From a virus (lineage: Duplodnaviria; Caudoviricetes): a stretch of 64,000 nt of DNA. Both the position numbers and the translations under genes were made by a program. The notes below the pieces were generated by a model. It was not told where the DNA came from and made no database searches. It saw only the letters and a program-made list of their open reading frames with translations. The stretch lies in IMG/VR virus record IMGVR_UViG_3300046167_000724; one strand, 5' to 3'. Below, piece by piece: positions 1 through 64,000 of this stretch (within the stretch, counting starts at the first letter, position 1; each line of letters starts with the position of its first letter).

Positions 1-1
1 A

Positions 2-142
2 TTTTTAAAAGCTGACATGTCAGACGATAATATGATTTTGGGTTTGTTGACTACGCAGATGGATTTTTTGCGTGAATCGGTAAAGACTCTGGATAATATG
101 AGCTGGGCCGTTCGTAATAAGCTACAATTACAGGGGCTGTAA
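2..142 (+). CDS. uvsY: 3' end of UvsY-like recombination mediator (partial, runs off left edge)
   Basis: Open frame ...QMDFLRESVKTLDNMSWAVRNKLQLQGL* resembles UvsY C-terminus; directly upstream of uvsW. Confidence 0.6.
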   Translation, partial: FLKADMSDDNMILGLLTTQMDFLRESVKTLDNMSWAVRNKLQLQGL

Positions 143-168
143 CGAGAATAAAAAAGTTTCATTTATGA

Positions 169-1683
169 ATGGAGCTAACGTTAACTGAAGATAATCAGTT
201 TTTAAGAATCGATGTTGCCACTGAACTAGAATTAGAACAGTTAAACATTTCGCTTACAAGAAGAATAGACGCATGGCGGTTCAATCCTTTGGTTAAAAAA
301 GGGATATGGGACGGCTATGTTTCTTATGTAAAAGATGATAAATGGATCCCTGCCGGTTTATGGCAGGAGATCACGAAAGTCTGTAAACAATATAAATTCG
401 ATATAAAAATTCACGGTGTTACTAGACTTTTTGATAAGGATATTTCAGCGGAGGGTTTTGAAGAATGGGCTAATGAGTTTTTTGAGGGTCATCCTGATGG
501 TATTAAACCAAGGGACTATCAAATTGAAGCGGCTTATAATATTTTAAAGTTTAGGAGGTCGCTTTCTGAATTAGCAACATCTGCTGGTAAAACACTTATT
601 TCATTTTTAACGGTTGCTTACATGCTTGAAAAAGAGAAGGCTAAGAAGATTCTATTTATTGTACCTAACGTATCACTTGTTGTTCAGGCGTCTGAGGACT
701 TTAGTGAATACAATCATGAAAATAGAGTTAAGATTCTTATTCAACAAATATATTCTGGTCAAAAGATTAAAGAAAACCGTAATATTGTTATTGGTACATA
801 TCAATCACTTGTTAAAAAACCTAAAGAATTCTTTGATGATTTTGAAGCTGTAATTGTTGATGAGACACATAAAGCTAAATCAAATTCAATTAAAACAATC
901 TTACAGAAGTGTAGACATGCTACATATAAATATGGGTTATCGGGTACAATACCTAAAGAAAATTCATTAGATAAGTTAACACTAATGTCACAGACTGGTC
1001 CTCTTATTACTGAGGTTAAAGCCGCATTCCTTCAAAAGGAGGGTCACATTGCTGGTTGTAATGTTAATATTATTGAAATGGATTACGCACCTGAATCAGC
1101 TAAAGAAGCCTTTATGGAATTAGCAACAAATAGGTATGAGTCAAAAGATGTTTTTCCATTAGAACAAAATTATGTTATTAACTCGCCGGGTAGATTAAAC
1201 TTTGTTACTAAAGTTATTTCAAGAATACCAAATAATTCATTGGTTCTATTTCACAGGATTGAACATGGTAAAAGACTTTATGAAGAATTAAGACAGCGTT
1301 CAAATAAGCGTGTGTATTATGTTGACGGCGGTACAAATACAGATATCCGTGAAGAGTATAAAGCAAAAATGGAAGCCGGTGATGAGGTTGTTATCGTTGC
1401 ATCATATGGTACTTTTTCAACCGGTATTTCTATTAAAAAAATACATAACATTTTCTTTACAGAATCCTTCAAGTCTGAAGTGATAATTAGACAGTCAATT
1501 GGTAGGGGTTTAAGGCAACATGAATCTAAAGATTCTGTTAATATAATAGACTTTGTTGATGACCTTCGATTTGATGAATGGCATAACTATCTATATAGGC
1601 ATGGTGTTGCTAGAAAGAAGATATACAAGCAAGAAAAGTTCAGTTATAAAGTCAAAAAAGTTAAATTTGAAGGAGATATATAA
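169..1683 (+). CDS. uvsW: SF2 DNA helicase UvsW
   Basis: PRDYQ, LATSAGKT (Walker A), IVDETH (DExH), SLSGT, QSIGRGLR motifs; ~500 aa as T4 UvsW. Confidence 0.92.
   Translation: MELTLTEDNQFLRIDVATELELEQLNISLTRRIDAWRFNPLVKKGIWDGYVSYVKDDKWIPAGLWQEITKVCKQYKFDIKIHGVTRLFDKDISAEGFEEWANEFFEGHPDGIKPRDYQIEAAYNILKFRRSLSELATSAGKTLISFLTVAYMLEKEKAKKILFIVPNVSLVVQASEDFSEYNHENRVKILIQQIYSGQKIKENRNIVIGTYQSLVKKPKEFFDDFEAVIVDETHKAKSNSIKTILQKCRHATYKYGLSGTIPKENSLDKLTLMSQTGPLITEVKAAFLQKEGHIAGCNVNIIEMDYAPESAKEAFMELATNRYESKDVFPLEQNYVINSPGRLNFVTKVISRIPNNSLVLFHRIEHGKRLYEELRQRSNKRVYYVDGGTNTDIREEYKAKMEAGDEVVIVASYGTFSTGISIKKIHNIFFTESFKSEVIIRQSIGRGLRQHESKDSVNIIDFVDDLRFDEWHNYLYRHGVARKKIYKQEKFSYKVKKVKFEGDI
1675..1682 (+). promoter_or_regulatory. 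Late-type promoter motif GATATATA
   Basis: Recurring octamer upstream of virion genes. Confidence 0.6.
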
Positions 1684-1724
1684 CAATAAGATATAATACT
1701 ATCAAAATAAAACATTATAATATA

Positions 1725-4064
1725 ATGAAAAAGATTGAATCATTTAAAAGTTTTTCTCAATTACAAAATCAAATCAGAGAAGAGGCTAGATTAAAAGAAG
1801 TTGCATCTAAAAGAGACGCTACAGTTTCTGAGTTTAACGCTCTTTTACAAAAGTACAATGCGGCATCAGTTGCAGACTTAAACGAAGAAGATAGAGACGC
1901 ATTCATGGCTGAACTTACCAAAGAAGGTAATGCTTTCGGTGCAGCAAGAGCAGAGGCTATTGCAAAGGGTGAAGAAGAGTTTAAGGTTGGCGACGAAGAA
2001 ATGCCGGTTAAGAATGTAGATAAAGAAGACGAAGAAAACGCTGAAGAGTTTGTTAAAGAGTCAACTACAATTATTGAAGAAGGTACTAGAGGTCAATTCG
2101 GTAAAATCTATAAGAATGGCGAAATCGCTTCTGTATACACACACTATGATTCTTATCCTGAGAACATGATTCCACTTATTAAGAAGGGTTATAAAAAAGG
2201 CACTGATGTTGATGCAGTTCTTGGTAAAGGTGGTAATTCAGGTCTAGAAGTTTCTCCAGATAAAATGAAGTTTTATGGCGATGCGGATAGCATGACTCCA
2301 ATGAAAGGTAACATTAAAAATCTTAATAAGTATATTAAAGATGCTGACCGTAATGGTGGTGCAGAGTATATCTACTTATTTGACGAAAGAGATCAAAATT
2401 GGTACATGATTGACATATATGGTGATAAAGAATTAGTACCGGCATTTGAATCAGTAGTTACTGAAGGCAAGCACGACGAGATGCTAGATAAAGTTGCAGA
2501 TGCTGTAAAAAATGCATCAAACTTTATGAACGTTGGTATTGCACTTAAAGATGCAGGTATCAAGTACGATTTTTCAACAGGTATGATGCCAATCTATAGG
2601 TTGAAAAAATACCCTATTGCTATTGTAAATAAAAAGTATGTTGACGATGCAGATAGAGAAGTAGGTGACATTGCAATTGGTGTAATGGAATCACTTACTG
2701 AATCGCTAATCACTGAAGCACTAGAAGGTAGAAGCCAGAAAGAAGCGATGAAAGGTTATGCTGCAATTCATAAGTTTATGATGGCACACCCTGGATTTGC
2801 TAGCAAAACAGTTTCAGACCAAACAGTTGCTTGGACAATGAAAGAAGCTCTTAAGGCTGCACTTATAGACGCAAACTTCCATACAGAAGCTAAGTCAGTT
2901 GGTAAAGCTATTAACTTTGCAAACTTTCAAGCACCAACTGTTTTTGTAAACGAACTGGGCGGTATGCCAATCCAAATCAGTAAAAAAATGATGATGGATA
3001 AAGTATATGAGCTAGCTACAGAAATTACAAGAGGTGCAAAATATAATGGTTTTGCTATTATTGAAGCTGTTGCAATGTTCTTTGATGATTCATTCCCTAA
3101 GAATTCTTCTGCATCAAATCTAAGAGATGTACTTGCTAAATTTATGGGTGAAGCTGTAGAAGCTAATAATCTAGAGCAAAGAATTAATGAAGGTTCAGCG
3201 TTTAATTCGGCAAGACTAAAAGCTATTGCTGACGATAAAGATGAATTTGAATTTGATGGTAAAACTTATCCAGTAAAATCTGTTGATAAGGAAGATGAAG
3301 AACTTGCTGATGATTTAGTAGGTGAAGGTAATGCATTTAGCACTGCTAGGTTAAAGGCTATTGAAGCTGGTGAAAAGGAGTTTGAATTTGATGGTAAGAC
3401 TTATCCAGTAAAGTCAGTTGACAAAGAAGATGAAGAACTTGCTGATGATTTAGTAGGTGAAAGTAACAAAACCATAGATGCTAGCACATTTGGCGATGAC
3501 AAATTACGTTATGATGATCAATTTAGAGGTGCTACTGGTCTTGCTAAAACATTAGCAAGCGAATTAGGATTTGATCCAAAAAAGCCTTGGACTGAAGGTA
3601 TTGGTTTTGATGATATTGAAATGTATGCTATCGGTAAAAAAGAAGGAACTATTTCAAGAAACGCACTATCAGGTAAATATACGTATGCTGATCTTTTAGC
3701 AATGGCTAAAGATTTTTTAGGAATCAATGAATCAGAAGATAAAGAAGCTGCTGATGATGTAGTCGATGAGTCTAGATACGATGATATAAAACTTAAAGAA
3801 TTTGCAGAATTTATCAAAAAAGCTGAAGGTAAAAGAGTTATGCTAACAACAACTGAATTTGATGGTACATCTAAGGTTGAGGGTAGGCTTCAAAAAAGTT
3901 CATCAGGTTATCATAAAATTGATTACATGAGCTTTGATTTTAAAGATGAAATGGATACTATCAAAAAGGGTGACGGCATGATTATGGGTGTTAGGGTTGG
4001 CGAATTCCTTAAGTACAATATCGGTGGTAAAAACGGTTCTCAATTTTTAATTGAAGTACTATAA
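1725..4064 (+). CDS. Modular putative internal head protein (polyprotein-like, many I/L/V-x-E sites, three EGNAF...VDKEDEE repeats)
   Basis: Late motif upstream; N-terminal IESFKSF; acidic linkers IIEE/G, VVTE/G, LITE/A, RINE/G, GINE/S separating distinct domains. Confidence 0.6.
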   Translation: MKKIESFKSFSQLQNQIREEARLKEVASKRDATVSEFNALLQKYNAASVADLNEEDRDAFMAELTKEGNAFGAARAEAIAKGEEEFKVGDEEMPVKNVDKEDEENAEEFVKESTTIIEEGTRGQFGKIYKNGEIASVYTHYDSYPENMIPLIKKGYKKGTDVDAVLGKGGNSGLEVSPDKMKFYGDADSMTPMKGNIKNLNKYIKDADRNGGAEYIYLFDERDQNWYMIDIYGDKELVPAFESVVTEGKHDEMLDKVADAVKNASNFMNVGIALKDAGIKYDFSTGMMPIYRLKKYPIAIVNKKYVDDADREVGDIAIGVMESLTESLITEALEGRSQKEAMKGYAAIHKFMMAHPGFASKTVSDQTVAWTMKEALKAALIDANFHTEAKSVGKAINFANFQAPTVFVNELGGMPIQISKKMMMDKVYELATEITRGAKYNGFAIIEAVAMFFDDSFPKNSSASNLRDVLAKFMGEAVEANNLEQRINEGSAFNSARLKAIADDKDEFEFDGKTYPVKSVDKEDEELADDLVGEGNAFSTARLKAIEAGEKEFEFDGKTYPVKSVDKEDEELADDLVGESNKTIDASTFGDDKLRYDDQFRGATGLAKTLASELGFDPKKPWTEGIGFDDIEMYAIGKKEGTISRNALSGKYTYADLLAMAKDFLGINESEDKEAADDVVDESRYDDIKLKEFAEFIKKAEGKRVMLTTTEFDGTSKVEGRLQKSSSGYHKIDYMSFDFKDEMDTIKKGDGMIMGVRVGEFLKYNIGGKNGSQFLIEVL
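3189..3458 (+). repeat. Tandem 135-bp (45 aa) duplication; third diverged copy near 1923-2057
   Basis: EGSAFNSARLKAI...DLVG followed by EGNAFSTARLKAI...DLVG. Confidence 0.9.
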
Positions 4065-4091
4065 AAAAGTTTAAAAAAGTTTGACATATAT

Positions 4092-4121
4092 TTTTTTATG
4101 TCATTCTTTTTTTGTATATTA
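4092..4121 (+). promoter_or_regulatory. Early/host-type promoter motif TGTC-N12-TATATTA
   Basis: Same spacing also at 40703-40725 and 59440-59462. Confidence 0.5.
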
Positions 4122-4126
4122 GAAGT

Positions 4127-4432
4127 ATGAAAAGGGTAAAACTATTCGAAAGCTTTATTAACGAGGCAGGAATCTTTAGAACTTACAATGAGCTTGTTGG
4201 TTATGAATACAAGAAGTTTGTAGATGCTTTTAAGAAGCTCCACCCTGATAATATAGTTACATATGATAAAAAGAATGATGTTGATTATGGTCACCGTAAA
4301 GGCTCCACAGAAGCACTTTGGAAATACTTTCATGATGAAGGTAGAATTCACCACTCTGAAAAAGACAGAGACGTACTTGGTCTAATCAATGCATTTGACA
4401 TGGTTAAAAGAAACCACCCTTGGTCAAAATAA
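4127..4432 (+). CDS. Putative internal head protein (N-terminal MKRVKLFESFINE)
   Basis: ATG at 4127 preferred over 4112; capsid-targeting-like N-terminus. Confidence 0.6.
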   Translation: MKRVKLFESFINEAGIFRTYNELVGYEYKKFVDAFKKLHPDNIVTYDKKNDVDYGHRKGSTEALWKYFHDEGRIHHSEKDRDVLGLINAFDMVKRNHPWSK

Positions 4433-4453
4433 AACAAACATTCAAATGAAAAA
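4402..4453 (+). repeat. 52-bp direct repeat (1 mismatch), copy 2 at 4747-4798
   Basis: GGTTAAAAGAAACCACCCTTGGTCAAAATAAAACAAACATT identical for 41 bp in both copies. Confidence 0.95.
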
Positions 4454-4721
4454 TATAAAATTATTTAACGAGTTTGCTGAACCAACAACTGACGAGTCTA
4501 TTATAAATTCACAAATTGAAGAGAAAAAAGCAGACGGTACAATCTCTGACGATGAGGATGAGAGAAGAGCTGAATTACTTAAAAGAGTAAAAGAGCAAAT
4601 GGAAGAACTTTTAGCTTCAGCAGAATTCGATGCTAACGATATTGGCGGTTCTTTTAGAGCACCTGGTATTATGGCTAAAATCAGAAAAGAACTAGAAGGT
4701 CAAATTAAAAAGTTTAGATAA
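4446..4721 (+). CDS. Putative internal head protein (MKNIKLFNEFAE)
   Basis: ATG at 4446 inside ORF 4389-4721; capsid-targeting-like N-terminus. Confidence 0.6.
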   Translation: MKNIKLFNEFAEPTTDESIINSQIEEKKADGTISDDEDERRAELLKRVKEQMEELLASAEFDANDIGGSFRAPGIMAKIRKELEGQIKKFR

Positions 4722-4722
4722 T

Positions 4723-4752
4723 ATGAAGCTTCTTGTTTCTTTTAACGGTTAA
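4723..4752 (+). pseudogene. Truncated relic start (MKLLVSFNG*) resembling the start of 5431-6723
   Basis: TAATATGAAGCTTCTTGTTTCTTTTAACG vs TAATATGAACAAGCTACTTATTTCTTTTAACG at 5427-5458. Confidence 0.6.
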
Positions 4753-4790
4753 AAGAAACCACCCTTGGTCAAAATAAAACAAACATTTAA

Positions 4791-5429
4791 ATGAAAAAAG
4801 TAAGATTATACGAAAGCTTCCACGGTATTGATGAAGCTTCAAGAGGTACAATTCACAAAGCAGTAAAAGCTGGTGATTATCCCGTAACTATTGTTGTTAT
4901 TGAAAACGGTAAAGTAGTACACCAAGAAATTGTAGATACACCACAAGCTGTACCCGCATCATTTAACGTTCTTCAGAAAGAATACCCAAAAGCAAAGCTT
5001 CATGTTGAGGACAAAGGCGGTCAAACACTTTTTGTAGAAGGTATTGAATCAGCAATTACAGAGTTTGTAAATGAATCAGACGTAATGAACTCGTATTATT
5101 TTACTAGTCCTAGTGAATTTGGTCAATTTTCATCAGAGGCCCCGGCTAAAGGTGAAACTAAATATTTAGTAATGGCTAATAATAAAGCAGACTTTAATGG
5201 TCAAACTATTAAATTAGAAGGTGGTATTAGAATGGGATCTGCGACTAGCCAAAAGGTTATAGGTGTTTATGGTGATGAGCAGTCTGCAAAAGACGCCTAT
5301 GAAGCTGCAATGAAAAAACCAGAAGGAACTATGGTTTCTTTCACAATGGGAACAGTTGTTGGCGAAACTAAATTTAGATCTCAATATACTGAAATCGAAG
5401 GGTATTTAGCAAAAGTTAAATTAAAATAA
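4791..5429 (+). CDS. Putative two-module internal head protein (MKKVRLYESF; IDE/A, ITE/FVNE/S linkers)
   Basis: Capsid-targeting-like N-terminus and internal x-x-E linker. Confidence 0.55.
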   Translation: MKKVRLYESFHGIDEASRGTIHKAVKAGDYPVTIVVIENGKVVHQEIVDTPQAVPASFNVLQKEYPKAKLHVEDKGGQTLFVEGIESAITEFVNESDVMNSYYFTSPSEFGQFSSEAPAKGETKYLVMANNKADFNGQTIKLEGGIRMGSATSQKVIGVYGDEQSAKDAYEAAMKKPEGTMVSFTMGTVVGETKFRSQYTEIEGYLAKVKLK

Positions 5430-5430
5430 T

Positions 5431-6723
5431 ATGAACAAGCTACTTATTTCTTTTAACGAGTTTCTTTTAGAGAAGGCTTATAACTCTTATGATTCAGATC
5501 TAATCCTTGAAGGTGGTGCAGCTGGTCACATGATGCACCCGTTCGATGATAAAGCACTAACGTTTGATGACTTTAGAAAGTTTATCACAGCGGGTCTCCA
5601 AGGTGAAATGACTTTTGATGAAGAGCCAACAGAAAAGACTGACGGCCAAAACGTGTTTGCCACGGTTAAAGATGGTAAAGTAATGTTTGCTAGAAACAAG
5701 GGTCAAATGCAAAACCCTATTGACCTAGCAGGTATTACTCAAATGTTTGCCGACCATCCATCTGAGTTGGTTAGAGACACATTTACATTCGCAGCTCAAG
5801 ACTTAGCGTCAACACTTACAAAGCTGTCAGCTAATGACCAAATTAAGTACTTTAACGACGGTAAGAACTTCATGAACATGGAGCTTATCTATTCAAAAAA
5901 CCCTAACGTTATTAATTACGACAGAGATGTTATTCAATTCCACGGTATCAAAGAGACTGATGGTGAAGGTAATATTATTGGTGATATGGGTGCAAGATCG
6001 GCTAAAGATATTGCTAAGCTACTTGATGCTGTAAATGCAAAAACAGGTAAAGTGTTCAACATTATTCCACCTCAAGTACTTAAGCTTCGTAAAGATGTAG
6101 ACTTTGATGACAGGTTGCCGTACTTTATGAAAAAGATTGATGCGCTTCAAACACAATATAAATTAGCCGGTCATGATGAGGTTTCAAGATACCATGAAAT
6201 GTGGTGGAGAGACGAGATTGAAAAGTCTTTTGGTGACCTATCACAAGATATTAAAGAAGGCTTATTATTAAGATGGGCATATGACGATAAGAAAACTCTT
6301 AACATGAGACAGGTTGCTAAGCAGATTACACCAGAACAAATGGAGTTTCTTAGAAAATACGACAAGGTAGACGTTAAGAAAAAGTACAAAGAAAACATTA
6401 GACCGTTCGAAGACTTGTTCTTAGAGTTTGGTTCAATTGTACTTAAGAACGCTTCGAACTTTGTTGCAGCGTCACCAGATGCCGAAATGCAAAGACTACA
6501 TAATGAAATTAGAACAGAAGCCGCTAAGATTAAAAAAGGTGGTTCAGTAGACCAGATTATTAAGGTTGAAGCTGAGCTGGCAAGGTTAGATAGAATTGGT
6601 GGTATTGAGTCAATTATTCCAACTGAAGGCTTAGTGTTCAAATATAATGGTAAAATATATAAGTTAACGGGTACTTTTGCAGCGATTAATCAGCTGTTAG
6701 GTATTATTAAATACGGTAGATAA
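5431..6723 (+). CDS. RNA-ligase-like covalent nucleotidyltransferase-superfamily protein
   Basis: Motif I TEKTDGQ (K69), candidate III E151, IIIa F170, IV EGLVF (E399), V YKL (K411); long insert between IIIa and IV. Confidence 0.55.
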   Translation: MNKLLISFNEFLLEKAYNSYDSDLILEGGAAGHMMHPFDDKALTFDDFRKFITAGLQGEMTFDEEPTEKTDGQNVFATVKDGKVMFARNKGQMQNPIDLAGITQMFADHPSELVRDTFTFAAQDLASTLTKLSANDQIKYFNDGKNFMNMELIYSKNPNVINYDRDVIQFHGIKETDGEGNIIGDMGARSAKDIAKLLDAVNAKTGKVFNIIPPQVLKLRKDVDFDDRLPYFMKKIDALQTQYKLAGHDEVSRYHEMWWRDEIEKSFGDLSQDIKEGLLLRWAYDDKKTLNMRQVAKQITPEQMEFLRKYDKVDVKKKYKENIRPFEDLFLEFGSIVLKNASNFVAASPDAEMQRLHNEIRTEAAKIKKGGSVDQIIKVEAELARLDRIGGIESIIPTEGLVFKYNGKIYKLTGTFAAINQLLGIIKYGR

Positions 6724-6729
6724 ACTAAT

Positions 6730-8568
6730 ATGGCACTTCAAAAGCTAAGAGATTATTTTAAAGAAACACCAAGAGAACAGTTTATGCAACTATTAAACCA
6801 AAAGGTTCATGTTGTAGAAAAACTAGCGGCTTCAGCATTTCATGTAAAGTCTGGTGATTTAAAAAATAATTATTATAAATCAGGACAAACTCAACCTATT
6901 GATATTATTGATAGAACGATTGTAGGTTTTTACGAACCTGCAATTTTGCATTTTAAAGGTTTGTCTAATGAAATTAAAGAAGAGATGCCAAAAGATTGGA
7001 AGTTTGGTTTTGATTATTTAATTGATGGTGAAACACCTAACTTTGAATATTCGCTACTTCCAAAAAACAATTTAGTACTTACACATATTCAAGTGCTAAA
7101 TCCACTAACAGAAAATGTTAAGAAAGTCATTAGAGATACTCAAGTACTTAATAAGTGGGCTGATAAACTAGAGGTTCAAAGACCCCCAGTTGTATTTGAA
7201 GGTCAATTAAGATTTGATCAGAAAGAATCTTTAATTAAACTTCTTGAAATGACAGACCGTGAATTTACAACAACATATGAGTCTCGTTCATTTACAAAAG
7301 ATTTATTTAACATATTTGATACAAACGTTAGAAACTCAACACTTCAAGAAGGTTTAGATACCGATATTGACGGTCTTATAATTTCTTTTGTAGATGGTAA
7401 AAAAATGACGCCATTTAAAATTGAAGATTTTAGAAGAGTTAATGAATCAAATACAGAAAGAAAGTCATCCGATATTTACCAGATTACAATTGTTGATTTA
7501 ATTGAGTATTTATCAAATTATGATTTTAAAAAGCATAGTTTAATTAAAGAGAAAAAAGACCGTAGATTTTTAGAGCTTATGTCTGAAGTATTTAATTCTT
7601 ATATTAAAGAACACGCTACTAAATTTATTGGGGTTAACTTTGAAACCGCTGATTTTGCAAAAAAAGATGCGTTTAAGTTAAACACTGAATTTATTGAAAA
7701 TCAACAAACTCTTAAACTTATCGATAATAAAATTTTAAGTGAACTTTTTAAAATTACATTAAGCTCATTTAGAAGAGAAAGAACAAAAACTACAGATATT
7801 TTGTCTGAAGATATGGTTAATCAAATGAATGAGATTGTTAAATCTATTGACGACCACGTATCTGCAAAAATAGAAGAAGGTGATGTGTTAGATTTTAATA
7901 CTTATAAAAAGATGGATACAATTAATTCATCAATGAATGAAGCCCTTAAAGTAGATTATCCAGAACAAGGCAATAAACTTGTTAATATGTTTGTTGGTAG
8001 ATTCCAACCATTTACATTAGGTCATGCTAAAGTTGTTAAAGCAATTCACCAACAAAACGGTTATCCAGTTGTAATCTTATTAGTTAAGTCTAAGACGAAA
8101 AAGAAAGAAGATGCTTTCAAACGTCCTTATGATGAAGACACTCAATTAGATATGCTTAACAAACTTAAGAGAGAACTTCCAATTGAAGACGTATTTATTA
8201 TACCGACGGGTGGTATTGATACAATGTTTAATGCAATGAGACCCAAGTACGAGCCGGTTTTATGGGGTACGGGTTCTGATAGAATGAAAACATATGGCTT
8301 CCAGGTTAATAATGATCAATATAGAGAAGACTTAGGAGTTAGAGATGATTTTAAACTTTTTGAAATTCCAAGAACTGGTAAAAACATTTCAGCTACTCAA
8401 GTTAGGAATGCTATGTTAGACGGTGACGTGAAGCTATTTAAAAAATTAACGCCAAGGGGTATTCATGGAATGTATGACGAATTAAAGTCAAGACTTGAAG
8501 CTTCTATGGCAGTTGCTGAGAATGTTGAAACTATTTTAACATTTGAACAATTTATTTCTAATATATAA
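6730..8568 (+). CDS. Degenerate ligase-like domain fused to HIGH-superfamily nucleotidyltransferase (cytidylyltransferase/NMNAT-like)
   Basis: N-terminal VVEKLAAS and IDGLII; C-terminal GRFQPFTLGH and ISATQVR. Confidence 0.65.
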   Translation: MALQKLRDYFKETPREQFMQLLNQKVHVVEKLAASAFHVKSGDLKNNYYKSGQTQPIDIIDRTIVGFYEPAILHFKGLSNEIKEEMPKDWKFGFDYLIDGETPNFEYSLLPKNNLVLTHIQVLNPLTENVKKVIRDTQVLNKWADKLEVQRPPVVFEGQLRFDQKESLIKLLEMTDREFTTTYESRSFTKDLFNIFDTNVRNSTLQEGLDTDIDGLIISFVDGKKMTPFKIEDFRRVNESNTERKSSDIYQITIVDLIEYLSNYDFKKHSLIKEKKDRRFLELMSEVFNSYIKEHATKFIGVNFETADFAKKDAFKLNTEFIENQQTLKLIDNKILSELFKITLSSFRRERTKTTDILSEDMVNQMNEIVKSIDDHVSAKIEEGDVLDFNTYKKMDTINSSMNEALKVDYPEQGNKLVNMFVGRFQPFTLGHAKVVKAIHQQNGYPVVILLVKSKTKKKEDAFKRPYDEDTQLDMLNKLKRELPIEDVFIIPTGGIDTMFNAMRPKYEPVLWGTGSDRMKTYGFQVNNDQYREDLGVRDDFKLFEIPRTGKNISATQVRNAMLDGDVKLFKKLTPRGIHGMYDELKSRLEASMAVAENVETILTFEQFISNI

Positions 8569-8588
8569 TAAAATACAATTATAGTAAG

Positions 8589-11114
8589 ATGTTTGAATCT
8601 TTTAACAATTTTATAAATAACAGCATGCCTTTAAACGAAGGTATGTTTTCATTTAAAACTTTAGGTGATAATAAAGCAATTAGCGCAATGTCAGGTGCTG
8701 ATATTTACATGTTTGACGATAAAGGAAACAAATGGCATGAAGAAGACTATGAAGGTTACGGCCTCTTTGGTGGTAAAGACTTTTTTGAGTTAATGGCTGA
8801 AATGAATGGTGAAACAGGTAGAGATGCAGGTATTGACCTTTATTTCGGTAATGATAAAAAAGTTTTGTACCCGGCATTAACAAGAGACAAAAATTTTAAC
8901 TGGAAAAGACACAAGTTTACTACTAAAATAAAGTCAGACCCTAAGCAAGGTGCTTTCTCTGAATCAGTGATTAATGAGGCTAAATCAATCGCTAAGATTC
9001 AAAAAGAATGGGCTAAAGTTACAGCTATGATGAAAGATACAGTCGCATCATATAAAGAAGCTGAAGGTAAAGACAAAGAAGATTTATTAGACCAGCTTAA
9101 AGTTTTAACAATTTCTAAAAAGAAACTTGAGGTTGAATTAGATGATGCAGTCGGTATTAAAGACATGGACGTTGAACTAGCAGAATCTTCAGTTATTACA
9201 GAGTCACTTAAACCACGTGATATTAAAGTGGGTAGAGGATTTAAAATCGGCGATGACATTTTTAAAATTATTGAAATTAAAAAAGACAAACGTTTTGGTG
9301 ATATCGCAAATACAGAACGTATTGACCATATATCCGGTAAAAAATACACTTATAGAGATACGGTTAAAGACCTTGTAGATTTCTTTAATGAGGAGGGTGC
9401 GGTTGCAGAAGGTATGGAATTTACTATTACTGATGTAATTAATGAGTCATTAAACAAAAGACACGTTACACTAAAAAGAAAATATACTGAAAATTATCCA
9501 GCGATTACTGCAGGTAAATCAGCAAGAATCAGAAATAAAATGCTTGAGGCGATTGCTGACGGTAAAATTACACAAGAAGAATTCGACACTATCTTAAAAG
9601 AAATGTCAATAGATACTAAGAGATGGTCAAAAAGAAATACAAAATATTTTAACGTATCAGAAGACGGTGTGTCACTTTCTAAGTTTGGTAGAAGAATCCT
9701 TAATCAAATTACAATTAATGAAGCAGAGTCTATGATTAATGAAAAAAGAGAGAACTGGATTGTTTATACGGGCGAAGTTCAAAAGAAATTTTATTCAGAA
9801 CACACAGGTAGAAAGTCTGCTGAAAAAATGGTAAATATGGCTATGAGAGTTTTGAATCAAGTAGGTATGATGCCAAAAAGTTTGTGGGAAAAAGAAGAAG
9901 AAGAAGGTTTTGTTGTAGAAGACACTGTATTCATATATGAATCATTTAAAGTTTTTGAAGCTAATAGTGTTAACGAATCAGCGTTTGTAGTATGGTATGA
10001 AGATAAAGAGGGCAAGCACATTTTAGGCACGTTCCATAATAAGAGAGCTGCTGACAAGTACAAGAAAGAAGAAGAAGACGAGGTGCTTAACACTGTAGGT
10101 GTTGAAAGCATTGGTACTATGTCTAGGAAGATGTGGGATAAAAACGAAGCACCTTACATCAAAGAGTCAATTGACCTTAACGAAGCATTTGCTTCTTCTA
10201 AGCTGAGAAACCTTTTAACAATGAGAGGTGCTGATGGTAGCGCTATTAAAAATTTAGCTAGAGCTTTTTACGGTTTAACTAAATACAAATTAGACGAACT
10301 GCCAGATGCTGCATTAAGAGATGTTGACCCTAAAACAGCATACAAGTCGTATCAAAAAGATAATGAATTTGCGGTATTCTATATTGTAGATAATGAAAAA
10401 GGAAACCCATATGGTGATAGAGGCTGGGGTCGTAAAATTGAACCAGGTATTATCGCAATCACAAGAGGTAAAGAATTCTTAGGTGCAACACACGATACTA
10501 AAAAAACACCTTCAACACTTACGACAGCTGCATTAGACAGCGCTGTTGGTGGTGATAAAAGATATTCAGGTTACGGTGCTACAGGCATTTACAATGTAAA
10601 GAGAGCTGCTGAGCTTGCAGATAGAGCTATCGTTGTATGGCTAAATAACGACGCATTCAAATCAACTGATAAGATTGAGCAAAGAGCAGACGCTAAAGCA
10701 GGTGCAATCGCGTTCACGTCAGATAAAGAATTTAAGGCAACTAACATGGCTAGATATAAAGAAATTTTAGCATCAAACGCAGCAAAGCTTCCACTAGACA
10801 AAATAGTTGAATCAGCTATCGAAGAGCTAACTAAGCAAATTGCACAAGCACTTAAAGACAATAACGCCAGCAAATATGATGGTATCCTTATCGGCACGAG
10901 CCCTAGAGGTCGTGAAGTAACTATTAAGGATGCTGGTCAGCACATGTCAAATATCCTTGACGATTACTCAAGATATTCATCTTACATGAAAAATTCAGAT
11001 GAAGAAAGAGCTAGCGGTTACTCTTCAGGTTTCTACGAAAAAGAAGCAAAGAATTACGCTAAGAGAGTAACTGACGGAGCTAAGAAAATTAAAAAGATGG
11101 ATTACGCTTGGTAA
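8589..11114 (+). CDS. Modular putative internal head polyprotein (about 7 domains separated by I/L/V-N/T-E sites)
   Basis: MFESFNNF start; PLNE/G, VINE/A, VITE/S, VINE/S, MINE/K, SVNE/S, DLNE/A linkers. Confidence 0.6.
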   Translation: MFESFNNFINNSMPLNEGMFSFKTLGDNKAISAMSGADIYMFDDKGNKWHEEDYEGYGLFGGKDFFELMAEMNGETGRDAGIDLYFGNDKKVLYPALTRDKNFNWKRHKFTTKIKSDPKQGAFSESVINEAKSIAKIQKEWAKVTAMMKDTVASYKEAEGKDKEDLLDQLKVLTISKKKLEVELDDAVGIKDMDVELAESSVITESLKPRDIKVGRGFKIGDDIFKIIEIKKDKRFGDIANTERIDHISGKKYTYRDTVKDLVDFFNEEGAVAEGMEFTITDVINESLNKRHVTLKRKYTENYPAITAGKSARIRNKMLEAIADGKITQEEFDTILKEMSIDTKRWSKRNTKYFNVSEDGVSLSKFGRRILNQITINEAESMINEKRENWIVYTGEVQKKFYSEHTGRKSAEKMVNMAMRVLNQVGMMPKSLWEKEEEEGFVVEDTVFIYESFKVFEANSVNESAFVVWYEDKEGKHILGTFHNKRAADKYKKEEEDEVLNTVGVESIGTMSRKMWDKNEAPYIKESIDLNEAFASSKLRNLLTMRGADGSAIKNLARAFYGLTKYKLDELPDAALRDVDPKTAYKSYQKDNEFAVFYIVDNEKGNPYGDRGWGRKIEPGIIAITRGKEFLGATHDTKKTPSTLTTAALDSAVGGDKRYSGYGATGIYNVKRAAELADRAIVVWLNNDAFKSTDKIEQRADAKAGAIAFTSDKEFKATNMARYKEILASNAAKLPLDKIVESAIEELTKQIAQALKDNNASKYDGILIGTSPRGREVTIKDAGQHMSNILDDYSRYSSYMKNSDEERASGYSSGFYEKEAKNYAKRVTDGAKKIKKMDYAW

Positions 11115-11126
11115 TCAAATTTAATT

Positions 11127-11813
11127 ATGCCATCACAAAGTAAATCACAACAAAGACTAATGGGAGTAGCATACGCAGTTAAATCTGGTGATATGCAACT
11201 TTCTGATGTAGATGCTTCTTATAAAGATAAGGTTAAAGAGCTTGTTGATAGCATGTCTCTTAAAGACCTTAAAGACTTTGCTGAGACGGATCACAGTGGT
11301 TTACCAGAAGAAGTAACTGAGGGTGTTATGAAAATTGACTTACGTAAAATTTTAACTAGGCTTTCAGGCGCTATTGGCTATAAGCATGACCCTAAGATGC
11401 GTCAAGAATTATTATCAGCATTTGAAGAAGACCTTAAAGAAATTATGGCTAAACACAATTATATTGTTGAATATGAAACAATCGAAGAAGATTTATCAGC
11501 TACTACACCAGGTAATCTCGGTGGTATGGGTGATGTTTCTCTACCCAATGGAGATGCCGTCGGTTCAGGCGATGTCCCAGCAGGTTCTGGTAAAGCTAAA
11601 AAGAAAAAGAAGCTTAAAAACATTGAAGATTTTTTACAAGAACAAGAACAATTAAAATCATTTAAACCTGAACAGGGTAAAGGTGAAGCACTTGGTGAAG
11701 GTGAATATGAAAACGGTTCTGCAGTTTCTCCAGAACAAGAAATGGAACAACGTGCTAACGCACATAGAGTTGCAAAAAATGTAATAACATTTGACGCATT
11801 TTCAAAAAGATAA
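11127..11813 (+). CDS. Protein with DUF3008-like N-terminal domain, acidic linkers and C-terminal ITFDAF motif
   Basis: MPSQSKSQQRLMGVAYAVKSG...SMSLKDLKDFAET resembles the MPAKSKAQQ-type DUF3008 domain. Confidence 0.5.
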   Translation: MPSQSKSQQRLMGVAYAVKSGDMQLSDVDASYKDKVKELVDSMSLKDLKDFAETDHSGLPEEVTEGVMKIDLRKILTRLSGAIGYKHDPKMRQELLSAFEEDLKEIMAKHNYIVEYETIEEDLSATTPGNLGGMGDVSLPNGDAVGSGDVPAGSGKAKKKKKLKNIEDFLQEQEQLKSFKPEQGKGEALGEGEYENGSAVSPEQEMEQRANAHRVAKNVITFDAFSKR

Positions 11814-11838
11814 TTTAAGTATCATTGAATTGAACTCC

Positions 11839-11894
11839 TCCACCGGTAGTCCCGGTGGACCAAAGGTCTAGAGCAATCTAGGCCTTTTCTTTTT
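11839..11894 (+). terminator. Double hairpin plus U-tract (intrinsic terminator)
   Basis: TCCACCGG-tagtc-CCGGTGGA then AGGTCTAGA-GCAA-TCTAGGCCT-TTTCTTTT. Confidence 0.8.
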
Positions 11895-11922
11895 GAAACA
11901 AATACCATTAAGTGCATATAAA
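11895..11922 (+). promoter_or_regulatory. Middle-type promoter GAAACA-N16-TATAAA
   Basis: One of 11 copies with 16-17 nt spacing. Confidence 0.75.
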
Positions 11923-11926
11923 ATAT

Positions 11927-12172
11927 ATGAACTTCGAGATAAATCCAAACAAGCATTATTTAAAAGCACTTTTTGTTATAGAGTCTTGTACGAGTACAGC
12001 ACACTTAGATGTTGCTGAACGTTGTATTGAACTTTATAATTCAAGAGAACTTCAGTTTGTTAAGTTTTTTGATAAGTCTATGATTAAACCTATAGTTATG
12101 CATACTGGTCACTATGACCACAAAACCGCAGTTTGGATATTAAGAAAGAAATTAAGCAATAAGAAATTGTAA
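11927..12172 (+). CDS. Hypothetical protein
   Basis: ORF; ATG 11927 lies downstream of the promoter, so preferred over GTG 11912. Confidence 0.6.
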   Translation: MNFEINPNKHYLKALFVIESCTSTAHLDVAERCIELYNSRELQFVKFFDKSMIKPIVMHTGHYDHKTAVWILRKKLSNKKL

Positions 12173-12173
12173 T

Positions 12174-12347
12174 ATGACAGAAGAGGACCAAGTTATTGAA
12201 GTGTTAATGCAAGCATCTGAATATGGTATTAGAGAAGAGGTGATTCAATATTCAAGACATCTTAGAGAAATTAATATTAGATTAAATCGCATAGACGCAT
12301 ACGAAATGGCAATGCGACATATTTTAGAAGTTACTGGAGATGAATAA
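12174..12347 (+). CDS. Small hypothetical protein (57 aa, not in ORF track)
   Basis: MTEEDQVIEVLMQASEYG...EVTGDE*; fills gap and overlaps thyA start. Confidence 0.65.
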   Translation: MTEEDQVIEVLMQASEYGIREEVIQYSRHLREINIRLNRIDAYEMAMRHILEVTGDE

Positions 12348-13296
12348 ATTAGATCAAGATTATCAACAACTTCTTTTAGACATTATGACAAATGGTGTGG
12401 AAAAAGAAGACAGAACCGGCACCGGCACAATTTCAGTATTCGGTCGGCAGATTCGCCACAATATGCAAGATGGCTTTCCACTTCTTACAACCAAACGAAT
12501 GGCAATCAATTCTATTATGACCGAGTTGAAATGGTTCTTAAAAGGGGATACCAACATTAAGTATTTGGTGGAGAATGGTTGTAACATCTGGAATGGTGAT
12601 GCTTACAAGCAATATGTAGATATAGAATGCAACCCACCACACGATCATTCATTATCCCAAAAGGAATTCATTGATCGTATTAAGACTGATAATTTATTCG
12701 CTGCAAAGTGGGGTGAATTAGGTCCTATCTATGGTCAACAATGGAGACATTGGACCGTCAGTGAAGATACTTCATATGATGACGAATATGTTTGGGTTGA
12801 TCAAATCCAATATCTTATTCAACAATTAAAAGAGAATCCGGATTCTCGCAGATTAATGGTTTCTGCATGGAATGTTGGAGAGTTAGACCAAATGACTTTA
12901 CCACCATGTCATTATGGTTTCCAAGTTTATACAAGACCTTCAACAAGAGAAGAGAAGATTGTAAACCCTGGTAAATACCGCGTAGTATCTTTAATGTGGA
13001 ACCAGCGTTCAGTCGATACGTTCTTAGGTCTACCATTTAACATTGCATCTTACGGAATGCTTTTAGAGCTGATCGCTAAAGAATGTGATATGATTCCTGG
13101 GGAATTAATTGGTAACTTAGGAGATGTACATCTTTATAAGAATCATATTAAACAGGCGAATACACAATGTAGTCGTCAATCTTATAACTTACCAAAACTT
13201 ACTAAGTTAAAGGGTAGTTTACTTAAAGGCGAATTTGAGCATAGTATAGAGTATTATGAATGTTGGCCAAAAATTGAAGCACCTATAAGTAATTAA
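12340..13296 (+). CDS. thyA: Thymidylate synthase ThyA
   Basis: DRTGTGT, FPLLTTK, LPPCH catalytic Cys, QRSVD, PFNIASY; no intron. Confidence 0.97.
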   Translation: MNKLDQDYQQLLLDIMTNGVEKEDRTGTGTISVFGRQIRHNMQDGFPLLTTKRMAINSIMTELKWFLKGDTNIKYLVENGCNIWNGDAYKQYVDIECNPPHDHSLSQKEFIDRIKTDNLFAAKWGELGPIYGQQWRHWTVSEDTSYDDEYVWVDQIQYLIQQLKENPDSRRLMVSAWNVGELDQMTLPPCHYGFQVYTRPSTREEKIVNPGKYRVVSLMWNQRSVDTFLGLPFNIASYGMLLELIAKECDMIPGELIGNLGDVHLYKNHIKQANTQCSRQSYNLPKLTKLKGSLLKGEFEHSIEYYECWPKIEAPISN

Positions 13297-13297
13297 T

Positions 13298-13504
13298 ATG
13301 AGTTGGTTTAATTATATAGGAATATACTTAATTATCGGTACCATTTTAATGGCTATTTTAGATATTACATTTAATAGAGTTAAATCCATGTTAGACGATG
13401 AATTTAAAGAAGGGTATACAAATTTAGAAAGAGTTTATGTTATAATAGTGTGGCCTATATTTTTATACAATTTAATTAAAGAGATTTTAAAAGTAAACAA
13501 ATAA
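13298..13504 (+). CDS. Small membrane protein (2 TM)
   Basis: Two hydrophobic segments, tight spacing. Confidence 0.6.
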   Translation: MSWFNYIGIYLIIGTILMAILDITFNRVKSMLDDEFKEGYTNLERVYVIIVWPIFLYNLIKEILKVNK

Positions 13505-13525
13505 ATATAAATTCATATAATAATC

Positions 13526-13903
13526 ATGGATGTAAATTTTAAACTTATTTTACCAGGAGCACAGTCTGATATTTCAGCTGATAAAATCAACTGGGTTACT
13601 TGGAAAACAGACGGCGGTGGTGGATTTTCTTCATCACACGATGGACCCGATATTGGACGTTGTTTAATACTGGACCTAGAAGTTATGCCATTGGCAGTTC
13701 TTTTAGAGCTTTCTAAAAACAACTTTGAAAACCTAGATGGTTTATTACAAAAATCAGCGTATGCTTATTTGAGTATGCCAATAATTTCTATGGAAGAAGT
13801 TACTCGAGAAAATATTAAATTTACAACACAAGAGGGAGAATTCGAATTATTAATCAATGCAAATCCAATCTTAAGGACACGTACACCATTCAGTTACACA
13901 TAA
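13526..13903 (+). CDS. Hypothetical protein
   Basis: ORF with operon-like spacing. Confidence 0.6.
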   Translation: MDVNFKLILPGAQSDISADKINWVTWKTDGGGGFSSSHDGPDIGRCLILDLEVMPLAVLLELSKNNFENLDGLLQKSAYAYLSMPIISMEEVTRENIKFTTQEGEFELLINANPILRTRTPFSYT

Positions 13904-13904
13904 T

Positions 13905-14372
13905 ATGGCAAATATAGATAATCAATGTAAAGACCTAGAAGTAACAGACTTCTATGGCGAATCAAAAACGCATTTGGCAGACATCATGTCTCATCAAAAA
14001 GAAATGCAAGAAAAAACTTATGGTGTTAACTTTGAAAACATGACAATTCGCGAAGTCATGAATTTCTGGCACATGAACACACACGCAGTCATTGATGAAA
14101 TTCACGAGATGACAGATGCATTGGGTGGTATCAATGATGGTTCCGGTAATGCAGTTTGGAAGCCTTGGAAGAAAGACCACACTATATATGATACTATGAA
14201 GGTTTCTGATTTATCAGAAGGTGACCTTAAGGAGTTGTATATGGAATGGGTTGATATCCTACACTTCTTTATGAACTACGCTGCGTCAATCGGACTCGAT
14301 GCACAAACGGCATATAATTACTACTTTGCAAAAGCTGAAGAGAATAAGAACCGTCAAAAGCGTGGATACTAA
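13905..14372 (+). CDS. All-alpha dimeric dUTPase / T4 gp56-like dCTPase
   Basis: DEIHE, WKPWKK, MEWVDILHF motifs. Confidence 0.8.
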   Translation: MANIDNQCKDLEVTDFYGESKTHLADIMSHQKEMQEKTYGVNFENMTIREVMNFWHMNTHAVIDEIHEMTDALGGINDGSGNAVWKPWKKDHTIYDTMKVSDLSEGDLKELYMEWVDILHFFMNYAASIGLDAQTAYNYYFAKAEENKNRQKRGY

Positions 14373-15775
14373 TGCTATTAGATGTAGAGCAAAAAGATAA
14401 AGAAATTATCGTTTCATATTACGATACAGAAGGTCAAGTAAAGTTTCGTCGTTATCCGATTGAGCAATACAAAAACTGGTATATTACAGATGAAAACGAT
14501 AGATATAAACACGATTCTTTAAGAAACTGGGACGGTCGCCCCGTTAAAGAAGGTAGAGCTAGGCAGTACAGTAAATTTTCATTGATTTCATTTTTAGATA
14601 ATTTACCGGATAATGATAAGAAGATTATCTTTGAACCTACAATGCCAAAAACATACTTTGTCGATATTGAAACTGAGATTGTTGATGGTTTCCCAAAACC
14701 AGAAGAAGCTAAAACTAGAATCTTATCATTTTCAATTATCACACCAGAACGTAAAGCGATTGTACTGGGTTTAGAAGATATGGCACCTGATAAAATTCAG
14801 AAGATTCAAGACGATACAAACAATTACTTTAAGACTCTTGATTCTGATTGGACTTTTGATTACCGTAAGTTTGATTCTGAATATGATATGGTTTTTACAT
14901 TTATCAATAGGTTTTTGCCTAAGTTTCCGATGATGACAGGTTGGAACTTTATTAATTATGACTGGCAGTATATTGTAAACCGTTGTAAGCGTCTTCAGAT
15001 TGATATTACAGCAGCTGCAAAAACTAAAGCTCTTGACCGTGTAGATTCACGGCCGTTGCATATGGGTATTCTTGATTACATGCAATTGTATGACAAATAC
15101 GACCGTAGTGTTAAAGTAAAGGAGTCTAACGCACTCGACTATGTATCTGGACAAGTACTTAACTTGAATAAGATAAAGTATACAGGTGGCTTACAAGACT
15201 TGTATGAACAAGATTTTGTTAAGTATATTTACTACAATGTTGTCGATTCAGTTTTAGTTTATTATATTGATCAAAAGCTAAAGTCAATGGAAGTTCTTTT
15301 GACCCTAGCATCTATCACAAAAATGCCATTATATAAAGCTGCATCACCAGTATCAGTTACCGAAGCTTTGATTGCACGTAAGCTTGCTGAAGAAAACAAA
15401 TGCGTTGCAACTGAAAAGAAAGAGGACAGCTTTAAAGATGGTAAGTACGCTGGTGCTTATGTGAAACAGCCTAAAGTTGGGTATTATCAAGGTGTAAGTG
15501 CATTTGACTTTGCATCACTATATCCATCTATTATGCGTCAGTTTAATATTTCACCAGATGCATATAAAGATATTATTCCAGTATCACAGATACCTGAACG
15601 CCGTAAAAACAAAGATGAAATTGTTTGTGCAAATGGTGTTGTTTATGATAAAAAAGATTCTATCTTAAAGCAAATCTTAACCGACCTTTACGGACAACGT
15701 AAAGATTACAAGAAGACGTCTTATGAGTATTACTCAAAGGCAAAAGAGATCAAGGACAGATTAGCTAAATTATAA
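14372..15775 (+). CDS. gp43A: Family B DNA polymerase, N-terminal subunit (3'-5' exonuclease plus motif A)
   Basis: ExoI DIETE, ExoII GWNFINYD, ExoIII YNVVD, motif A DFASLYPSI; ends in first fingers helix. Confidence 0.9.
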   Translation: MLLDVEQKDKEIIVSYYDTEGQVKFRRYPIEQYKNWYITDENDRYKHDSLRNWDGRPVKEGRARQYSKFSLISFLDNLPDNDKKIIFEPTMPKTYFVDIETEIVDGFPKPEEAKTRILSFSIITPERKAIVLGLEDMAPDKIQKIQDDTNNYFKTLDSDWTFDYRKFDSEYDMVFTFINRFLPKFPMMTGWNFINYDWQYIVNRCKRLQIDITAAAKTKALDRVDSRPLHMGILDYMQLYDKYDRSVKVKESNALDYVSGQVLNLNKIKYTGGLQDLYEQDFVKYIYYNVVDSVLVYYIDQKLKSMEVLLTLASITKMPLYKAASPVSVTEALIARKLAEENKCVATEKKEDSFKDGKYAGAYVKQPKVGYYQGVSAFDFASLYPSIMRQFNISPDAYKDIIPVSQIPERRKNKDEIVCANGVVYDKKDSILKQILTDLYGQRKDYKKTSYEYYSKAKEIKDRLAKL

Positions 15776-15836
15776 TATATCACTATAATTGCTAATAATC
15801 AAGTACCCTGTTTGTTTAATAAATATATAATAAAAG

Positions 15837-15883
15837 CAAACGGGTCTAGGGGTAATATCCTTGACCCGTTTGTCGTCTAAGGA
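15837..15883 (+). promoter_or_regulatory. Structured 5' leader of nrdBA
   Basis: CAAACGGGTC.../...GACCCGTTTG stem 15837-15872. Confidence 0.5.
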
Positions 15884-15912
15884 CTTTTTATAAAAAAAAT
15901 AGAATTTTAAGA

Positions 15913-16917
15913 ATGTCAAAATTATTTGAAGAAAGAATAGAATACAAACCGTTTGAATATCCGGTTTATTATAATGAAGGTTGGTTAAAACAAGCACAAG
16001 CTTTTTGGTTACATACAGAAATCTCAATGCAGGGTGATGTTAAGGATTGGAATGAGAATCTATCTCCAGAAGAGAAGAATCTAGTCGGTAACATCCTCCT
16101 GGGATTTGCACAAACAGAATGTGCGGTTTCAGATTACTGGACAACAATGGTTACTAAGTGGTTCCCTAAGCATGAGATTAAGCAAATGGCTATGATGTTC
16201 GGTTCACAAGAAACAATTCACGCTACAGCGTATTCTTATCTTAACGAGACACTAGGTCTTGAAGATTTTTCAGGTTTCTTACACGAACCATCAATGGCAG
16301 ACCGCTTTGAATTCCTTATGAATACAGAAGCTGATTGGACATTTGAAGATTTAGTTGAAAACCCAAGAGCTAGAAAGCAAGTTGCAAGATCATTGGCAAT
16401 CTTTTCAGCATTTGCAGAAGGTGTTGCGCTTTATTCTTCATTTGCAGTTCTTTACTCATTCCAAATGAGAGATAAGCTAAAAGGCATTGGTCAACAAATG
16501 AAGTGGTCAGTAAGAGATGAGTCATTGCATTCTAAAATGGGTTGCCAGTTATTTAATCATATGACTGCAGAATATCCTGAGCTTCTTGATGAAGTTAAAT
16601 CTGATGTTATTGAAGCCGCAAGATTAATGGTTGATATGGAAATGAGTTATATTGATAAAATCTTTGAGCAAGGCGATCTTGAAAATCTTAAAGCGGACGA
16701 CTTAAAAGAGTTTATCAAAAAAAGAGCAAATGAAAAGCTAGCTGAATTAAACATTGACCCGGTTTTTATGTATAATGAAGATAAAGCAGGTGAGTTAGAT
16801 TGGTTCTATCATTTAACAGGCGGACACACTCATACTGATTTCTTTGCAGTTAGACCTACTGATTATTCAAAAGCAGGTGAGGATGAAAACTGGGATGAAG
16901 ATGATTTATTTGATTAA
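15913..16917 (+). CDS. nrdB: Class I ribonucleotide reductase beta subunit
   Basis: FW, QETIHATAY, AEGVALY, RDESLH, DFF motifs. Confidence 0.95.
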   Translation: MSKLFEERIEYKPFEYPVYYNEGWLKQAQAFWLHTEISMQGDVKDWNENLSPEEKNLVGNILLGFAQTECAVSDYWTTMVTKWFPKHEIKQMAMMFGSQETIHATAYSYLNETLGLEDFSGFLHEPSMADRFEFLMNTEADWTFEDLVENPRARKQVARSLAIFSAFAEGVALYSSFAVLYSFQMRDKLKGIGQQMKWSVRDESLHSKMGCQLFNHMTAEYPELLDEVKSDVIEAARLMVDMEMSYIDKIFEQGDLENLKADDLKEFIKKRANEKLAELNIDPVFMYNEDKAGELDWFYHLTGGHTHTDFFAVRPTDYSKAGEDENWDEDDLFD

Positions 16918-16926
16918 TAAAATAAT

Positions 16927-18732
16927 ATGAAAGATACTATAAATTACGGCGCAGAATTTGGTTGGGAACTTGGTGTTGATTTCCCCGTATGGGCAAACAC
17001 CGAAATATACGTTAAGACGGTTTCAAAAGGTTACCTAATTGACGATGAAACACCAAAAGATGCTTATTGGAGAGTGGCAACAGCAATTGCGAAAAGACTT
17101 CAAAAGCCTGAGATGGCTAGTAAGTTTTATGATTACATTTGGAGAGGTTGGTTAAATCTTGCTACTCCAGTGTTCTCAAATACAGGTACTGAAAGAGGTT
17201 TACCAATCTCGTGTTTTGGTATTGATGTCGCTGATTCTATCTACGATATCGGTAACAAGAACTTAGAGCTAATGCTTTTAGCGAAGCATGGTGGTGGCGT
17301 TGGTATTGGTGTAAACCAAATTAGACCAGCTGGTGCAAATATAAAAGGTAATGGTACATCTGATGGTGTAGTTCCGTTTATTAAGATTTATGATTCAACA
17401 ATCCTTGCGACAAATCAAGGGTCTGTTCGTAGAGGCGCCGCTTCTGTAAATATAGATATTGAGCATGCTGATTTCTGGGAATGGTTAGAGATTCGCGAGC
17501 CTAAGGGTGATGTGAACCGTCAATCATTAAACGTACATCAATGTGTTGTAGTTTCAGATGGTTTTATGCAAAAGCTAGAAGCTGGCGATAAAGAATCACG
17601 TAAAAGATGGGCAGCAGTTCTTAGAAAGCGTCGTTCAACTGGTGAGCCTTACATTATGTTTAAGGGTAATGTTAATAGAGCAAATCCAGACGCATACAAG
17701 AACAATGGTCTTAAAGTTTATATGACAAATATTTGTTCTGAGATTGCGTTGCACACTGATGAAAATCATTCATTTGTTTGTTGTCTATCTTCAGTTAACT
17801 TACAGAAGTATGACGAATGGAAAAATACTGACCTTATTTATACTGCAACATGGTTCCTTGATGGTGTTTTAGAAGAATTTCTTGCAAGAGCAAAATACAT
17901 GAGAGGTTTTGAAAATTCAGTACGTTCTGCAGAAAAAGGTAGAGCACTTGGTTTGGGTGTACTTGGATGGCACACATATTTACAAGAGCGTAATATTCCT
18001 TTTGATTCTATAGGTGCTCAGTTTGAAACTCGTAAGATCTTTTCTCAAATCAAGATTGAATCTGAAAGAGCTTCTAGAGATATGGCACAAGAATATGGTG
18101 AACCACTTTGGTGTGTTGGTACTGGAATGCGCAACACTCACTTAAGAGCTATTGCACCGACCGTATCAAACTCAAAGTTATCAGGTAATGTATCACCAGG
18201 TATTGAACCTTGGGCTGCTAACGTGTTTACTGAACAAACATCAAAGGGTACCTTTATTAGAAAGAACCCAACCCTTGAAAAATTCTTAAACGCAACAAAG
18301 CTAAATACAAAAGATATTTGGAATAAAATTCTTATTGATGGTGGTTCAGTTCAAGATGTTAAAGAATTTGAAGGTTGGTATGGGAAACACGCAACAGTTG
18401 GTGAATACATTAACCAAAAAAAGTACGACAAATTATCTAAATTAGAGAAAGATGAATGGACACCAATCAAAGAAGTGTTTTTAACTTTCAAAGAACTAAA
18501 CCAAATGGAATTAGTTAAGCAAGCTGGTGTCCGTCAACAATATATTGACCAGGCGGCATCACTAAACTTAGCGTTTCCAACAGAAGCTACTCCAAAGTTT
18601 ATTAACCAAGTACACATGGAGGCATACAAACAAGGTGTAAAGACTCTCTATTACATGAGAACTGAATCGGTCCTTAGAGGTGATATTGCAACTAGAGCAA
18701 CAGATCCGGACTGTCTTTCATGTGATGGATAA
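16927..18732 (+). CDS. nrdA: Class I ribonucleotide reductase alpha subunit (no ATP cone)
   Basis: ISCF, TNICSEI, CCLSS, IAPT, LYY, C-terminal CLSC. Confidence 0.95.
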   Translation: MKDTINYGAEFGWELGVDFPVWANTEIYVKTVSKGYLIDDETPKDAYWRVATAIAKRLQKPEMASKFYDYIWRGWLNLATPVFSNTGTERGLPISCFGIDVADSIYDIGNKNLELMLLAKHGGGVGIGVNQIRPAGANIKGNGTSDGVVPFIKIYDSTILATNQGSVRRGAASVNIDIEHADFWEWLEIREPKGDVNRQSLNVHQCVVVSDGFMQKLEAGDKESRKRWAAVLRKRRSTGEPYIMFKGNVNRANPDAYKNNGLKVYMTNICSEIALHTDENHSFVCCLSSVNLQKYDEWKNTDLIYTATWFLDGVLEEFLARAKYMRGFENSVRSAEKGRALGLGVLGWHTYLQERNIPFDSIGAQFETRKIFSQIKIESERASRDMAQEYGEPLWCVGTGMRNTHLRAIAPTVSNSKLSGNVSPGIEPWAANVFTEQTSKGTFIRKNPTLEKFLNATKLNTKDIWNKILIDGGSVQDVKEFEGWYGKHATVGEYINQKKYDKLSKLEKDEWTPIKEVFLTFKELNQMELVKQAGVRQQYIDQAASLNLAFPTEATPKFINQVHMEAYKQGVKTLYYMRTESVLRGDIATRATDPDCLSCDG

Positions 18733-18738
18733 ACGTCT

Positions 18739-18816
18739 GTGTGGTTTGAAGACCACACCTTAGGACCGTTCTTAGTGAACGGATTAGAAGCCAGGGGTTC
18801 GCTACTTCCTGGCTTC
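18739..18816 (+). ncRNA. Three-hairpin structured element downstream of nrdA (unassigned)
   Basis: GTGTGGTT/GACCACAC, CCGTTC/GAACGG, GAAGCCAGG/CCTGGCTTC. Confidence 0.45.
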
Positions 18817-18825
18817 GCTCTTTAT

Positions 18826-18853
18826 GAAACAATCCTAATTTAATTTATATAAT
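18826..18853 (+). promoter_or_regulatory. Middle-type promoter GAAACA-N16-TATAAT
   Basis: Recurring motif. Confidence 0.75.
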
Positions 18854-18888
18854 AAACGTATTGTCGCACTAAAAATATACAATACATT

Positions 18889-19218
18889 ATGGAAACACTT
18901 TATTTCATTTTAGGTATGCTTTCAGTGGTAACTTTAGTTGCTGTTGTGAGTGTGTTTAAGATTAAAAGAGAAATGTCAGAAATGGTCGAGGACCGTTTAG
19001 ATGGCGCAGTAAACCACCTTTCAAACTATATCGAAAAGATTGAAAGAAACATTGATAGCGTTGAACAAGAAATTGTAAACGCTGAAGAACGTTTATCTAA
19101 TTACGTTGATAAATTAGACGAGGGAATGACAAAATATGTTGATTCTCGCATAGATAAAATGGCAGACGGTATGTCAAAACATATCGCTGAAATTAATAGT
19201 CGGATAGCCGGTAAATAA
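18889..19218 (+). CDS. Membrane-anchored coiled-coil protein (stand-alone transcription unit)
   Basis: N-terminal TM helix, heptads; own promoter and terminator. Confidence 0.7.
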   Translation: METLYFILGMLSVVTLVAVVSVFKIKREMSEMVEDRLDGAVNHLSNYIEKIERNIDSVEQEIVNAEERLSNYVDKLDEGMTKYVDSRIDKMADGMSKHIAEINSRIAGK

Positions 19219-19237
19219 AAACAAAGCGACAATACAG

Positions 19238-19260
19238 AGAGGACTTCGGTCCTCTTTTTT
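19238..19260 (+). terminator. Intrinsic terminator
   Basis: AGAGGAC-TTCG-GTCCTCT-TTTTT. Confidence 0.9.
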
Positions 19261-19266
19261 ATTATT

Positions 19267-19294
19267 GAAACATTCCCACATTAATCCATATAAT
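19267..19294 (+). promoter_or_regulatory. Middle-type promoter GAAACA-N16-TATAAT
   Basis: Recurring motif. Confidence 0.75.
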
Positions 19295-19321
19295 AGTTAT
19301 ACAATTTTAAAAAAATAATAA

Positions 19322-20071
19322 ATGAAACTTCAAATTAACCGTATTGACCAGAATAGTTTGGTTGAGTTTGTTAACAAACTTAAAACAATCGACACGTTCT
19401 TGTACTTCAAATTACGTAATGGTAAAGTAACATCCGCTGTTTACTTACCACAAAGAGATGCAGTGAAATTGCACACAGCTCCAATTTCAGATTTGTTTTC
19501 AATCTCAGAAGCTTTACCAGAAGGTAAAGAACTTAAAGTAGCTTTCTTTGATGCAACTAAAGTATTAGATGCAATTAAGATGTTCCAGTCTGACCAGATT
19601 CAGGGTGAGATGGAATTTCAAGAAAACGAAGAAGACTTTGTATGTACATCACTTAAACTGTACAATGAAGAACTTGAAATTACATTAGCGTGTTCAGACC
19701 CATCATTAGGTTTTAAAGACCTTACAGATGCACAGCTTGAAACTATTTTTGACCGTGAAGGTACAGACTTTGATTTTGTACTAGATACGTTTACATTAGG
19801 TAAAATCCGTTCACTATTCTCTCTTGACAAAGAAGAAACATTTTCAATCACTGCTTCAAACGAAGAAGTACGCGTTCAAGGTAAAACTTATAATTACCAA
19901 GCTAATCAAGCATTTAATGGTAAGGCTTCAGAGGCTACACTTTATAAGAAGTATCTTAACCTACTAGACCGTGAAGAATACAGTGTTTATGTTTCTCGCA
20001 ATAAAGTAGTTATGAAGTCTAATGACTCAGAGACACTACTAACAATTGCTACTTGTCAAACAGCGGGATAA
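19322..20071 (+). CDS. gp45: Sliding clamp (gp45-like)
   Basis: Size ~250 aa, beta-rich two-domain pattern, adjacent to polymerase subunit. Confidence 0.65.
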   Translation: MKLQINRIDQNSLVEFVNKLKTIDTFLYFKLRNGKVTSAVYLPQRDAVKLHTAPISDLFSISEALPEGKELKVAFFDATKVLDAIKMFQSDQIQGEMEFQENEEDFVCTSLKLYNEELEITLACSDPSLGFKDLTDAQLETIFDREGTDFDFVLDTFTLGKIRSLFSLDKEETFSITASNEEVRVQGKTYNYQANQAFNGKASEATLYKKYLNLLDREEYSVYVSRNKVVMKSNDSETLLTIATCQTAG

Positions 20072-21288
20072 TGACATTAGAAGAGTTACAGAACACCCCG
20101 GTCGACTCACTCGGTAAAGAAGATTTGCAACGCTTGGCAGCTCACTATGATCAGTTAGCTGCCAAGTTCACTGCATATGAGCAAGCGGTAAAAGTTACAC
20201 TAAACTCTATCTACGGTGCCTTTGGTAATAAGTGGTTTCACTTCTTCAATATTGATATTGCTGAATCAATCACGCTACAAAGTCAGAATGCAATTTTATA
20301 TTCTGAGCAAATTTTAAATAAGTATGTTCAGGAGTTTTGGCATAAGGATACACAAGTTCACGAAGAACTTGGTGTTACTAAAGTTAAAAGTCCATGTAAT
20401 GAACCGTCAGTTATTTATATTGACACAGATTCTTGTTATGTACAGTTTGATGAATTGTACAATACTGTTGTTTGGGAAGATGAAGCAAACAAACCAGACA
20501 TTGATACATTTATTTTAGCGCTATACGACAAGCGACTAAAGCTATACATAGAGAAATGTATGCAAAAGTATGCTGACGCAACTAACACAGATAACTTCCT
20601 TGTTTTTGAACTTGAATCAGTTGCATATGGTGGTATTTGGATGTCTAAGAAGAAATACATTCAAGATATTGCATGGGATGATAAACTTCCAACAACTGAA
20701 AGACATACACCATTAAGTAAAGTTAAGACAATTGGTTTTGATACCATTCAATCATCAACACCAACATTTGCTCGTAAAAAATTAGCAGAAGCCCTTAAGG
20801 TTTTATTTACAGAACCTTCTGGTCCAACAGCTGAAACACTTGAGAAGTTAGTTAAGTTTTTGAAAGAGTCTAAAAAAGAATTTAAGTTAGCACCACTTGA
20901 TGATATATCTTTTAACAGACGTACAAACAACTTAGAAAAATACATCATTGACGATACGGTTGAATTTCAGTTTGGTATGAAGTGTCCACCTAACGTAAAA
21001 GCTGCAGGTTATTACAACTTTACACTAAACAATAATTCAAAGTACAAATCAAAGTACAAGATGATTGGTAATGGTGAAAAGCTTAAGATTTATAACTCAA
21101 TTGATAAAAACGGTTTATGTGATATCTTCGCATACCTTCCAGGTTCACACCCTTATGAGATTGCACCGCCGGTTGATTACGAAACACAATTTGAGAAATG
21201 TATTATTGACCCATTGAATAGGGTATTAGTCGCAGTTGGTCTTCATACCATCAACCGTAACCTAATTTATTCAACATCTTTATTTTAG
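20071..21288 (+). CDS. gp43B: Family B DNA polymerase, C-terminal subunit (motifs B and C, thumb)
   Basis: KVTLNSIYG, YIDTDS, KKKY; ATG 20071 overlaps clamp stop (track start 20053 is TTG). Confidence 0.9.
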   Translation: MTLEELQNTPVDSLGKEDLQRLAAHYDQLAAKFTAYEQAVKVTLNSIYGAFGNKWFHFFNIDIAESITLQSQNAILYSEQILNKYVQEFWHKDTQVHEELGVTKVKSPCNEPSVIYIDTDSCYVQFDELYNTVVWEDEANKPDIDTFILALYDKRLKLYIEKCMQKYADATNTDNFLVFELESVAYGGIWMSKKKYIQDIAWDDKLPTTERHTPLSKVKTIGFDTIQSSTPTFARKKLAEALKVLFTEPSGPTAETLEKLVKFLKESKKEFKLAPLDDISFNRRTNNLEKYIIDDTVEFQFGMKCPPNVKAAGYYNFTLNNNSKYKSKYKMIGNGEKLKIYNSIDKNGLCDIFAYLPGSHPYEIAPPVDYETQFEKCIIDPLNRVLVAVGLHTINRNLIYSTSLF

Positions 21289-21316
21289 AAACAAACGCGT
21301 GATTATAACGTATAAT
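21288..21316 (+). promoter_or_regulatory. Middle-type promoter GAAACA-N17-TATAAT
   Basis: Recurring motif. Confidence 0.75.
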
Positions 21317-21323
21317 AGTTATT

Positions 21324-21464
21324 ATGGAAAATAAAAACAACGCACTTGATATAGTGCAAGAGATTTTAGAATTACATGTACAATATCCAAACGACCAAGA
21401 GTTCGGTGGTGAAGTGCGTAAAATAATGTGGAATAAAATCCACGGTGAAAACGTAACATATTAA
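21324..21464 (+). CDS. Small hypothetical protein (46 aa, not in ORF track)
   Basis: MENKNNALD...YPNDQEFGGEVRK...VTY* directly after promoter. Confidence 0.6.
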   Translation: MENKNNALDIVQEILELHVQYPNDQEFGGEVRKIMWNKIHGENVTY

Positions 21465-21468
21465 TATT

Positions 21469-21663
21469 ATGAAAGATAATCTAACTGATAGAGAGAAATA
21501 TTACGTAGAACGCTATGACTTTATTAACACAGAGTTAGGTCGTCTACAAAATGATATGTTACATATTGAAGAAGCAACTGCTCGGTTGTTATCTGAACTA
21601 CAGTCACTAAGACAAAAAGAGCAAATAGAATTTAAAGAAACAGAAACAGATGGCAAAGACTAA
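21469..21663 (+). CDS. Small coiled-coil protein
   Basis: ORF overlapping uvsX start. Confidence 0.6.
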   Translation: MKDNLTDREKYYVERYDFINTELGRLQNDMLHIEEATARLLSELQSLRQKEQIEFKETETDGKD

Positions 21664-22774
21664 AAAACAATTTACGTTCAACGACTTAAATGCTGAACTA
21701 AGTAACTTAAATCCACTCGGTTCCGTGATGGAACAATCTACGTTTTCTGACGTTACAGAATGGATTGACACTGGTAATTACCACTTGAACGCTTGTGTAT
21801 CAGGTTCACTTTTTGGTGGTTGGCCAAATAACAGGTCTTGTTCAATTGCAGGTCCCTCAGGTACTGGTAAGACATTCCTTATTTTGAATTCAATTCGCGA
21901 GGCAATAAATATGGGGTACTCAATTGTATTTTACGATTCTGAAGCCGCTGTTGATAAAGACCTTATGATTAAGTTTGGTATTGATACGTCTAAAGTAAAC
22001 TACCAACCAGTAAATACAGTTCAAGATTTTCGGACGTCTATCACAACAATTACGGGTAGAATGCAAGAAGTTAAAAGATCTGGTGGTGAAGTGCCTAAGA
22101 TTATGATTATCTTAGATTCAGCTGGTAACTTAGCAACTGCAAAAGAAATTGATGATGCACGTTCAGGTTCAGAGAAATCAGATATGACACGTTCTAAAAT
22201 ATTGAAGTCAATCTTCCGTATCATTATGACACCAATGGCTGACCTTAAGATTCCATTCCTGTTTACAAACCACACATACCAAACACAAGACTTTATTTCA
22301 CGTCAAGTTGCGGGTGGTGGTACAGGTCCAGAATACGCAGCATCTATTTGTCTATTCTTAGGTAAAGCACAGTTGAAAGATTCAGCTGGTGATAAAGCAG
22401 GTATTATTGTTACGGCTAAGCCAAATAAAAATCGTTTTGCAAAACCACATCCAATCAAATTCCATTTACATTATACTGAGGGTATGAACAAGTATGTTGG
22501 TCTTGAGCAATATATTGATTGGGAAGATATAGGCATTACTAGAGGTACTATCGAAAAAGGTGTAAAAACACCCAAGTCAACTGCAAGAAATTGGATTTGT
22601 AAACACTTAGATGGAACTGTAAGCAATGCTGATTTCTTTAGTGAAAAAGTATTTACAAAAGAAATTCTTGAAAAGATTGAAGAAAAGATTAAACCGTTAT
22701 TTAATTACGGTACAAATCTAGGCATTGATTATGATTCAATTATAGACCTCGACACTGATGATCTTAACGATTAA
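21650..22774 (+). CDS. uvsX: RecA-like recombinase UvsX
   Basis: IDTG, GPSGTGKT, YDSE, ILDS, NHTY, GGG motifs. Confidence 0.93.
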   Translation: MAKTKKQFTFNDLNAELSNLNPLGSVMEQSTFSDVTEWIDTGNYHLNACVSGSLFGGWPNNRSCSIAGPSGTGKTFLILNSIREAINMGYSIVFYDSEAAVDKDLMIKFGIDTSKVNYQPVNTVQDFRTSITTITGRMQEVKRSGGEVPKIMIILDSAGNLATAKEIDDARSGSEKSDMTRSKILKSIFRIIMTPMADLKIPFLFTNHTYQTQDFISRQVAGGGTGPEYAASICLFLGKAQLKDSAGDKAGIIVTAKPNKNRFAKPHPIKFHLHYTEGMNKYVGLEQYIDWEDIGITRGTIEKGVKTPKSTARNWICKHLDGTVSNADFFSEKVFTKEILEKIEEKIKPLFNYGTNLGIDYDSIIDLDTDDLND

Positions 22775-23063
22775 TGAAGACTCAACGCCTATAAAATACA
22801 TCTTAGGCATTGAGAAAGACTTACCTGGATATCCTGAACCAATGGACATATTGTACCATACAATAGAACTTGCGGTCAGGAATCCCAAAAGATATAAAGG
22901 AACCTTTACAAGACACCATTGTGTGACGTATTGGTTTAAAGATGTTGATGAATCTATTGTTGATGAATCAATAAACAAGTTAACACAATCAGGTCATGTA
23001 CTACAAACAAACACAGACCCTGGAAAAGAATCATATAAAGTAATTATAAATCCATTTGAATGA
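22758..23063 (+). CDS. Hypothetical protein
   Basis: ORF with overlapping start/stop. Confidence 0.6.
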   Translation: MILTINEDSTPIKYILGIEKDLPGYPEPMDILYHTIELAVRNPKRYKGTFTRHHCVTYWFKDVDESIVDESINKLTQSGHVLQTNTDPGKESYKVIINPFE

Positions 23064-23632
23064 TAGCAGTATTTGACGATTTCCTAGACCAGGAAATGCT
23101 AAACGAAATTAAGAACGATTCAACGTTCTTCCAAGATCCAGGTGTGTATTATTATTGGGCTGGTCCATGGAACGACCAACCGACCAATACATTAAAAAAG
23201 AGACTTATTGAAAAGTTGTGGCTTACGGGTTCACCTCTTAGTTTTTCTTTTCAATTAGCCGGCTTTGAGTACTGGACTGGTATACAGACTGCAAACCCTG
23301 AGATTGGGCATAAAAATATATTAGGTCCACACTACGACAAAGATGAGGCTTTATTTAAAAAGACAGGTGAAATTGTTACACCATTTATTGGAACAGTTTA
23401 CTATCCTGGAATTGAAGAGTGGGAAGGTGGTGACTTAGCGGTTTATACTGATGGTGCTGATAAATCTCCTGAAATAGTTAAAGCAAAACCAAACCGTTTA
23501 ATTATATTTCAAGCCGGTCAACATGTACATGAGGTACTTCCAGTAACTAAAGGTACACGACATGCCATTGCAATTAATTTGTGGTCAAAAGAGCCGTATG
23601 CTTTAGAGGCTAATGAGTTAATCATTGAATAA
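23060..23632 (+). CDS. 2OG-Fe(II) oxygenase (prolyl-4-hydroxylase-like)
   Basis: HYD, WEGGDL, NRLIIF, HEV, R-x-A facial triad pattern. Confidence 0.85.
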   Translation: MIAVFDDFLDQEMLNEIKNDSTFFQDPGVYYYWAGPWNDQPTNTLKKRLIEKLWLTGSPLSFSFQLAGFEYWTGIQTANPEIGHKNILGPHYDKDEALFKKTGEIVTPFIGTVYYPGIEEWEGGDLAVYTDGADKSPEIVKAKPNRLIIFQAGQHVHEVLPVTKGTRHAIAINLWSKEPYALEANELIIE

Positions 23633-23641
23633 ATGTCAATC

Positions 23642-23669
23642 GAAACATATACACAATAACGTGTATAAT
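23642..23669 (+). promoter_or_regulatory. Middle-type promoter GAAACA-N16-TATAAT
   Basis: Recurring motif. Confidence 0.75.
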
Positions 23670-23687
23670 AGTTGTAAATAAAAAAAC

Positions 23688-25001
23688 ATGCAGTTTAACC
23701 AAGACTTCGAGAAAATATTCTTTAAACTATCTTTAAAGAAACCTAAATATTTAGAAAGCATTAAGACGGATTTCTATACGTCTGAAGAGATTGATATTTT
23801 ATCAAGACTTGCTTTTAAATTTTATGAAAAGTATCATGAAACCCCATCTAAGGAGCAGACTAAACTATTAGCTTCTCGTAGTAAATCTGCGAGCAAGATT
23901 AGTGAAGGTTTGATTGACATGATATTTGACGTTAGGCTTGAAGAGTATGATGACGAATGGTTAACTTCAACTGCAGAGTCTTGGATTAAGTGGCGTACTT
24001 TCGATATTTCTTTTATAGACACTGTAGAGTTTATTAAAACCACAGATGTTTCTCCAGAAACCGTTGAATCCATTATTCAAAAAGCAAGGGGTTTAATTAA
24101 CGATAGAAATAATATTACATTTAATTCGGACTTAGGTCTTGATTTCTTTGATCCTAATTCACATGACCAGAAGGAAACTGAAAAAGTTAGCTCAGGTTAT
24201 AACTTTATTGATTATGCTTTAGGTGGTGGATATGATAAAGGTGGTAATTTAGTTGTTTATGCTGGAGAGCAGAATATTGGTAAGTCTATATTCCTTGCAA
24301 ACGACGCAGCAACTGCTGTTAAGATGGGCCACAACACCGCGGTAGTTACTGCAGAGATGGCAGCTCATAAATTTGTTAAACGTTTAGGTTCAAACTTATT
24401 GACTATTCCAGTTAACGAATACCAAGAGAAAGCTAAGAACAAAGATATGATTAAGCGTAAGCTTGAATCAGTCGGTAACGGCTTTACACCACCCGGTCAA
24501 TTATTCGTAAAGCAATTCCCAACTTCACAGGCAACAGTACTTGATATTGAAGCTTATCTATTACAGGTAGAAGAAGAGAAAAAGCTAAAGATGGATGTTG
24601 TAGTTATTGATTACATTAACATTTTGGCAAACTATAGAAACCAGAATACGGAAAACACATATATGAAGATTAAGCAGATTGCTGAAGACCTTCGTGCTAT
24701 GGGTGTTCGTAATAACTGGTTGATTATTACAGCAACTCAGATTACCAGGTCTGGATACAATGCATCAGATATTTCAATGACAGATATTGCAGAATCTGCA
24801 GGTCTTTCACATACAGCTGATATTATGCTTGGTATTATTCAAGATGAATTAATGCATGCCGAACACGAATACTGGTTAAAGATTTTAAAAATTAGAGATG
24901 GTGAGGGTAAAGGTGTTAAATGCCGACTAACTATCAATTATAATTACATGAGACTAACTGAAACTGATGATATTTCAGGTTCAAATATACACGCACTATA
25001 A
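23688..25001 (+). CDS. gp41: Replicative DnaB-like helicase
   Basis: GEQNIGKS, AEM, IDYINI, ATQ, AES motifs. Confidence 0.92.
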   Translation: MQFNQDFEKIFFKLSLKKPKYLESIKTDFYTSEEIDILSRLAFKFYEKYHETPSKEQTKLLASRSKSASKISEGLIDMIFDVRLEEYDDEWLTSTAESWIKWRTFDISFIDTVEFIKTTDVSPETVESIIQKARGLINDRNNITFNSDLGLDFFDPNSHDQKETEKVSSGYNFIDYALGGGYDKGGNLVVYAGEQNIGKSIFLANDAATAVKMGHNTAVVTAEMAAHKFVKRLGSNLLTIPVNEYQEKAKNKDMIKRKLESVGNGFTPPGQLFVKQFPTSQATVLDIEAYLLQVEEEKKLKMDVVVIDYINILANYRNQNTENTYMKIKQIAEDLRAMGVRNNWLIITATQITRSGYNASDISMTDIAESAGLSHTADIMLGIIQDELMHAEHEYWLKILKIRDGEGKGVKCRLTINYNYMRLTETDDISGSNIHAL

Positions 25002-25447
25002 TGGCTAGAACTAAAACAGATAAAATATTTGATAATAATTTTGAGAATACAGAGTTTGAATTAAACAGCAATGTTACATTCACTGTTAGTCCACAATATT
25101 TAGATGATAGAGACGAAGAGGTAAAAATCGAACAGATCGCCTTACAAGAAGATATACACCAACTTATTGAAAAAAGTAGATTTGCAGCTTTTAATAAGTT
25201 AGATGAATTTTCGCAAACTGAGAAATTAAAGAAAGATGACATTAACAATGTTTATGAATTTATTTTTGAAGAGCTGCATCGTAAATATAACCCAATCGAC
25301 ATCTTTAGTGAATTATCCGATTACTTTAATGTAAATCCAAATAAGTTTTACAGCTCGTTGGCAAATTCATTTAAAGAAAATCTTATCGAAGAATTAGATA
25401 AAAAAACAGGTATACTTAAGAGTAGAAACATAAACAGATTATTCTAA
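25001..25447 (+). CDS. Hypothetical protein
   Basis: Translationally coupled between gp41 and gp47. Confidence 0.7.
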   Translation: MARTKTDKIFDNNFENTEFELNSNVTFTVSPQYLDDRDEEVKIEQIALQEDIHQLIEKSRFAAFNKLDEFSQTEKLKKDDINNVYEFIFEELHRKYNPIDIFSELSDYFNVNPNKFYSSLANSFKENLIEELDKKTGILKSRNINRLF

Positions 25448-26562
25448 TGATTAGCCAAGAAGTAAAAGACCAACCCGTAAAAAGAGTTTGGATTCTTGGT
25501 GATATGCACTTAGGTATTCGTTCAAACTCTAATGAATGGTTAGAAATCCAAAAGGACTTCTATGAAAATCAATTTATCCCAACATTAAAAGAACATGTTA
25601 AAGAAGGTGATATTTTAGTACAAGTAGGTGATGCGTTTGATAATAGACAGTCAATTAACTTAAAGGTGCTTAGCTATGCCGTAGACCTATTCGAGCGATT
25701 GGGTCAGATTCTACCAACCCATATTATTTGTGGTAACCACGATATTTGGGCGAAGAAGTCTAATGAGATTACATCTATTGATTCGCTTAAGTGGATTCCA
25801 AACATTCAGATTTATAAAGAACCTAAGCTATTAAAATGGCACGACAAGAACATATTGATGATGCCATGGAGAAGGGACCCACAACACGAAGCGGAAACGC
25901 TTGCCGAATTCCCATCAACAGATATTGTATTTTGTCATTCAGAAGTTCGAGGCATTTCACTAAACAATAAAGTGAAGAACATGCATGGTTCAGATGCCAA
26001 TACTTTTTCAAAGTATACTGCGGTTTATTCAGGTCATATTCACTATCGTCAAACTAAAGGTGCTTTAAGAATGGTTGGAACGCCATATGAATTAACGCGT
26101 TCAGATTCTGGTAATACTAAAGGTTTTGATATGGTTGATTTAGAAACTATGGAAGAGACGTTTTTTGAGAATACAATATCTCCTAAGTTTGTTAAGTTTA
26201 ATCTTACAACCCTTTACAATGTTACACTGGGCGACTTTAAGCAACGCATCTCTAATAACTTTGTAGACCTATTTGTTCCAAGTAAAATTGCAACAAACGC
26301 GTCCTTAAGTGCTTTAATCAATAGGGTTCAACGTGTTGCTAGAAAAATTGAACCAAATATTTATCAAGAGCAAGATATTATTGATAAAGACCTTCATGAC
26401 ATGGAACAGATTGAGGGTGAATTTAAAAGCTATAATATTTTACATTTGTTTGATTCTTATGTTGATGCTTTATCACACGATAAAGAAATGAAACAAAAGA
26501 TTAAAGAAGAACTAAAAAATGTATACAATAAGGTTGTTAACAATTACGACGTAGACCAATGA
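25447..26562 (+). CDS. gp47: Recombination nuclease subunit (Mre11/SbcD-like)
   Basis: GDMHLG, GDAFD, GNHD, GHIH. Confidence 0.92.
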   Translation: MISQEVKDQPVKRVWILGDMHLGIRSNSNEWLEIQKDFYENQFIPTLKEHVKEGDILVQVGDAFDNRQSINLKVLSYAVDLFERLGQILPTHIICGNHDIWAKKSNEITSIDSLKWIPNIQIYKEPKLLKWHDKNILMMPWRRDPQHEAETLAEFPSTDIVFCHSEVRGISLNNKVKNMHGSDANTFSKYTAVYSGHIHYRQTKGALRMVGTPYELTRSDSGNTKGFDMVDLETMEETFFENTISPKFVKFNLTTLYNVTLGDFKQRISNNFVDLFVPSKIATNASLSALINRVQRVARKIEPNIYQEQDIIDKDLHDMEQIEGEFKSYNILHLFDSYVDALSHDKEMKQKIKEELKNVYNKVVNNYDVDQ

Positions 26563-28232
26563 AAATAGTATCGATTGAATTTAAAAATATCGCATCTTAC
26601 GGAAACAAAAAGCAAAAGCTTGAGTTCCCAGAAGATTCAGCAGAATTATATTTAACTTTAGGTAAAAATGGCTACGGTAAAACAACCATTGCAAATGCTA
26701 TTGTATTTGGTTTATATGGTAAAGTTGAAGGTGTGAAACTTGGTGACTTACCTAATCGTATTAATAAAGAACTTTGGGTTAGAGTTAATGTGATTTGTGG
26801 TACAATGAATGTTGTTATCGAAAGAGGTTTAGCACCAAGCAAATTCAGCGTAACTATTAACGGCGTTGAATACGATAAGGCTGGTAAGAAATCTGTACAG
26901 GATTATTTAGAAGATGAAGTATATGGTATTCCCTATCATGTATTTAAGAACATTATCATTTTATCTATTAATGATTTCAAGTCTTTCTTGACAATGACAC
27001 CTACTGATAAAAAACAAATTATCGATAGAATGTTTGGTTTTTCAGTATTGAATGATATGCAGCGTGTTGTTAAAGAAGACCGTAAAGTTCTCAAGTCTGA
27101 CTTAGATAGTTTTGAATCTGAATTGACACAAATCAATGAGTCTATTATTCAAGTTAAAATGCAACTTAATAAGATGCAAGCTGAGAGTGCTGAAAAAGAT
27201 AAAGATAAGATTAAGCAGCTTAAAGACAAATTAGTTAAATTTAATGACAATAAGAACAAGCTTGAAGATGCACAACAAACTATTGTTAAGCACCTAGGCA
27301 AACTTGAAGATGATTTATCTACTAAGAATGTAAGCTATTCTAATTTAAATTATGAATTGCAAACACTTAAGAAAAAACTAGCACTTTACGAAAAGAACGC
27401 ATGTCCAACATGTGAGACACCATTAGATACTGAATTCCATACTGAAAAGAAAGATGCTTATAATGTAAAAGCTGAGGCTATTCCAGGTAAAATGGAAGTA
27501 TTAGAGTCTGAAGTTGGTGCTGTAAAGTCAAGTATTCAAGACGCTCGTACCAAGCAGTCGGCCATTCGTGATAAAGTATCAGCGTTGAAAACAAACATGC
27601 AGGTTATTAAGAATGAATTGATTAATATCCAAAAAGCATCAACGGACGCTGACCAGTTTGCACATCTTGAAAACTTAATCAGTCAATTCAAAACACAAGA
27701 AGATGATAAGACTTCTGAAAAGTCAACAGTCTCTAATGATTATTACTTCCTTGAAACTATTGAAGCTATTTTAGGTGAAGATGGTGTAAAGAACATGGCA
27801 GTTAAAACAATCCTACCGGGTTTGAATGCTAATATTGCTGCAATGATTAACACAATGCACTTACCGTTTCATATTAGATTTGATGATAAGTTTAATTGTA
27901 TTATTAATCACTTAGGTGAAGAAATCAATCCAATGACACTTTCAACAGGTGAGCGTAAAGCTGCGGACTTTATTATCATTATTGCTATCATCAAGATTCT
28001 TAAGTTAAGATTCCCACAATTAAATCTATTATTTTTAGATGAGTTACTTTCATCAGTTGATTCTGATGGTGTTTATAACATACTTAAGATTTTAGCTCAA
28101 GTGATTAAAGAGAATAAAATCAATACGTTTGTGATTAACCATTCAGTTTTACCTCACGAAATCTTTGATAAGAAAATACAGATTTATCGTGATAACGGTT
28201 TCTCTAAATTTGAAATTGAGACCATAGAATAG
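26559..28232 (+). CDS. gp46: Recombination ATPase subunit (Rad50/SbcC-like)
   Basis: GKNGYGKT, CPTC zinc hook, LSTGE, LDE. Confidence 0.93.
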   Translation: MKIVSIEFKNIASYGNKKQKLEFPEDSAELYLTLGKNGYGKTTIANAIVFGLYGKVEGVKLGDLPNRINKELWVRVNVICGTMNVVIERGLAPSKFSVTINGVEYDKAGKKSVQDYLEDEVYGIPYHVFKNIIILSINDFKSFLTMTPTDKKQIIDRMFGFSVLNDMQRVVKEDRKVLKSDLDSFESELTQINESIIQVKMQLNKMQAESAEKDKDKIKQLKDKLVKFNDNKNKLEDAQQTIVKHLGKLEDDLSTKNVSYSNLNYELQTLKKKLALYEKNACPTCETPLDTEFHTEKKDAYNVKAEAIPGKMEVLESEVGAVKSSIQDARTKQSAIRDKVSALKTNMQVIKNELINIQKASTDADQFAHLENLISQFKTQEDDKTSEKSTVSNDYYFLETIEAILGEDGVKNMAVKTILPGLNANIAAMINTMHLPFHIRFDDKFNCIINHLGEEINPMTLSTGERKAADFIIIIAIIKILKLRFPQLNLLFLDELLSSVDSDGVYNILKILAQVIKENKINTFVINHSVLPHEIFDKKIQIYRDNGFSKFEIETIE

Positions 28233-28233
28233 A

Positions 28234-28241
28234 GATATATA
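28234..28241 (+). promoter_or_regulatory. Late-type promoter motif GATATATA
   Basis: Recurring octamer. Confidence 0.6.
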
Positions 28242-28247
28242 CTATCT

Positions 28248-29036
28248 ATGGCAACGTACAACGTAAAATTTAACAAGGATGATAGTGTTATTAGACACGT
28301 CATTATAGGTCTCTTAGCAGATTTAAATAATAAGGTGTACTTTTACCGTCAACTTGATAATAATAAAAGAGTTGAGGTTGATGTACCTTTTTATTATGCA
28401 GTATCTGGCGATGAAGATTTCTTAAAGGATAACTTTTTATTCTTGACTAAAGATGGTTTAAGATGTGAACCTGACGGTGCTAAAGCTGATGGTAATTACG
28501 ATAGGGTTCCACGTGGTGTGGTAAACTTTACCGGTATGTCTATCGATTCTGCTAAATTAGTTAACAAGCGCATTAGAGGTTCATATACTAAGATGAATGA
28601 GAATGGTGCAATGGAAGGTTACAATGCTGAATTTGAAATGATTCCAGTTAACATTTCAGTTGATGTTGAAATTATCACATCATCACAGTTAGATAACTTT
28701 AAGATTGTTGAACGTATTATTAAAAGACTGTATAAATCAAATCAATATAATATAGAGGTTGGTGATTTGAATGAGGGTTCTTATAGACTTTCATCTTATT
28801 ATGCAATGCCTGAGGATTATACAGTAGAAAGACCTATTGAATTTTCATTTGATTCAAATGAAGGTTATAAGGTTACATTCTCATTAGAAATTAATTCATT
28901 CATTCCATCGTTTGAATGGGAAACTGAAATGCATGTTGGTAACAGGATGTTTGAAATCCACACACAGCCTACAAACACTAAGGAAGAGGATTTTAATAGA
29001 ACATCTGATGATAATCCAAAACGCATCGTAGACTAA
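28248..29036 (+). CDS. gp15: Tail sheath stabiliser/completion protein (gp15-like)
   Basis: VPFYY, VPR, IPVNISV, QIVE-type pattern; late motif upstream. Confidence 0.65.
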   Translation: MATYNVKFNKDDSVIRHVIIGLLADLNNKVYFYRQLDNNKRVEVDVPFYYAVSGDEDFLKDNFLFLTKDGLRCEPDGAKADGNYDRVPRGVVNFTGMSIDSAKLVNKRIRGSYTKMNENGAMEGYNAEFEMIPVNISVDVEIITSSQLDNFKIVERIIKRLYKSNQYNIEVGDLNEGSYRLSSYYAMPEDYTVERPIEFSFDSNEGYKVTFSLEINSFIPSFEWETEMHVGNRMFEIHTQPTNTKEEDFNRTSDDNPKRIVD

Positions 29037-29044
29037 GATATATA
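29037..29044 (+). promoter_or_regulatory. Late-type promoter motif GATATATA
   Basis: Recurring octamer. Confidence 0.6.
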
Positions 29045-29067
29045 AAAAAATAAAGAATATTATAACT

Positions 29068-29832
29068 ATGAATCTTTCACCAGTTAAAATTATTAACGAA
29101 AACGAAATTGAATTTTACCTACATGGTAAATCATTCACTGTAAACACTACTGAAAATACTGTAGTTGAAAACGAAACTATTTCAAAAGAACTTCACACAT
29201 TAGCATGGGCTGTTGAAAACTTCCAGTTCATTGAAGATAAAATTGTATGGCATAAAGGTATACACAAAATGTGGTACAATATTACTGAAGCGAAATTCTA
29301 TATGGGTAATACTGAAGTTTTAGATGAAGGTTTTGTTAACTTCATTATGGCTGCTGGTATTATTAGATACAATGAAAAGCCAGTTGCTGAAGCATTTGTA
29401 TATGCTGCAAATAATGCTGAATCATTTGTTAATTTAGACTTTGTTAAAACAGTTAATGAAAATGGTAACCTAATTGATGTTATGAAGTTTGGCGAAAACA
29501 TTTATATTTCTAGAATTAATGAAGCTGCTAAAATCTATAATTTCTTTAAGGCAAACACTGCAAATGCTGCAGTTGAGTATGTTAATGAAAAGACTAATGT
29601 AAACATCACTGAATTTGTTGCTGAATTAGTTGAAGGCGAATTAACTGAATATGTTGATGCACTTGATGAAATTGCAAAGAAGCAAGAAATCATTACATTC
29701 TTAAAAGATCAAAGAAACAGATTAGCTGAAGCTGATAAATCAATTGAAGAAATCAATGCAGCAGACGCACTTATTGAAAGTGAGATTGCTAAATTTGAAA
29801 CTGAAATTAAAGAATTAAAAGCTACGCTATAA
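29068..29832 (+). CDS. Late hypothetical protein with C-terminal coiled coil
   Basis: ORF under late motif. Confidence 0.7.
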   Translation: MNLSPVKIINENEIEFYLHGKSFTVNTTENTVVENETISKELHTLAWAVENFQFIEDKIVWHKGIHKMWYNITEAKFYMGNTEVLDEGFVNFIMAAGIIRYNEKPVAEAFVYAANNAESFVNLDFVKTVNENGNLIDVMKFGENIYISRINEAAKIYNFFKANTANAAVEYVNEKTNVNITEFVAELVEGELTEYVDALDEIAKKQEIITFLKDQRNRLAEADKSIEEINAADALIESEIAKFETEIKELKATL

Positions 29833-30089
29833 TGCAATCTAAATTTATTAAAACATTTGAGCAATTTGTAATAAACGAAGAAGAAATCTCAAGATCAACT
29901 GGTTATGTACCGGGTTCTTTGAAAAAAGAATTTGAAAATTTACCAGCGGGTACTAAAGTATCTATTGACGCTTTGAATTATTCTCAATCTGCAAACGATG
30001 ACCTTGTTATTTGTTTTACCGACTCTAACGAAAATATGTTAAGAGTCCCTAAATCAAAACTAGTGCTGGAGGACGGCGAAGGCATTTAA
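29832..30089 (+). CDS. Putative internal head protein (KTFEQFVINE)
   Basis: Capsid-targeting-like N-terminus. Confidence 0.55.
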   Translation: MQSKFIKTFEQFVINEEEISRSTGYVPGSLKKEFENLPAGTKVSIDALNYSQSANDDLVICFTDSNENMLRVPKSKLVLEDGEGI

Positions 30090-30137
30090 TTTGCTCAAAT
30101 ATTATTAAAGTTCTTTAGGATTCTATTCCTTTGGATC

Positions 30138-30161
30138 AAGCCCGGTAACCCCGGGCTTTTT
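30138..30161 (+). terminator. Intrinsic terminator
   Basis: AAGCCCGG-taacc-CCGGGCTT-TTT. Confidence 0.85.
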
Positions 30162-30176
30162 ACTTGTGTCTCTTTT

Positions 30177-30205
30177 GAAACACTTAATGATAACTATCGT
30201 ATAAT
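30177..30205 (+). promoter_or_regulatory. Middle-type promoter GAAACA-N17-TATAAT
   Basis: Recurring motif; drives the late sigma gene. Confidence 0.75.
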
Positions 30206-30237
30206 AAGTAATAATATTAATAACAACTACACTAATC

Positions 30238-30612
30238 GTGGCTAGAAAAAAGAATTATTTAAATAACAAAGACCTTTACGCAGAGATTGTAAAGTCAAAA
30301 GAACAGGATAAGCTGACGCCGACTGCTGAAAAAATGCTTATACTATTGGCTGAAAACGCAATCCGTAAAATGTCATATGTTTATAATGATGATAGGCAAG
30401 ATTGTTTACAGTTTGCTATACTTGATCTTTTAAAGTACTGGCGTAACTTTAATCCAAAGTACCCTAACGCATTTGCATACTTTACGGAGATTGCGAAACG
30501 TGGCTACGCTAAAGGTTGGAATAAAATTCACCCGGTTAAATATAAAGATACAATGTCAATTGATAGAGCAGGTGCTAAACCAGGTGAAGAAGGTGGCTTG
30601 TTTTCTATATAA
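30238..30612 (+). CDS. gp55: Short gp55-like late sigma factor
   Basis: NYLNNKDL N-terminus and NFNPKYPNAFAYFT resemble T4 gp55 region 2; GTG start. Confidence 0.75.
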   Translation: MARKKNYLNNKDLYAEIVKSKEQDKLTPTAEKMLILLAENAIRKMSYVYNDDRQDCLQFAILDLLKYWRNFNPKYPNAFAYFTEIAKRGYAKGWNKIHPVKYKDTMSIDRAGAKPGEEGGLFSI

Positions 30613-31088
30613 TGTCAATCAAGAAGGTTCGCCCTACAAAAAAGTCTAAGTTTATACAAGGTTATTTTAAACCTAATAATCCTTCAAAATATGTAGGACC
30701 TGAACCTATTATATACAGGTCATCTTGGGAACGTAAGTTTATGATGTGGTGTGATAATAACGAGCTTGTTATTATGTGGTCATCTGAACCTGTTGAAATA
30801 CCGTATTGGTCAAAACTTCATAAAAAGCAACGTAAGTATTATCCTGACTTTTATATTAAAGTTAAAAAGCACGATGGCGAAATTGACCATATCCTTATAG
30901 AGATTAAGCCAGAGGCTCAAATCAAAAAACCAAAACCACCCACTAAAAATTCTAAAAAAGCTTTAGACAATTACAGATTTCTTGCAGAACAGTATGTAAT
31001 TAATAAGGATAAATATATTGCGGCACAACACTTTGCTAATGATAGAGGTTGGCGGTTTGCTGTAATGACAGAAAAGTCTCTTAAATAA
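30612..31088 (+). CDS. gp4: Head completion protein (TnsA-like endonuclease fold)
   Basis: QGYFKP, YRSSWE, WSSE, YYPDF, EIKP. Confidence 0.88.
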   Translation: MSIKKVRPTKKSKFIQGYFKPNNPSKYVGPEPIIYRSSWERKFMMWCDNNELVIMWSSEPVEIPYWSKLHKKQRKYYPDFYIKVKKHDGEIDHILIEIKPEAQIKKPKPPTKNSKKALDNYRFLAEQYVINKDKYIAAQHFANDRGWRFAVMTEKSLK

Positions 31089-31693
31089 TGGGTCAAATTA
31101 AAAAAGACATTCAAGCTTTAGTTTCAGAATTAGGTTCTAAATCAAATGCCATTAAGGAATCAACTAAATGGTATTCAACATCGTTGTCAGCTTTTAGAAA
31201 TAAAGAGGTTGTTAAGTACGGTGAGCGATTCAGACCTGGTAAGATTTATGTATTTAGGTATGATAACCCCATTACAGAAAATATAGAATGGTGGGATAGA
31301 AATCCAGTTGTTTTAGCCTTAGACCCACATAAAAGCAACGATGTCGGTATAAATCTAAACATGCTTCCACAAGATGTAAAAGAAACATTACTGGATGATT
31401 TACATATAAGATTAAATGGGCAGATAAAAACCAACAAAACAAGGTCGCCTAATAATGCATCGGGTCAAGGTCAATTAAACCTAACATATGCCGGTGCAAA
31501 ACGTTATTTAGACAAGTTTGGTTGTGGTTTTGCTATAAGACAATATAAACCAAACTTAAAAGCTAAACAAGCTGTGGTGTCTTATGAGAACTGGTCAAAG
31601 ATTGTACTTTGTGATTTTGCAGATTTTGAAGGTATTTCAAGAGGTGCGATAATGGCGATGTATAAAAAGTATTATAATAATAAGAATATATAA
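31088..31693 (+). CDS. gp2: DNA end protector
   Basis: GKIYVFRYD, WDRNP, GINLNML pattern. Confidence 0.75.
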   Translation: MGQIKKDIQALVSELGSKSNAIKESTKWYSTSLSAFRNKEVVKYGERFRPGKIYVFRYDNPITENIEWWDRNPVVLALDPHKSNDVGINLNMLPQDVKETLLDDLHIRLNGQIKTNKTRSPNNASGQGQLNLTYAGAKRYLDKFGCGFAIRQYKPNLKAKQAVVSYENWSKIVLCDFADFEGISRGAIMAMYKKYYNNKNI

Positions 31694-31711
31694 ACAAATT
31701 AAAGCAATTAA

Positions 31712-33313
31712 ATGGCAGGTTTTGTAAATCCAAAAAATGGACCTCTTTCTTACGGTAAGAGACCATTTACTTTAAGTACGGCTCTTAAGAGTCTTTCGTC
31801 GTTTGGAATGTACTATGATGACATGGTACTTCGCCAATCACAGGCAATTGGCCCAGTAGAAGATGCATTAGGCTACGGTCAAATGAACATGATGGGTGTT
31901 GACAATGACGATATGTACAGTGCATTCGCATCGCTGTCAATGGCTGATACTAATATGCGTAAATCAATCCCTCTTTTTGATAGGGATTACGAATCTAAGA
32001 GAGAAGAGCTTAGAAAATTTTCGCTAAATGATGAGATTGAAGATATACTTGATATCCTTTGTGATGAAACAATGGTATATGACGAAAAGAATTTCTTTTG
32101 TTATCCAGATATTATTGGCTTAGATGTATCTGATGAGGTTGATGCTTATTTTAAAAGGTCGTTCAGACAGATTTATCAATACTTCGGATTTAACGGTGAC
32201 CAATCAGCTTGGTACTTTTTTAGAAAGTTCCTGATTGACGGTTATTTGTCTTTTGAAATTATTTATAACGAAGAGCAAACTGAAATTATTGGGTTTAAAG
32301 AGATTGACCCTATTACTTTAATGCCAGGTTTTAATAATGATGATGGTAAAAAGGTATGGATTCAGTTTAAGGATAATCCAATGAAGGAAAGAGTACTTTA
32401 TGATTCACAAATCATTTATATCTCTTATTCTTCTATTACAACAGTATCTAGAGTTTCTTATGTTGAGCGTTTGATTAGAGCGTTTAACTTGATGAGAATT
32501 ATGGAACACACTCGTGTAATTTGGGCAGTTACTAATGCTTCATTTAGAATGAAGTTTGTTATCCCAATGGGTGGTAAGTCTAAGACAAGGGCTAAACAGT
32601 CTCTTGCACAGTTAATGAACAACTATAAAGAGGTTGTAGACTTTGATTGGGAATCAGGTACATTAGAGACTGATGGTAAACCAATGCTACAATTCTCAAG
32701 AGAATACTGGTTACCTTCTAAAGAGGGTGAAACTCCAGAAATCGAAACGCTTGGTGGTGACGGACCTGACCTTTCAGATACAGAAGCACTTAAGTACTTT
32801 GCAGATAAATTAAAGCATGTTTCTAAAATTCCTTATAATAGATTCATGTATGAAGATGGTGGTGGTGATTTTAATCTAGCCGCTGATGGTATGATTAGAG
32901 ATGAAATTAAGTTTTCTAAGTTTATTAGAAGACTTCGTTCAGCATTCCAAGAGGTATTGGTTAAGCCAATGTACTTACAAATGTGTTTAAAATATCCTGA
33001 GTTTGCTAATGACCCACAATTTAGAACTCAAATTGCATTAAGATTCAACGAGGAGAATATGTTCGCTGAACTTAAGAACATGGAAATCATGGAAAGAAGA
33101 CTAGACTTTATTGGACAAATGAGAGATAACTTAATGGTTACCGACCCAATGACAATGGAAGAAGACCACTTCTTTGATATGGACTTCTTAGTTGACAAGT
33201 ATCTAAAACTATCACCAGACGATAAAGAGGCAAATGCTGCATATAAGGCAAGGTCAACTGAATCTGAGGCCGGTGAAGAGCCAGAAGACCCAATGGGTGC
33301 AATGGGCATGTAA
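31712..33313 (+). CDS. gp20: Portal protein
   Basis: FLIDGYLSF, IWAVTNA, EYWLP, EIETLGG, YF..KL...SKIP, RDEIKFSKFI. Confidence 0.93.
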   Translation: MAGFVNPKNGPLSYGKRPFTLSTALKSLSSFGMYYDDMVLRQSQAIGPVEDALGYGQMNMMGVDNDDMYSAFASLSMADTNMRKSIPLFDRDYESKREELRKFSLNDEIEDILDILCDETMVYDEKNFFCYPDIIGLDVSDEVDAYFKRSFRQIYQYFGFNGDQSAWYFFRKFLIDGYLSFEIIYNEEQTEIIGFKEIDPITLMPGFNNDDGKKVWIQFKDNPMKERVLYDSQIIYISYSSITTVSRVSYVERLIRAFNLMRIMEHTRVIWAVTNASFRMKFVIPMGGKSKTRAKQSLAQLMNNYKEVVDFDWESGTLETDGKPMLQFSREYWLPSKEGETPEIETLGGDGPDLSDTEALKYFADKLKHVSKIPYNRFMYEDGGGDFNLAADGMIRDEIKFSKFIRRLRSAFQEVLVKPMYLQMCLKYPEFANDPQFRTQIALRFNEENMFAELKNMEIMERRLDFIGQMRDNLMVTDPMTMEEDHFFDMDFLVDKYLKLSPDDKEANAAYKARSTESEAGEEPEDPMGAMGM

Positions 33314-33329
33314 AAAAATTAAAACTAAA

Positions 33330-33662
33330 ATGATTATAAAAACATTTGAACAGTTTATAGCTATTAAAGAAGATGCTATTAATGCAGGACCAGAGTCTGA
33401 GGTTGTAATTGATGATATGATTACAACTAATGGTACTGAAATTTCTGCAGAAGAAATCTTAGGTATTGTTGTATCTTCAGATAACGAAAAACAGGTTGAA
33501 ACTAAAATTCGTGAAAAGTATGGTGAGCTAGCATTTTCTACAGAAGACATATCTATTATTAAAAAATACTGGAATGACTATTCAGCTGAAAACAAAGAAA
33601 AAGAGTTAGAGGCTGAAAAAGAAGCAGAGGGCGGTGAAGAAGACCCAATGGCGGGTATTTAA
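33330..33662 (+). CDS. Small acidic prohead core-like protein (MIIKTFEQF)
   Basis: Position between portal and protease like T4 gp67/68; ATG 33330 inside track ORF 33234. Confidence 0.55.
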   Translation: MIIKTFEQFIAIKEDAINAGPESEVVIDDMITTNGTEISAEEILGIVVSSDNEKQVETKIREKYGELAFSTEDISIIKKYWNDYSAENKEKELEAEKEAEGGEEDPMAGI

Positions 33663-33696
33663 TATAAAAAAACAAAATTCTTTGTTTTTTAACGTT

Positions 33697-33704
33697 GATA
33701 TATA
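33697..33704 (+). promoter_or_regulatory. Late-type promoter motif GATATATA
   Basis: Recurring octamer. Confidence 0.6.
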
Positions 33705-33725
33705 AACAAACATACTAACAGATTC

Positions 33726-35924
33726 ATGAATTATAATAATCTATTAATACTTGAAAGATCATCAAGTACTCTAATCGCTGACGAAAAGTCTGGCAATTAT
33801 GTACTAGAGGGTATCTTCGGTGAGATCGATAAGAAAAACAAAAACAATCGTATCTATACTGAAGGTGAATATGTACCTCAAATTGAAGCTCTTCAAGAAA
33901 AAATTAAGTCATCAAAACTTCTAGGTGAATTAGATCACCCTGCTAAGTTTGATGTATCATTAAAGAATGTATCGCACATTATCGAAGAATTATATTACGA
34001 TAGCGATCTTAAACAAGTTAAGGGTAAAATCAGATTACTAGATACAGATGCTGGCCGTCAGGCTAAAGCACTTGTAGATGCTGGTGTACCTTTACAAATA
34101 TCTTCTAGAGCTGCTGGTGAAGTTAGTGAGGGTGGTCAAGTTAAAATTAAACAATTATTCACTTATGATTTAGTTGCTGACCCGGGTTTCGCGAATGCTG
34201 AGCTTAATAGAGTTAACGAATCTTTTGGATTCGAGTCAGACAGTAACATTCAAATCTTTGAGATGATGCCTGAAACTCTGGTTACAGAAACTGAAAATAT
34301 CAAAACTGAAAATAATACAAATAATACAACATCAATCATGGAAAATCAAGCTAGATTTGTAAGTGTTGAAGACTTTAACAAGTACTCTACGTACTTAGCT
34401 GAAGAAATCAAAGCACTTAAAGAATCTCTTGCAGGTACTTCTACTGAAGATATTGAAGAGAAAATGGAAGCGCTTACAAATTATGTAGAGCACGTTGCTG
34501 AAAAAGCAGACCAGGGCATTCAATACACTGAGTACATTGCAGAGAACCTAGATAAGTCAATCGACTATTCTAACTATGTTGCTGAAAAATTAGATAATTC
34601 TATTTCTTATTCAGAGCACGTTGCAGAAGCTGCGTCAAACGTTAAGGAATACGCCAATTATTTAGCAGAAGCAATGAACGAAGGTGCTGCTGATTACGAA
34701 AACGTAACAAAGTACTTAAACTATTTAAAAGAAAATGTAGAGTCTGTATCTGAGTATGCTGACTACATTGCTGAAACAATCAACACTAACCTAATTGTTG
34801 AAACTGAAGTTGCAAACGACGGTGACGATGTTACGGGCACTGAAGCTGACGACCTTAAGTCTGATGCTAAAGAAGTAAACAATGATGTTAATGCACCTGA
34901 AGACAAGTCTGCAGAATTAGAAGCTGACTTAGCTAAAGATGCGGCGCCATCTAAAGTGGTTGTTGAAGCTGATATTAAAGCAAACGACGGTGACGATGTT
35001 ACGGGTGTTGAAGCAGATGACCTTAAGTCTGATGCTAAAGAGATTAACAATGATGTTAATGCACCTGAAGACAAGTCTGCAGAATTAGAAGCTGACTTAG
35101 CTAAAGATGCTGCACCATCTAAAGAAGTAGTTGAATCTGAAGAAGCTGAAGAAGAAGTTGCTGAAGAAGTTGCTGAAGAAGAAACTGAAGAAGTAGTTGA
35201 ATCTGAAGAAGCTGAAGAAGCTGAAGAAGAAGTTGCTGAAGAAGAAACTGAAGAAGTAGTTGAATCTGAAGAAGCTGAAGAAGAAGTTGCTGAAGAAGAA
35301 ACTGAAGAAGAAGTTGAAGAAGAAGCAGTTGAAGAATCATGTGATGCATGTGGCGCAAACCCATGTGAGTGTGCTTCTGAATCGGTTGATGCTGTAGAAG
35401 CATACAAAAACGAAATTTCTGAAAAGCTTTCTGCTTTAATTAACAAAGCAACTGTTAAAGAAAATAATAACCCACACTTCTTCAAACTAGTATCTGAAGC
35501 AACTCAAGAAAAGTATAACGCTTTAGAAGAAGCTGACAAGTCTAAAGTACTTGCAACAGTTGAAGGTAGAGGTTACTTAACTGAAGGCCAAATTAATACT
35601 TTAATGGAATCTGCTTTAGTAGAGGTTGCTGGTCAAACTGCACCTTATTTTGTTGAAGCAATGCCATCTGAGTACAAAGAGACTTGGTCTAAACTATCAG
35701 AGGCTAAGAAATCAGTGATTTCTGCTCAAGCTAGAATGGTTAAGCTAACGACACCATACCAAGTTAAAAACTTCTGGGACACAAGAGACCTAAGAGAAAC
35801 ATCAGCGGTAATGGAAAGAGTTGAAATGATTACTGAAGCTAAGAAAATCGAAGCTCCTAAATCAACGCTAACGTATAACACTGATGGTATTGGTGAGGCT
35901 TTAGCAAAAAGATTTAAAAAATAA
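33726..35924 (+). CDS. gp21: Prohead protease (gp21-like) fused to scaffold/core (gp22-like)
   Basis: NKNNRIY, GELDHP, ISSRAAG, YDLVADPG in first ~170 aa; long acidic helical remainder. Confidence 0.85.
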   Translation: MNYNNLLILERSSSTLIADEKSGNYVLEGIFGEIDKKNKNNRIYTEGEYVPQIEALQEKIKSSKLLGELDHPAKFDVSLKNVSHIIEELYYDSDLKQVKGKIRLLDTDAGRQAKALVDAGVPLQISSRAAGEVSEGGQVKIKQLFTYDLVADPGFANAELNRVNESFGFESDSNIQIFEMMPETLVTETENIKTENNTNNTTSIMENQARFVSVEDFNKYSTYLAEEIKALKESLAGTSTEDIEEKMEALTNYVEHVAEKADQGIQYTEYIAENLDKSIDYSNYVAEKLDNSISYSEHVAEAASNVKEYANYLAEAMNEGAADYENVTKYLNYLKENVESVSEYADYIAETINTNLIVETEVANDGDDVTGTEADDLKSDAKEVNNDVNAPEDKSAELEADLAKDAAPSKVVVEADIKANDGDDVTGVEADDLKSDAKEINNDVNAPEDKSAELEADLAKDAAPSKEVVESEEAEEEVAEEVAEEETEEVVESEEAEEAEEEVAEEETEEVVESEEAEEEVAEEETEEEVEEEAVEESCDACGANPCECASESVDAVEAYKNEISEKLSALINKATVKENNNPHFFKLVSEATQEKYNALEEADKSKVLATVEGRGYLTEGQINTLMESALVEVAGQTAPYFVEAMPSEYKETWSKLSEAKKSVISAQARMVKLTTPYQVKNFWDTRDLRETSAVMERVEMITEAKKIEAPKSTLTYNTDGIGEALAKRFKK
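34812..35335 (+). repeat. 168-bp tandem duplication followed by Glu-rich repeats in scaffold domain
   Basis: ANDGDDVTG...KDAAPSK twice; ESEEAEEEVAEE(E) units. Confidence 0.9.
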
Positions 35925-35975
35925 TCAAAAAAACAAAAAAATCATTTTTTTAGCGTAATACTCTAAAAGTACAAT

Positions 35976-35983
35976 GATATATA
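35976..35983 (+). promoter_or_regulatory. Late-type promoter motif GATATATA
   Basis: Recurring octamer upstream of major capsid gene. Confidence 0.65.
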
Positions 35984-36067
35984 ATAAAATCGACGAAAGG
36001 ACGACAGAAGCAAAACGTCCGAGCATGTCGAATTAAACAACAGCCTAAAAATAATAAAATTAATACA

Positions 36068-37534
36068 ATGGCAAATTTAATCAACGAATCTGAAATCAGA
36101 GCAACGTGGTCACCGATCATCGAGTCTGCTACTGGTATCAACGATTCAAACAAACTAGCTTGGATGTCAGAATACTGTCACAATCACAAGCTTTATGAAG
36201 AAGCAAACTTATCTGCAATACAGCCGATGATGCTTAAAGGTATGGGTAACGTATCTCTACCTGGTGACCACATGGTTGGCCACCCAGGTCCAGACTCAGT
36301 AGGTTCAGGTGATAAAGCACCAACTCTACTTCCCCTAGCAATGCAAGTTGCTGCACAAACTGTAGGTCTTGATCTAGTACCTGTAGTACCAATGGCTGGC
36401 CCAATGGGATTACTTTCTTACTTAGATTTCGTATATGATGGTGGTGCTGCAAGAAACGCTGCAGGTGCTAAAAACGTATACTACGTTAAAGTTACAGATA
36501 CAGATCACACTGCACTAGAGACAGCTGCGACATTAGGTGTTATTGCTGCAGATCCAGCATTACACGCAGGTTATGAGTACGTAGGTGTATCAAGAATTGA
36601 TGGCCTAAACATCTGGAAATCAACTTCTGATTTAGTTGCTGCTAATCTAGCACTAGATATCGCTCTAGCTGCCTCTGCTACTGCAACTGTAGGTTTAGAC
36701 CTAGAATTAGTTAAAGCACTAGAAGACCACATTCCTGGTTTCGTTGCTGCTGACGTAGACGGTACTCCTTTCACAAGAGGTGCTGGTGAGCAGACTCCAG
36801 AAAACATCATGGGTCTATCTTTATTCAGCAAATCAGTTGCTGCGGAAACTTTCCAAGTAGCTGCTGCTGTAACAAGAGAGCAAGTTCAAGATCTTAAGCA
36901 ATTCGGCGTTGACGCTGTTGCTCAAGTTGAATCAGTTTTAACTAACGAACTAACTCAGTCTATCAACAGACTAATCCTTAACAAGATGAACGGTATCGCG
37001 CAATCTGGTTTAGGTGCTGCTGCAATTGATTTATCTGCTACAGGTTCTATCTATGGTGGTGAGACAAGAGGTGAAGCACACAGAAGAGTTCTAACGAACA
37101 TCCTAGCTGCTGCTAACCTTATCGCTAACGAAGGTAGAAGAGGTGCTGGTAACTTCGCAGTTGTTGACTGGAAACTAGCTTCAGCTCTACAAGCTATCGC
37201 AGGTTTCGTACCAAATCCAATGGCTAACACGTTCTCGCAAGTTGCGGGTGCTATTTACCCATTAGGTGCAATGGCAGGTATCAACATTTATGTTGATCCA
37301 AACCAATCTCCAACTTCTGCAGGTGTACATTCTGTACTAGTAGGTAGAAAAGGTGACGGTAACGGTTCAGGTCTAGTATTCATGCCATACCTAATGGCTG
37401 AATCAGTTCAGACTATTGCTGAAGGTACTATGGCTCCAAAAATCGCAGTTAAGTCTAGATTCGCTCTAGTTGAAGCTGGATTCCACCCAGAGTTAAACTA
37501 CCAGAAATTCACTGTAACAGGTGTTGAACTATAA
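36068..37534 (+). CDS. gp23: Major capsid protein
   Basis: W.PIIE N-terminus, GLDLVPVVPM, SVAAET, EQVQDLK, ELTQSIN, GRRGAGNF, MPY, KSRF. Confidence 0.93.
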   Translation: MANLINESEIRATWSPIIESATGINDSNKLAWMSEYCHNHKLYEEANLSAIQPMMLKGMGNVSLPGDHMVGHPGPDSVGSGDKAPTLLPLAMQVAAQTVGLDLVPVVPMAGPMGLLSYLDFVYDGGAARNAAGAKNVYYVKVTDTDHTALETAATLGVIAADPALHAGYEYVGVSRIDGLNIWKSTSDLVAANLALDIALAASATATVGLDLELVKALEDHIPGFVAADVDGTPFTRGAGEQTPENIMGLSLFSKSVAAETFQVAAAVTREQVQDLKQFGVDAVAQVESVLTNELTQSINRLILNKMNGIAQSGLGAAAIDLSATGSIYGGETRGEAHRRVLTNILAAANLIANEGRRGAGNFAVVDWKLASALQAIAGFVPNPMANTFSQVAGAIYPLGAMAGINIYVDPNQSPTSAGVHSVLVGRKGDGNGSGLVFMPYLMAESVQTIAEGTMAPKIAVKSRFALVEAGFHPELNYQKFTVTGVEL

Positions 37535-37568
37535 TTTATAGTTTAAAACTTAACAGTTTTCTAATATT

Positions 37569-37597
37569 AAGGGCTTCTCTAACGAGAGGCCCTTTTT
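37569..37597 (+). terminator. Intrinsic terminator after capsid gene
   Basis: AAGGGCTTCT/AGAGGCCCTT stem plus T-tract. Confidence 0.85.
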
Positions 37598-37611
37598 GTT
37601 TATATTATAAT

Positions 37612-37619
37612 GATATATA
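37612..37619 (+). promoter_or_regulatory. Late-type promoter motif GATATATA
   Basis: Recurring octamer. Confidence 0.6.
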
Positions 37620-37650
37620 GTATAAGCAAATATAAAATATTTAATACAAT

Positions 37651-39177
37651 ATGAAAATTAAGTTAAACGAAGCTCTTAAATCGTTCGATATGTTTATCAA
37701 CGAAAGAGAAGTAGCGACTGAGGTTGAAACTGTAGCGGTTGAAACACCTGAAGTTGATTCAAGAAGTGCAATGATTGCTGATGTTGATACTATTATTACA
37801 TCATTAGAAACTTTAGCAGGCTCTGTTGCAGAAATGGTTGAAGAAATGAATAACTTTGATAATGAAGTTAGTGAAGAACTAGAAGCCGTTAATGAGGGTC
37901 CTGTTCAATGGGTTAAAGGTAAAATGCTGCAGGGTAAGCAAAAGAAGATTACAACAATGAAGCTTAAATCTTCAGATATGGCATCTGCCGCTGCTGGTCT
38001 TCAAGGTACAGAGAACAAAGATAAAAAAGCTTATATTATTGATAAGAAAAAACAGCTTGATGATAGTATTAAGCAAATTCAGTCGATGGTTGATGACAAA
38101 GCTAAAGATATTGGTGGTCCAGCTCTTAGAATTGTCAACAAAGAAAAAATTAAAGGACAAATGGCTGTTATCAAATCTCAAATTGGTAACGTAGACCCTA
38201 AAAAAGCTAAAGGGATGAAAGATAGACTTGCTGATTTACAAGGTAAGTATAAAGAAGAAGAGGCTGCAATTGCACAATTAAAAGATAAAGCAGATGCTAA
38301 TGCTCAAGATGTAGATAATGACGATAACGTTTTAGCCACAAAAGACCAGATTAAAGAATTGCAAGATGAAAAGAAAAGCATTGATAAGACTACAATTAAG
38401 GGTAAGCTTGAAGATGTTATGATGGATATAAAAATCACAGGTCTTAAAATGAAAGTTGCTGTTGAGGATGGTGATTCAAATACAGATCCTGGTGATTTTG
38501 ATGATAAAATATCAAAGCTTAAAGCTAAAGCTGCTGAACTACAAGCTGAATTAGAAGAAACTCCAGAAGAAACTCCAGAAGAAAAAGAAGCTGCTGCGAA
38601 AGCCGCTGCTGACAAAGAAGCTGCTGACAAAGCCGCTGCTGACAAAGAAGCTGCTGACAAAGAAGCTGCTGACAAAGCCGCTGCCGACAAAGAAGCCGCT
38701 GACAAAGTTGAAACAGAGACTGAAACAGAGACTGAAACAGAGACTGAGACTGAGACTGAAACAGAGACTGAAACAGAGACTGAAACAGAAGCTACTGCCG
38801 AAGCGGATACTGCAAAAGTAAAAGAAATTAAAGGCAAAATCAAAGAATATGAGGATGCTATTAAAGACTTAAGTGATAAAAAAGATAAAGCATCTAAAGA
38901 TAAAGTAGGTATGTTACAAGCAGCTCTTAAATCGGCAAAAGCTAATTTAGAAAAAGAACAACAACCTAAAGAATCATTAGTTATTAGAGCAAACGCAGTT
39001 GGCCTAAATGAATTAGCGTCAGAAATTGATTCTAAATTAGACTGGCAACTTGCCGAAGGTACTGGTTTAAGACTTAAATATGAAGCTGCTATTAGAAAAG
39101 CAGAAGCTGATAAAACTCTTAACGAATCAAGATACTTCGATAATAATATGAAAGACGCGTTTAGAAGACTTCTATAA
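37651..39177 (+). CDS. Putative internal head coiled-coil protein with low-complexity linker
   Basis: LKSFDMFINE N-terminus; AADKE and ET repeats; AVNE/G and LNE/S sites. Confidence 0.6.
   Translation: MKIKLNEALKSFDMFINEREVATEVETVAVETPEVDSRSAMIADVDTIITSLETLAGSVAEMVEEMNNFDNEVSEELEAVNEGPVQWVKGKMLQGKQKKITTMKLKSSDMASAAAGLQGTENKDKKAYIIDKKKQLDDSIKQIQSMVDDKAKDIGGPALRIVNKEKIKGQMAVIKSQIGNVDPKKAKGMKDRLADLQGKYKEEEAAIAQLKDKADANAQDVDNDDNVLATKDQIKELQDEKKSIDKTTIKGKLEDVMMDIKITGLKMKVAVEDGDSNTDPGDFDDKISKLKAKAAELQAELEETPEETPEEKEAAAKAAADKEAADKAAADKEAADKEAADKAAADKEAADKVETETETETETETETETETETETETETEATAEADTAKVKEIKGKIKEYEDAIKDLSDKKDKASKDKVGMLQAALKSAKANLEKEQQPKESLVIRANAVGLNELASEIDSKLDWQLAEGTGLRLKYEAAIRKAEADKTLNESRYFDNNMKDAFRRLL
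38590..38790 (+). repeat. 15-bp (AADKE/AADKA) and 6/12-bp (ET) coding microsatellites
   Basis: GCTGCTGACAAAGAA and GAAACAGAGACT units. Confidence 0.9.
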
Positions 39178-39672
39178 GTTTCTAGGGTTAGCGTTACTCT
39201 TAAATAATTTCAAGAGCTCCTTTTGTTGATTCATTAGGAGCTCTTGACATTTTATACGAAAAGCAACTGAACTGTCAACAATTAACATATCTATATTTTT
39301 ACCGATAGTGTCCCAATAATCTGGGTGTACAAAGTTAGTCGGTGAGAAATCATTCATTGAGCTCATAATAGGTTTACCAGAAAGAGCACATTTCCACGGG
39401 ACCATATCATATGAGTCTTTAAGCGGTTCAATCTTTTTTAGTGATTCTGTTCTCCAATCCCAAAACAGTTTATGTTTTATACTTTTCGTGTCGGTTCTGT
39501 AAATACCAAAGATTGCACCCATTACTTGTGGGTCATCTGAAATGTGTCTTAAGTTTTGGTGTTCTAACAAAAGTCGCTTGTGACTTTTTGATAAAGATTC
39601 AAATGAAATGCCATGCTTACCACGAACACCAGTCTTGTAAACAATATGTGGATACTTCTTAGCTTGTGCCAT
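39172..39672 (-). CDS. Hypothetical protein, only convincing minus-strand gene
   Basis: Fills otherwise empty + strand gap; GATAAATA upstream on minus strand (39679-39686). Confidence 0.7.
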   Translation of the reverse strand: MAQAKKYPHIVYKTGVRGKHGISFESLSKSHKRLLLEHQNLRHISDDPQVMGAIFGIYRTDTKSIKHKLFWDWRTESLKKIEPLKDSYDMVPWKCALSGKPIMSSMNDFSPTNFVHPDYWDTIGKNIDMLIVDSSVAFRIKCQELLMNQQKELLKLFKSNANPRNL

Positions 39673-39689
39673 ATATTATATTTATCTTT

Positions 39690-39717
39690 GAAACTAAATG
39701 CAATTATTTCATATAAT
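39690..39717 (+). promoter_or_regulatory. Middle-type promoter GAAACT-N16-TATAAT
   Basis: Recurring motif variant. Confidence 0.7.
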
Positions 39718-39737
39718 AATTGTAAAAATATATATAG

Positions 39738-40694
39738 ATGAGTTCAATAAATCAACTTTTCACCGAGAAATACCGCCCAAAGAATTTAGATAGCCTAATT
39801 CTTCCAGAACGTGTAATGAAGAAATTCATGAACGGTGTTCAACAAAACATGCTATTTGCGGGTTCACCTGGTACGGGTAAAACATCAACGGCCAAAGCAT
39901 TAGTAAATCAATACGATTTACCATATCTTTACATAAATGCGTCAACAGATACTTCGGTTGATGTGATTCGTACAAGGATTACAGACTTTTGTTCAACAAT
40001 GTCTATCTTAGATGATCGGGATAAGTTTAAGGTTGTTATACTTGATGAGATTGACGGTGTATCTGATCAATTCTTTAAAGCACTTCGTGCAACTATGGAG
40101 ACGTTTGCATCTAATTCAAGATTTATTGCAACTTGTAATTATATTAATAAGTTACCAGACCCTATTCTTTCACGCTTTGAAGTATTGAATTTTGACTTTG
40201 ATAAAGATGAAGAGTCTGAATTAACTAAAAAGTATATCAAGCGTGTTTATGATATTACTGGAAGTGAGGGAATGACCATTGAAAAACCGGCACTTGTTGA
40301 GTTTGTTCGTCGTAACTTCCCAGACCTTCGTACAACGCTTAACAAGCTACAGGGTTACAAAGCACAGGGTACTGACAACATTACAGTTGATGATGTTAAG
40401 CGATTTAATTCAGTCTACAAAGATGTATTTGAATTGATATTTAATGAAACAGACCCCGCTAAAAACTACAAGTTATTAGTTTCTGAATATGCAAATAGAG
40501 TAGACGACGTGTTACAAACACTTGGTCAAGAGTTTATTGAGTATATTCAAGCTGAAAAATCTAATGCTGTTAGATTTATACCGCAGATTATTATTACAGT
40601 TGCAGAACATCAAGCTCAACGCAACCAGGTGATTGATCCTGTGATTACAATGTTATCTTGTATTTATAAAATACAGACAATAGTTATACAATAA
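39738..40694 (+). CDS. gp44: Clamp loader large subunit (RFC-like AAA+)
   Basis: EKYRP, GSPGTGKT, INAS, ILDEID, SR. Confidence 0.93.
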   Translation: MSSINQLFTEKYRPKNLDSLILPERVMKKFMNGVQQNMLFAGSPGTGKTSTAKALVNQYDLPYLYINASTDTSVDVIRTRITDFCSTMSILDDRDKFKVVILDEIDGVSDQFFKALRATMETFASNSRFIATCNYINKLPDPILSRFEVLNFDFDKDEESELTKKYIKRVYDITGSEGMTIEKPALVEFVRRNFPDLRTTLNKLQGYKAQGTDNITVDDVKRFNSVYKDVFELIFNETDPAKNYKLLVSEYANRVDDVLQTLGQEFIEYIQAEKSNAVRFIPQIIITVAEHQAQRNQVIDPVITMLSCIYKIQTIVIQ

Positions 40695-40702
40695 TTTTTA
40701 TT

Positions 40703-40725
40703 TGTCACTTTTTTTGCCTATATTA
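40703..40725 (+). promoter_or_regulatory. Early/host-type promoter motif TGTC-N12-TATATTA
   Basis: Recurring motif. Confidence 0.5.
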
Positions 40726-40748
40726 GTGACATACAAAAGACATATATT

Positions 40749-41984
40749 ATGAAATTAGGAAAGCACACATTAATGATTGACGGTAACTACTTTGTATATA
40801 GTAGGTTATATGTCATGCCACGTAGAAGTGGTAAACAACTTCTTGAGACTGAAAAAGACCAAGGTCAATTCATGCGTAAGCTTTGTATTGATTTCGCATC
40901 TGAAATGCGCAAGATGAAAGATTTTGTAGATGAGGTCGTTATTGCGGTTGATTCTAAATCTTGGCGTAAAGACTTTTATCCAGAAGCTGAATATAAAGGT
41001 ACACGTAAAACAGATGAGACTGTTAACTGGGCTGCCGTGTATCGCATATACGACGAGTTTAGAGCACTCTTGGCTAAAAGTGGTGTAGTTATACAGCAAA
41101 CACCAGGCGCTGAGGCAGATGACATTCTATTTGCTCGTGCGACCGAGTTAAATAATCAAGGTAAAAACTGTATTGTATGGACTGGTGACCGTGACCTTAT
41201 TCAGCTTGTTGATTACACACAAGCGACTGATGGTTATACACTTTGGTATTACAACACAAAGCGTAATCTATTAACATTTGAAGGTTTCAACGATTTACTT
41301 GAAACATCTACAAGTGAACAATTATCTAATGATGAATTACTGTTTAACTTAAACAATGACGATATTCATTCTGATGGTATTAAATCTAAAATCAAAGCTT
41401 GGATTAAAAGCAACAAAGTTAACATTCAAGAAATTGATTCTCGCGCATTTATCTTTAAAAAGATTCTTATAGGTGATAAGTCTGATAACATTATGTCCGT
41501 TGTTACCTATACCAAAACCATGAAGAACGGTAAGGTTCGTACATTCTCAATTACCGACAAGCAAGCTGATAAAGTATTGGCTCAATACGAAAAAGATTAC
41601 GGGCGATTTGAAGTTGAGCACCTGTTTATACCTGAATGTATTGACAGAATGTCTGACGTTATTTACCGTGTAATTGGTAACGCTGAATTAGCAATTATTA
41701 AAAATGTATTGAAGCTAAACATCCAGCTAATGTTGTTACACGTTAGAACTATTCCGGAGCCAATTATGGAAGCCATGTATAATGATATAGAGGTAAACAA
41801 TCCAGACTTAAACGTATATAATATTACACAGATGGAACGTATTCTTGAAGGTACGCCTTGGACTAAAAAAGCGGGTGAAAGTGTTCCAGATAATTTAGAT
41901 CCATTCAGCGGATTAAAACTTGTAGACGACCCAACTAAAAAAGAAGAAGAACCTAAAACTAAAAGCCTTAACAATTTATTCTAA
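40749..41984 (+). CDS. rnh: 5'-3' exonuclease / T4 RNase H-like flap nuclease
   Basis: IDGNY, DS.SWRK, YKGTR, EADD, DRDL.QL, GDKSDNI. Confidence 0.9.
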   Translation: MKLGKHTLMIDGNYFVYSRLYVMPRRSGKQLLETEKDQGQFMRKLCIDFASEMRKMKDFVDEVVIAVDSKSWRKDFYPEAEYKGTRKTDETVNWAAVYRIYDEFRALLAKSGVVIQQTPGAEADDILFARATELNNQGKNCIVWTGDRDLIQLVDYTQATDGYTLWYYNTKRNLLTFEGFNDLLETSTSEQLSNDELLFNLNNDDIHSDGIKSKIKAWIKSNKVNIQEIDSRAFIFKKILIGDKSDNIMSVVTYTKTMKNGKVRTFSITDKQADKVLAQYEKDYGRFEVEHLFIPECIDRMSDVIYRVIGNAELAIIKNVLKLNIQLMLLHVRTIPEPIMEAMYNDIEVNNPDLNVYNITQMERILEGTPWTKKAGESVPDNLDPFSGLKLVDDPTKKEEEPKTKSLNNLF

Positions 41985-42412
41985 TGCTTGACGAAACCAA
42001 ACTATTTGACTTCATAAAAATTATGTTTACAAAGCCTAAACAATATAAGGCTATTAAACAACATAATAAGAAGCGTCATTTCTTTATGATAAATAGGTTT
42101 TTTGCAATAAAGTATCCAGACAACGCCAATGCTTTTAATATTAACGGTATTGATGGTTCCTATGTTGTGGATGCATGGTCAATACTAGCTCGACGTTTTA
42201 CAAGTGTACCTGGTTGGATTTACACTAAAACTAAAAAAATGCCTAAAGCGGCAATTAATAAAAATCAATATATACCTAAAGACGAAACTATTGAAGTCTA
42301 TTTAAAGAAATATGAAATAGGTCGTCGCGAATTTAATGAAATGCAGAAGTTTGCACCAGATGCTTTAAATACTGAGCTGCAAGCTATTGAAAAAAGTATT
42401 CAAGTATATTGA
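41984..42412 (+). CDS. gp62: Probable clamp loader small subunit (gp62-like)
   Basis: FMINRFFAIKYPDNANAFN resembles gp62 central motif; same operon as gp44. Confidence 0.55.
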   Translation: MLDETKLFDFIKIMFTKPKQYKAIKQHNKKRHFFMINRFFAIKYPDNANAFNINGIDGSYVVDAWSILARRFTSVPGWIYTKTKKMPKAAINKNQYIPKDETIEVYLKKYEIGRREFNEMQKFAPDALNTELQAIEKSIQVY

Positions 42413-42413
42413 T

Positions 42414-43061
42414 ATGAATCATATTGACACTGCAAGCTTGTGTGATATCATAGATATCACACTATATAAATTTAATCATTATGATAATTTGATATGGACA
42501 AAGTGTCTTAATCAGGTTGATTATACACAAATTGACGAGGATTCTATACTTGTTACACCATATCAATTGCAGATGATGTTAAATTTAAATTTTAAGAGAG
42601 ACCTAATGAAAATTAGAGCTATCACTTTTGATTTAATTCACACAGACGCAAACTCATTATATTTTTTAGATAAAATACTTGGAGATTTTACTAGATTAAA
42701 ATGGATTAAATTAACATTGTCTAAAACTAGAAACTTTTCTAGAACTGTCAAGATTAATGAAAACGCAACACAAATAAAATATTCATTTAAAATTGTTAAA
42801 GCTACATTTAGATTAAATGAAATATTTGAAGACGCTGAATTAAAAAAGATTAATCCAATCTTACACAAATATGATTTAATTCCACGAAATAAGCCATATC
42901 AACTTCAGCCGGCAGTTAAAATTTTAAACGCTTTAGATGCTGCTTTAAACCATACTTCTGTATCTGATAATGATGCGGAGTTGCTGGCAATAATATTAGA
43001 TGCGCTGAGTTTTAAAATTGAAAATGATAACCCAGATATTTTATTAGTCACAGATTGGTAG
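42414..43061 (+). CDS. Hypothetical protein
   Basis: ATG 42414 preferred over TTG 42387. Confidence 0.65.
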   Translation: MNHIDTASLCDIIDITLYKFNHYDNLIWTKCLNQVDYTQIDEDSILVTPYQLQMMLNLNFKRDLMKIRAITFDLIHTDANSLYFLDKILGDFTRLKWIKLTLSKTRNFSRTVKINENATQIKYSFKIVKATFRLNEIFEDAELKKINPILHKYDLIPRNKPYQLQPAVKILNALDAALNHTSVSDNDAELLAIILDALSFKIENDNPDILLVTDW

Positions 43062-43068
43062 ATATATA
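43061..43068 (+). promoter_or_regulatory. Late-type promoter motif GATATATA
   Basis: Recurring octamer. Confidence 0.6.
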
Positions 43069-43087
43069 CAAAAAGTATATTTACTAA

Positions 43088-43513
43088 ATGTTGGATTTAT
43101 TTAAGAATTTTGGTAAAAGAGAGGCTCTAGTTTATATTGTAGTTTTTCTTTGGGTTATTGGTGGTGTGTATGGTGCTATAAAAGGTGTTGATTTTGTACA
43201 ATTAGCATCTTATTTTGGCTCATTAACGGCTTATGTCGCAACTTACATATGGGCTGAAACCAAAAAACCTTCACAAAAAACAAGCATTCTTAAAAGAGGT
43301 AAATCATCTAGGAGGGAAATCATGATATATCTTGTGGTTCTTTTATGGGTGATTGCAGGTGCATTTGGTATTTATTATATGGCAAATTTAACTAGTTTAT
43401 CGATTTACTTTATTTCGTTATCTGGTTTTATTGCCTCTTGGATTGCTGGTGAAGTTTATAAACCACAAGACGATATTAAAAAAGATATAACTGACGTAGA
43501 TTACGGTGGTTAA
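43088..43513 (+). CDS. Four-TM membrane protein built from two homologous halves (holin candidate)
   Basis: KREALVYIVVFLW...AETKKP vs RREIMIYLVVLLW...GEVYKP. Confidence 0.55.
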   Translation: MLDLFKNFGKREALVYIVVFLWVIGGVYGAIKGVDFVQLASYFGSLTAYVATYIWAETKKPSQKTSILKRGKSSRREIMIYLVVLLWVIAGAFGIYYMANLTSLSIYFISLSGFIASWIAGEVYKPQDDIKKDITDVDYGG

Positions 43514-43522
43514 TATATTATA

Positions 43523-45463
43523 ATGGTTACAGGACAAACTGCAAATGAAATAAGCGATGTAATAATCGCTAAATTATTAGAACCGTATAAAAATGCTATT
43601 CAGGTAACTGATTTTGCTATATTGGCCGGTGTATCATCGCCAAATACTATTGGTAAAATAAATTTAACTGAGGGTAGTACTACTGTTTCCGGGTTTGGTA
43701 CTAATTTTAACCTTCTGTCTGGTGATTTTATAATTGTAGGTAATACTGTATTAGAGGTTGCTAGTCAAGTATCACCAATACACATTGAATTAGTTAACCC
43801 ATCACCATTTACTTTAGGTCAAGCAATGTTTATGTTAGATGTTGACCAGTACAATGATTTTACATATCAATATAGATGGTCTAATAACGGTGAAGAGTAT
43901 GCTGAATTTAAACCATTAAATAGAGATAGTAATCCAGGTGACCTGTTTGCATTAACATTTGATGGGACATTAGACCTTTATTTAGATTTAAGATGTGAGG
44001 TTGATAAACTTTCATCGGGTCATTCTATAAGTATCATTGATGTTACATTTACGGTGCTTGATGATTCCGGAGTTATTGAGGCTTGTCCACAATACTGTAT
44101 TGATTGTGAGGACCCGTATAGTTATTCAGGTTGTGCAAATATAAAGGTTGAATGTGAAACATCTGAAAATCATTTTAAGCCTTATCAATTAGGTAAGAGT
44201 AATAAGTTATATAATCAGCTTGTTGAAATTACAAGTGATATTTTCGGCCATGCTGTAAGGTATTATAGAACTGAACCAGATACAAGAACTAAAGATGTTA
44301 TTTTTATGGAATATTCTTTATTTTCTGTTGCTGCGTCTGGTGATTTAAAAGTTTCTGTACCTGGTAATGAATTCCCAACTGAAGCATTACAGTACGATAT
44401 GTTTGGTATGGGCTTTGAAGATTTTGAGATTCATATTACAGATTACCAATTTGAAAAAACATTTGGTATTGGTCATAGACCAAGAGTTAAGGATTATCTT
44501 TTCCTACCGATTAACAATAAAATGTATGAAATAAAGTCTGTTACTTTAGCGGACGAATTTAATGTACAACACACATACTGGAGAGTAATGCTCGGTAAGT
44601 ATCAAGAAAGGTCTGCTATTGAAAAATCACCAGTTATTGAAGCTGAACTTGAAAATTTAGTGGTTGGTGTTGAAGATATTTTTGGAGCTGAAATACAAGA
44701 CGAGTACGTTAAAGCAACGGACCCACAACAACTGTCAACTGTAATTCACAATTGGGATGATGGTGTTCGTGTAACAGCTGACTCTAGATTAAAAATTGTT
44801 GACTTTGACCTTAAAAATAGATGGACTATTGTTTCTAAAAACTATTACAACCTATCGACAGTATCAACAAATGATACAGCTATTGATTATGCATTACAGG
44901 CAAAACAATCCATTGACGATAATTTAGCATTTACAACATGGTTCTCACCAGGTTTTGACACAACTGATACATCACACTATCAAATATTAAACGGCGACCA
45001 ATTTGGCGAAGGTCTTAATATTAAAATATCTTCAAACAATTTAGAGATTACAATTAACGGGCAATCACACTTGTTCTTACATAATATGATTTTAAGTTCT
45101 ACTGAATGGTACGGTTTAGTTGTTAATATGTCAAATACATTCCGTGAATTGAGTGTGAGTATTTATTACCTTGACCAGGCTAATAATAGAAATAGACCAC
45201 AAGATGCTACTAATAACCTTGAGTTACAATTTAATGAAACAAAATCATTGACTCAAGCATTTATTTGGGAATTAGACAGACCATACCGATTAAAGGGTGG
45301 TTTGCTAAAATTAACAAATTTAAGATTGTGGAAAAAGACTATCGAAGAAGAACAACACCACAATATTTTAAACCAATCACTTGTTAGAGATGCTCATTTA
45401 GCATTAATGATTGATAACGCAATTCCATCACTTTCTTATCAAAGATACCATAACGCTCGTTAA
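43523..45463 (+). CDS. gp14: Neck protein (gp14-like core) with N-terminal extension and C-terminal LamG-like domain
   Basis: FGHAVRYY, DMFG..EDFEIHI, RPRVKDYLFLP..NKMYEI core; C-terminal FTTWF...EWYGLVV..LTNLRLW. Confidence 0.6.
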   Translation: MVTGQTANEISDVIIAKLLEPYKNAIQVTDFAILAGVSSPNTIGKINLTEGSTTVSGFGTNFNLLSGDFIIVGNTVLEVASQVSPIHIELVNPSPFTLGQAMFMLDVDQYNDFTYQYRWSNNGEEYAEFKPLNRDSNPGDLFALTFDGTLDLYLDLRCEVDKLSSGHSISIIDVTFTVLDDSGVIEACPQYCIDCEDPYSYSGCANIKVECETSENHFKPYQLGKSNKLYNQLVEITSDIFGHAVRYYRTEPDTRTKDVIFMEYSLFSVAASGDLKVSVPGNEFPTEALQYDMFGMGFEDFEIHITDYQFEKTFGIGHRPRVKDYLFLPINNKMYEIKSVTLADEFNVQHTYWRVMLGKYQERSAIEKSPVIEAELENLVVGVEDIFGAEIQDEYVKATDPQQLSTVIHNWDDGVRVTADSRLKIVDFDLKNRWTIVSKNYYNLSTVSTNDTAIDYALQAKQSIDDNLAFTTWFSPGFDTTDTSHYQILNGDQFGEGLNIKISSNNLEITINGQSHLFLHNMILSSTEWYGLVVNMSNTFRELSVSIYYLDQANNRNRPQDATNNLELQFNETKSLTQAFIWELDRPYRLKGGLLKLTNLRLWKKTIEEEQHHNILNQSLVRDAHLALMIDNAIPSLSYQRYHNAR

Positions 45464-45469
45464 TAGTTA

Positions 45470-45477
45470 GATATATA
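45470..45477 (+). promoter_or_regulatory. Late-type promoter motif GATATATA
   Basis: Recurring octamer. Confidence 0.6.
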
Positions 45478-45503
45478 TAATATCATATTAACAGAATATA
45501 TTT

Positions 45504-46151
45504 ATGGGTGAAGATAAGAAGAATATCCGTTCACAGGCGGATGAGATTAGGAATGAATTAGATAGCCTTATAGGTGACGATGAGTCAATTGAAGGTATTA
45601 TTGATATAGATCCAAAACTCCCAACAACGGCGGGCCATTATAAACCATTTGATTATGGTGAGGTAAAGGGCAAGGCCGATATACAAGCGAAAAAAACTAT
45701 AACATCATTGATGAAGTTTTATCTGGATGCGGATATTATTGAACATGATGAATACGTTAAAGCTAAAAAGAAAATGGACGAAATGACAATGAGTTCATTA
45801 GTTTACCAGCTTCAAGCCGGTGAGCGTGCATTGACGACTCTTTTACAAACTATTGAAGATGGTGAATTAGCACCAAGAATGTTTGAGGTTTTAGCAACGT
45901 TACAGAAATCAATGCTTGATATTATTAAGTCGCAGACAATGTATCTAATGGCTACTGAAGAATCAGTAAAGCGTATTGCACGTGATGCTGATATCTATAA
46001 AGAAAAAACAAATAGACAAATTACAACCGATGCCGCAGGTGGCAACAATGATGGTGGTAATGTACAAAGAGGTACTAGAGACCTCATGTCTAAGATTAGA
46101 GCGGGCATCGACAACGATATCGAAGATGTAGAAGCAGAAGACAAAGAATAA
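45504..46151 (+). CDS. gp16: Terminase small subunit
   Basis: APRMFEVLATLQKSMLD resembles T4 gp16 PR..EV; directly upstream of large subunit. Confidence 0.7.
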   Translation: MGEDKKNIRSQADEIRNELDSLIGDDESIEGIIDIDPKLPTTAGHYKPFDYGEVKGKADIQAKKTITSLMKFYLDADIIEHDEYVKAKKKMDEMTMSSLVYQLQAGERALTTLLQTIEDGELAPRMFEVLATLQKSMLDIIKSQTMYLMATEESVKRIARDADIYKEKTNRQITTDAAGGNNDGGNVQRGTRDLMSKIRAGIDNDIEDVEAEDKE

Positions 46152-47977
46152 TGGCAGATTACACTGGAGACAATGCTTGGATTCCCAAGGAAGAATCCGC
46201 AACTGAATCGACAAAGCTAGTATGGTCAACTAAGAAAGTTAACGACCTTATGATTGCGATGGACCAGGGTTACCGTCCAAAGATTGCATTACCATTTTAT
46301 GAAGGTAAGCAATTTTTGAAGAAGGGTAATATTGTGTTTGAGTACACTGATGAAGAAATTGAAGAATTGGCTAAATGTGCTAATGATATAGTTTACTTTG
46401 CAGAAAAGTATGCTGTTGTAATGACTGATGAAGGTATTATGCAGGTAAAACTTCGTGATTATCAAAAGGAATTACTTAGAGATTTTCAGCATAATAGATT
46501 TAATATTGTGTTAGCTTCTCGACAAATGGGTAAAACAGTTACGGCATCAATCTTTAACGCTTGGTATTTAGTGTTTAACTTTGATAAGACTACATTACTT
46601 TTAGCTAACAAGTCAGATTCTACTAAAGAGATTATTGACAAGGCTAAGGTTGTAATGGAAAATTTACCATTTTATATGAAGCCCGGTGTCATTAAGTATG
46701 ATGTCATGAATGTGAAATGTGATAACGGTTGTCGTTTAGTTGGTCAATCAACTACTGCAAAGTCAGGTATTGGTTTTACTATTCACAACTTGTATCTTGA
46801 TGAGTTTGCCCACGTACACAGTTCTATTGTTGATACATTTTACGAGAACGTTTATCCGACACTATCAGCGTCTAAGGTCTCACGTATCAACATAACTTCA
46901 ACCCCGAATGGGTTTAACAAGTTCTATGAGATTTATTCAGGAGCGGACAAGGGTGAAAATGCGTATAAGCCAACACGTATTGATTGGTGGCAGCATCCTG
47001 ATAGAGATGAAGCTTGGTACGAAAGAGAATTAGGTAACTTAGGTTCTGAAGATGCATTTAACAGGCAATATGGTAATGAGTTTGTAAGTTCATCAAATTT
47101 ACTATTTAGTCCAGGTACTCTTAAAAATTTACGTAAAGGTATAAAAGAATACCAACCTTATGATTTAGAAGAGTTTGAAAACATTCATATGGATATGCAG
47201 GACTATTTAAAATGGAGCCCAAACTTTGATCCAGAAGAAGCTGGTGAAGATGGTAGGTACTTTACTTTTTCTGTAGATATTGCAGAGGGTAACGGTGGAG
47301 ACTATTCAGTTATCAATATGTTTGAGATTGTGCCGATGGATGAAAATCATATGGATCTTTTACAGAACCCAGGTGCCATGTATGACTTTTTTAAGTTAAA
47401 GCAAATAGGTGTCTTTAGGTCAAATGAACACGTTATTGAAGACTTTGCTAAAATTCTTTATACATTATCTGTAGATATTTTTAATTCAGAAAATGTTAAA
47501 CTTATTATAGAGTACAATACATATGGGTCTATTCTTATAAAGTACCTACAAACATCATTCCCAAGAAGAAATGATTTTGATGAAGAAATGATAGTTAGGT
47601 TCAAGCACCGTCACGATGCAAGAACTCTTAAACCGGGGGTTAGAGTTAAATCTGATAACAAACCCGTTATGTGTCAAAATTTAAAAAAGCTAGCTGAACA
47701 AAATAGAATATTTTTTGATGAGAAAAATACAGTTGATGAGGCTTCAATGTTTGGTGTGATGCGAAACGGTTCATATGGCGGTCAACATGGTAACGATGAT
47801 GTTGTAATGACATGTGTTACAATGTCTGAATTTTTTGGCACTACAGATTATGCTGATATGGTTGAAGAATTATTAGACGTTATAGACGAAAGCTTACATA
47901 ATAAAATGGAATCTGTTTTATATAAAGATTTTGAAGGAGATGGAGATTTACAATATGATATTTATGATTTATTGTAG
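46151..47977 (+). CDS. gp17: Terminase large subunit
   Basis: LRDYQ, SRQMGKT, LDEFAH, STPNG, VDIAEG, HGNDD; no intein. Confidence 0.95.
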   Translation: MADYTGDNAWIPKEESATESTKLVWSTKKVNDLMIAMDQGYRPKIALPFYEGKQFLKKGNIVFEYTDEEIEELAKCANDIVYFAEKYAVVMTDEGIMQVKLRDYQKELLRDFQHNRFNIVLASRQMGKTVTASIFNAWYLVFNFDKTTLLLANKSDSTKEIIDKAKVVMENLPFYMKPGVIKYDVMNVKCDNGCRLVGQSTTAKSGIGFTIHNLYLDEFAHVHSSIVDTFYENVYPTLSASKVSRINITSTPNGFNKFYEIYSGADKGENAYKPTRIDWWQHPDRDEAWYERELGNLGSEDAFNRQYGNEFVSSSNLLFSPGTLKNLRKGIKEYQPYDLEEFENIHMDMQDYLKWSPNFDPEEAGEDGRYFTFSVDIAEGNGGDYSVINMFEIVPMDENHMDLLQNPGAMYDFFKLKQIGVFRSNEHVIEDFAKILYTLSVDIFNSENVKLIIEYNTYGSILIKYLQTSFPRRNDFDEEMIVRFKHRHDARTLKPGVRVKSDNKPVMCQNLKKLAEQNRIFFDEKNTVDEASMFGVMRNGSYGGQHGNDDVVMTCVTMSEFFGTTDYADMVEELLDVIDESLHNKMESVLYKDFEGDGDLQYDIYDLL

Positions 47978-47997
47978 CAACCTTCAAAAATTATAGA

Positions 47998-48005
47998 GAT
48001 ATATA
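47998..48005 (+). promoter_or_regulatory. Late-type promoter motif GATATATA
   Basis: Recurring octamer. Confidence 0.6.
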
Positions 48006-48034
48006 CATAAATAAAAAAAATATAGTTTAACATC

Positions 48035-50576
48035 ATGGCACTAAGTCCACAACTATTACAATTTAAAAGTTCAGGTGTTTACAGACTGGAATTTGATAAG
48101 TCACAAACTTCAAATATCCCAGCTGATAGAATTAGACTGGTAGTAGGTCACTCTAGAAAGGGTCCTTACAATACGCCAACGCTAATCAGCACTACAGAGC
48201 AATTTATTGCGGTTTTCGGTTCAATCGACAAAAACCTAGAAAAAAAGGGGATGTTCTTCCACAGATCAGCACTTGCTGCTTTAACAAGAGGTCCAATCCT
48301 AGCATTAAACGCAGCTACATTAGACAGCAATGATACAATTTCATATGTTGCTCCAGTTTCAAACGGTACGGTAAGTACTTCTGAGCTAGATGGTAGCAGT
48401 GCGTATTACAACTACTTCAACACTGAAAAGTTCTGGTCACCTTCTGACGAGGCACTTAATGATGTTGTAGGTAATTCAGCAAATAACATTTTAAGATTTG
48501 CTAACATTAAACAAGATAACGTAACAGTTATCGTTAGAAAAGCAAAAGACGTATCATCATTTGACATTCTCGCAAGAGACTGGTACGGTGAAGGTAATGT
48601 ACCTTCGTACTTAAACGCTTTTGATTACATGTCAGATTTTATGGTTGACGTATTTGTATTTAAAGGTGACTTTAATGCAGCTGCAATGTCAACTGACCCA
48701 GTTTACGGTGAATATTTCACTACGGCTGGTTTAAAAATTGACAAATTAGATGAGTTTGTAAACTTAAGACAAGTATCTCTACTTGCTAAGTATACTGGTT
48801 CATTATTACCAAATTTTGTTGACAAAGAAGGTAATGCACTTTACATTGAAACGACTATCAATTCAGAAGCTAGAAGAACAGGTTTATTCTGTGCGGTTAA
48901 TGAAGATGCAGTTATTGATGAAACAGGTACTAAAGTTGACTTAGTAGGTCACATAAACAGTGCTGGTGTTTCTTATGATTCAATGTCATATTCACTTGGC
49001 GCTGACGCAAGAGCAATTACACTTGACCCTGCTTTAGTTTATGCTAAAACTTCTGGAGCATTTGTAACTTATACAGCTTCTCCAACAACAACAACAATTT
49101 ACACGCCAACTTCAGTTGCTTTAGCACCTACTGATACTGCAGCGGTTGTGGATGACACAATAACATTCACGGGTTTTGATCCAGTAGCTGAAGGAATCAC
49201 AACAGCTGATTTTTTACTTGATGCTGCTGGTACTGGTTATGTTGCTGTAAGTTCGGTAACTGCAACTACAATCGTAGCTGTCGCTGATGTCAACGTCGCC
49301 GCTTATACAAGAGCTGCAGGTGGTAATATCGATACGTATACTTCAAGTGTAGTATCTACGCCAGCTGCAAATCTAGCATTAGAAGCGGGTCAATACATTA
49401 TTGCTGAAGAGCCAAATAGAATGGTTAAAGTTATTAGAATAGCTAAATCTACTGTAGGTTCTGATATTGTATATAAAGTGTATACTTCAGCTGAAGCGGC
49501 TACAGTTACAGATATGAAAGGTTACAAGTCTTTTGAAGCTTCAACAGACTATTACGTGACATTCCCAATCAACGGTGCTGTAATCATAGACAAGCCAAAC
49601 CCAATTCAATCTGCACTAGATGCGGTAACATTAGGTTCTGGTTTAGCAAATGCTCTTATTGATAAAGATAATATTTCTTTCAGATATGTTGTTGATACAT
49701 TTGCATCTTTAGATGGTACAACTCTTTTAAACAAAGTACAACTATCAGCACTTGCTAAAGCAAGACAAAATGCATCTGCAATCTTAAACGCACCATCAAT
49801 TGCTGAGTTTAAGAAATCAACAGACCCATCGTTTACTGATGGATTTGGCGCATTTAGCGTTGAATATATTGCAACAGGCGGTAATTTAGATAAGAACCCA
49901 ACCTGCACTATATGCTTTACCAAGCATTAATGACGGTGCAAACTATGCGTTCTACTATACTTCACTAGTTGTAAGAGAAAACAACAAAGATTTCGTTATG
50001 CCATCAGCAGCTTACGTATCTAACAACTTTATTGACAAGTACACTGACTCATCTCCATGGGCTATTGTTGCTGGTCCAAGAAGAGGTTCAATCTCAGGTT
50101 CTGGTATTGTTGGTGCTGAATACGCATTTGACAGGTCGGATAGAGATGTACTTGAGCCATTTGGAATCAATCCTATTGTATTCCAAAGAGGTGCGGGTCT
50201 AACAATTTTAGGTAATAAAACAGCACAACAGTCTGTACAATCAGCGCTTTCTTCAGCTCACGTTAGAGAAGTTCTTATTTACATTCAAGACGGTCTTGCT
50301 GCAATCCTAAAAGATTATGTGTTTGAATTCAATACACCACAAACTAGATTAGAAATCAAAACTCTAGCAGATTCATTTATGGAATCAGTTAAAGCTGAGA
50401 CTGGTGTGTACGATTTCAAAAACGTAATTGACACAACAAACAATACGAACGAAGTAATAGACGCAAACATTGGTATCCTAGATACTTTTGTTGAGCCGGT
50501 TAAAGGTTTAGAAATAGTTGTTCAAAGAACAACAGTTTTAAACACTGGTGAAATTGCATCTGGTAACTTCAATTAA
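48035..50576 (+). CDS. gp18: Tail sheath protein, interrupted by a +1 frameshift near 49902 (track ORFs 48035-49930 and 49998-50576)
   Basis: SSGVYRLEFD N-terminus; +1 frame continues ALYALPSINDGANYAF...PSAAY...AGPRRG, INPI, GNKT. Confidence 0.85.
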
Positions 50577-50581
50577 TATAG

Positions 50582-50589
50582 GATATATA
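50582..50589 (+). promoter_or_regulatory. Late-type promoter motif GATATATA
   Basis: Recurring octamer. Confidence 0.6.
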
Positions 50590-50608
50590 AAAAAAGATTA
50601 AAGAAGAT

Positions 50609-51163
50609 ATGCCACTTCCACATTACTCACAAGATCAAACTAGCAAGAAAGGTAGAAACTTTGAAGCAGTGCAACAATCACTGTTTGAAGTAACTATTCT
50701 TCCACCTGCTGGCGTTCAAGGTGCTAACATGCTTTTACAACAAGTTAACTCGATTTCGGGTCTTGAAATTAACAAAGCAATTGGTACACAAGAACAGAAG
50801 TTTAAATTCGTTACTCGTTCGTTTGCATCTCAACCAGAAAGCACTGCGATTGATTTAGCGATTAACTTTTCACTTAACTTAAACGATGCTAACCAAGCAT
50901 ACACTTATAAGACACTAAAAGATTGGTACAATCTTATGTATGACCCAAATACTGGGGCTATGGGTCTTAAGAAAGATTATGTTGGTACTATTATTGTTAC
51001 TCAATTTAACAGAAAGGGTGACATTTTTAGAACAGTAACTCTAGAAGATTGTTTCATTTCATCAGGTCTTCCATTCCTAGAGGGCGGCGACTATTCAGAC
51101 GCAGCACCACAAGTTATGGATGTTACTTGGAGATGTGATAACTTTAAAGAAGAGCTAGCATAA
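50609..51163 (+). CDS. gp19: Tail tube protein
   Basis: LFEV, W.N..YD, KKDY.G..IVTQF, VTWRCD; follows sheath. Confidence 0.85.
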   Translation: MPLPHYSQDQTSKKGRNFEAVQQSLFEVTILPPAGVQGANMLLQQVNSISGLEINKAIGTQEQKFKFVTRSFASQPESTAIDLAINFSLNLNDANQAYTYKTLKDWYNLMYDPNTGAMGLKKDYVGTIIVTQFNRKGDIFRTVTLEDCFISSGLPFLEGGDYSDAAPQVMDVTWRCDNFKEELA

Positions 51164-51186
51164 TTTAATATTAACTAATAATACTT

Positions 51187-51220
51187 GAGGGCGAGTTTGT
51201 ATAAAACTCGCTCTCTTTTT
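51187..51220 (+). terminator. Intrinsic terminator
   Basis: GAGGGCGAGTTT/AAACTCGCTCTC plus T-tract. Confidence 0.9.
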
Positions 51221-51254
51221 AACCTTACAAAAGATAATATAATATCATCATACT

Positions 51255-51473
51255 ATGGCTTCAAAGCTAACAAATAAACTACAAGTCCTGTTATCCGAGG
51301 AAGAAGTATCAATGCTTAATAGAATTATATTAAACGATGCTATTCAAAACGGACAAAGACCGATATCGATGTCGGCATTTATTAGAGAATTAATTAGAAC
51401 TGAAATAGAATTACGAGACGAAGAAGATAAAATCTTCGGTAAAGAAAAATTAAAACAACTTAAAAAGAAATAA
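51255..51473 (+). CDS. Small ribbon-helix-helix-like protein
   Basis: KLQVLLSEEE...SMSAFIRELI pattern. Confidence 0.5.
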   Translation: MASKLTNKLQVLLSEEEVSMLNRIILNDAIQNGQRPISMSAFIRELIRTEIELRDEEDKIFGKEKLKQLKKK

Positions 51474-51475
51474 AC

Positions 51476-52420
51476 ATGAGCGAAGATCAAAACATGAAAG
51501 ATCCATATCAGGACATGGTCGAAGGAAAAGACCAGGAAATTATTAACGAAGTAAAGCAAAATGGCTTAGGTAAAGCCACTATGTCTAAATTTGTAAATGA
51601 TACATTAGACGCAGATTCACATTTGGGTTGGATGCATATAGATATTAGTGCACTACCATCTAGGGGTATGTTTTATCCTGAAGATGCTGTTATTAAAATT
51701 AAAGCAGCAACTGTTGCTGAAATTAGACATTTTTCAACAATTGATGAATCTAGTTTAATAGATATTGACGAAAAGTTAAATGAAATAGTTAAAGCTTGTA
51801 TCATGGTATCGTCAAAGTCTAGTAAGTTTGCACCGAAAGATATTTGTGAAGAAGATAGATTTTATATTCTATTATCTGTAAGAGACCTTACGTTCCCAGA
51901 ACCTGAAAATACTCTTAAGATTAATCATGAATCTAAGATGGGTACTAAACATGAAGTTGAACTTAAAACTGAATATCTACAATACTTTAATATTGATTCA
52001 AGTTTAGATAAATACTACAATGAAGAATCTAGAAGATTTTTTATTGAAACCAAATCGTTTGGTACTATTGAAATGAGACCACCGTCAATCGGTATTATGG
52101 AACAAGTTACTAAATATATTAAAGACCGTCAATTTAGAGGTCTTAATATAGACCAGTCACTTTTACAAGTAATGCCTTTTATAATTACGGACTGGAGATC
52201 ATTTAATGATAAATCATTATTTCAGCTTGAAGTTGAAATGAATGGATGGGACCATAGAAAGTATTCTTTAATTTATAAGCTTGCGGAACAAATGAAAATG
52301 GGTATTAAACCAACTATGAAAGTAGATTTAGGGGACGGCGTGGAGGATGTCCCGATTGGGTTTCGTGACGGACTCAAATCTTTGTTCATTATTCAAGATA
52401 TCGCTGGAGAACTTCTTTAA
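51476..52420 (+). CDS. gp26: Baseplate hub / tail assembly chaperone (gp26-like)
   Basis: LPSRGMFYP, IKAATVAE, MRPP; upstream of tape measure. Confidence 0.6.
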   Translation: MSEDQNMKDPYQDMVEGKDQEIINEVKQNGLGKATMSKFVNDTLDADSHLGWMHIDISALPSRGMFYPEDAVIKIKAATVAEIRHFSTIDESSLIDIDEKLNEIVKACIMVSSKSSKFAPKDICEEDRFYILLSVRDLTFPEPENTLKINHESKMGTKHEVELKTEYLQYFNIDSSLDKYYNEESRRFFIETKSFGTIEMRPPSIGIMEQVTKYIKDRQFRGLNIDQSLLQVMPFIITDWRSFNDKSLFQLEVEMNGWDHRKYSLIYKLAEQMKMGIKPTMKVDLGDGVEDVPIGFRDGLKSLFIIQDIAGELL

Positions 52421-52646
52421 GACGAAGTTTTATATCTATCTTAAACTACATTTGCAACCGAGTGAATTGGAACAATTACCATTTTACGAGTATCATTATT
52501 TAGTTAAAGATTTAACAGAATATTTAAAACAAGAGAAGGATGCTAATGAAAGGCAATCAGCTCAAATAGATGATACAAGGTCGACATACAAACAACCTAG
52601 TATGCCAAAATTTAATCAACCTAGGGTTAACGTCCCTAAAATATAA
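52347..52646 (+). CDS. gp51: gp51-like hub assembly protein; true start uncertain (possible +1 frameshift product)
   Basis: PSELEQLPFYEYHYLV pattern; overlaps previous gene in +1 frame. Confidence 0.55.
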   Translation: MSRLGFVTDSNLCSLFKISLENFFKTKFYIYLKLHLQPSELEQLPFYEYHYLVKDLTEYLKQEKDANERQSAQIDDTRSTYKQPSMPKFNQPRVNVPKI

Positions 52647-52648
52647 CT

Positions 52649-52685
52649 TTAAGGGTGGGGTTTTACGCCCCGCCCTTAATTTTTT
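52649..52685 (+). terminator. Intrinsic terminator
   Basis: TTAAGGGTGGGG/CCCCGCCCTTAA plus T-tract. Confidence 0.9.
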
Positions 52686-52688
52686 ATA

Positions 52689-52696
52689 GATATATA
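52689..52696 (+). promoter_or_regulatory. Late-type promoter motif GATATATA
   Basis: Recurring octamer. Confidence 0.6.
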
Positions 52697-52729
52697 CAAA
52701 AATGCTAAAATCAAACAAGTAATTAATTA

Positions 52730-55234
52730 ATGGCATCAAAGGGTATTCCAACATCTGCTGGTATTGGTAAATTAACACAAAATTCTATTTTAGGTAATAA
52801 TATACTTTCTAAAATAGAAGGTATTGCTAGTGGTAATGCAGAGAAATTGACTAATATTGATAGTAATGTTAATTCGATGTCTACATCGCTTGATAAAATT
52901 ACTGAATTAATATCTGTTCAAAATAAAATTTTAGAACAAATTAGAGATGTTGTTGTTAGTAAGGGTGGCGAAAAAAAATCTACGGGTGTTGCTGTTGGTG
53001 GTTTTGATTTTAAATCAATAGGTAAATCTGCTAGTAAAGCAATCGGAGCTGGTATTGGTATTGTAGCCATGGCAGCGGCTATTTCTTTAGCTGCGGGTAT
53101 TTTTATGATGATACCATCAGCACCCCCTAAAGATATTTTAACTAAATTTGGTATTGCATTAGGTACTGTTGGTGTATTAATGTTAATGGCACCCGCATTT
53201 TCTAAATTAATAGCGTCGTTAGGTTCTATAAAAAGCACATCATCTATTAGTTATGGTGGTGCGGATATTAGTACATCTGGTATTGATATTATGGGTATTG
53301 TGGCATCAGTTGGTGGTGCGTTTATTTCATTACTTGCAATGTCCGCTGGAATTGTAGCTTCTGCATCTATTTTACAGTATATGCCAGATGACACAACATT
53401 GTTCCCTAAATTAGGTATGGCAATATTAGTTGCGGTCGCATTAGTACCTGTGGCTTTTGCATTCACGCAAGTGATGTCTATATTAGCAAACATGAAATCA
53501 TCCACTGATTTAAAAGCGGGTGATAAATTTGGGGGAAGCAAATCGGGTAGTGATATTATGGGTATGGTTGCCGCTATTGGTGGAGCGTTTATTAGTTTAA
53601 TAGCAATGAGTGGTGCTATTGTAGCAGCTGCATATATTTTACAATACATGCCAAATGATGAAAGTTTAATGAAAAAAGCTCTTATTGCTGGTGTAATTGG
53701 TTTTGCAATGATTCCAGTTGCATTTGCATTTGGCGCTATTATAAAATCAATGTCAAGTATAGCTTCAAATCCAATGGCTGTTGCAATTGCAGTCGCGGGT
53801 GCAGCTATCGCATTACCATTAATGATGGGTGCTTTAGGTTTAGGTATACATGCTTTAAACGCTACAATGCCAGATACTTATCCAGCACTACCAGAATGGA
53901 AATGGTTAGGACAACTTGCGGTACTTGCTGCAATTGGTACTTTAGTATTTTATGGAGTTTCTAAAGCCGTTGCTGACCTTAGTATAAAAGGATTTATAAT
54001 GACGGCATTGGGCATACCCGTATTATTTGCAGCTTTAGCTACAGGTATTTATTTATGGAATTTATTGGGTCCAGGTGCTGATGCTGATTATTCAAATCCA
54101 ATAGATACTGAATGGGCATTTAAAACTGCAATAGGGTTATTAGCATTTGTTATACCATTAGCAGCCTTGGCTTTAGTTTCTAAGATGGGTCCGCAAGCAT
54201 TATTATTAGGAACTCTTGGTATTTCACTATTAATGGGGGCTATTGCAGCGGGTCTTTGGTTATTTGATAAATTTGGACCAGATGATCCGGCAGCTGTTGC
54301 AAATACTTTTGGACAAGTAATGTTAGCACCTTTTAATGTTTTAGCAGATACCTTAGCTAATTTTATGAATAAAATCGGTATTGAAAATATGGGGCCTTTA
54401 GCATTAGGTCTTACAAAACTTGGTGCTGGTTGGGCTGCGTTTGTAGCGGCTGTAAGTGTTGGTAATGTTGCCCAAAGTATAGGGAGTTTAGTTAGTGGTA
54501 CCGTTGATGCGGTTAAAGATTTAGGCTCTAGTGTTGTAAATCTTTTCACGGGAGGTGATTCTAAAGCTACAGAAAATAAGGGTACCGCACTGGATTTGAT
54601 AACTAAAATAGGTAAAAATATAAATGTTATTCAAAAAGCAGGACCTGCGTTAACATCCATGGCTTCCGCTATGCAGAAATTCGCAAAGTATACTGAAGAT
54701 GATTTTGATCCAGTTCATAATATTCTTTTCCAGATGGAAAGGCTTGGTGATCCAGATAGTAGAGCAAAGCGTTATGGCAGTAGTACAAAGAACGGTTCAA
54801 GATATGGTATTGAAAATACTTTAGAGATTTTCGATCGTGCAATACAAAGTAGTAATAAACTTAGTAATATTCAAGGTGCTCAAAAAACTAAAGAATTATT
54901 TCAAGAACTAAATAATATAATGGCTAACCCTAATAGTTTAGAAGGTATGCAACTTATGATTAAACTATTTCAACAAATAGCAACATCTATGGAAACGGCT
55001 GGAGAAGCAATGGATGGTTCTTCTAATGGTTTAGCAACACTTGTAAATGCATTTAATAAGGTAAGTAATAAAATTGGCGGTACTGTCGGTTCGAATTCAA
55101 ATAATTCTACATCTACACCACAATTGTCATCTTCTAATAAAGGGCCTAGAGATTTAATTGCAGCTATTAAACGTTTAGAGACAGTGATGTCAGGTACTCA
55201 ACAAGTATTTGTGGTTAACCAAGAAGGTCTTTAA
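52730..55234 (+). CDS. Tape-measure-like protein with many hydrophobic helices
   Basis: Ala/Gly-rich, 834 aa, follows tube and chaperones; internal duplication DIMG..A..GGAFISL.AMS...ILQYMP.D. Confidence 0.7.
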   Translation: MASKGIPTSAGIGKLTQNSILGNNILSKIEGIASGNAEKLTNIDSNVNSMSTSLDKITELISVQNKILEQIRDVVVSKGGEKKSTGVAVGGFDFKSIGKSASKAIGAGIGIVAMAAAISLAAGIFMMIPSAPPKDILTKFGIALGTVGVLMLMAPAFSKLIASLGSIKSTSSISYGGADISTSGIDIMGIVASVGGAFISLLAMSAGIVASASILQYMPDDTTLFPKLGMAILVAVALVPVAFAFTQVMSILANMKSSTDLKAGDKFGGSKSGSDIMGMVAAIGGAFISLIAMSGAIVAAAYILQYMPNDESLMKKALIAGVIGFAMIPVAFAFGAIIKSMSSIASNPMAVAIAVAGAAIALPLMMGALGLGIHALNATMPDTYPALPEWKWLGQLAVLAAIGTLVFYGVSKAVADLSIKGFIMTALGIPVLFAALATGIYLWNLLGPGADADYSNPIDTEWAFKTAIGLLAFVIPLAALALVSKMGPQALLLGTLGISLLMGAIAAGLWLFDKFGPDDPAAVANTFGQVMLAPFNVLADTLANFMNKIGIENMGPLALGLTKLGAGWAAFVAAVSVGNVAQSIGSLVSGTVDAVKDLGSSVVNLFTGGDSKATENKGTALDLITKIGKNINVIQKAGPALTSMASAMQKFAKYTEDDFDPVHNILFQMERLGDPDSRAKRYGSSTKNGSRYGIENTLEIFDRAIQSSNKLSNIQGAQKTKELFQELNNIMANPNSLEGMQLMIKLFQQIATSMETAGEAMDGSSNGLATLVNAFNKVSNKIGGTVGSNSNNSTSTPQLSSSNKGPRDLIAAIKRLETVMSGTQQVFVVNQEGL

Positions 55235-55310
55235 TCTTTAAACCTTATTTTACCCTCAGGCATAAAACCATAACTTATATGGTGTATATGACCCTTTAGT
55301 TTCAAATACA

Positions 55311-55418
55311 ATGAAAAATAATAATAAAGTTTGTACAACTTGTAATATAGTTATACCATCTGGTTTACCAATGGATAATATTTGTACAAAATGTCTAATT
55401 AGTAAGAAACAATCTTAA
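55311..55418 (+). CDS. 35-aa CxxC...CxxC mini-protein (not in ORF track)
   Basis: MKNNNKVCTTC...ICTKCLISKKQS*. Confidence 0.4.
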   Translation: MKNNNKVCTTCNIVIPSGLPMDNICTKCLISKKQS

Positions 55419-55433
55419 TTTAACACATATAAT
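55406..55433 (+). promoter_or_regulatory. Middle-type promoter GAAACA-N16-TATAAT
   Basis: Recurring motif. Confidence 0.75.
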
Positions 55434-55452
55434 AGTTGTTAAATAATTAGAT

Positions 55453-55695
55453 ATGATTACATCAACACATTCACATTACGATAGCTCTACGGTCAAGTCA
55501 GCAGCTTACAACTACAAACACCAAACTCTTACGGTTCACTTTAATCATGCAACTTATTTATATGAGGGTGTTTCGGTAGAAGATTGGACTAAATTCGATA
55601 CGGCAAAGTCTCAAGGTATTGCTCTTAATGATTTCATAAAGGGTAAGTACAATTTTGAAAAAATAAATGAGACAGAAAAGGTAGCGAATATATAA
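55453..55695 (+). CDS. KTSC-domain protein
   Basis: SSTVKSAAYN..L.V.F...Y.Y.GV...F..A.S.G..LN..IKG.Y. Confidence 0.85.
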   Translation: MITSTHSHYDSSTVKSAAYNYKHQTLTVHFNHATYLYEGVSVEDWTKFDTAKSQGIALNDFIKGKYNFEKINETEKVANI

Positions 55696-55704
55696 GTTTC
55701 TTAT

Positions 55705-55732
55705 GAAACAAACTCTAACTTGAGAGTATAAA
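55705..55732 (+). promoter_or_regulatory. Middle-type promoter GAAACA-N16-TATAAA for tRNA cluster
   Basis: Recurring motif. Confidence 0.7.
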
Positions 55733-55789
55733 TTAAGTAAAAAGTTATTTGTTTTTTTTGATTACACATTAGAGAATTTATTCTCGGCT

Positions 55790-55871
55790 GCGGATGTGTT
55801 GAAATTGGTAGACAAGCTGGTTTTAGGCACCAGTGCTTTACGGCGTGAAGGTTCGAGTCCTTTCATCCGCA
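55790..55871 (+). tRNA. trnL: tRNA-Leu(TAG)
   Basis: GCGGATG/CATCCGC acceptor, CTGGT/ACCAG anticodon stem, long variable arm, TTCGA. Confidence 0.92.
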
Positions 55872-55883
55872 CAACTAATATAC

Positions 55884-55949
55884 GAAGGAGTGAAAGAGAT
55901 TTTACGTCGGCTTAAGGTCATAACGTTCACTGACAAACAGGTAGCCTTC
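55884..55949 (+). ncRNA. Unassigned structured spacer between tRNA-Leu and tRNA-Arg
   Basis: GAAGG/CCTTC, AGTGAA/TTCACT, GGCT/AGCC complementarities. Confidence 0.3.
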
Positions 55950-55957
55950 AGATTATT

Positions 55958-56031
55958 GGACTCGTAGCTCAGCTGGATAGAGCATCTGCCTTCTAAGCAG
56001 ACGGTCATAGGTTCGAATCCTATCGGGTTCA
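55958..56031 (+). tRNA. trnR: tRNA-Arg(TCT)
   Basis: Cloverleaf, TCTGC/GCAGA stem with TCT. Confidence 0.95.
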
Positions 56032-56038
56032 CAAGTAT

Positions 56039-56112
56039 TCCTTCTTAGCTCAGTTGGTTAGAGCATCTGACTGTTAATCAGAGGGTCCTTGGTTCGAGCC
56101 CAAGAGAAGGAG
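56039..56112 (+). tRNA. trnN: tRNA-Asn(GTT)
   Basis: Cloverleaf, TCTGA/TCAGA stem with GTT. Confidence 0.95.
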
Positions 56113-56161
56113 CAACCCAGACGTGTACTCAAAAATGAGTTAAAAAAGTTGCTTCAAGAAT

Positions 56162-56190
56162 GAAACAACATGAGAAGCTATTAGTATAAT
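56162..56190 (+). promoter_or_regulatory. Middle-type promoter GAAACA-N17-TATAAT
   Basis: Recurring motif. Confidence 0.75.
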
Positions 56191-56220
56191 AGAAGTTCTT
56201 TGACATATTGGTAGTCAACC

Positions 56221-56305
56221 GGAGAGGTGGCAGAGTGGTCGAATGCACCAGTCTTGAAAACTGGCGTACTGCAAGGTACCGGGGGTTCGAATCCCTCCCT
56301 CTCCG
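56221..56305 (+). tRNA. trnS: tRNA-Ser(TGA)
   Basis: GGAGAGG/CCTCTCC acceptor, long variable arm. Confidence 0.95.
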
Positions 56306-56312
56306 CTGAGAA

Positions 56313-56396
56313 GGTTTTCGGTGTAAAGTTCTTAGGAACACCTTATCAAAATCCTATATGGTTCCACTACATATAGGGCTAATGTGGATAAAAACC
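56313..56396 (+). ncRNA. Unassigned multi-helix/pseudoknot RNA between tRNA-Ser and tRNA-Asp
   Basis: GGTTT/AAACC, GGTGT/ACACC, CCTATATG/CATATAGG, loop TCCAC vs downstream GTGGA. Confidence 0.5.
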
Positions 56397-56402
56397 GAGG
56401 TT

Positions 56403-56476
56403 GGTCTGGTAGTTCAGCTGGTTAGAATACAAGCCTGTCACGCTTGGGGTCGAGGGTTCGAGTCCCTTCCAGATCG
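56403..56476 (+). tRNA. trnD: tRNA-Asp(GTC)
   Basis: Cloverleaf with GTC. Confidence 0.95.
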
Positions 56477-56481
56477 CATAC

Positions 56482-56554
56482 GCCTCTTTAGCTCAGTTGG
56501 TAGAGCAGCTGATTTGTAATCAGCAGGTCGTCAGTTCAAGTCTGTCAAGAGGCT
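56482..56554 (+). tRNA. trnT: tRNA-Thr(TGT)
   Basis: Cloverleaf with TGT. Confidence 0.95.
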
Positions 56555-56570
56555 CAAAAATAAAAAAACA

Positions 56571-56714
56571 CTGGTAAGCTAAGCCAGAACCTATTATATG
56601 TAGGTTACATATATAGTCGCAGTCAGGTACTCGACAGAGTTCTTAGTCTCTTAAAAACTAGGTGGAGTCAATGACGAAAGTCGGAAGGTTTAGGTTATCC
56701 TTTTAAAATAATCT
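56571..56714 (+). ncRNA. Unassigned six-hairpin RNA between tRNA-Thr and tRNA-Ala
   Basis: CTGGT/GCCAG, AACCTA/TAGGTT, GTCG/CGAC, CTTAGT/ACTAGG, GAC-GAAA-GTC, AGGTTAT/ATAATCT. Confidence 0.5.
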
Positions 56715-56717
56715 GAT

Positions 56718-56791
56718 GGGGGATTAGCTCAGCTGGCTAGAGCGCCTGCCTTGCACGCAGGAGGTCATCGGTTCGACTCCGATATTCTCCA
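56718..56791 (+). tRNA. trnA: tRNA-Ala(TGC)
   Basis: Cloverleaf, G3:U70. Confidence 0.95.
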
Positions 56792-56799
56792 CTAACAGT

Positions 56800-56879
56800 A
56801 CTTACACCGCTTCCCATTTGAACAGCGCGCTTAGGAGTAAGTCTTTTACGGGAATAAATGGTTGCAAACGTTTATTCCC
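56800..56879 (+). ncRNA. Unassigned two-domain RNA between tRNA-Ala and tRNA-Gly
   Basis: ACTTAC/GTAAGT enclosing CGCT/AGCG; GGGAATAAA/TTTATTCCC. Confidence 0.45.
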
Positions 56880-56884
56880 ACTTT

Positions 56885-56956
56885 GCGAAAGTAGCTCAGC
56901 GGTAGAGCATCACCTTGCCAAGGTGAGGGTCGCGAGTTCAATCCTCGTCTTTCGCT
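56885..56956 (+). tRNA. trnG: tRNA-Gly(GCC)
   Basis: Cloverleaf with GCC. Confidence 0.95.
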
Positions 56957-56975
56957 CAATGACTGCCAGTCAAGT

Positions 56976-57015
56976 AAAGCCCATTTAATTAATTTTAGGT
57001 GGGCTTTCTCATTTT
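56976..57015 (+). terminator. Terminator after tRNA cluster
   Basis: AAAGCCCAT/GTGGGCTTT stem, T-rich tail. Confidence 0.65.
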
Positions 57016-57043
57016 GAAACATTTCTATTTTATTTCATATAAT
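57016..57043 (+). promoter_or_regulatory. Middle-type promoter GAAACA-N16-TATAAT
   Basis: Recurring motif. Confidence 0.75.
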
Positions 57044-57061
57044 ATTAAAATATATTTTATT

Positions 57062-57430
57062 ATGGATATTGTAAATACTATTCTTACAGTTATTATTTCA
57101 GCAGGTTTCACGATTACTATTCTTGAAATTAAAAATGCTTTTACTAAAGAAGTAAAAGACATGTCTGATGGTTTAGACTTTTTAGATTTAGAAGCTCGTA
57201 TTACAGCTCTAGAATCTGGTATAAAGGCGCATACTGAAAATATTAGAGTTCTTTCAGGTCAAATTACAAAATTACAAACTGAAACTATTGAACTAAAAAA
57301 TCAAGTAAATCCTATTTCTAGAGAAACCAAAAATATTGGAACTTCAATAAATAATTTAACGTCATTTGTTGATAAAACAAGGGGTATTGCTGAAGATAAT
57401 AAAAGAAGACTAGATAGTTTAAATAAGTAA
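57062..57430 (+). CDS. Membrane-anchored coiled-coil protein
   Basis: ATG 57062 downstream of promoter; N-terminal TM then heptads. Confidence 0.65.
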   Translation: MDIVNTILTVIISAGFTITILEIKNAFTKEVKDMSDGLDFLDLEARITALESGIKAHTENIRVLSGQITKLQTETIELKNQVNPISRETKNIGTSINNLTSFVDKTRGIAEDNKRRLDSLNK

Positions 57431-57699
57431 TGTCTAAAATTAATCAAATATTAACAGGCTGGGCAAACACTGTTAAAGACCGATTTAATATGTTACAACC
57501 TGAGGTTAAAGAAATCTCAGAGAAAAGACTTAATGTATGTAATGAATGTTCCATGAGAAATGGTTCTATTTGTGACACAAGGCGAGTAGCACCTAATGTT
57601 AAAACCGGTGCACTTACCAGAGGTTGTGGTTGTAATTTACTTGCAAAAACGATGTCACCGTCTTCTGAGTGTCCATTAAGTAAATGGGAGAATATATAA
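57430..57699 (+). CDS. Cys-rich hypothetical protein
   Basis: CNEC, GCGC, ECPL..W. Confidence 0.65.
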   Translation: MSKINQILTGWANTVKDRFNMLQPEVKEISEKRLNVCNECSMRNGSICDTRRVAPNVKTGALTRGCGCNLLAKTMSPSSECPLSKWENI

Positions 57700-57704
57700 T
57701 GACA

Positions 57705-57776
57705 GGCCCCTTCGTCTATCGGTTAGGACGTCAGGTTTTCATCCTGGAAAGAAGAGTTCGATTCTCTTAGGGGTCA
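57705..57776 (+). tRNA. trnE: tRNA-Glu(TTC)
   Basis: GGCCCCT/AGGGGTC acceptor, TTC anticodon. Confidence 0.93.
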
Positions 57777-57793
57777 CAATAAATTTAATAATT

Positions 57794-57925
57794 ATGAATG
57801 AAAATTGTGTAAGTTGTAGCGTTGAAACAAACGTTAACATTAATGAAAACATTGATAATAGACATTATTATGTCGAAGGTGCTGGCCAATTATGCAAGCC
57901 CTGTTATAATAAGATATATAAGTAA
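57794..57925 (+). CDS. 43-aa zinc-finger-like protein (not in ORF track)
   Basis: CVSC...YVEGAGQLCKPC. Confidence 0.7.
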   Translation: MNENCVSCSVETNVNINENIDNRHYYVEGAGQLCKPCYNKIYK

Positions 57926-58140
57926 TGAAGGTATATATTTATATTAATCCAAATTCAGCCGTTTATCTATCAGGTATACTATCAAACGAAACCTTAAATT
58001 TAGAACCAGGTGCTGTTAAAATAAAATACTCAACTAGAAGTGTTGACGAGTTATCATTAATGGTTTCTTTAACACTTGACCATTTTGTTTGGTTACAAGA
58101 CCAAGAGTGGTTAACTGAGTATGCAATGTTACTTAATTAA
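57925..58140 (+). CDS. Hypothetical protein
   Basis: Coupled start/stop. Confidence 0.6.
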   Translation: MKVYIYINPNSAVYLSGILSNETLNLEPGAVKIKYSTRSVDELSLMVSLTLDHFVWLQDQEWLTEYAMLLN

Positions 58141-58457
58141 TGAATCGTAAAATGAAACAACAAGAAGTATTTGTGACTTTAGTTAATAAACAACTAGAGC
58201 CGTTTAATAAAACATATACTGATATGGTCGGCGTAGATGACTGGTATATGAAATATGTGGTAACACCAGAACAAGAATCTGAGTTTATTGAATGGGGTGC
58301 TAAATATTTACAGAAAACATTAAAACTTACTAAAAAACAAGCACAAATGGAAATCAATTGGTTTGTGTTACAGTGGGGTCTTAAAAGTTCTAAAATAGTT
58401 AACAGTGCCTCTTCAATAGAGGAAATTATACAGGCTAATAAAAAGTCAAAAGCATAA
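58140..58457 (+). CDS. Hypothetical protein
   Basis: Coupled start/stop. Confidence 0.65.
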   Translation: MNRKMKQQEVFVTLVNKQLEPFNKTYTDMVGVDDWYMKYVVTPEQESEFIEWGAKYLQKTLKLTKKQAQMEINWFVLQWGLKSSKIVNSASSIEEIIQANKKSKA

Positions 58458-58463
58458 AAAATT

Positions 58464-58488
58464 AAGTCTGGTTTTACCGGACTTTTTT
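58464..58488 (+). terminator. Hairpin plus T-tract immediately upstream of endolysin
   Basis: AAGTCTGG-tttta-CCGGACTT-TTTT. Confidence 0.75.
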
Positions 58489-58497
58489 ATAATAAAT

Positions 58498-59379
58498 ATG
58501 ATATTAAAAATTAATTCAAGAGGCCGCGAGGTTAAAGAACTTCAAGAGTTTTTAGGTATTACGGTAGACGGTCATTTTGGTCCGGCAACTAAAGAAGCTG
58601 TATTTAAGTGGCAAACACAGAACGGTTTAAGGACTGACGGTATTGTTGGACCAAAAACATGGGACGCAATGGGTTTAGCATCTACGGACGAATCTGAGAA
58701 GTCTTATGTTACAGATAATGGTTTACCTATAACAAGACACTTCTTACCACATGGTGAATATAAAGTAGGTCCAGTCAAGCCTGAATATGTTTTTTTACAT
58801 CACACTGCTGGTTGGCACAATCCATATAAAACTATTGACAATTGGGGTAAAGATACTCGAGGTGCGATTGCCACTGAATTTGTTTTAGGTGGACAATCGG
58901 TTAAAGGTGATAATAATAATTATGACGGTGTATTAGTTCAAGCTTTTCCAGAGGGTGGCTATGGGTGGCACCTGGGTAAGAACGGTTCACAACACATGCA
59001 TGTACATTCAGTTGGTGTTGAGGTTAATAACTTTGGCCAAATTGTAAATGGTAAAACCTGGGCGGGTGTTTCAGTTGATCGTTCACAAATTGTTGTTCTT
59101 GAAAAACCGTTTAGGGGATATTCAACATGGCATCGTTATTCAGATGCACAAATATCAACATTGCATAAATGGATTTTATTCATAGCTGAAAGAGACGGTA
59201 TTGATGTTAGAGCGGGCTTACCAGCTTTGATCAAGGAAAAAGGTGCTGATGCGTTTGAATTTAATGAAGATGCATATTATGGTAAGATTAAAGGTTTATG
59301 GACTCATACAAATACACGCAAAGATAAATTTGACATGTTTCCACAACCAGAATTGATGGATATGTTAATGAGCTTATAA
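58498..59379 (+). CDS. Endolysin: peptidoglycan-binding domain plus Amidase_2-like N-acetylmuramoyl-L-alanine amidase
   Basis: VKELQ..LG...DG.FGP.T..AV..WQ...GL..DGIVGP.T; LHHTAG, SVGVE, WTH...K.D. Confidence 0.85.
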   Translation: MILKINSRGREVKELQEFLGITVDGHFGPATKEAVFKWQTQNGLRTDGIVGPKTWDAMGLASTDESEKSYVTDNGLPITRHFLPHGEYKVGPVKPEYVFLHHTAGWHNPYKTIDNWGKDTRGAIATEFVLGGQSVKGDNNNYDGVLVQAFPEGGYGWHLGKNGSQHMHVHSVGVEVNNFGQIVNGKTWAGVSVDRSQIVVLEKPFRGYSTWHRYSDAQISTLHKWILFIAERDGIDVRAGLPALIKEKGADAFEFNEDAYYGKIKGLWTHTNTRKDKFDMFPQPELMDMLMSL

Positions 59380-59383
59380 ATAA

Positions 59384-59412
59384 AGAGTCCGGTTTTTCCG
59401 GGCTTTTTTTTT
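59384..59412 (+). terminator. Intrinsic terminator
   Basis: GAGTCCGG-ttttt-CCGGGCTT-T tract. Confidence 0.85.
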
Positions 59413-59439
59413 GAAAATAATTGCCTAAAAGTTTTTTTA

Positions 59440-59462
59440 TGTCGTTTATTTTGCCTATATTA
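59440..59462 (+). promoter_or_regulatory. Early/host-type promoter motif TGTC-N12-TATATTA
   Basis: Recurring motif. Confidence 0.5.
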
Positions 59463-59504
59463 CATATGTAATCAGTCGTTGGTATACGACCTAACTTAAA
59501 AAAA

Positions 59505-59720
59505 ATGATAAGAGAAAAACAAACACAGCGTCAAACAGTTATCGATTTGACAGGACCCCAAGGAAATGCATGGTTTCTTTTAGGAACCGCTAAAAACTTC
59601 GCGAAGCCACTAGGATTAGATGGAGATGCTATTTGTGAAGAAATGCGTGAGTCTGACTATGAAAATTTAATAGAAGTATTTGATAAGTACTTTGGCGATT
59701 TTGTAATTTTAGAACGATAG
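59505..59720 (+). CDS. Small hypothetical phage protein (IDLTGPQGNA motif)
   Basis: ORF after early-type motif. Confidence 0.7.
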   Translation: MIREKQTQRQTVIDLTGPQGNAWFLLGTAKNFAKPLGLDGDAICEEMRESDYENLIEVFDKYFGDFVILER

Positions 59721-59723
59721 GAT

Positions 59724-59957
59724 ATGGAACAGTCAATTTTAAGTAAGTTTGTTAAATTCGCATTTAACTATCCGCCTCTATTCTGTTTAAAGATTTGGAG
59801 CGATAATCCACATATAGCAAATCATTTAAATGGTAAATTTAATGATTACTATGATGCTCATGGTTCAGTAGGTGCAATGACAGCGTTATACAATTCATTA
59901 GATGCTACAAACGCAAAAATCTTTGAAAATTACTTAATCAATAAATACAACGGGTAA
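59724..59957 (+). CDS. Hypothetical protein
   Basis: ORF, tight spacing. Confidence 0.65.
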   Translation: MEQSILSKFVKFAFNYPPLFCLKIWSDNPHIANHLNGKFNDYYDAHGSVGAMTALYNSLDATNAKIFENYLINKYNG

Positions 59958-59959
59958 TT

Positions 59960-60526
59960 ATGAGTCAATTTACATGGTGGCGTAGGTTTTATCCTACACA
60001 AAAATTAGATAAGGGCCAATTTTTTAAAGGTGGTTCTAAACTTTTACAGCGCATTGAATTTGGCGAATTTGAGTTTGAACCGCTTTCGTCTGAAACCCTT
60101 CTTGAAGAAGAGCTTTACAGATTAAAATGTGAAGAGATTGATAAATTACAATCTTATCACAAAGACACACTTGAAGATATGAAAGTTGTTGAGCGCAAGA
60201 AAAAGAATAAAAGAGTTAATGTTATGCTTAAGCATCACTTAGAATGGGAGCACAACAGAATGCTAGACCTTAGAAATAGTCTTGTAAAAGAATTTTTATT
60301 AGAAAAAGAGTTTGTTAATGACGTTATTGAAACGTTTGATGGAACCACCCGTGAATTATATTTTTATCTTAAAGCTGTTAAAGAAGACCGCCCGATAAAA
60401 ACAAGTGCTGAGGTTTTAATGATACCTCGATTACAACACGAACAGCCAAGGCACATCTTAAAACACAAGCAACGTGTACACCAACAGACTTGGCAAAAAA
60501 TAGTGCAAAATAAAGTTGTATATTAG
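59960..60526 (+). CDS. Hypothetical protein
   Basis: ORF, tight spacing. Confidence 0.65.
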   Translation: MSQFTWWRRFYPTQKLDKGQFFKGGSKLLQRIEFGEFEFEPLSSETLLEEELYRLKCEEIDKLQSYHKDTLEDMKVVERKKKNKRVNVMLKHHLEWEHNRMLDLRNSLVKEFLLEKEFVNDVIETFDGTTRELYFYLKAVKEDRPIKTSAEVLMIPRLQHEQPRHILKHKQRVHQQTWQKIVQNKVVY

Positions 60527-60546
60527 CGACGCATTTATTACATATT

Positions 60547-60554
60547 GATATATA
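60547..60554 (+). promoter_or_regulatory. Late-type promoter motif GATATATA
   Basis: Recurring octamer. Confidence 0.55.
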
Positions 60555-60560
60555 ATCAAT

Positions 60561-61262
60561 ATGACAAAGAACGATATGTTTTCATGGTTAACTGAAGGTC
60601 CAGTTGATTATGAACTTAAGCAATATAAAATGTTGGCTATCTTATCTCGATTAAGAATTGATTTAAATAATAAGCGTGTTTGGCCAGTTATTAAAGAGGT
60701 CGAAGCGCAGCTTGACTATTTGTATCGTTTAAAATACGAGATTGAAGTTAAAGACGAACAATTAAAAGTTGCTAAAGATATCGATTTTATAAACTTTGAA
60801 ATAATATACGAAAAAGAAAGCTCTGAAAAAACTTTAGAAAATAGTATAATGGATACTATTGTTGACGATGCTATTGTTGAATTTGGCGACGTTTACATGG
60901 ATGCTAGAACAGTATGGCGTGAAATTGAAAGTCTTGTTTCTATAACTTGGATTCCAAAAAAACCAAGCCTATTAAATGATGGTTATATAATTATACCAGA
61001 CGGTGATAAATTTAATGCATATTATTTCGAGAAGCCGACAAAAATGTCAAACTCATGGCGAACTATTGATTTAAAATTCGAAAAATCTTTTAAAAATACA
61101 GAAGATGCAGTCATTAAATTTTGCGATATAATGCAAGACCCTAATGATTCAATGATGTTTTGTCGTGTATCTAATAGATTTGGAAATTTATCACATAAGG
61201 ATACTGTATTACCAATTGTTAAATCTGTATTATTCAGTTCTTTAGTTAAAGACTTTGTATAA
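60561..61262 (+). CDS. Hypothetical protein
   Basis: ORF under late motif. Confidence 0.7.
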   Translation: MTKNDMFSWLTEGPVDYELKQYKMLAILSRLRIDLNNKRVWPVIKEVEAQLDYLYRLKYEIEVKDEQLKVAKDIDFINFEIIYEKESSEKTLENSIMDTIVDDAIVEFGDVYMDARTVWREIESLVSITWIPKKPSLLNDGYIIIPDGDKFNAYYFEKPTKMSNSWRTIDLKFEKSFKNTEDAVIKFCDIMQDPNDSMMFCRVSNRFGNLSHKDTVLPIVKSVLFSSLVKDFV

Positions 61263-61268
61263 AATACA

Positions 61269-61276
61269 GATATATA
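61269..61276 (+). promoter_or_regulatory. Late-type promoter motif GATATATA
   Basis: Recurring octamer. Confidence 0.6.
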
Positions 61277-61305
61277 AAACAAATATAAAATAATATACTA
61301 AAATT

Positions 61306-64000
61306 ATGCCTTACGTTTCTAAAGACGACATCATGGCTTTTATCCCTGAGGGGATAACTTTACAGCAAGGTGTAGCTACAACAATAGATATTCAGCTTTA
61401 CAAAGACTATTTAAATAATAATTTAAATGCAGCAGAGGCGGATTCAATTGTAGTTACCTTATATAACTCATTTGGACAAAAAACATATCAATACGCAAAT
61501 CCAGTAGTTCCTGGTCAAACCGATAGACTTAATATTGGTGTACCGGCGTCTGCAACTCAAGGTACTATCTCTTTTGATATTACAGCAACACAGGCCGCTA
61601 ATTTAGCATCTGGTAGTATTTACGCTCAAGTAACAATTACATATTCAAATTATTATCCATCTGCAAAAACTTATGTTTTACCTAGGTTACTACTTGGTGA
61701 TAATAATAATTCTACATTACCAGGTGGTGAAGGTTCAGATAATTCTGGCACATCAGGTTCAGGTACTTCTGGCAACAGTCCAGTATCTTCGATGGATATG
61801 GTTAAATATGCAATTAGTCATGTAGATGGTTCACAGCCATCGATTAAATCAGTTTCCGTAAACAATACTGACCCCGCGTTAGTTACAGAAATTACATTTT
61901 ATAATTTAGACCAAAATAATCATAGAAACGTTTTATTAGAAAACTTTTTAGAGAATAGAATAGCAAATAGTGTTTTAGGTACTATCACGATAGTTGATAA
62001 AGACAATCCACTAAATTATTCTGTTTATAGTATTTCTAGCTATTCTAGGATTAATGCTGAATCTGGAGGTGGTGACGACAATGATAATGACTATACAAAA
62101 ATTGTAGTTGCATATGAAGATAATTCATATTCACCAGTTGATTCACCGTATGCGTATGAAGTAGGTCAATCTATTGGATACATGTTAGATGCATTTGGCG
62201 GTGCTTCACAAACAGGTTCAACTCAAGGTGCTCAAGGTGCTAATGGCGTCGACGGTGCTCAAGGTGCTACAGGTGCTCAAGGTGCTAATGGTGTCGATGG
62301 CGCTCAAGGTGCTAATGGTGTCGACGGTGCTCAAGGTGCTCAAGGTGCTAACGGTGTCGACGGTGCTCAAGGTGCTAACGGTGTCGATGGTGCTCAAGGT
62401 GCTAATGGTGTCGATGGCGCTCAAGGCGCTAATGGCGTCGATGGCGCTCAAGGTGCTAACGGTGCTAACGGTGTCGACGGTGCTCAAGGTGCTAACGGTG
62501 TCGACGGTGCTCAAGGTGCTAACGGTGTCGATGGTGCTCAAGGTGCTAATGGTGTCGATGGTGCTCAAGGTGCTAATGGTGTCGATGGCGCTCAAGGTGC
62601 TAATGGCGTCGATGGTGCTCAAGGTGCTAACGGTGTCGACGGTGCTCAAGGTGCTAACGGTGTCGATGGCGCTCAAGGTGCTAATGGCGTCGATGGTGCT
62701 CAAGGTGCTAACGGTGTCGACGGTGCTCAAGGTGCTAACGGTGTCGACGGTGCTCAAGGTGCTAACGGTGTCGATGGTGCTCAAGGTGCTAATGGTGTCG
62801 ATGGCGCTCAAGGTGCTCAAGGAGCCGAAGGTACTCCAGGTACTGGTATTACTTTCCAAGGCTCTGTTGCAAATGTAGCAGGTTTACCTACTACTGGAAA
62901 TGACCAAGGAGACGCTTATTTAAATCAAGATAATGATTCTTTATGGATTTGGGATGGTACTCAATGGGTTGACGGTGGTTCAATTCAAGGTCCAGCCGGT
63001 CCAACCGGTTTACAAGGAGCTCAGGGTGCTGATGGTGCCGCAGCTTCTGCAGGTGCTCAAGGTTCTCAAGGTGCTGATGGCGCTCAAGGTGCTGATGGCG
63101 CTCAAGGTGCTGATGGTGCTCAAGGTGCTAATGGTGCTCAAGGCCCAATAGGTTTACAAGGAATTGAAGGTGCACAAGGCGCTACAGGTTCTCAAGGTGC
63201 TGATGGTGCTCAAGGTGCTAATGGTGCTCAAGGCCCAATAGGTTTACAAGGAATTGAAGGTGCTCAAGGTGCCGATGGTGCTCAAGGTGCTGATGGCGCT
63301 CAAGGTGCTAATGGTGCTCAAGGCCCAATAGGTTTACAAGGAATTGAAGGTGCACAAGGTGCTGCTGGTGTTAACGGAGCTCAAGGAGATGCTGGTGTAA
63401 ATGGGGCACAAGGTGCTGCTGGTGTAAATGGAGCACAAGGTGCAAACGGAGAAACAGGCCCTGCAGGTCCACAAGGAGCACAAGGTGATGCTGGTGTTAA
63501 TGGAGCGCAAGGTGCTATAGGTTTACAAGGACCTTCTGGTGCTGAAGGTGCACAAGGTGCTGCTGGTACTAATGGCGTCGAAGGTGCTCAAGGTGCTGCT
63601 GGTATTGGTGTTCCTTCAGGTGGTACATCAGGTCAAGTAATTACTAAAGTTGATGCTAATCCTTATAATACTGTATGGGCTGACCCAACTGGAGCCTCTG
63701 GTGCAGGTTACACAAAATACTTATTAAGACTAAACTATAATTCATCAAACCTTTTAATTGGCGGTACGTCATCACATTCGTTCCAGTCAAAAGCAGGTTA
63801 TGAAACTACAGGCGCTGGAATAAACTCAGCAATTGCAGGTACTAATAGCCAACCGGGTAGCATATCTGTTGCATTTACTGAAAGCAATCCACCTATCTCT
63901 ATTTTAGTTATGGCATGGGATCCTGCAACTAGTGAATATAAAGTGCACCACTATGATAAAGATGCGGCAAACATAGTTGTTAATACAGCGTCTGGTGATT
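61306..64000 (+). CDS. Collagen-like fibre protein (partial, >=898 aa, no stop in window so absent from ORF track)
   Basis: MPYVSKDDIM...; two Gly-X-Y blocks separated by GDAY...LWIWDGTQW hinge; GGTSGQV.TK motif. Confidence 0.85.
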   Translation, partial: MPYVSKDDIMAFIPEGITLQQGVATTIDIQLYKDYLNNNLNAAEADSIVVTLYNSFGQKTYQYANPVVPGQTDRLNIGVPASATQGTISFDITATQAANLASGSIYAQVTITYSNYYPSAKTYVLPRLLLGDNNNSTLPGGEGSDNSGTSGSGTSGNSPVSSMDMVKYAISHVDGSQPSIKSVSVNNTDPALVTEITFYNLDQNNHRNVLLENFLENRIANSVLGTITIVDKDNPLNYSVYSISSYSRINAESGGGDDNDNDYTKIVVAYEDNSYSPVDSPYAYEVGQSIGYMLDAFGGASQTGSTQGAQGANGVDGAQGATGAQGANGVDGAQGANGVDGAQGAQGANGVDGAQGANGVDGAQGANGVDGAQGANGVDGAQGANGANGVDGAQGANGVDGAQGANGVDGAQGANGVDGAQGANGVDGAQGANGVDGAQGANGVDGAQGANGVDGAQGANGVDGAQGANGVDGAQGANGVDGAQGANGVDGAQGANGVDGAQGAQGAEGTPGTGITFQGSVANVAGLPTTGNDQGDAYLNQDNDSLWIWDGTQWVDGGSIQGPAGPTGLQGAQGADGAAASAGAQGSQGADGAQGADGAQGADGAQGANGAQGPIGLQGIEGAQGATGSQGADGAQGANGAQGPIGLQGIEGAQGADGAQGADGAQGANGAQGPIGLQGIEGAQGAAGVNGAQGDAGVNGAQGAAGVNGAQGANGETGPAGPQGAQGDAGVNGAQGAIGLQGPSGAEGAQGAAGTNGVEGAQGAAGIGVPSGGTSGQVITKVDANPYNTVWADPTGASGAGYTKYLLRLNYNSSNLLIGGTSSHSFQSKAGYETTGAGINSAIAGTNSQPGSISVAFTESNPPISILVMAWDPATSEYKVHHYDKDAANIVVNTASGD
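62227..62838 (+). repeat. Collagen block 1: 68 Gly-X-Y triplets, mostly 27-bp GAQ-GAN-GVD units
   Basis: Phase checked at each 60-nt line. Confidence 0.92.
62989..63600 (+). repeat. Collagen block 2: 68 Gly-X-Y triplets, more diverse
   Basis: Phase checked at each 60-nt line. Confidence 0.9.

Follow-up and report, generated by a model that had tools for sequence, protein, structure and literature searches.

The locus examined here spans positions 1,725 to 11,813 of a 64,000-nucleotide stretch of DNA (the window) from an uncultured giant phage of at least 231 kb that is related to T4. It encodes proteins A to H (Table 1). Its backbone, UvsW followed by A, E, F, G and H, is conserved in LR756500, a phage of 462 kb, as well as in over 80 related contigs. 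The cassette proteins mostly have an acidic or near-neutral pI (4.8-6.5), B alone being basic (pI 9.1). The sequence-only reading had listed nine proteins sharing a short N-terminal tag, and all nine strings were found, each at the N-terminus of an open reading frame, six of them in the cassette and three outside it (I, J and K). The view that the cassette as a whole shares the tag held for these six N-termini and not for the products of 6730-8568 (F) and 11127-11813 (H), which lack one. The true start of gene B is the ATG at 4127, within a TTG-initiated ORF from 4112, and the ATG starts of C (4446) and J (33330) are likewise internal to ORFs from 4389 and 33234, respectively.

Table 1. Features of the cassette, and tagged and head genes elsewhere in the window.
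Feature	Position	Strand	Length	Description	Terminal tag (position; sequence)
GATATATA octamer	1675..1682	+		candidate late promoter element, 43 nt before first cassette gene	
Protein A	1725..4064	+	779 aa	acidic; module chain with a 45-aa unit x3 after the tag	1725-1781; MKKIESFKSF...IRE
Protein B	4127..4432	+	101 aa	pI 9.1; tag of exact T4 spacing	4127-4165; MKRVKLFESFINE
Direct repeat copy 1	4402..4464	+		gene B 3' end, intergenic and tag start	
Protein C	4446..4721	+	91 aa	inserted gene	4446; MKNIKLFNEFAE
Mini-ORF MKLLVSFNG*	4723..4749	+		truncated E-type tag at insertion joint	
Direct repeat copy 2	4747..4809	+		94% identical to copy 1	
Protein D	4791..5429	+	212 aa	two modules, joint ITE/VNE (about residues 90-97)	4791; MKKVRLYESFHGIDE
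Protein E	5431..6723	+	430 aa	RNA-ligase-like adenylyltransferase after the tag	5431-5472; MNKLLISFNEFLLE
Protein F	6730..8568	+	612 aa	ligase-motif-I-like N-terminal domain; HIGH nucleotidyltransferase domain	C-terminal, tag-like, 8533-8565; ILTFEQFISNI
Protein G	8589..11114	+	841 aa	module chain, 7 [IL]NE sites; conserved C-terminal domain	8589; MFESFNNFINNSMPLNE
Protein H	11127..11813	+	228 aa	DUF3008 N-terminus (Pfam 3.2e-11); internal capsid-like motif	C-terminal, tag-like, 11781-11810; VITFDAFSKR
Terminator-like hairpin and T run	11862..11897	+		closes cassette	
Protein I	29832..30089	+	85 aa	just upstream of gp55-like late sigma factor gene	29832; MQSKFIKTFEQFVINE
Protein J	33330..33662	+	110 aa	acidic; between portal and protease, the T4 gp67/gp68 place	33330; MIIKTFEQFIAIKE
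Prohead protease-scaffold fusion	33726..35924	+	732 aa	Peptidase_S77 PF03420 (9.6e-13); repeats at residues 220-350 (nt 34383-34775)	
Major capsid protein, gp23 family	36068..37534	+		Pfam Gp23 (1.2e-43); N-terminal LINE, IIE and LYE sites	
Protein K	37651..39177	+	508 aa	acidic, charged; candidate core/scaffold protein; GATATATA 39 nt upstream	37651; MKIKLNEALKSFDMFINE

The tag conforms to the consensus M-K-K-[ILV]-K-[LST]-[FY]-E-x-F-[ILV]-N-E, which is the T4 sequence MKTYQEFIAE preceded by three extra residues. The [FY]xxF pair is present in all nine leaders at the places of Tyr4 and Phe7 of T4 IPIII, and it is followed in eight by [IL]-x-Glu, the exception being protein C, whose tag ends F-A-E; in the alignment [ILV]-x-E falls on T4 Ile8 and Glu10. 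A Glu lies at most three residues after the second aromatic in B, C, E and K, with exact T4 spacing in B, E and K, while the spacing in I is one residue longer and the first [IL]xE of protein A lies 7 residues past its second aromatic. Exact T4 spacing occurs in 66 of 157 tags across the lineage. In T4 itself the leader reads MKTYQEFIAE in ipII and ipIII and MKTFKEF...ITE in ipI (NC_000866); positions 4 and 7 serve targeting, positions 8 and 10 serve processing, and gp21 cleaves after L/I-x-E (PMC9026906). The T4 analogy proposed earlier thus extends to four mapped residues, two for targeting and two for processing.

Within the window (66 proteins, 18,969 aa), nine proteins carry [FY]xxF starting in the first 13 residues with [IL]xE within 12 residues, against 0.57 expected from the internal rate of the motif (16-fold; Poisson P ~1e-8), and the a-priori T4-like pattern [FY]xxF[ILVA]x(0-2)E was observed six times against 0.19 expected. 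Two further N-termini resemble the tag, that of a 2OG-Fe(II) oxygenase at 23060 and that of a hydrophobic small protein at 43088, but probably by coincidence. Among 753 distinct ORFs of relatives, 93 have [FY]xxF[ILV]xE starting in the first 13 residues, where 1.8 would be expected (~50-fold); many of the 93 are orthologues and hence not independent. At positions that this pattern leaves free, these tags favour Lys at -5 (66%), I/L/V/M at -3 (92%) and Glu at +1 (52%), and the aromatics and Glu are retained while other tag positions drift. When the first 22 residues were removed, all-against-all BLASTP of the tagged proteins gave no match better than E = 0.03, in keeping with the earlier description of the proteins as unrelated. 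That the shared N-termini arose by chance, or are a functionless leftover of duplication, would suit the adjacency of B, C and D and the 63-nt repeat, including the first tag codons, that C and D share, but such an origin is very improbable given the enrichment in both the window and the lineage, the mutual dissimilarity of the protein bodies and the retention of the motif at capsid-protein identities of 30-96% while its flanks drift.

The leader could alternatively direct proteins to a target other than the head, such as a membrane or compartment or a cytoplasmic enzyme complex, or could provide a Lys-rich, A-rich context for translation start. The leaders do begin MKK or MKR, with A-rich codons and in genes that show no visible Shine-Dalgarno sequence. 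The conserved positions, however, are two aromatics, an aliphatic residue and Glu, and FESF is written with AGC in two genes and with TCT in a third, synonymous differences that argue for selection on the peptide rather than on the RNA. This explanation is improbable also in view of the occurrence of the motif at C-termini and within the scaffold, its association with head genes in relatives and the lack of a signal-peptide-like hydrophobic stretch in the leader.

Several cassette proteins are composed of modules that recur separately in related phages. The N-terminal module of protein A (about residues 1-246) is kept in relatives, each copy with its own tag and [IL]xE-EE site, and residues 571-674 correspond to stand-alone tagged proteins of 104-109 aa. 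Relatives encode the C-terminal module of protein D (residues 93-212) on its own, as a tagged protein of 131-138 aa, and in one of them (P0022) the N-terminal module of D forms part of a G-family protein. In protein G a KRKYTENYP module follows VINE, whereas in relatives it stands directly behind an N-terminal tag. The C-terminal domain of G has at least 291 homologues; it matched no Pfam family, and its model (pLDDT 79) gave no informative fold match. Sites of the [ILV]NE type mark the module joints; their enrichment is 4.9-fold for A, D, G and H (P = 1e-4) and 3.7-fold for core proteins. The same modules occur alone, with their own tags, in relatives. From these sequences A, D, G and H look like chains of modules joined by protease sites. 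Residues 110-149 of protein H align with residues 38-82 of the capsid protein (48% identity, pairwise E 2e-5), so that H shares this internal motif with the N-terminal region of the major capsid protein. The C-terminal motif of H is retained as TTFSNFTKNR in one relative (L003) and as IKTFNEFKTEYK in LR756500.

Small genes vary between relatives. The tag aromatics and Glu of protein B are invariant in five orthologues, the residues between them being variable. Gene C is missing from an 82%-identical relative (L002), in which D directly follows B, and no homologue of protein C was found in any of the loci compared. The mini-ORF corresponds to the first residues of the E orthologue from L003 and L006. 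One insertion scar is visible at 4402-4809. The locus was previously described as an expandable arsenal; it does gain genes and swap modules, but its backbone is a stable module of the lineage with variable inserts rather than a free-form collection.

The sequence-only reading had included enzymes among the tagged proteins, and this applies at least to protein E, which combines an RNA-ligase fold with an invariant KxDG. Its motif I, K69-x-D71-G72, is unchanged in an alignment of 61 diverse sequences (32-80% identity). In the structural model (pLDDT 90) the tag forms a separate low-confidence helix followed by a disordered linker. The top Foldseek rows were all RNA ligases (E 2e-3 to 1e-2), and the best structural match was the Naegleria RNA ligase NgrRnl (Z 9.7, rmsd 3.6, 184 aa), with T4 Rnl1 (Z 8.9, rmsd 3.7, 175 aa) and Trl1 (Z 8.9, rmsd 4.4, 193 aa) also matching, although Z values in this 8.9-9.7 range are moderate. 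The model thus gives protein E an RNA-ligase-like fold and makes it a putative ligase; relatives of this domain fall into 1,840 protein clusters. Protein F, whose homologues are found on more than 80 viral contigs, matches Pfam CTP_transf_like (PF01467, 1.4e-8, above the cut-off) at residues 420-560 and contains the (H/T)xGH motif as GRFQPFTLGH; its nearest PDB structures are archaeal NMN adenylyltransferases, a weak match (E 0.008) that does not fix the substrate. The N-terminal domain carries a motif-I-like EK[IL]xxSSFHV, with canonical KIDGS in some relatives. The C-terminal TFxxF[IL]xN[IG] is present in all listed homologues down to 52% identity, preceded by a variable linker. A nucleotidyltransferase enzyme without an N-terminal tag runs counter to the idea of one N-terminal address for all. 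Both cassette genes lacking an N-terminal tag, F and H, keep a C-terminal copy of the motif.

The octamer GATATATA occurs 14 times in the window against 4.1 expected, a number reached in 0 of 100 shuffles; all copies are on the + strand, 12-92 nt ahead of structural genes, and they precede the cassette, the protease, capsid and K genes and tail genes. In 19 of 20 relatives it is conserved 41-48 nt ahead of the A-family gene, and in 9 of 11 it also precedes the protease. No enrichment was seen for the T4 late promoter TATAAATA, and gene B has a different upstream element, shared with 59434. From this distribution we infer that GATATATA marks late genes, and 1725-11813 is probably one late transcription unit.

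The genome encodes a T4-type head module with homologues of gp20, gp23, gp2, gp4, gp3 and gp55. The comparison with gp21 made earlier extends to the protease-scaffold fusion, a gp21-family enzyme (PDB 5JBL match, 1.5e-5) in which H71 and S126 align with the catalytic H85 and S140 of T4 gp21. Its scaffold portion contains eight Yxx[YH][ILV]AE units against 0.2 expected, with a 14-residue period and five of them in strict register, and the tag thus resembles one scaffold unit. The repeat is kept in relatives down to 29% identity, with invariant tyrosines. An aromatic repeat was looked for in T4 gp21, gp22, gp67 and gp68 and is absent there, and no clear tags were seen in the head regions of Lak-A1 and of Tenacibaculum phage PTm1, a cultured relative, indicating that the link between tag and scaffold may be lineage-specific. 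A tagged ORF lies between portal and protease in every relative; in some of them further tagged ORFs are inserted, either between protease and capsid genes or behind the latter, and a 35%-identical lineage has four immediately upstream of its protease. The proteins at 33330 and 37651, earlier counted as effectors, look instead like prohead core or scaffold parts, and some tagged proteins are probably core parts rather than effectors.

Taken together, the enriched and conserved motif, the family and catalytic residues of the protease, the repeat in the scaffold, the shuffled modules and the fold of E are consistent with a short terminal peptide that directs the cassette products to the prohead core; to this reading we assign a probability of about 0.7. 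Binding, cutting, packaging and ejection would then proceed as follows. The tag helix would dock on the scaffold, whose 14-residue repeat bears the same core, Y-x-x-[YH]-[ILV]-A-E; the scaffold-fused protease would cut after Glu, dismantling the scaffold and taking off the tags, and would also split A, D, G and H wherever [ILV]NE sites join their modules. The head would retain compact products, among them the RNA-ligase-like E and, through its C-terminal tag, the ligase-like and nucleotidyltransferase protein F; these products could exit with the DNA on infection. More tentatively, the tag may be a single copy of the scaffold repeat, such that a cargo helix slots into the repeat array and is freed by the attached protease, which would explain how the tag functions at either end of a protein. 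Alternatively, the likeness could stem from a longer motif recognised by the protease and not from binding.

Tagged A, D, G, H, J and K might, on the other hand, be accessory core or scaffold proteins of the T4 gp22, gp67 and gp68 kind, which enter the prohead by way of the shared motif and are cut up and expelled before DNA packaging, with nothing functional injected. A, J and K share the acidity of the protease-scaffold (pI 4.2-4.8), [ILV]NE sites abound in A, D, G and H as they do in core proteins, J sits at the gp67/gp68 place, the scaffold uses this very motif as its repeat unit, and the cassette backbone shows the lineage-wide conservation to be expected of structural genes. Such a disposable role does not, however, account for the well-folded RNA-ligase-like domain of E with its invariant catalytic motif: E and F, which together have one [ILV]NE site, are almost free of internal sites and so would survive whole, as a disposable scaffold need not. 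The gain of gene C and the module swaps also suit accessory functions better, and we consider the purely structural explanation unlikely.

If addressing to the prohead core is the right reading, sequence alone would suffice to predict what a widespread uncultured phage lineage carries in its heads. If, more tentatively, the tag is also a copy of the scaffold repeat, then with the second motif common to the N-terminal region of the capsid protein it would form a readable loading code that could list the packaged proteins of this large marine lineage, including RNA-ligase and nucleotidyltransferase enzymes that would reach the host ready-made. Enzymes of the E and F type could act in the host before phage gene expression, for example, and speculatively, in the repair of RNA cut by host defence nucleases. 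The likeness to the scaffold repeat offers a testable idea for the recognition of capsid targeting sequences; the T4 tag already loads foreign proteins into heads, yet how T4 targeting works has been termed 'mysterious', and the scaffold array would be a concrete receptor where none is known even in T4 (PMC9958956).

The principle is not new, diverse cargo carried by a common tag having been established for T-even internal proteins (PMC3012670); the present case adds a new lineage to a known mechanism. In T4 the targeting sequence is borne by IPI, IPII, IPIII and Alt and taken off by gp21 (Mullaney and Black 1996, as cited in PMC9026906 and PMC9958956). As in T4, a short N-terminal leader with aromatics three apart and then [IL]-x-Glu is common to unrelated proteins, the genome encodes a gp21-family serine protease, and cargo may be an enzyme (Alt in T4); in T4, Alt is trimmed at its C-terminus as well. 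In contrast to T4, the leader is three residues longer, with MKK[ILV]K[LST] ahead of the first aromatic, two proteins bear the motif at the C-terminus, and the motif recurs within the scaffold itself, a repeat that T4 gp22, gp67 and gp68 lack. Whereas T4 internal proteins are basic (PMC9026906), the cargo here is mostly acidic and large, several proteins being module chains. The T4 prohead core proteins gp22, gp67 and gp68 are likewise acidic, with cleavage at several [IL]-x-Glu sites and with genes next to those for portal and protease, and J and K lie in similar places, but no sequence similarity to these T4 proteins, which lack the aromatic pair, was found. The T4 system is known by experiment and the present lineage from sequence alone.

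The internal-protein loci of T-even phages are described as polymorphic (Repoila et al. 1994, as cited in PMC3012670). Here too diverse proteins have only a leader in common and gene content differs between related phages, although the backbone is conserved and variation takes the form of small inserted genes and swapped modules. The ejection proteins of phiKZ and SPN3US have propeptides cut by gp21-like proteases (PMC5694885). Those phages are also giant, and their many internal head proteins are cut after the Glu of a short motif, the propeptide being thought to direct incorporation; their propeptides, however, mostly exceed 100 residues with no single short shared tag, and the lineage described here is nearer to T4 in its head genes. 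Encapsulin cargo-loading peptides, which are short and often C-terminal, similarly direct unrelated enzymes into an HK97-fold shell by binding the shell protein directly. They are not removed by a protease, and their likeness to the tag is an analogy of the address-label type.

The nine leader strings from which the sequence-only reading derived a shared address tag all lie at ORF N-termini (9/9), the tag at 4127, 4446 and 33330 requiring a start other than that of the longest ORF. The tag is enriched: a search for [FY]xxF followed by [IL]xE within 12 residues and starting in the first 13 retrieved nine window proteins against 0.57 expected from the rate inside proteins (P ~1e-8); a T4-derived pattern gave six against 0.19. 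The T4-spaced form, [FY]xxF[ILV]xE, opens 93 of 753 distinct ORFs of related contigs, compared with 1.8 expected; these 93 are not independent, because many are orthologues. The consensus of 157 distinct tags, aligned on the first aromatic residue, is M-K-K-[ILV]-K-[LST]-[FY]-E-x-F-[ILV]-N-E, with strong conservation also at positions that the search pattern leaves free. Outside the tag the proteins display no mutual similarity, in keeping with the view that they are unrelated, and sequence searches of Pfam, PHROGs and the PDB yielded no informative match to A, B, C, D, G, I, J or K. The tag is real and strongly non-random. Two further proteins fit the loose pattern, a 2OG-Fe(II) oxygenase (23060-23632, beginning MIAVFDDFLDQEMLNE) and a small hydrophobic protein (43088-43513, beginning MLDLFKNF); both were set aside as probable coincidences.

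Features of the cassette, the tagged genes outside it and the homologues of T4 proteins in the window
Feature	Position	Strand	Assignment	Basis
A	1725-4064	+	cassette gene	
B	4127-4432	+	cassette gene	
C	4446-4721	+	cassette gene	
D	4791-5429	+	cassette gene	
E	5431-6723	+	cassette gene	
F	6730-8568	+	cassette gene	
G	8589-11114	+	cassette gene	
H	11127-11813	+	cassette gene	
I	29832-30089	+	tagged gene outside cassette	
J	33330-33662	+	tagged gene outside cassette	
K	37651-39177	+	tagged gene outside cassette	
UvsW	169-1683		helicase homologue	PHROG/Pfam
gp20	31712-33313		portal homologue	PHROG/Pfam
gp21 family	33726-35924		protease	Peptidase_S77
gp23	36068-37534		capsid protein	PHROG/Pfam
gp3-like			tail sheath stabiliser homologue	PHROG/Pfam
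gp55-like			late sigma factor homologue	PHROG/Pfam
gp4			head closure protein homologue	PHROG/Pfam
gp2			DNA end protector homologue	PHROG/Pfam

In the T4 record ipII and ipIII begin MKTYQEFIAE, and ipI begins MKTFKEF...ITE. The first ten residues of IPIII are enough for packaging, residues 4 and 7 serving targeting and residues 8 and 10 processing; gp21 cleaves after L/I-x-E, and Alt is trimmed at its C-terminus too (PMC9026906, a review of T4 work). The leaders of the window keep the four positions mapped in T4, supporting the claimed likeness to its capsid targeting sequence, and B (FESFINE), E (FNEFLLE) and K (FDMFINE) match the T4 spacing exactly. Across the cassette the tag occupies most N-termini as proposed, but F and H lack it there and carry the motif at the C-terminus instead (ILTFEQFISNI and VITFDAFSKR, respectively), and thus a copy lies at one end of every gene from 1725 to 11813. 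All listed homologues of F, down to 52% identity, end TFxxF[IL]xN[IG] behind a variable linker, with an [LVM]-x-E site before it; this relies on the listed C-termini, a column-wise count being blurred by overlapping F-x-x-F matches. The C-terminal motif of H is kept in the related contig L003 and in LR756500.

PHROG and Pfam scans identify the window as a distant T4-type phage, and H71 and S126 of its protease align with His85 and Ser140 of T4 gp21. A near-identity DNA search with the head module found no match among 50,697 phage records; by capsid protein the nearest records are LR756500 (462 kb, uncultured, 49% identity), Lak megaphages and jumbo Tenacibaculum phages, and there was no cultured close relative among the matches found. 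The phage is a giant, for the contig that carries the G protein of the window is 231,566 bases long. Short apparent ORFs at 55800-57050 resemble RNA genes, probably a tRNA cluster, and the end of the window (61300-64000) is GC-richer with a repetitive reading frame.

The cassette is syntenic in related contigs of 82% and 66% identity, and in LR756500 it runs UvsW, tagged genes, E, F, a tagged gene, a DUF3008 protein and another tagged gene. Homologues of F were found on 80 contigs, where the E gene upstream is nearly always tagged at its start (for example MKIYTNFTEFLNE), the G-family genes open M.xF.DFL.E and small tagged genes are variably present between F and G. Every relative has a tagged ORF in the portal-protease interval, some have extra ones in the protease-capsid interval or downstream of the capsid gene, and a lineage of only 35% protease identity has four immediately upstream of the protease. 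The portal (33270-33313, ...GEEPEDPMGAMGM) and J (33624-33662, ...GGEEDPMAGI) share an acidic C-terminal motif, EDP[ML]xG[IM], both endings being kept in relatives.

The sequence GATATATA occurs 14 times in the window, each copy lying on the + strand, 12-92 nt ahead of a gene, against 4.1 copies expected and with no shuffle reaching 14. It heads the genes for the gp3-like protein, the protease, the capsid protein and K, several in the tail-gene region, and A; in relatives it lies 41-48 nt upstream of the A-family gene (19/20) and upstream of the protease (9/11). A terminator-like hairpin follows the 3' end of H. Because of these signals, the cassette looks like a single unit switched on with the head genes. 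The T4 late promoter TATAAATA has nine matches in the window against ten expected, and is therefore either not used or not detectable. Replication-type genes are preceded by a different element, TTGAAAC with TATAATA(G/A)TT ~20 nt later. This promoter-like class, which differs from the GATATATA type seen at structural genes, stands before 18889, 19322, 21324, 23688, 30238, 39738 and 55453, the gp55-like sigma factor gene being among those it precedes, while a third element (TTTTTATGTC...CTATATTA) lies before 4127, 40749 and 59505.

The scaffold portion of the protease fusion contains eight copies of Yxx[YH][ILV]AE (residues 220, 253, 267, 281, 295, 309, 330 and 344; 0.2 expected), five of them in a strict 14-residue register. 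All relatives, even at 29% identity, retain the array together with its tyrosines; no copy occurs in T4 gp21, gp22, gp67 and gp68 or in the PTm1 fusion protein. The unit YTEYIAE is close to T4 YQEFIAE. Co-folding of scaffold residues 205-365 with the first 40 residues of B scored 0.01 against a mark of 0.32, a result that, run without controls, is uninformative either way. Between the tyrosine repeats and the conserved C-terminal domain (residues 555-732) lie two copies of a 168-nt unit (91% identical) and a long low-complexity run rich in Glu, Ala and Val (34812-35336).

The resemblance of scaffold to tag could merely reflect a longer motif read by the protease. The aromatic pair, however, is absent from internal [ILV]NE joints, and the aromatics are therefore argued to serve assembly rather than cutting. 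These [ILV]NE sites are enriched 4.9-fold in A, D, G and H (P = 1e-4) and 3.7-fold in core proteins, with only one in E and F together, and are found at joints between modules that elsewhere occur singly. The KRKYTENYP module lies behind VINE inside G and directly behind an N-terminal tag in relatives. The C-terminal half of D forms a tagged gene of its own (131-138 aa) in relatives, and the N-terminal half of D appears within a G-family fusion protein, P0022; residues 571-674 of A recur elsewhere as independent tagged proteins. Within A, a 45-residue unit that matches no family (GNAFxxAR...EFxFDGKTYPVKxVDKEDEE...V.E) occurs at 1922-2056, 3188-3322 and 3323-3457, each copy closing with an acidic stretch and Glu.

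Gene C is an insertion, missing from the 82% relative and without a homologue in the related loci retrieved. On either side of it, within 4402-4809, stands one copy of a 63-nt direct repeat (94% identical), which runs from the 3' end of gene B through the intergenic DNA into the opening codons of a tag. The arrangement is a visible scar of recombination at tag sequences. At the joint, the mini-ORF MKLLVSFNG* (4723-4749) is a nine-codon fossil of a truncated E-type leader.

In the E model (pLDDT 90) the tag forms a helix of its own with a disordered linker behind it, and the structural matches of the model are RNA ligases: the Naegleria enzyme (Z 9.7, rmsd 3.6, 184 aa), T4 Rnl1 (Z 8.9, rmsd 3.7, 175 aa) and fungal Trl1 (Z 8.9, rmsd 4.4, 193 aa). 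E also contains an invariant K-x-D-G. The E-family profile matched only ribosomal protein eS6 among PDB sequences, which was judged spurious, leaving the fold and motif I as the basis for calling E a ligase. Atlas feature searches returned only DUF6267 for E (~1/4 of cluster members) and nothing for G. The E domain is present in 1,840 clusters of a 50%-identity library, usually C-terminal in far longer proteins, many beginning with a HIGH nucleotidyltransferase, and is preceded by [IL]-x-x-E-GG in homologues where the stretch could be located. In relatives from other phage lineages (P0124-P0270) the ligase domain is C-terminal in proteins of 600-1,900 aa, often with a HIGH nucleotidyltransferase start; many open with a conserved amphipathic leader of another kind, ending in [ILV]xE (for example M..LTEWL.KPFL.E or M.LG.WLA..II.E), perhaps an alternative address tag on this enzyme pair. 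F has a HIGH nucleotidyltransferase domain and a ligase-motif-I-like N-terminal domain (KLAAS here, canonical KIDGS in some relatives). The conserved C-terminal domain of G has at least 291 relatives and no Pfam family, its model matching only generic helical bundles, with no informative fold match.

Residues 110-149 of H (11454-11573) resemble residues 38-82 of the capsid protein (36179-36313; 48% identity over 48 columns, pairwise E 2e-5), sharing E-x-[NL]-[ST]-x-x-x-P-x-x-x-x-GMG-x-[VI]-[SV]-LP...GSGD. The capsid copy lies in the N-terminal region just behind an LYE site, and in relatives the motif opens, or lies within, at least 20 otherwise different proteins, often right behind a tag or xxE site. 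Judged from these sequences, the motif may serve as a second means of anchoring proteins in the head, by mimicry of the capsid protein's N-terminal stretch.

The best explanation of the tag, to which we assign a probability of roughly 70%, is that it is a capsid address. The leader would form an amphipathic helix that, in the prohead core, joins the scaffold array bearing the same motif. The scaffold-tethered protease would then cleave after Glu, freeing cargo, dismantling the scaffold and separating the chains of modules, with E and F predicted to stay whole. The evidence bears out the proposed arsenal of injected effectors only in part: the RNA-ligase fold of tagged E favours it, but J, K and perhaps A are better likened to T4 core proteins.

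T-even internal proteins are likewise a diverse set with only the targeting sequence in common (PMC3012670), and the phiKZ/SPN3US group of giant phages relies on long propeptides (PMC5694885); the localisation of proteins to the T4 core has been termed mysterious (PMC9958956). The head regions of Tenacibaculum phage PTm1 and Lak-A1 displayed no convincing tags, the Lak check being weak (standard-code ORFs, fragmentary). Among the matches listed from the capsid-targeting-sequence literature, titles and abstracts do not describe such tags in uncultured or marine T4-related lineages. The mechanism is a known one in a new lineage, and three features stand out: tag copies at C-termini, chains of modules with putative protease joints, and a scaffold that repeats the tag motif.

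Follow-up and report, generated by a model that had tools for sequence, protein, structure and literature searches.

The open reading frame at positions 8589..11114 (+ strand) of the window, as we call the whole 64,000-nucleotide stretch of DNA of an uncultured marine T4-like phage that was analysed, encodes a protein of 841 residues (P0001; about 95 kDa as a precursor). This is probably a polyprotein targeted to the capsid, which would be divided inside the prohead into six proteins of 8-13 kDa and one of 34 kDa that would travel with the DNA. Its domains are joined by linkers resembling head-protease sites and are freely shuffled among relatives, which makes loading as one chain, followed by cutting, the most likely course of events. 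Packaging, cleavage and ejection of the pieces, as well as their effector function, are what we infer, and "effectors", the label given to the modules in an earlier sequence-only reading of this DNA, is a guess.

Organization of the proposed polyprotein

All the proposed cleavage sites named in that reading were located in the translation: PLNE/G (E17), SVINE/A (E130), SVITE/S (E205), DVINE/S (E286), ITINE/AESMINE/K (E378 and E385), SVNE/S (E463) and IDLNE/A (E532). They delimit a leader and seven modules, all on the + strand. The N-terminal leader (residues 1-17, 8589..8639) ends in L-N-E17 and is followed by G. Module S1 (residues 18-130, 8640..8978; 12.9 kDa, pI 5.4) is of mixed alpha/beta character and ends in V-I-N-E130, then A. 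Next comes S2 (residues 131-205, 8979..9203; 8.3 kDa, pI 4.9), a two-helix hairpin (helices 134-157 and 161-196, pLDDT 94-96) ending in V-I-T-E205, then S, and after it S3 (residues 206-286, 9204..9446; 9.3 kDa, pI 5.4), a small beta-barrel plus helix, with strands within 217-258 and pLDDT 94-96, that ends in V-I-N-E286, then S. The helical, winged-helix-like S4 (residues 287-378, 9447..9722; 10.7 kDa, pI 10.0) ends in T-I-N-E378, then A, and is separated from the following module by a spacer of seven residues (379-385, 9723..9743) lying between the motifs at E378 and E385, which form a double site. Both S5 (residues 386-463, 9744..9977; 9.2 kDa, pI 5.2, pLDDT 91-93), ending in S-V-N-E463, then S, and S6 (residues 464-532, 9978..10184; 8.0 kDa, pI 5.2, pLDDT 92-94), ending in D-L-N-E532, then A, are beta-beta-alpha-beta-alpha units. 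Finally, S7 (residues 533-841 plus the stop codon, 10185..11114; 309 residues, 34.2 kDa, pI 9.3) consists of an alpha/beta domain followed by a helical bundle and is C-terminal in every case; its AlphaFold model had a pLDDT of 84.6 and a pTM of 0.52.

The AlphaFold model of residues 1-545 agrees with the module descriptions of the sequence-only reading, whose terminal domain is S7. In this model, domain cores reach pLDDT values of 85-96 (66-84 in the core of S1), and values below 50 are found at residues 1-21, 115-130, 192-203, 277-307, 378-385, 447-462 and 525-545. Of the eight predicted cut positions (17, 130, 205, 286, 378, 385, 463 and 532), six fall inside these low-confidence stretches and the other two are at most 2 residues away from one. 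With separate folded cores, linkers with pLDDT below 50 and a whole-model pTM of 0.28, the prediction is not that of a single fold continuing across the sites. The modules had also been described as unrelated. This holds for the other pairs, with hhalign probabilities below 1%, but not for S5 and S6, which are distant paralogues (hhalign probability 75%, E 2.4e-5), so that the seven modules represent six unrelated types.

The motif [ILVM][NT]E occurs eight times in the ORF, as compared with 1.73 +/- 1.27 expected from 5000 composition-preserving shuffles, only one of which reached eight or more over the whole ORF. All eight sites lie within residues 1-532, an arrangement that none of the 5000 shuffles produced, and the C-terminal 309 residues (S7) have no internal [ILVM][NT]E. 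The density of [ILV]NE is 8.3 per 1000 residues in the ORF against a window average of 1.9. Depletion of the motif inside domains gave a mixed outcome and is weak evidence: the count of [ILVM]-x-E in S7 was 181 versus 285 in shuffles, for sequences that are not independent, while a conserved M-L-E-A within S4 satisfies the loose L/I-x-E rule. In the latter case, either the fold shields the site or the enzyme needs N, T or S at P2.

In the window, the portal, protease and capsid genes follow around 22 kb downstream of the gene, which is surrounded by nucleotide-metabolism and replication genes. The T4 ip and alt genes are likewise outside the T4 head cluster. The T4 late-promoter consensus TATAAATA was not enriched (9 found, 10 expected) and hence gives no information on timing.

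The junction motif and the presumed processing protease

Statistics were obtained for 156 distinct junctions, 154 of which read [ILVMA]-x-E, the remaining two being one-residue offsets. At P3, 93% of them have V, L or I, and at P2 the commonest residue is N (68%), ahead of T (16%) and S (5%). Glu occupies P1 in 98%, and P1' is a small residue in 92% (A 77%, G 10%, S 5%). In T4, Asp at P1 blocks processing. Every junction bears a conserved protease-recognition motif, as in a polyprotein, and as judged from its residues this motif is that of the T4 gp21 prohead protease, whose rule of cutting after L/I-x-E, cited in the earlier reading, is backed by the literature (PMC9026906). Linker codons vary synonymously among junctions, which indicates selection on the peptide rather than on the DNA and rules out a conserved DNA-level recombination site as the cause of the motif.

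These figures bear on whether the product could be an ordinary multidomain protein that stays uncleaved, whether in the virion or not, with conserved E-S-V-x-N-E-A linkers kept for some other reason (helix capping, spacing or a binding motif) and a likeness to protease sites and to the capsid-targeting sequence that is coincidental. We consider this quite unlikely. The distance of the gene from the head module would fit with it, short acidic linkers are common in multidomain proteins, and many sequences satisfy the loose L/I-x-E rule; however, ordinary linkers are not 98% Glu followed by 92% small residues over 156 junctions of unrelated domains, the N-terminal leaders of family members terminate in this motif too, which is also conserved in the protease-scaffold protein, and the modules move between genes regardless of their neighbours, as expected if they function separately.

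The presumed processing enzyme of the polyprotein is encoded at 33726..35924 (+ strand) and combines a gp21/S77-type prohead protease domain (Pfam PF03420, E 9.6e-13; PHROG 207) with a long scaffold-like C-terminal region. The earlier assignment of this ORF as the protease was borne out, since the alignment to T4 gp21 (PDB 5JBL) revealed both catalytic residues, His in a G-E-L-D-H-P stretch and Ser in an S-S-R stretch. Among 55 distinct homologues, [ILVM][NTS]E is kept in the protease-scaffold protein after residues 165 (52/55), 343 (49/55) and 620 (52/55), and also after 659 (43/55) and 704 (37/55). One of these conserved motifs is directly behind the protease domain, and C-terminal autocleavage at such a position is reported for the homologous protease SPN3US gp245 (PMC5694885). 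The capsid protein carries an N-terminal L-I-N-E conserved in around 70 related loci; given that one subclade has L-I-N-S and that the entire N-terminus is conserved, this motif is no calibration of the specificity of the protease.

It could also be considered that the polyprotein is cut by something else, be it a cryptic self-cleavage activity in S7, like the peptidases of polyvalent proteins, or a cytoplasmic host Glu-specific protease. Alignment A1 (91 sequences) shows invariant Ser, Lys and Asp residues in S7, whose place is always at the C-terminus, and polyvalent proteins often bear a peptidase of their own (PMC5512222). Yet the same linkers are retained in trains that have no S7 (P0017, P0018, the fusions of S4 to cytidylyltransferase domains, and the window ORFs at 1725 and 4791), S7 had no peptidase match in Pfam, PDB or fold searches, and the phage encodes a protease from a family whose specificity the motif fits. 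Cleavage by another enzyme is, in our view, very improbable.

Leaders and presumed capsid targeting

The sequence-only reading proposed a single targeting tag, and the N-terminal tags of the family do resemble the T4 capsid-targeting sequence in their spacing. In the T4 sequence (bioRxiv 10.1101/2021.01.19.427310), residues 4 and 7 are for targeting and residues 8 and 10 for processing (PMC9026906). Leaders of the form M-K-x-x-x-x-F-E-x-F-I-N-E are found in relatives directly ahead of S6, S2, S4 or S7, with aromatic residues at P7 and P4, an aliphatic residue at P3 and Glu at P1, which is the T4 spacing. The T4 type of leader, with 10-19 residues, targeting aromatics and processing residues, is thus represented. 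The P0001 leader has the capsid-targeting-like aromatic pattern (F2, F5, F8 and I9) and is not canonical, in that Asn replaces the Glu expected after F-I-N and the first usable site, L-N-E at residues 15-17, comes six residues later. The canonical pattern is present within the first 22 residues of 62 of the 176 family members; most of the remaining ones have a leader ending in [ILVM][NTS]E, and the aromatic pattern is missing from the leaders of many relatives that start with S4. In stand-alone S7 proteins the leaders are of the textbook type, with such a site directly ahead of the start of S7 in 34 of 37. Double sites are present in the leaders of relatives too. In the window, a strict regular expression for capsid-targeting-like leaders retrieved three ORFs, although these leaders are better judged by eye.

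Module shuffling among relatives

Comparison with around 300 relatives indicated that the seven segments behave as independent modules, which are inserted, lost, reordered, swapped with neighbour genes or free-standing. Homologues are thus not always full-length and colinear, so that both this refuting condition of the sequence-only reading and that of one continuous fold came out in favour of its interpretation. Segment BLAST against 120 relatives gave matches that keep the boundaries and differ in order and content, the orders including S2-S1-S3..., S3-S2-S4-S5-S1, S4-S5-S4-S3 and S6-S4-S7, with an S4+S7 core in 86 of the 120. When these 120 proteins were split at the motif, 643 segments falling into 76 clusters were obtained. 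Homology breakpoints were at most 6 residues away from a motif in 65-70% of cases, as opposed to 12% for random positions; this figure comes from filtered high-scoring pairs, the unfiltered set being noisy.

Each module has its own distribution. For S1, homologues with the exact boundaries (residues 18-130) are found in nine colinear relatives, at other chain positions in P0003, P0006, P0017 and P0059, and as a free-standing gene of 143 aa (P0176). S2 is present in around 30 proteins, in varying positions and directly behind the leader in P0156, and the position of S3 also varies. The best-conserved small module is S4, found in essentially all relatives with 57-97% identity and fused to cytidylyltransferase domains in P0166-P0175. 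S6 is directly behind the leader in P0149, P0151 and P0157 and ahead of S4 in P0066 and P0070. Homologues of S7 form 308 clusters at 50% identity in a set of 1.84 billion proteins; it also occurs as stand-alone genes, and many of its homologues consist of leader and S7 only. The suggestion that modules may be stand-alone genes elsewhere was therefore correct for S1 and S7. In addition, the neighbour genes at 1725, 4791, 6730 and 11127 contain modules that are also found within the P0001-family proteins of other phages. A leader joined to nothing but the C-terminal domain, the layout of a T4 internal protein, is the widespread ancestral form.

Searches for module function

The whole protein matched no Pfam or PHROG family at E <= 0.01, and single segments retrieved none above threshold at E <= 1; sequence similarity to the described T4 internal-protein families was likewise not found in Pfam or PHROGs. 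PDB profile searches with S7, S4 and S5/S6 returned nothing significant, with sub-threshold matches to an EF-hand-like loop for S4. Neither of the two models gave a significant fold match in Foldseek (PDB, BFVD and ESM Atlas) or VIA-align (48,161 chains), the matches overall being generic helical hairpins or bundles. Those of S2 were generic helical hairpins only (Z around 9); S3 aligned weakly with EF-P/eIF5A domain I barrels in Foldseek (52-56 columns, rmsd 3.4, E 0.03-0.07) and S4 weakly with MarR-type winged helices in VIA-align (Z 8.4-8.6). No informative fold match was obtained for S7, nor a usable one for S7 or S1 in a feature search of ESM Atlas. A tblastn search of 50,697 phage records gave no match, so that no cultured relative was found.

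Alternatively, cleavage in the prohead might yield pieces that help to assemble the head or condense the DNA, in the manner of histone-like internal proteins or of accessories to the core or scaffold, instead of acting on the host. The basic modules S4 (pI 10.0) and S7 (pI 9.3) are the conserved core of nearly all relatives, with conserved synteny, and S4 has a weak winged-helix-like fold; in T4, head-assembly defects have been observed in IPIII mutants, and the internal proteins bind to DNA when the salt concentration is low (PMC9026906). Nonetheless, we regard an assembly role as unlikely. Acidic pI values (4.9-5.4) characterize the other five modules, whose presence and order vary strongly and which are shared with other genes; this is the pattern expected of accessory arms-race cargo such as the internal proteins of T-even phages (PMC3012670, PMC12373910), and the pieces are folded and of 8-34 kDa, in contrast to the T4 gp22/gp67 remnants of 2.5-3.9 kDa (PMC9026906).

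Proposed mechanism and significance

The favoured sequence of events for the capsid-targeted polyprotein would be as follows. The 95-kDa precursor would bind the scaffolding core during prohead assembly through its short leader, working like the T4 capsid-targeting sequence. Once activated, the gp21-type protease (33726..35924) would cut at eight linkers, between the Glu of [V/I/L]-[N/T]-E and the A, G or S behind it, releasing the 2-kDa leader, a heptapeptide, six folded proteins of 8-13 kDa and a basic C-terminal protein of 34 kDa. The folded pieces, being too big to exit the shell, would stay inside it with the DNA, to which the basic S4 and S7 would perhaps remain bound. All pieces would then be delivered to the host together with the genome and act there at an early stage, like T4 Ip1-3, which inhibit restriction enzymes.

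With a cut site at every junction, each module would work independently of its neighbours, and evolution could therefore insert, delete and swap modules between trains. There is about an even chance that a large marine T4-like clade has in this way a plug-and-play cargo, in which one leader and many site-bounded domains, cut into many injected proteins, make up a combinatorial, fast-evolving arsenal. Cut sites at the junctions would let modules be exchanged freely, both inside a gene and among the several such genes of a locus; the 120 proteins contain at least 76 module types, and the arsenal would be delivered ahead of any phage gene expression.

If confirmed, this would mean that tailed phages use true maturation-coupled polyproteins, in which one address tag suffices to bring several independent proteins into the capsid, and that the cut-site junction accounts for cargo diversification through module swapping. 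Around 76 or more unannotated small-domain families would become candidate injected proteins, with which abundant marine phages not yet in culture may counter defences or take over the host. Metagenomes could be searched for such cargo with a simple rule, namely [VIL]-[NT]-E-[AGS] junctions behind a capsid-targeting-like leader, and the arrangement would offer a design idea for multi-cargo loading of T4-based delivery vectors.

Comparison with known systems

The arrangement had been presented as a strategy little described for tailed phages. We found no description of such a polyprotein cargo in them, but the idea has forerunners: the polyvalent proteins of phages and conjugative elements were already likened to RNA-virus polyproteins (Iyer, Burroughs, Anand, de Souza and Aravind 2017; PMC5512222). 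Precedent exists in these proteins and in the multi-site processing by prohead proteases of T4, phiKZ and SPN3US.

The closest layout is that of T4 internal proteins, with which the system shares a short leader that has aromatic residues at the T4 spacing and, at its end, the aliphatic-x-Glu site of a gp21-type protease, mature products of small size (8-34 kDa predicted here; around 8, 10 and 20 kDa for IPI, IPII and IPIII, PMC9026906) and a content that is hypervariable between related phages. The distant and widespread leader + S7 form, of 320-360 aa, matches that layout exactly. In T4, however, there is one gene, one leader and one product, whereas here one leader serves up to seven or more modules and each junction has its own cut site. 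Only the layout is common to both, with no homology.

Like polyvalent proteins, P0001 and its relatives combine many unrelated domains in one polypeptide, within the range of two to fifteen distinct domains with mosaic architecture that characterizes that class, show extensive mosaicism and are predicted to be packaged in the capsid and delivered with the DNA. Polyvalent proteins have recognisable enzymatic domains, thought to be released by an embedded zincin-like (MPTase) or other peptidase; here, Pfam, PHROG, PDB profile and fold searches detected no recognisable conflict-related enzymatic domain or embedded peptidase, the modules are very small, and every junction bears the motif of a separate head-maturation protease.

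The head, core and inner-body substrates of prohead proteases, namely T4 gp22, gp67 and gp68 and the proteins cut by phiKZ gp175 and by SPN3US gp245, resemble the proposed polyprotein in the protease family, in a three-residue motif with the cut behind its Glu and in having several sites per substrate, redundant double sites included (PMC9026906, PMC5694885). The extra sites of those substrates lie in discarded propeptides or scaffold regions and one mature product is left, while in the polyprotein they part independently folded and independently evolving domains, and several mature products are expected. Nor does P0001 belong with the T4 core and scaffold proteins gp22, gp67 and gp68, which are encoded in the head cluster and yield peptides of around 2.5-4 kDa that mostly leave the head, because its gene is some 22 kb upstream and its predicted fragments are folded, of 8-34 kDa.

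Finally, the polyproteins of positive-strand RNA viruses and retroviruses share with this one a single ORF, a viral protease and a conserved short motif at the junctions, and in retroviral Gag processing is also coupled to particle maturation. Their proteases and genomes are unrelated, and a polyprotein is forced on those viruses by their translation strategy, whereas its benefit in the present case seems to be that accessory cargo shares one targeting signal and is loaded in equimolar amounts, and modules are swapped between polyproteins.

Cut-type sites and compact segments in P0001

The window, whose source is an uncultured T4-like phage with a G+C content of about 34%, carries genes for a gp20-type portal (31712..33313), for an S77 (gp21-type) prohead protease with a long C-terminal region fused to it (33726..35924, +) and for a gp23-type capsid protein (36068..37534, +), whose nearest database relatives belong to uncultured huge phages, with 49% identity at most. 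P0001, the 841-residue product of the open ORF 8589..11114 (+), gave no match among 50,697 phage records and was assigned to no Pfam or PHROG family. The sites from which the sequence-only reading had proposed a polyprotein cut by the prohead protease were all found, at Glu 17, 130, 205, 286, 378, 385, 463 and 532. The corresponding motif, [ILVM][NT]E, occurs eight times, versus 1.73 +/- 1.27 in 5000 shuffles, one of which reached 8. All eight sites lie in residues 1-532, where none of the 5000 shuffles reached that number, and the last 309 residues contain none. Following the leader (residues 1-17), the segments are S1 (18-130, 12.9 kDa), S2 (131-205, 8.3 kDa; helical hairpin), S3 (206-286, 9.3 kDa; small barrel plus helix), S4 (287-378, 10.7 kDa, pI 10.0; helical), a 7-residue spacer, S5 (386-463, 9.2 kDa) and S6 (464-532, 8.0 kDa), each a beta-beta-alpha-beta-alpha unit, and S7 (533-841, 34.2 kDa, pI 9.3), with an alpha/beta domain and then a helical bundle.

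Residues 1-545 were modelled from a curated alignment (A4, 72 rows). Domain cores showed pLDDT values of 85-96, and values below 50 were obtained at 1-21, 115-130, 192-203, 277-307, 378-385, 447-462 and 525-545. Two of the eight predicted cut positions, E205 and E463, are no more than two residues outside these stretches, and the other six are inside. Because pTM was only 0.28, no fixed inter-domain arrangement is predicted for this region, and together with the low-pLDDT linkers this argues against a single continuous fold across the sites. S7, modelled with 91 sequences, had a pLDDT of 84.6 and a pTM of 0.52. The proposal that the modules are unrelated to each other held for all pairs except S5 and S6, which are distant paralogues (profile-profile comparison, probability 75%, E 2.4e-5).

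Module shuffling among relatives

Relatives were retrieved from 5.8 billion proteins (257 of similar length and 58 shorter), and BLAST comparison of the seven segments with them indicated that segment boundaries are kept while architecture varies. S1 was matched at exactly 18-130 in nine proteins, the S4 and S7 core was present in 86 of 120 relatives, and close relatives have additional modules inserted between those of P0001. As had been surmised from the sequence alone, homologues are found free-standing, S1 being a complete 143-aa gene within an array of small ORFs and the leader plus S7 a complete 328-aa gene, and they are also found reshuffled: S2 precedes S1 in P0003 and P0006, the order is S3-S2-S4-S5-S1 in P0017, S4-S5-S4-S3 in P0018 and S6-S4-S7 in P0066, S4 heads cytidylyltransferase proteins, and in some relatives the leader stands directly before S6, S2 or S4. 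When 120 proteins were split at the motif, 643 segments with 35 residues or more were obtained; they formed 76 clusters, with the seven modules of P0001 in seven different ones. Abrupt ends of high-identity alignments were located within 6 residues of a motif in 65-70% of cases, versus 12% for random positions.

Searching 1.84 billion representative proteins with a profile gave 308 clusters for S7. Many of these are 320-360 residues long and consist only of a 20-30-residue leader and S7; a single leader with a single domain is therefore a widespread layout, and the long trains have the appearance of expansions between the two.

The junction peptide and the head protease

In 156 distinct junctions preceding six module types, P3 was V, L or I in 93%, P2 was N in 68%, T in 16% and S in 5%, P1 was E in 98%, and P1' was A in 77%, G in 10% and S in 5%. 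The pattern [ILVMA]-x-E fits 154 of them, the remaining two being one-residue offsets of the assigned boundary; E and S are enriched upstream, giving a consensus near E-S-V-V-N-E followed by A. A recurrent motif at module borders could also originate from a DNA recombination site, but the eight junctions of P0001 use differing synonymous codons, which rules out this origin and places the constraint on the peptide.

T4 gp21 cleaves after Glu in L/I-x-E; internal proteins lose targeting leaders of 10-19 residues to it, and core proteins are cut at numerous positions (PMC9026906; PMC5694885). The window protease, aligned to T4 gp21 (PDB 5JBL), has the catalytic His and Ser, and its scaffold-like extension (within 33726..35924, +) spans about 565 residues. 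Among 55 distinct homologues of this fusion, drawn from 80 related loci, [ILVM][NTS]E is kept after residues 165 (52/55), 343 (49/55), 620 (52/55), 659 (43/55) and 704 (37/55), so the junction motif also marks the most certain substrate of the protease. The first of these sites directly adjoins the end of the protease domain, and C-terminal autocleavage is reported for the homologous SPN3US protease gp245 (PMC5694885). The conserved sites suggest that a single chain contains both protease and scaffold and processes itself. The capsid protein N-terminus, M-A-N-L-[IL]-N-E and then A or S, is kept in about 70 related loci within L009-L088; its Glu is replaced by Ser in one subclade, and in some loci an in-frame upstream start adds 12 residues.

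Leaders resembling the T4 targeting sequence

The T4 targeting sequence is M-K-T-Y-Q-E-F-I-A-E (bioRxiv 10.1101/2021.01.19.427310), in which residues 4 and 7 are needed for targeting, and 8 and 10 for processing (PMC9026906). Starts in the P0001 family, such as M-K-N-L-R-T-F-E-S-F-I-N-E directly before S6, M-F-E-S-F-E-D-F-V-N-E before S2 and M-K-H-I-K-L-F-E-Q-F-I-N-E before S7, have the T4 spacing, with aromatic P7 and P4, aliphatic P3 and Glu at P1, and a cut-type site immediately precedes the conserved S7 start in 34 of 37 stand-alone S7 proteins. The leader of P0001 itself keeps the aromatic pattern with Asn in place of the expected Glu, and a full site first occurs at residues 15-17 (L-N-E).

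Similar leaders were found on window ORFs at 29832, 33234 and 4389 (both internal starts), 4791, 5431 and 37651. The N-termini of three small ORFs are close to the T4 sequence: K-T-F-E-Q-F-V-I-N-E (29832..30089, +), K-T-F-E-Q-F-I-A (33234..33662, +, internal start) and K-L-F-N-E-F-A-E (4389..4721, +, internal start). The 254-aa ORF at 29068..29832 (+) has the densest motif in the window, with seven [ILV][NT]E, four of them [ILV]NE. Directly after the capsid gene, ORF 37651..39177 (+) has L-N-E at 5-7, I-N-E at 16-18 and five cut-type sites in total. Its relatives begin with clear capsid-targeting-like leaders, and its product is a probable core protein or internal protein of the head.

Neighbouring genes as a pool of modules

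Synteny is conserved for a ligase-like gene, a cytidylyltransferase fusion, the P0001 gene and a DUF3008 protein, followed by dUTPase and DNA polymerase B, and modules of the neighbouring genes were found within P0001-family proteins of other phages. Residues 104-248 of the 779-aa product of 1725..4064 (+) correspond, with up to 86% identity, to a common module between S4 and S7 in most relatives. This ORF opens with a capsid-targeting-like sequence and contains seven [ILV][NT]E sites, one of them F-E-S-V-V-T-E with G after it; it is likely a second train. In the 212-aa product of 4791..5429 (+), whose leader ends in I-D-E followed by A, residues 1-88 occur within the trains P0158, P0020 and P0086, and residues 82-212 in P0177 and P0178. 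The cytidylyltransferase-like domain (residues 400-590 of the 612-aa product of 6730..8568, +) follows S4 in P0166-P0175, where a capsid-targeting-like leader also precedes it, and the 430-aa ORF 5431..6723 (+) contains K-x-D-G, a motif of ligase type, and its leader ends in L-L-E; these enzymes may thus belong to the same capsid cargo. In the 228-aa product of 11127..11813 (+), the syntenic counterpart of which has 515-526 aa in related contigs, DUF3008 (PF11450, residues 4-62) ends in E-E-V-T-E followed by G. This module occurs in the S7-family protein P0222, and DUF3008 thus seems to belong to the cargo modules. Since the neighbouring ORFs share modules with the P0001 family and carry the same junction motif, module function is independent of the chain that carries the module, as expected if the chains are cut.

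Proposed processing and comparison with known systems

Every computational test available, namely sites, structure, shuffling, junctions, protease and leaders, supports the reading of P0001 as a predicted polyprotein of the prohead protease. The leader would bind the precursor into the scaffolding core, and cleavage at the eight sites would release products of 12.9, 8.3, 9.3, 10.7, 9.2, 8.0 and 34.2 kDa, together with a 2-kDa leader and a heptapeptide. The folded pieces would remain in the head, S4 (pI 10.0) and S7 (pI 9.3) perhaps staying on the DNA, and would enter the host together with the genome. In T4, the injected proteins Ip1, Ip2 and Ip3 inhibit restriction enzymes of the GmrSD type (PMC12373910), which makes an anti-defence role a reasonable guess, by analogy, for the variable acidic modules.

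Within an incomplete coverage of the literature, no paper was found on internal-protein-like modules arranged in trains and split by prohead-protease sites. The T4 internal proteins are alike in leader, protease and product size, but each gene gives one product. In T4, phiKZ and SPN3US, multi-site processing involves sites in discarded propeptides and scaffolds. The polyvalent proteins (PMC5512222) resemble P0001 in their mosaic of many domains, in their predicted delivery by the capsid and in the polyprotein analogy, although they are defined by recognisable enzymatic domains and embedded peptidases, both absent in P0001.
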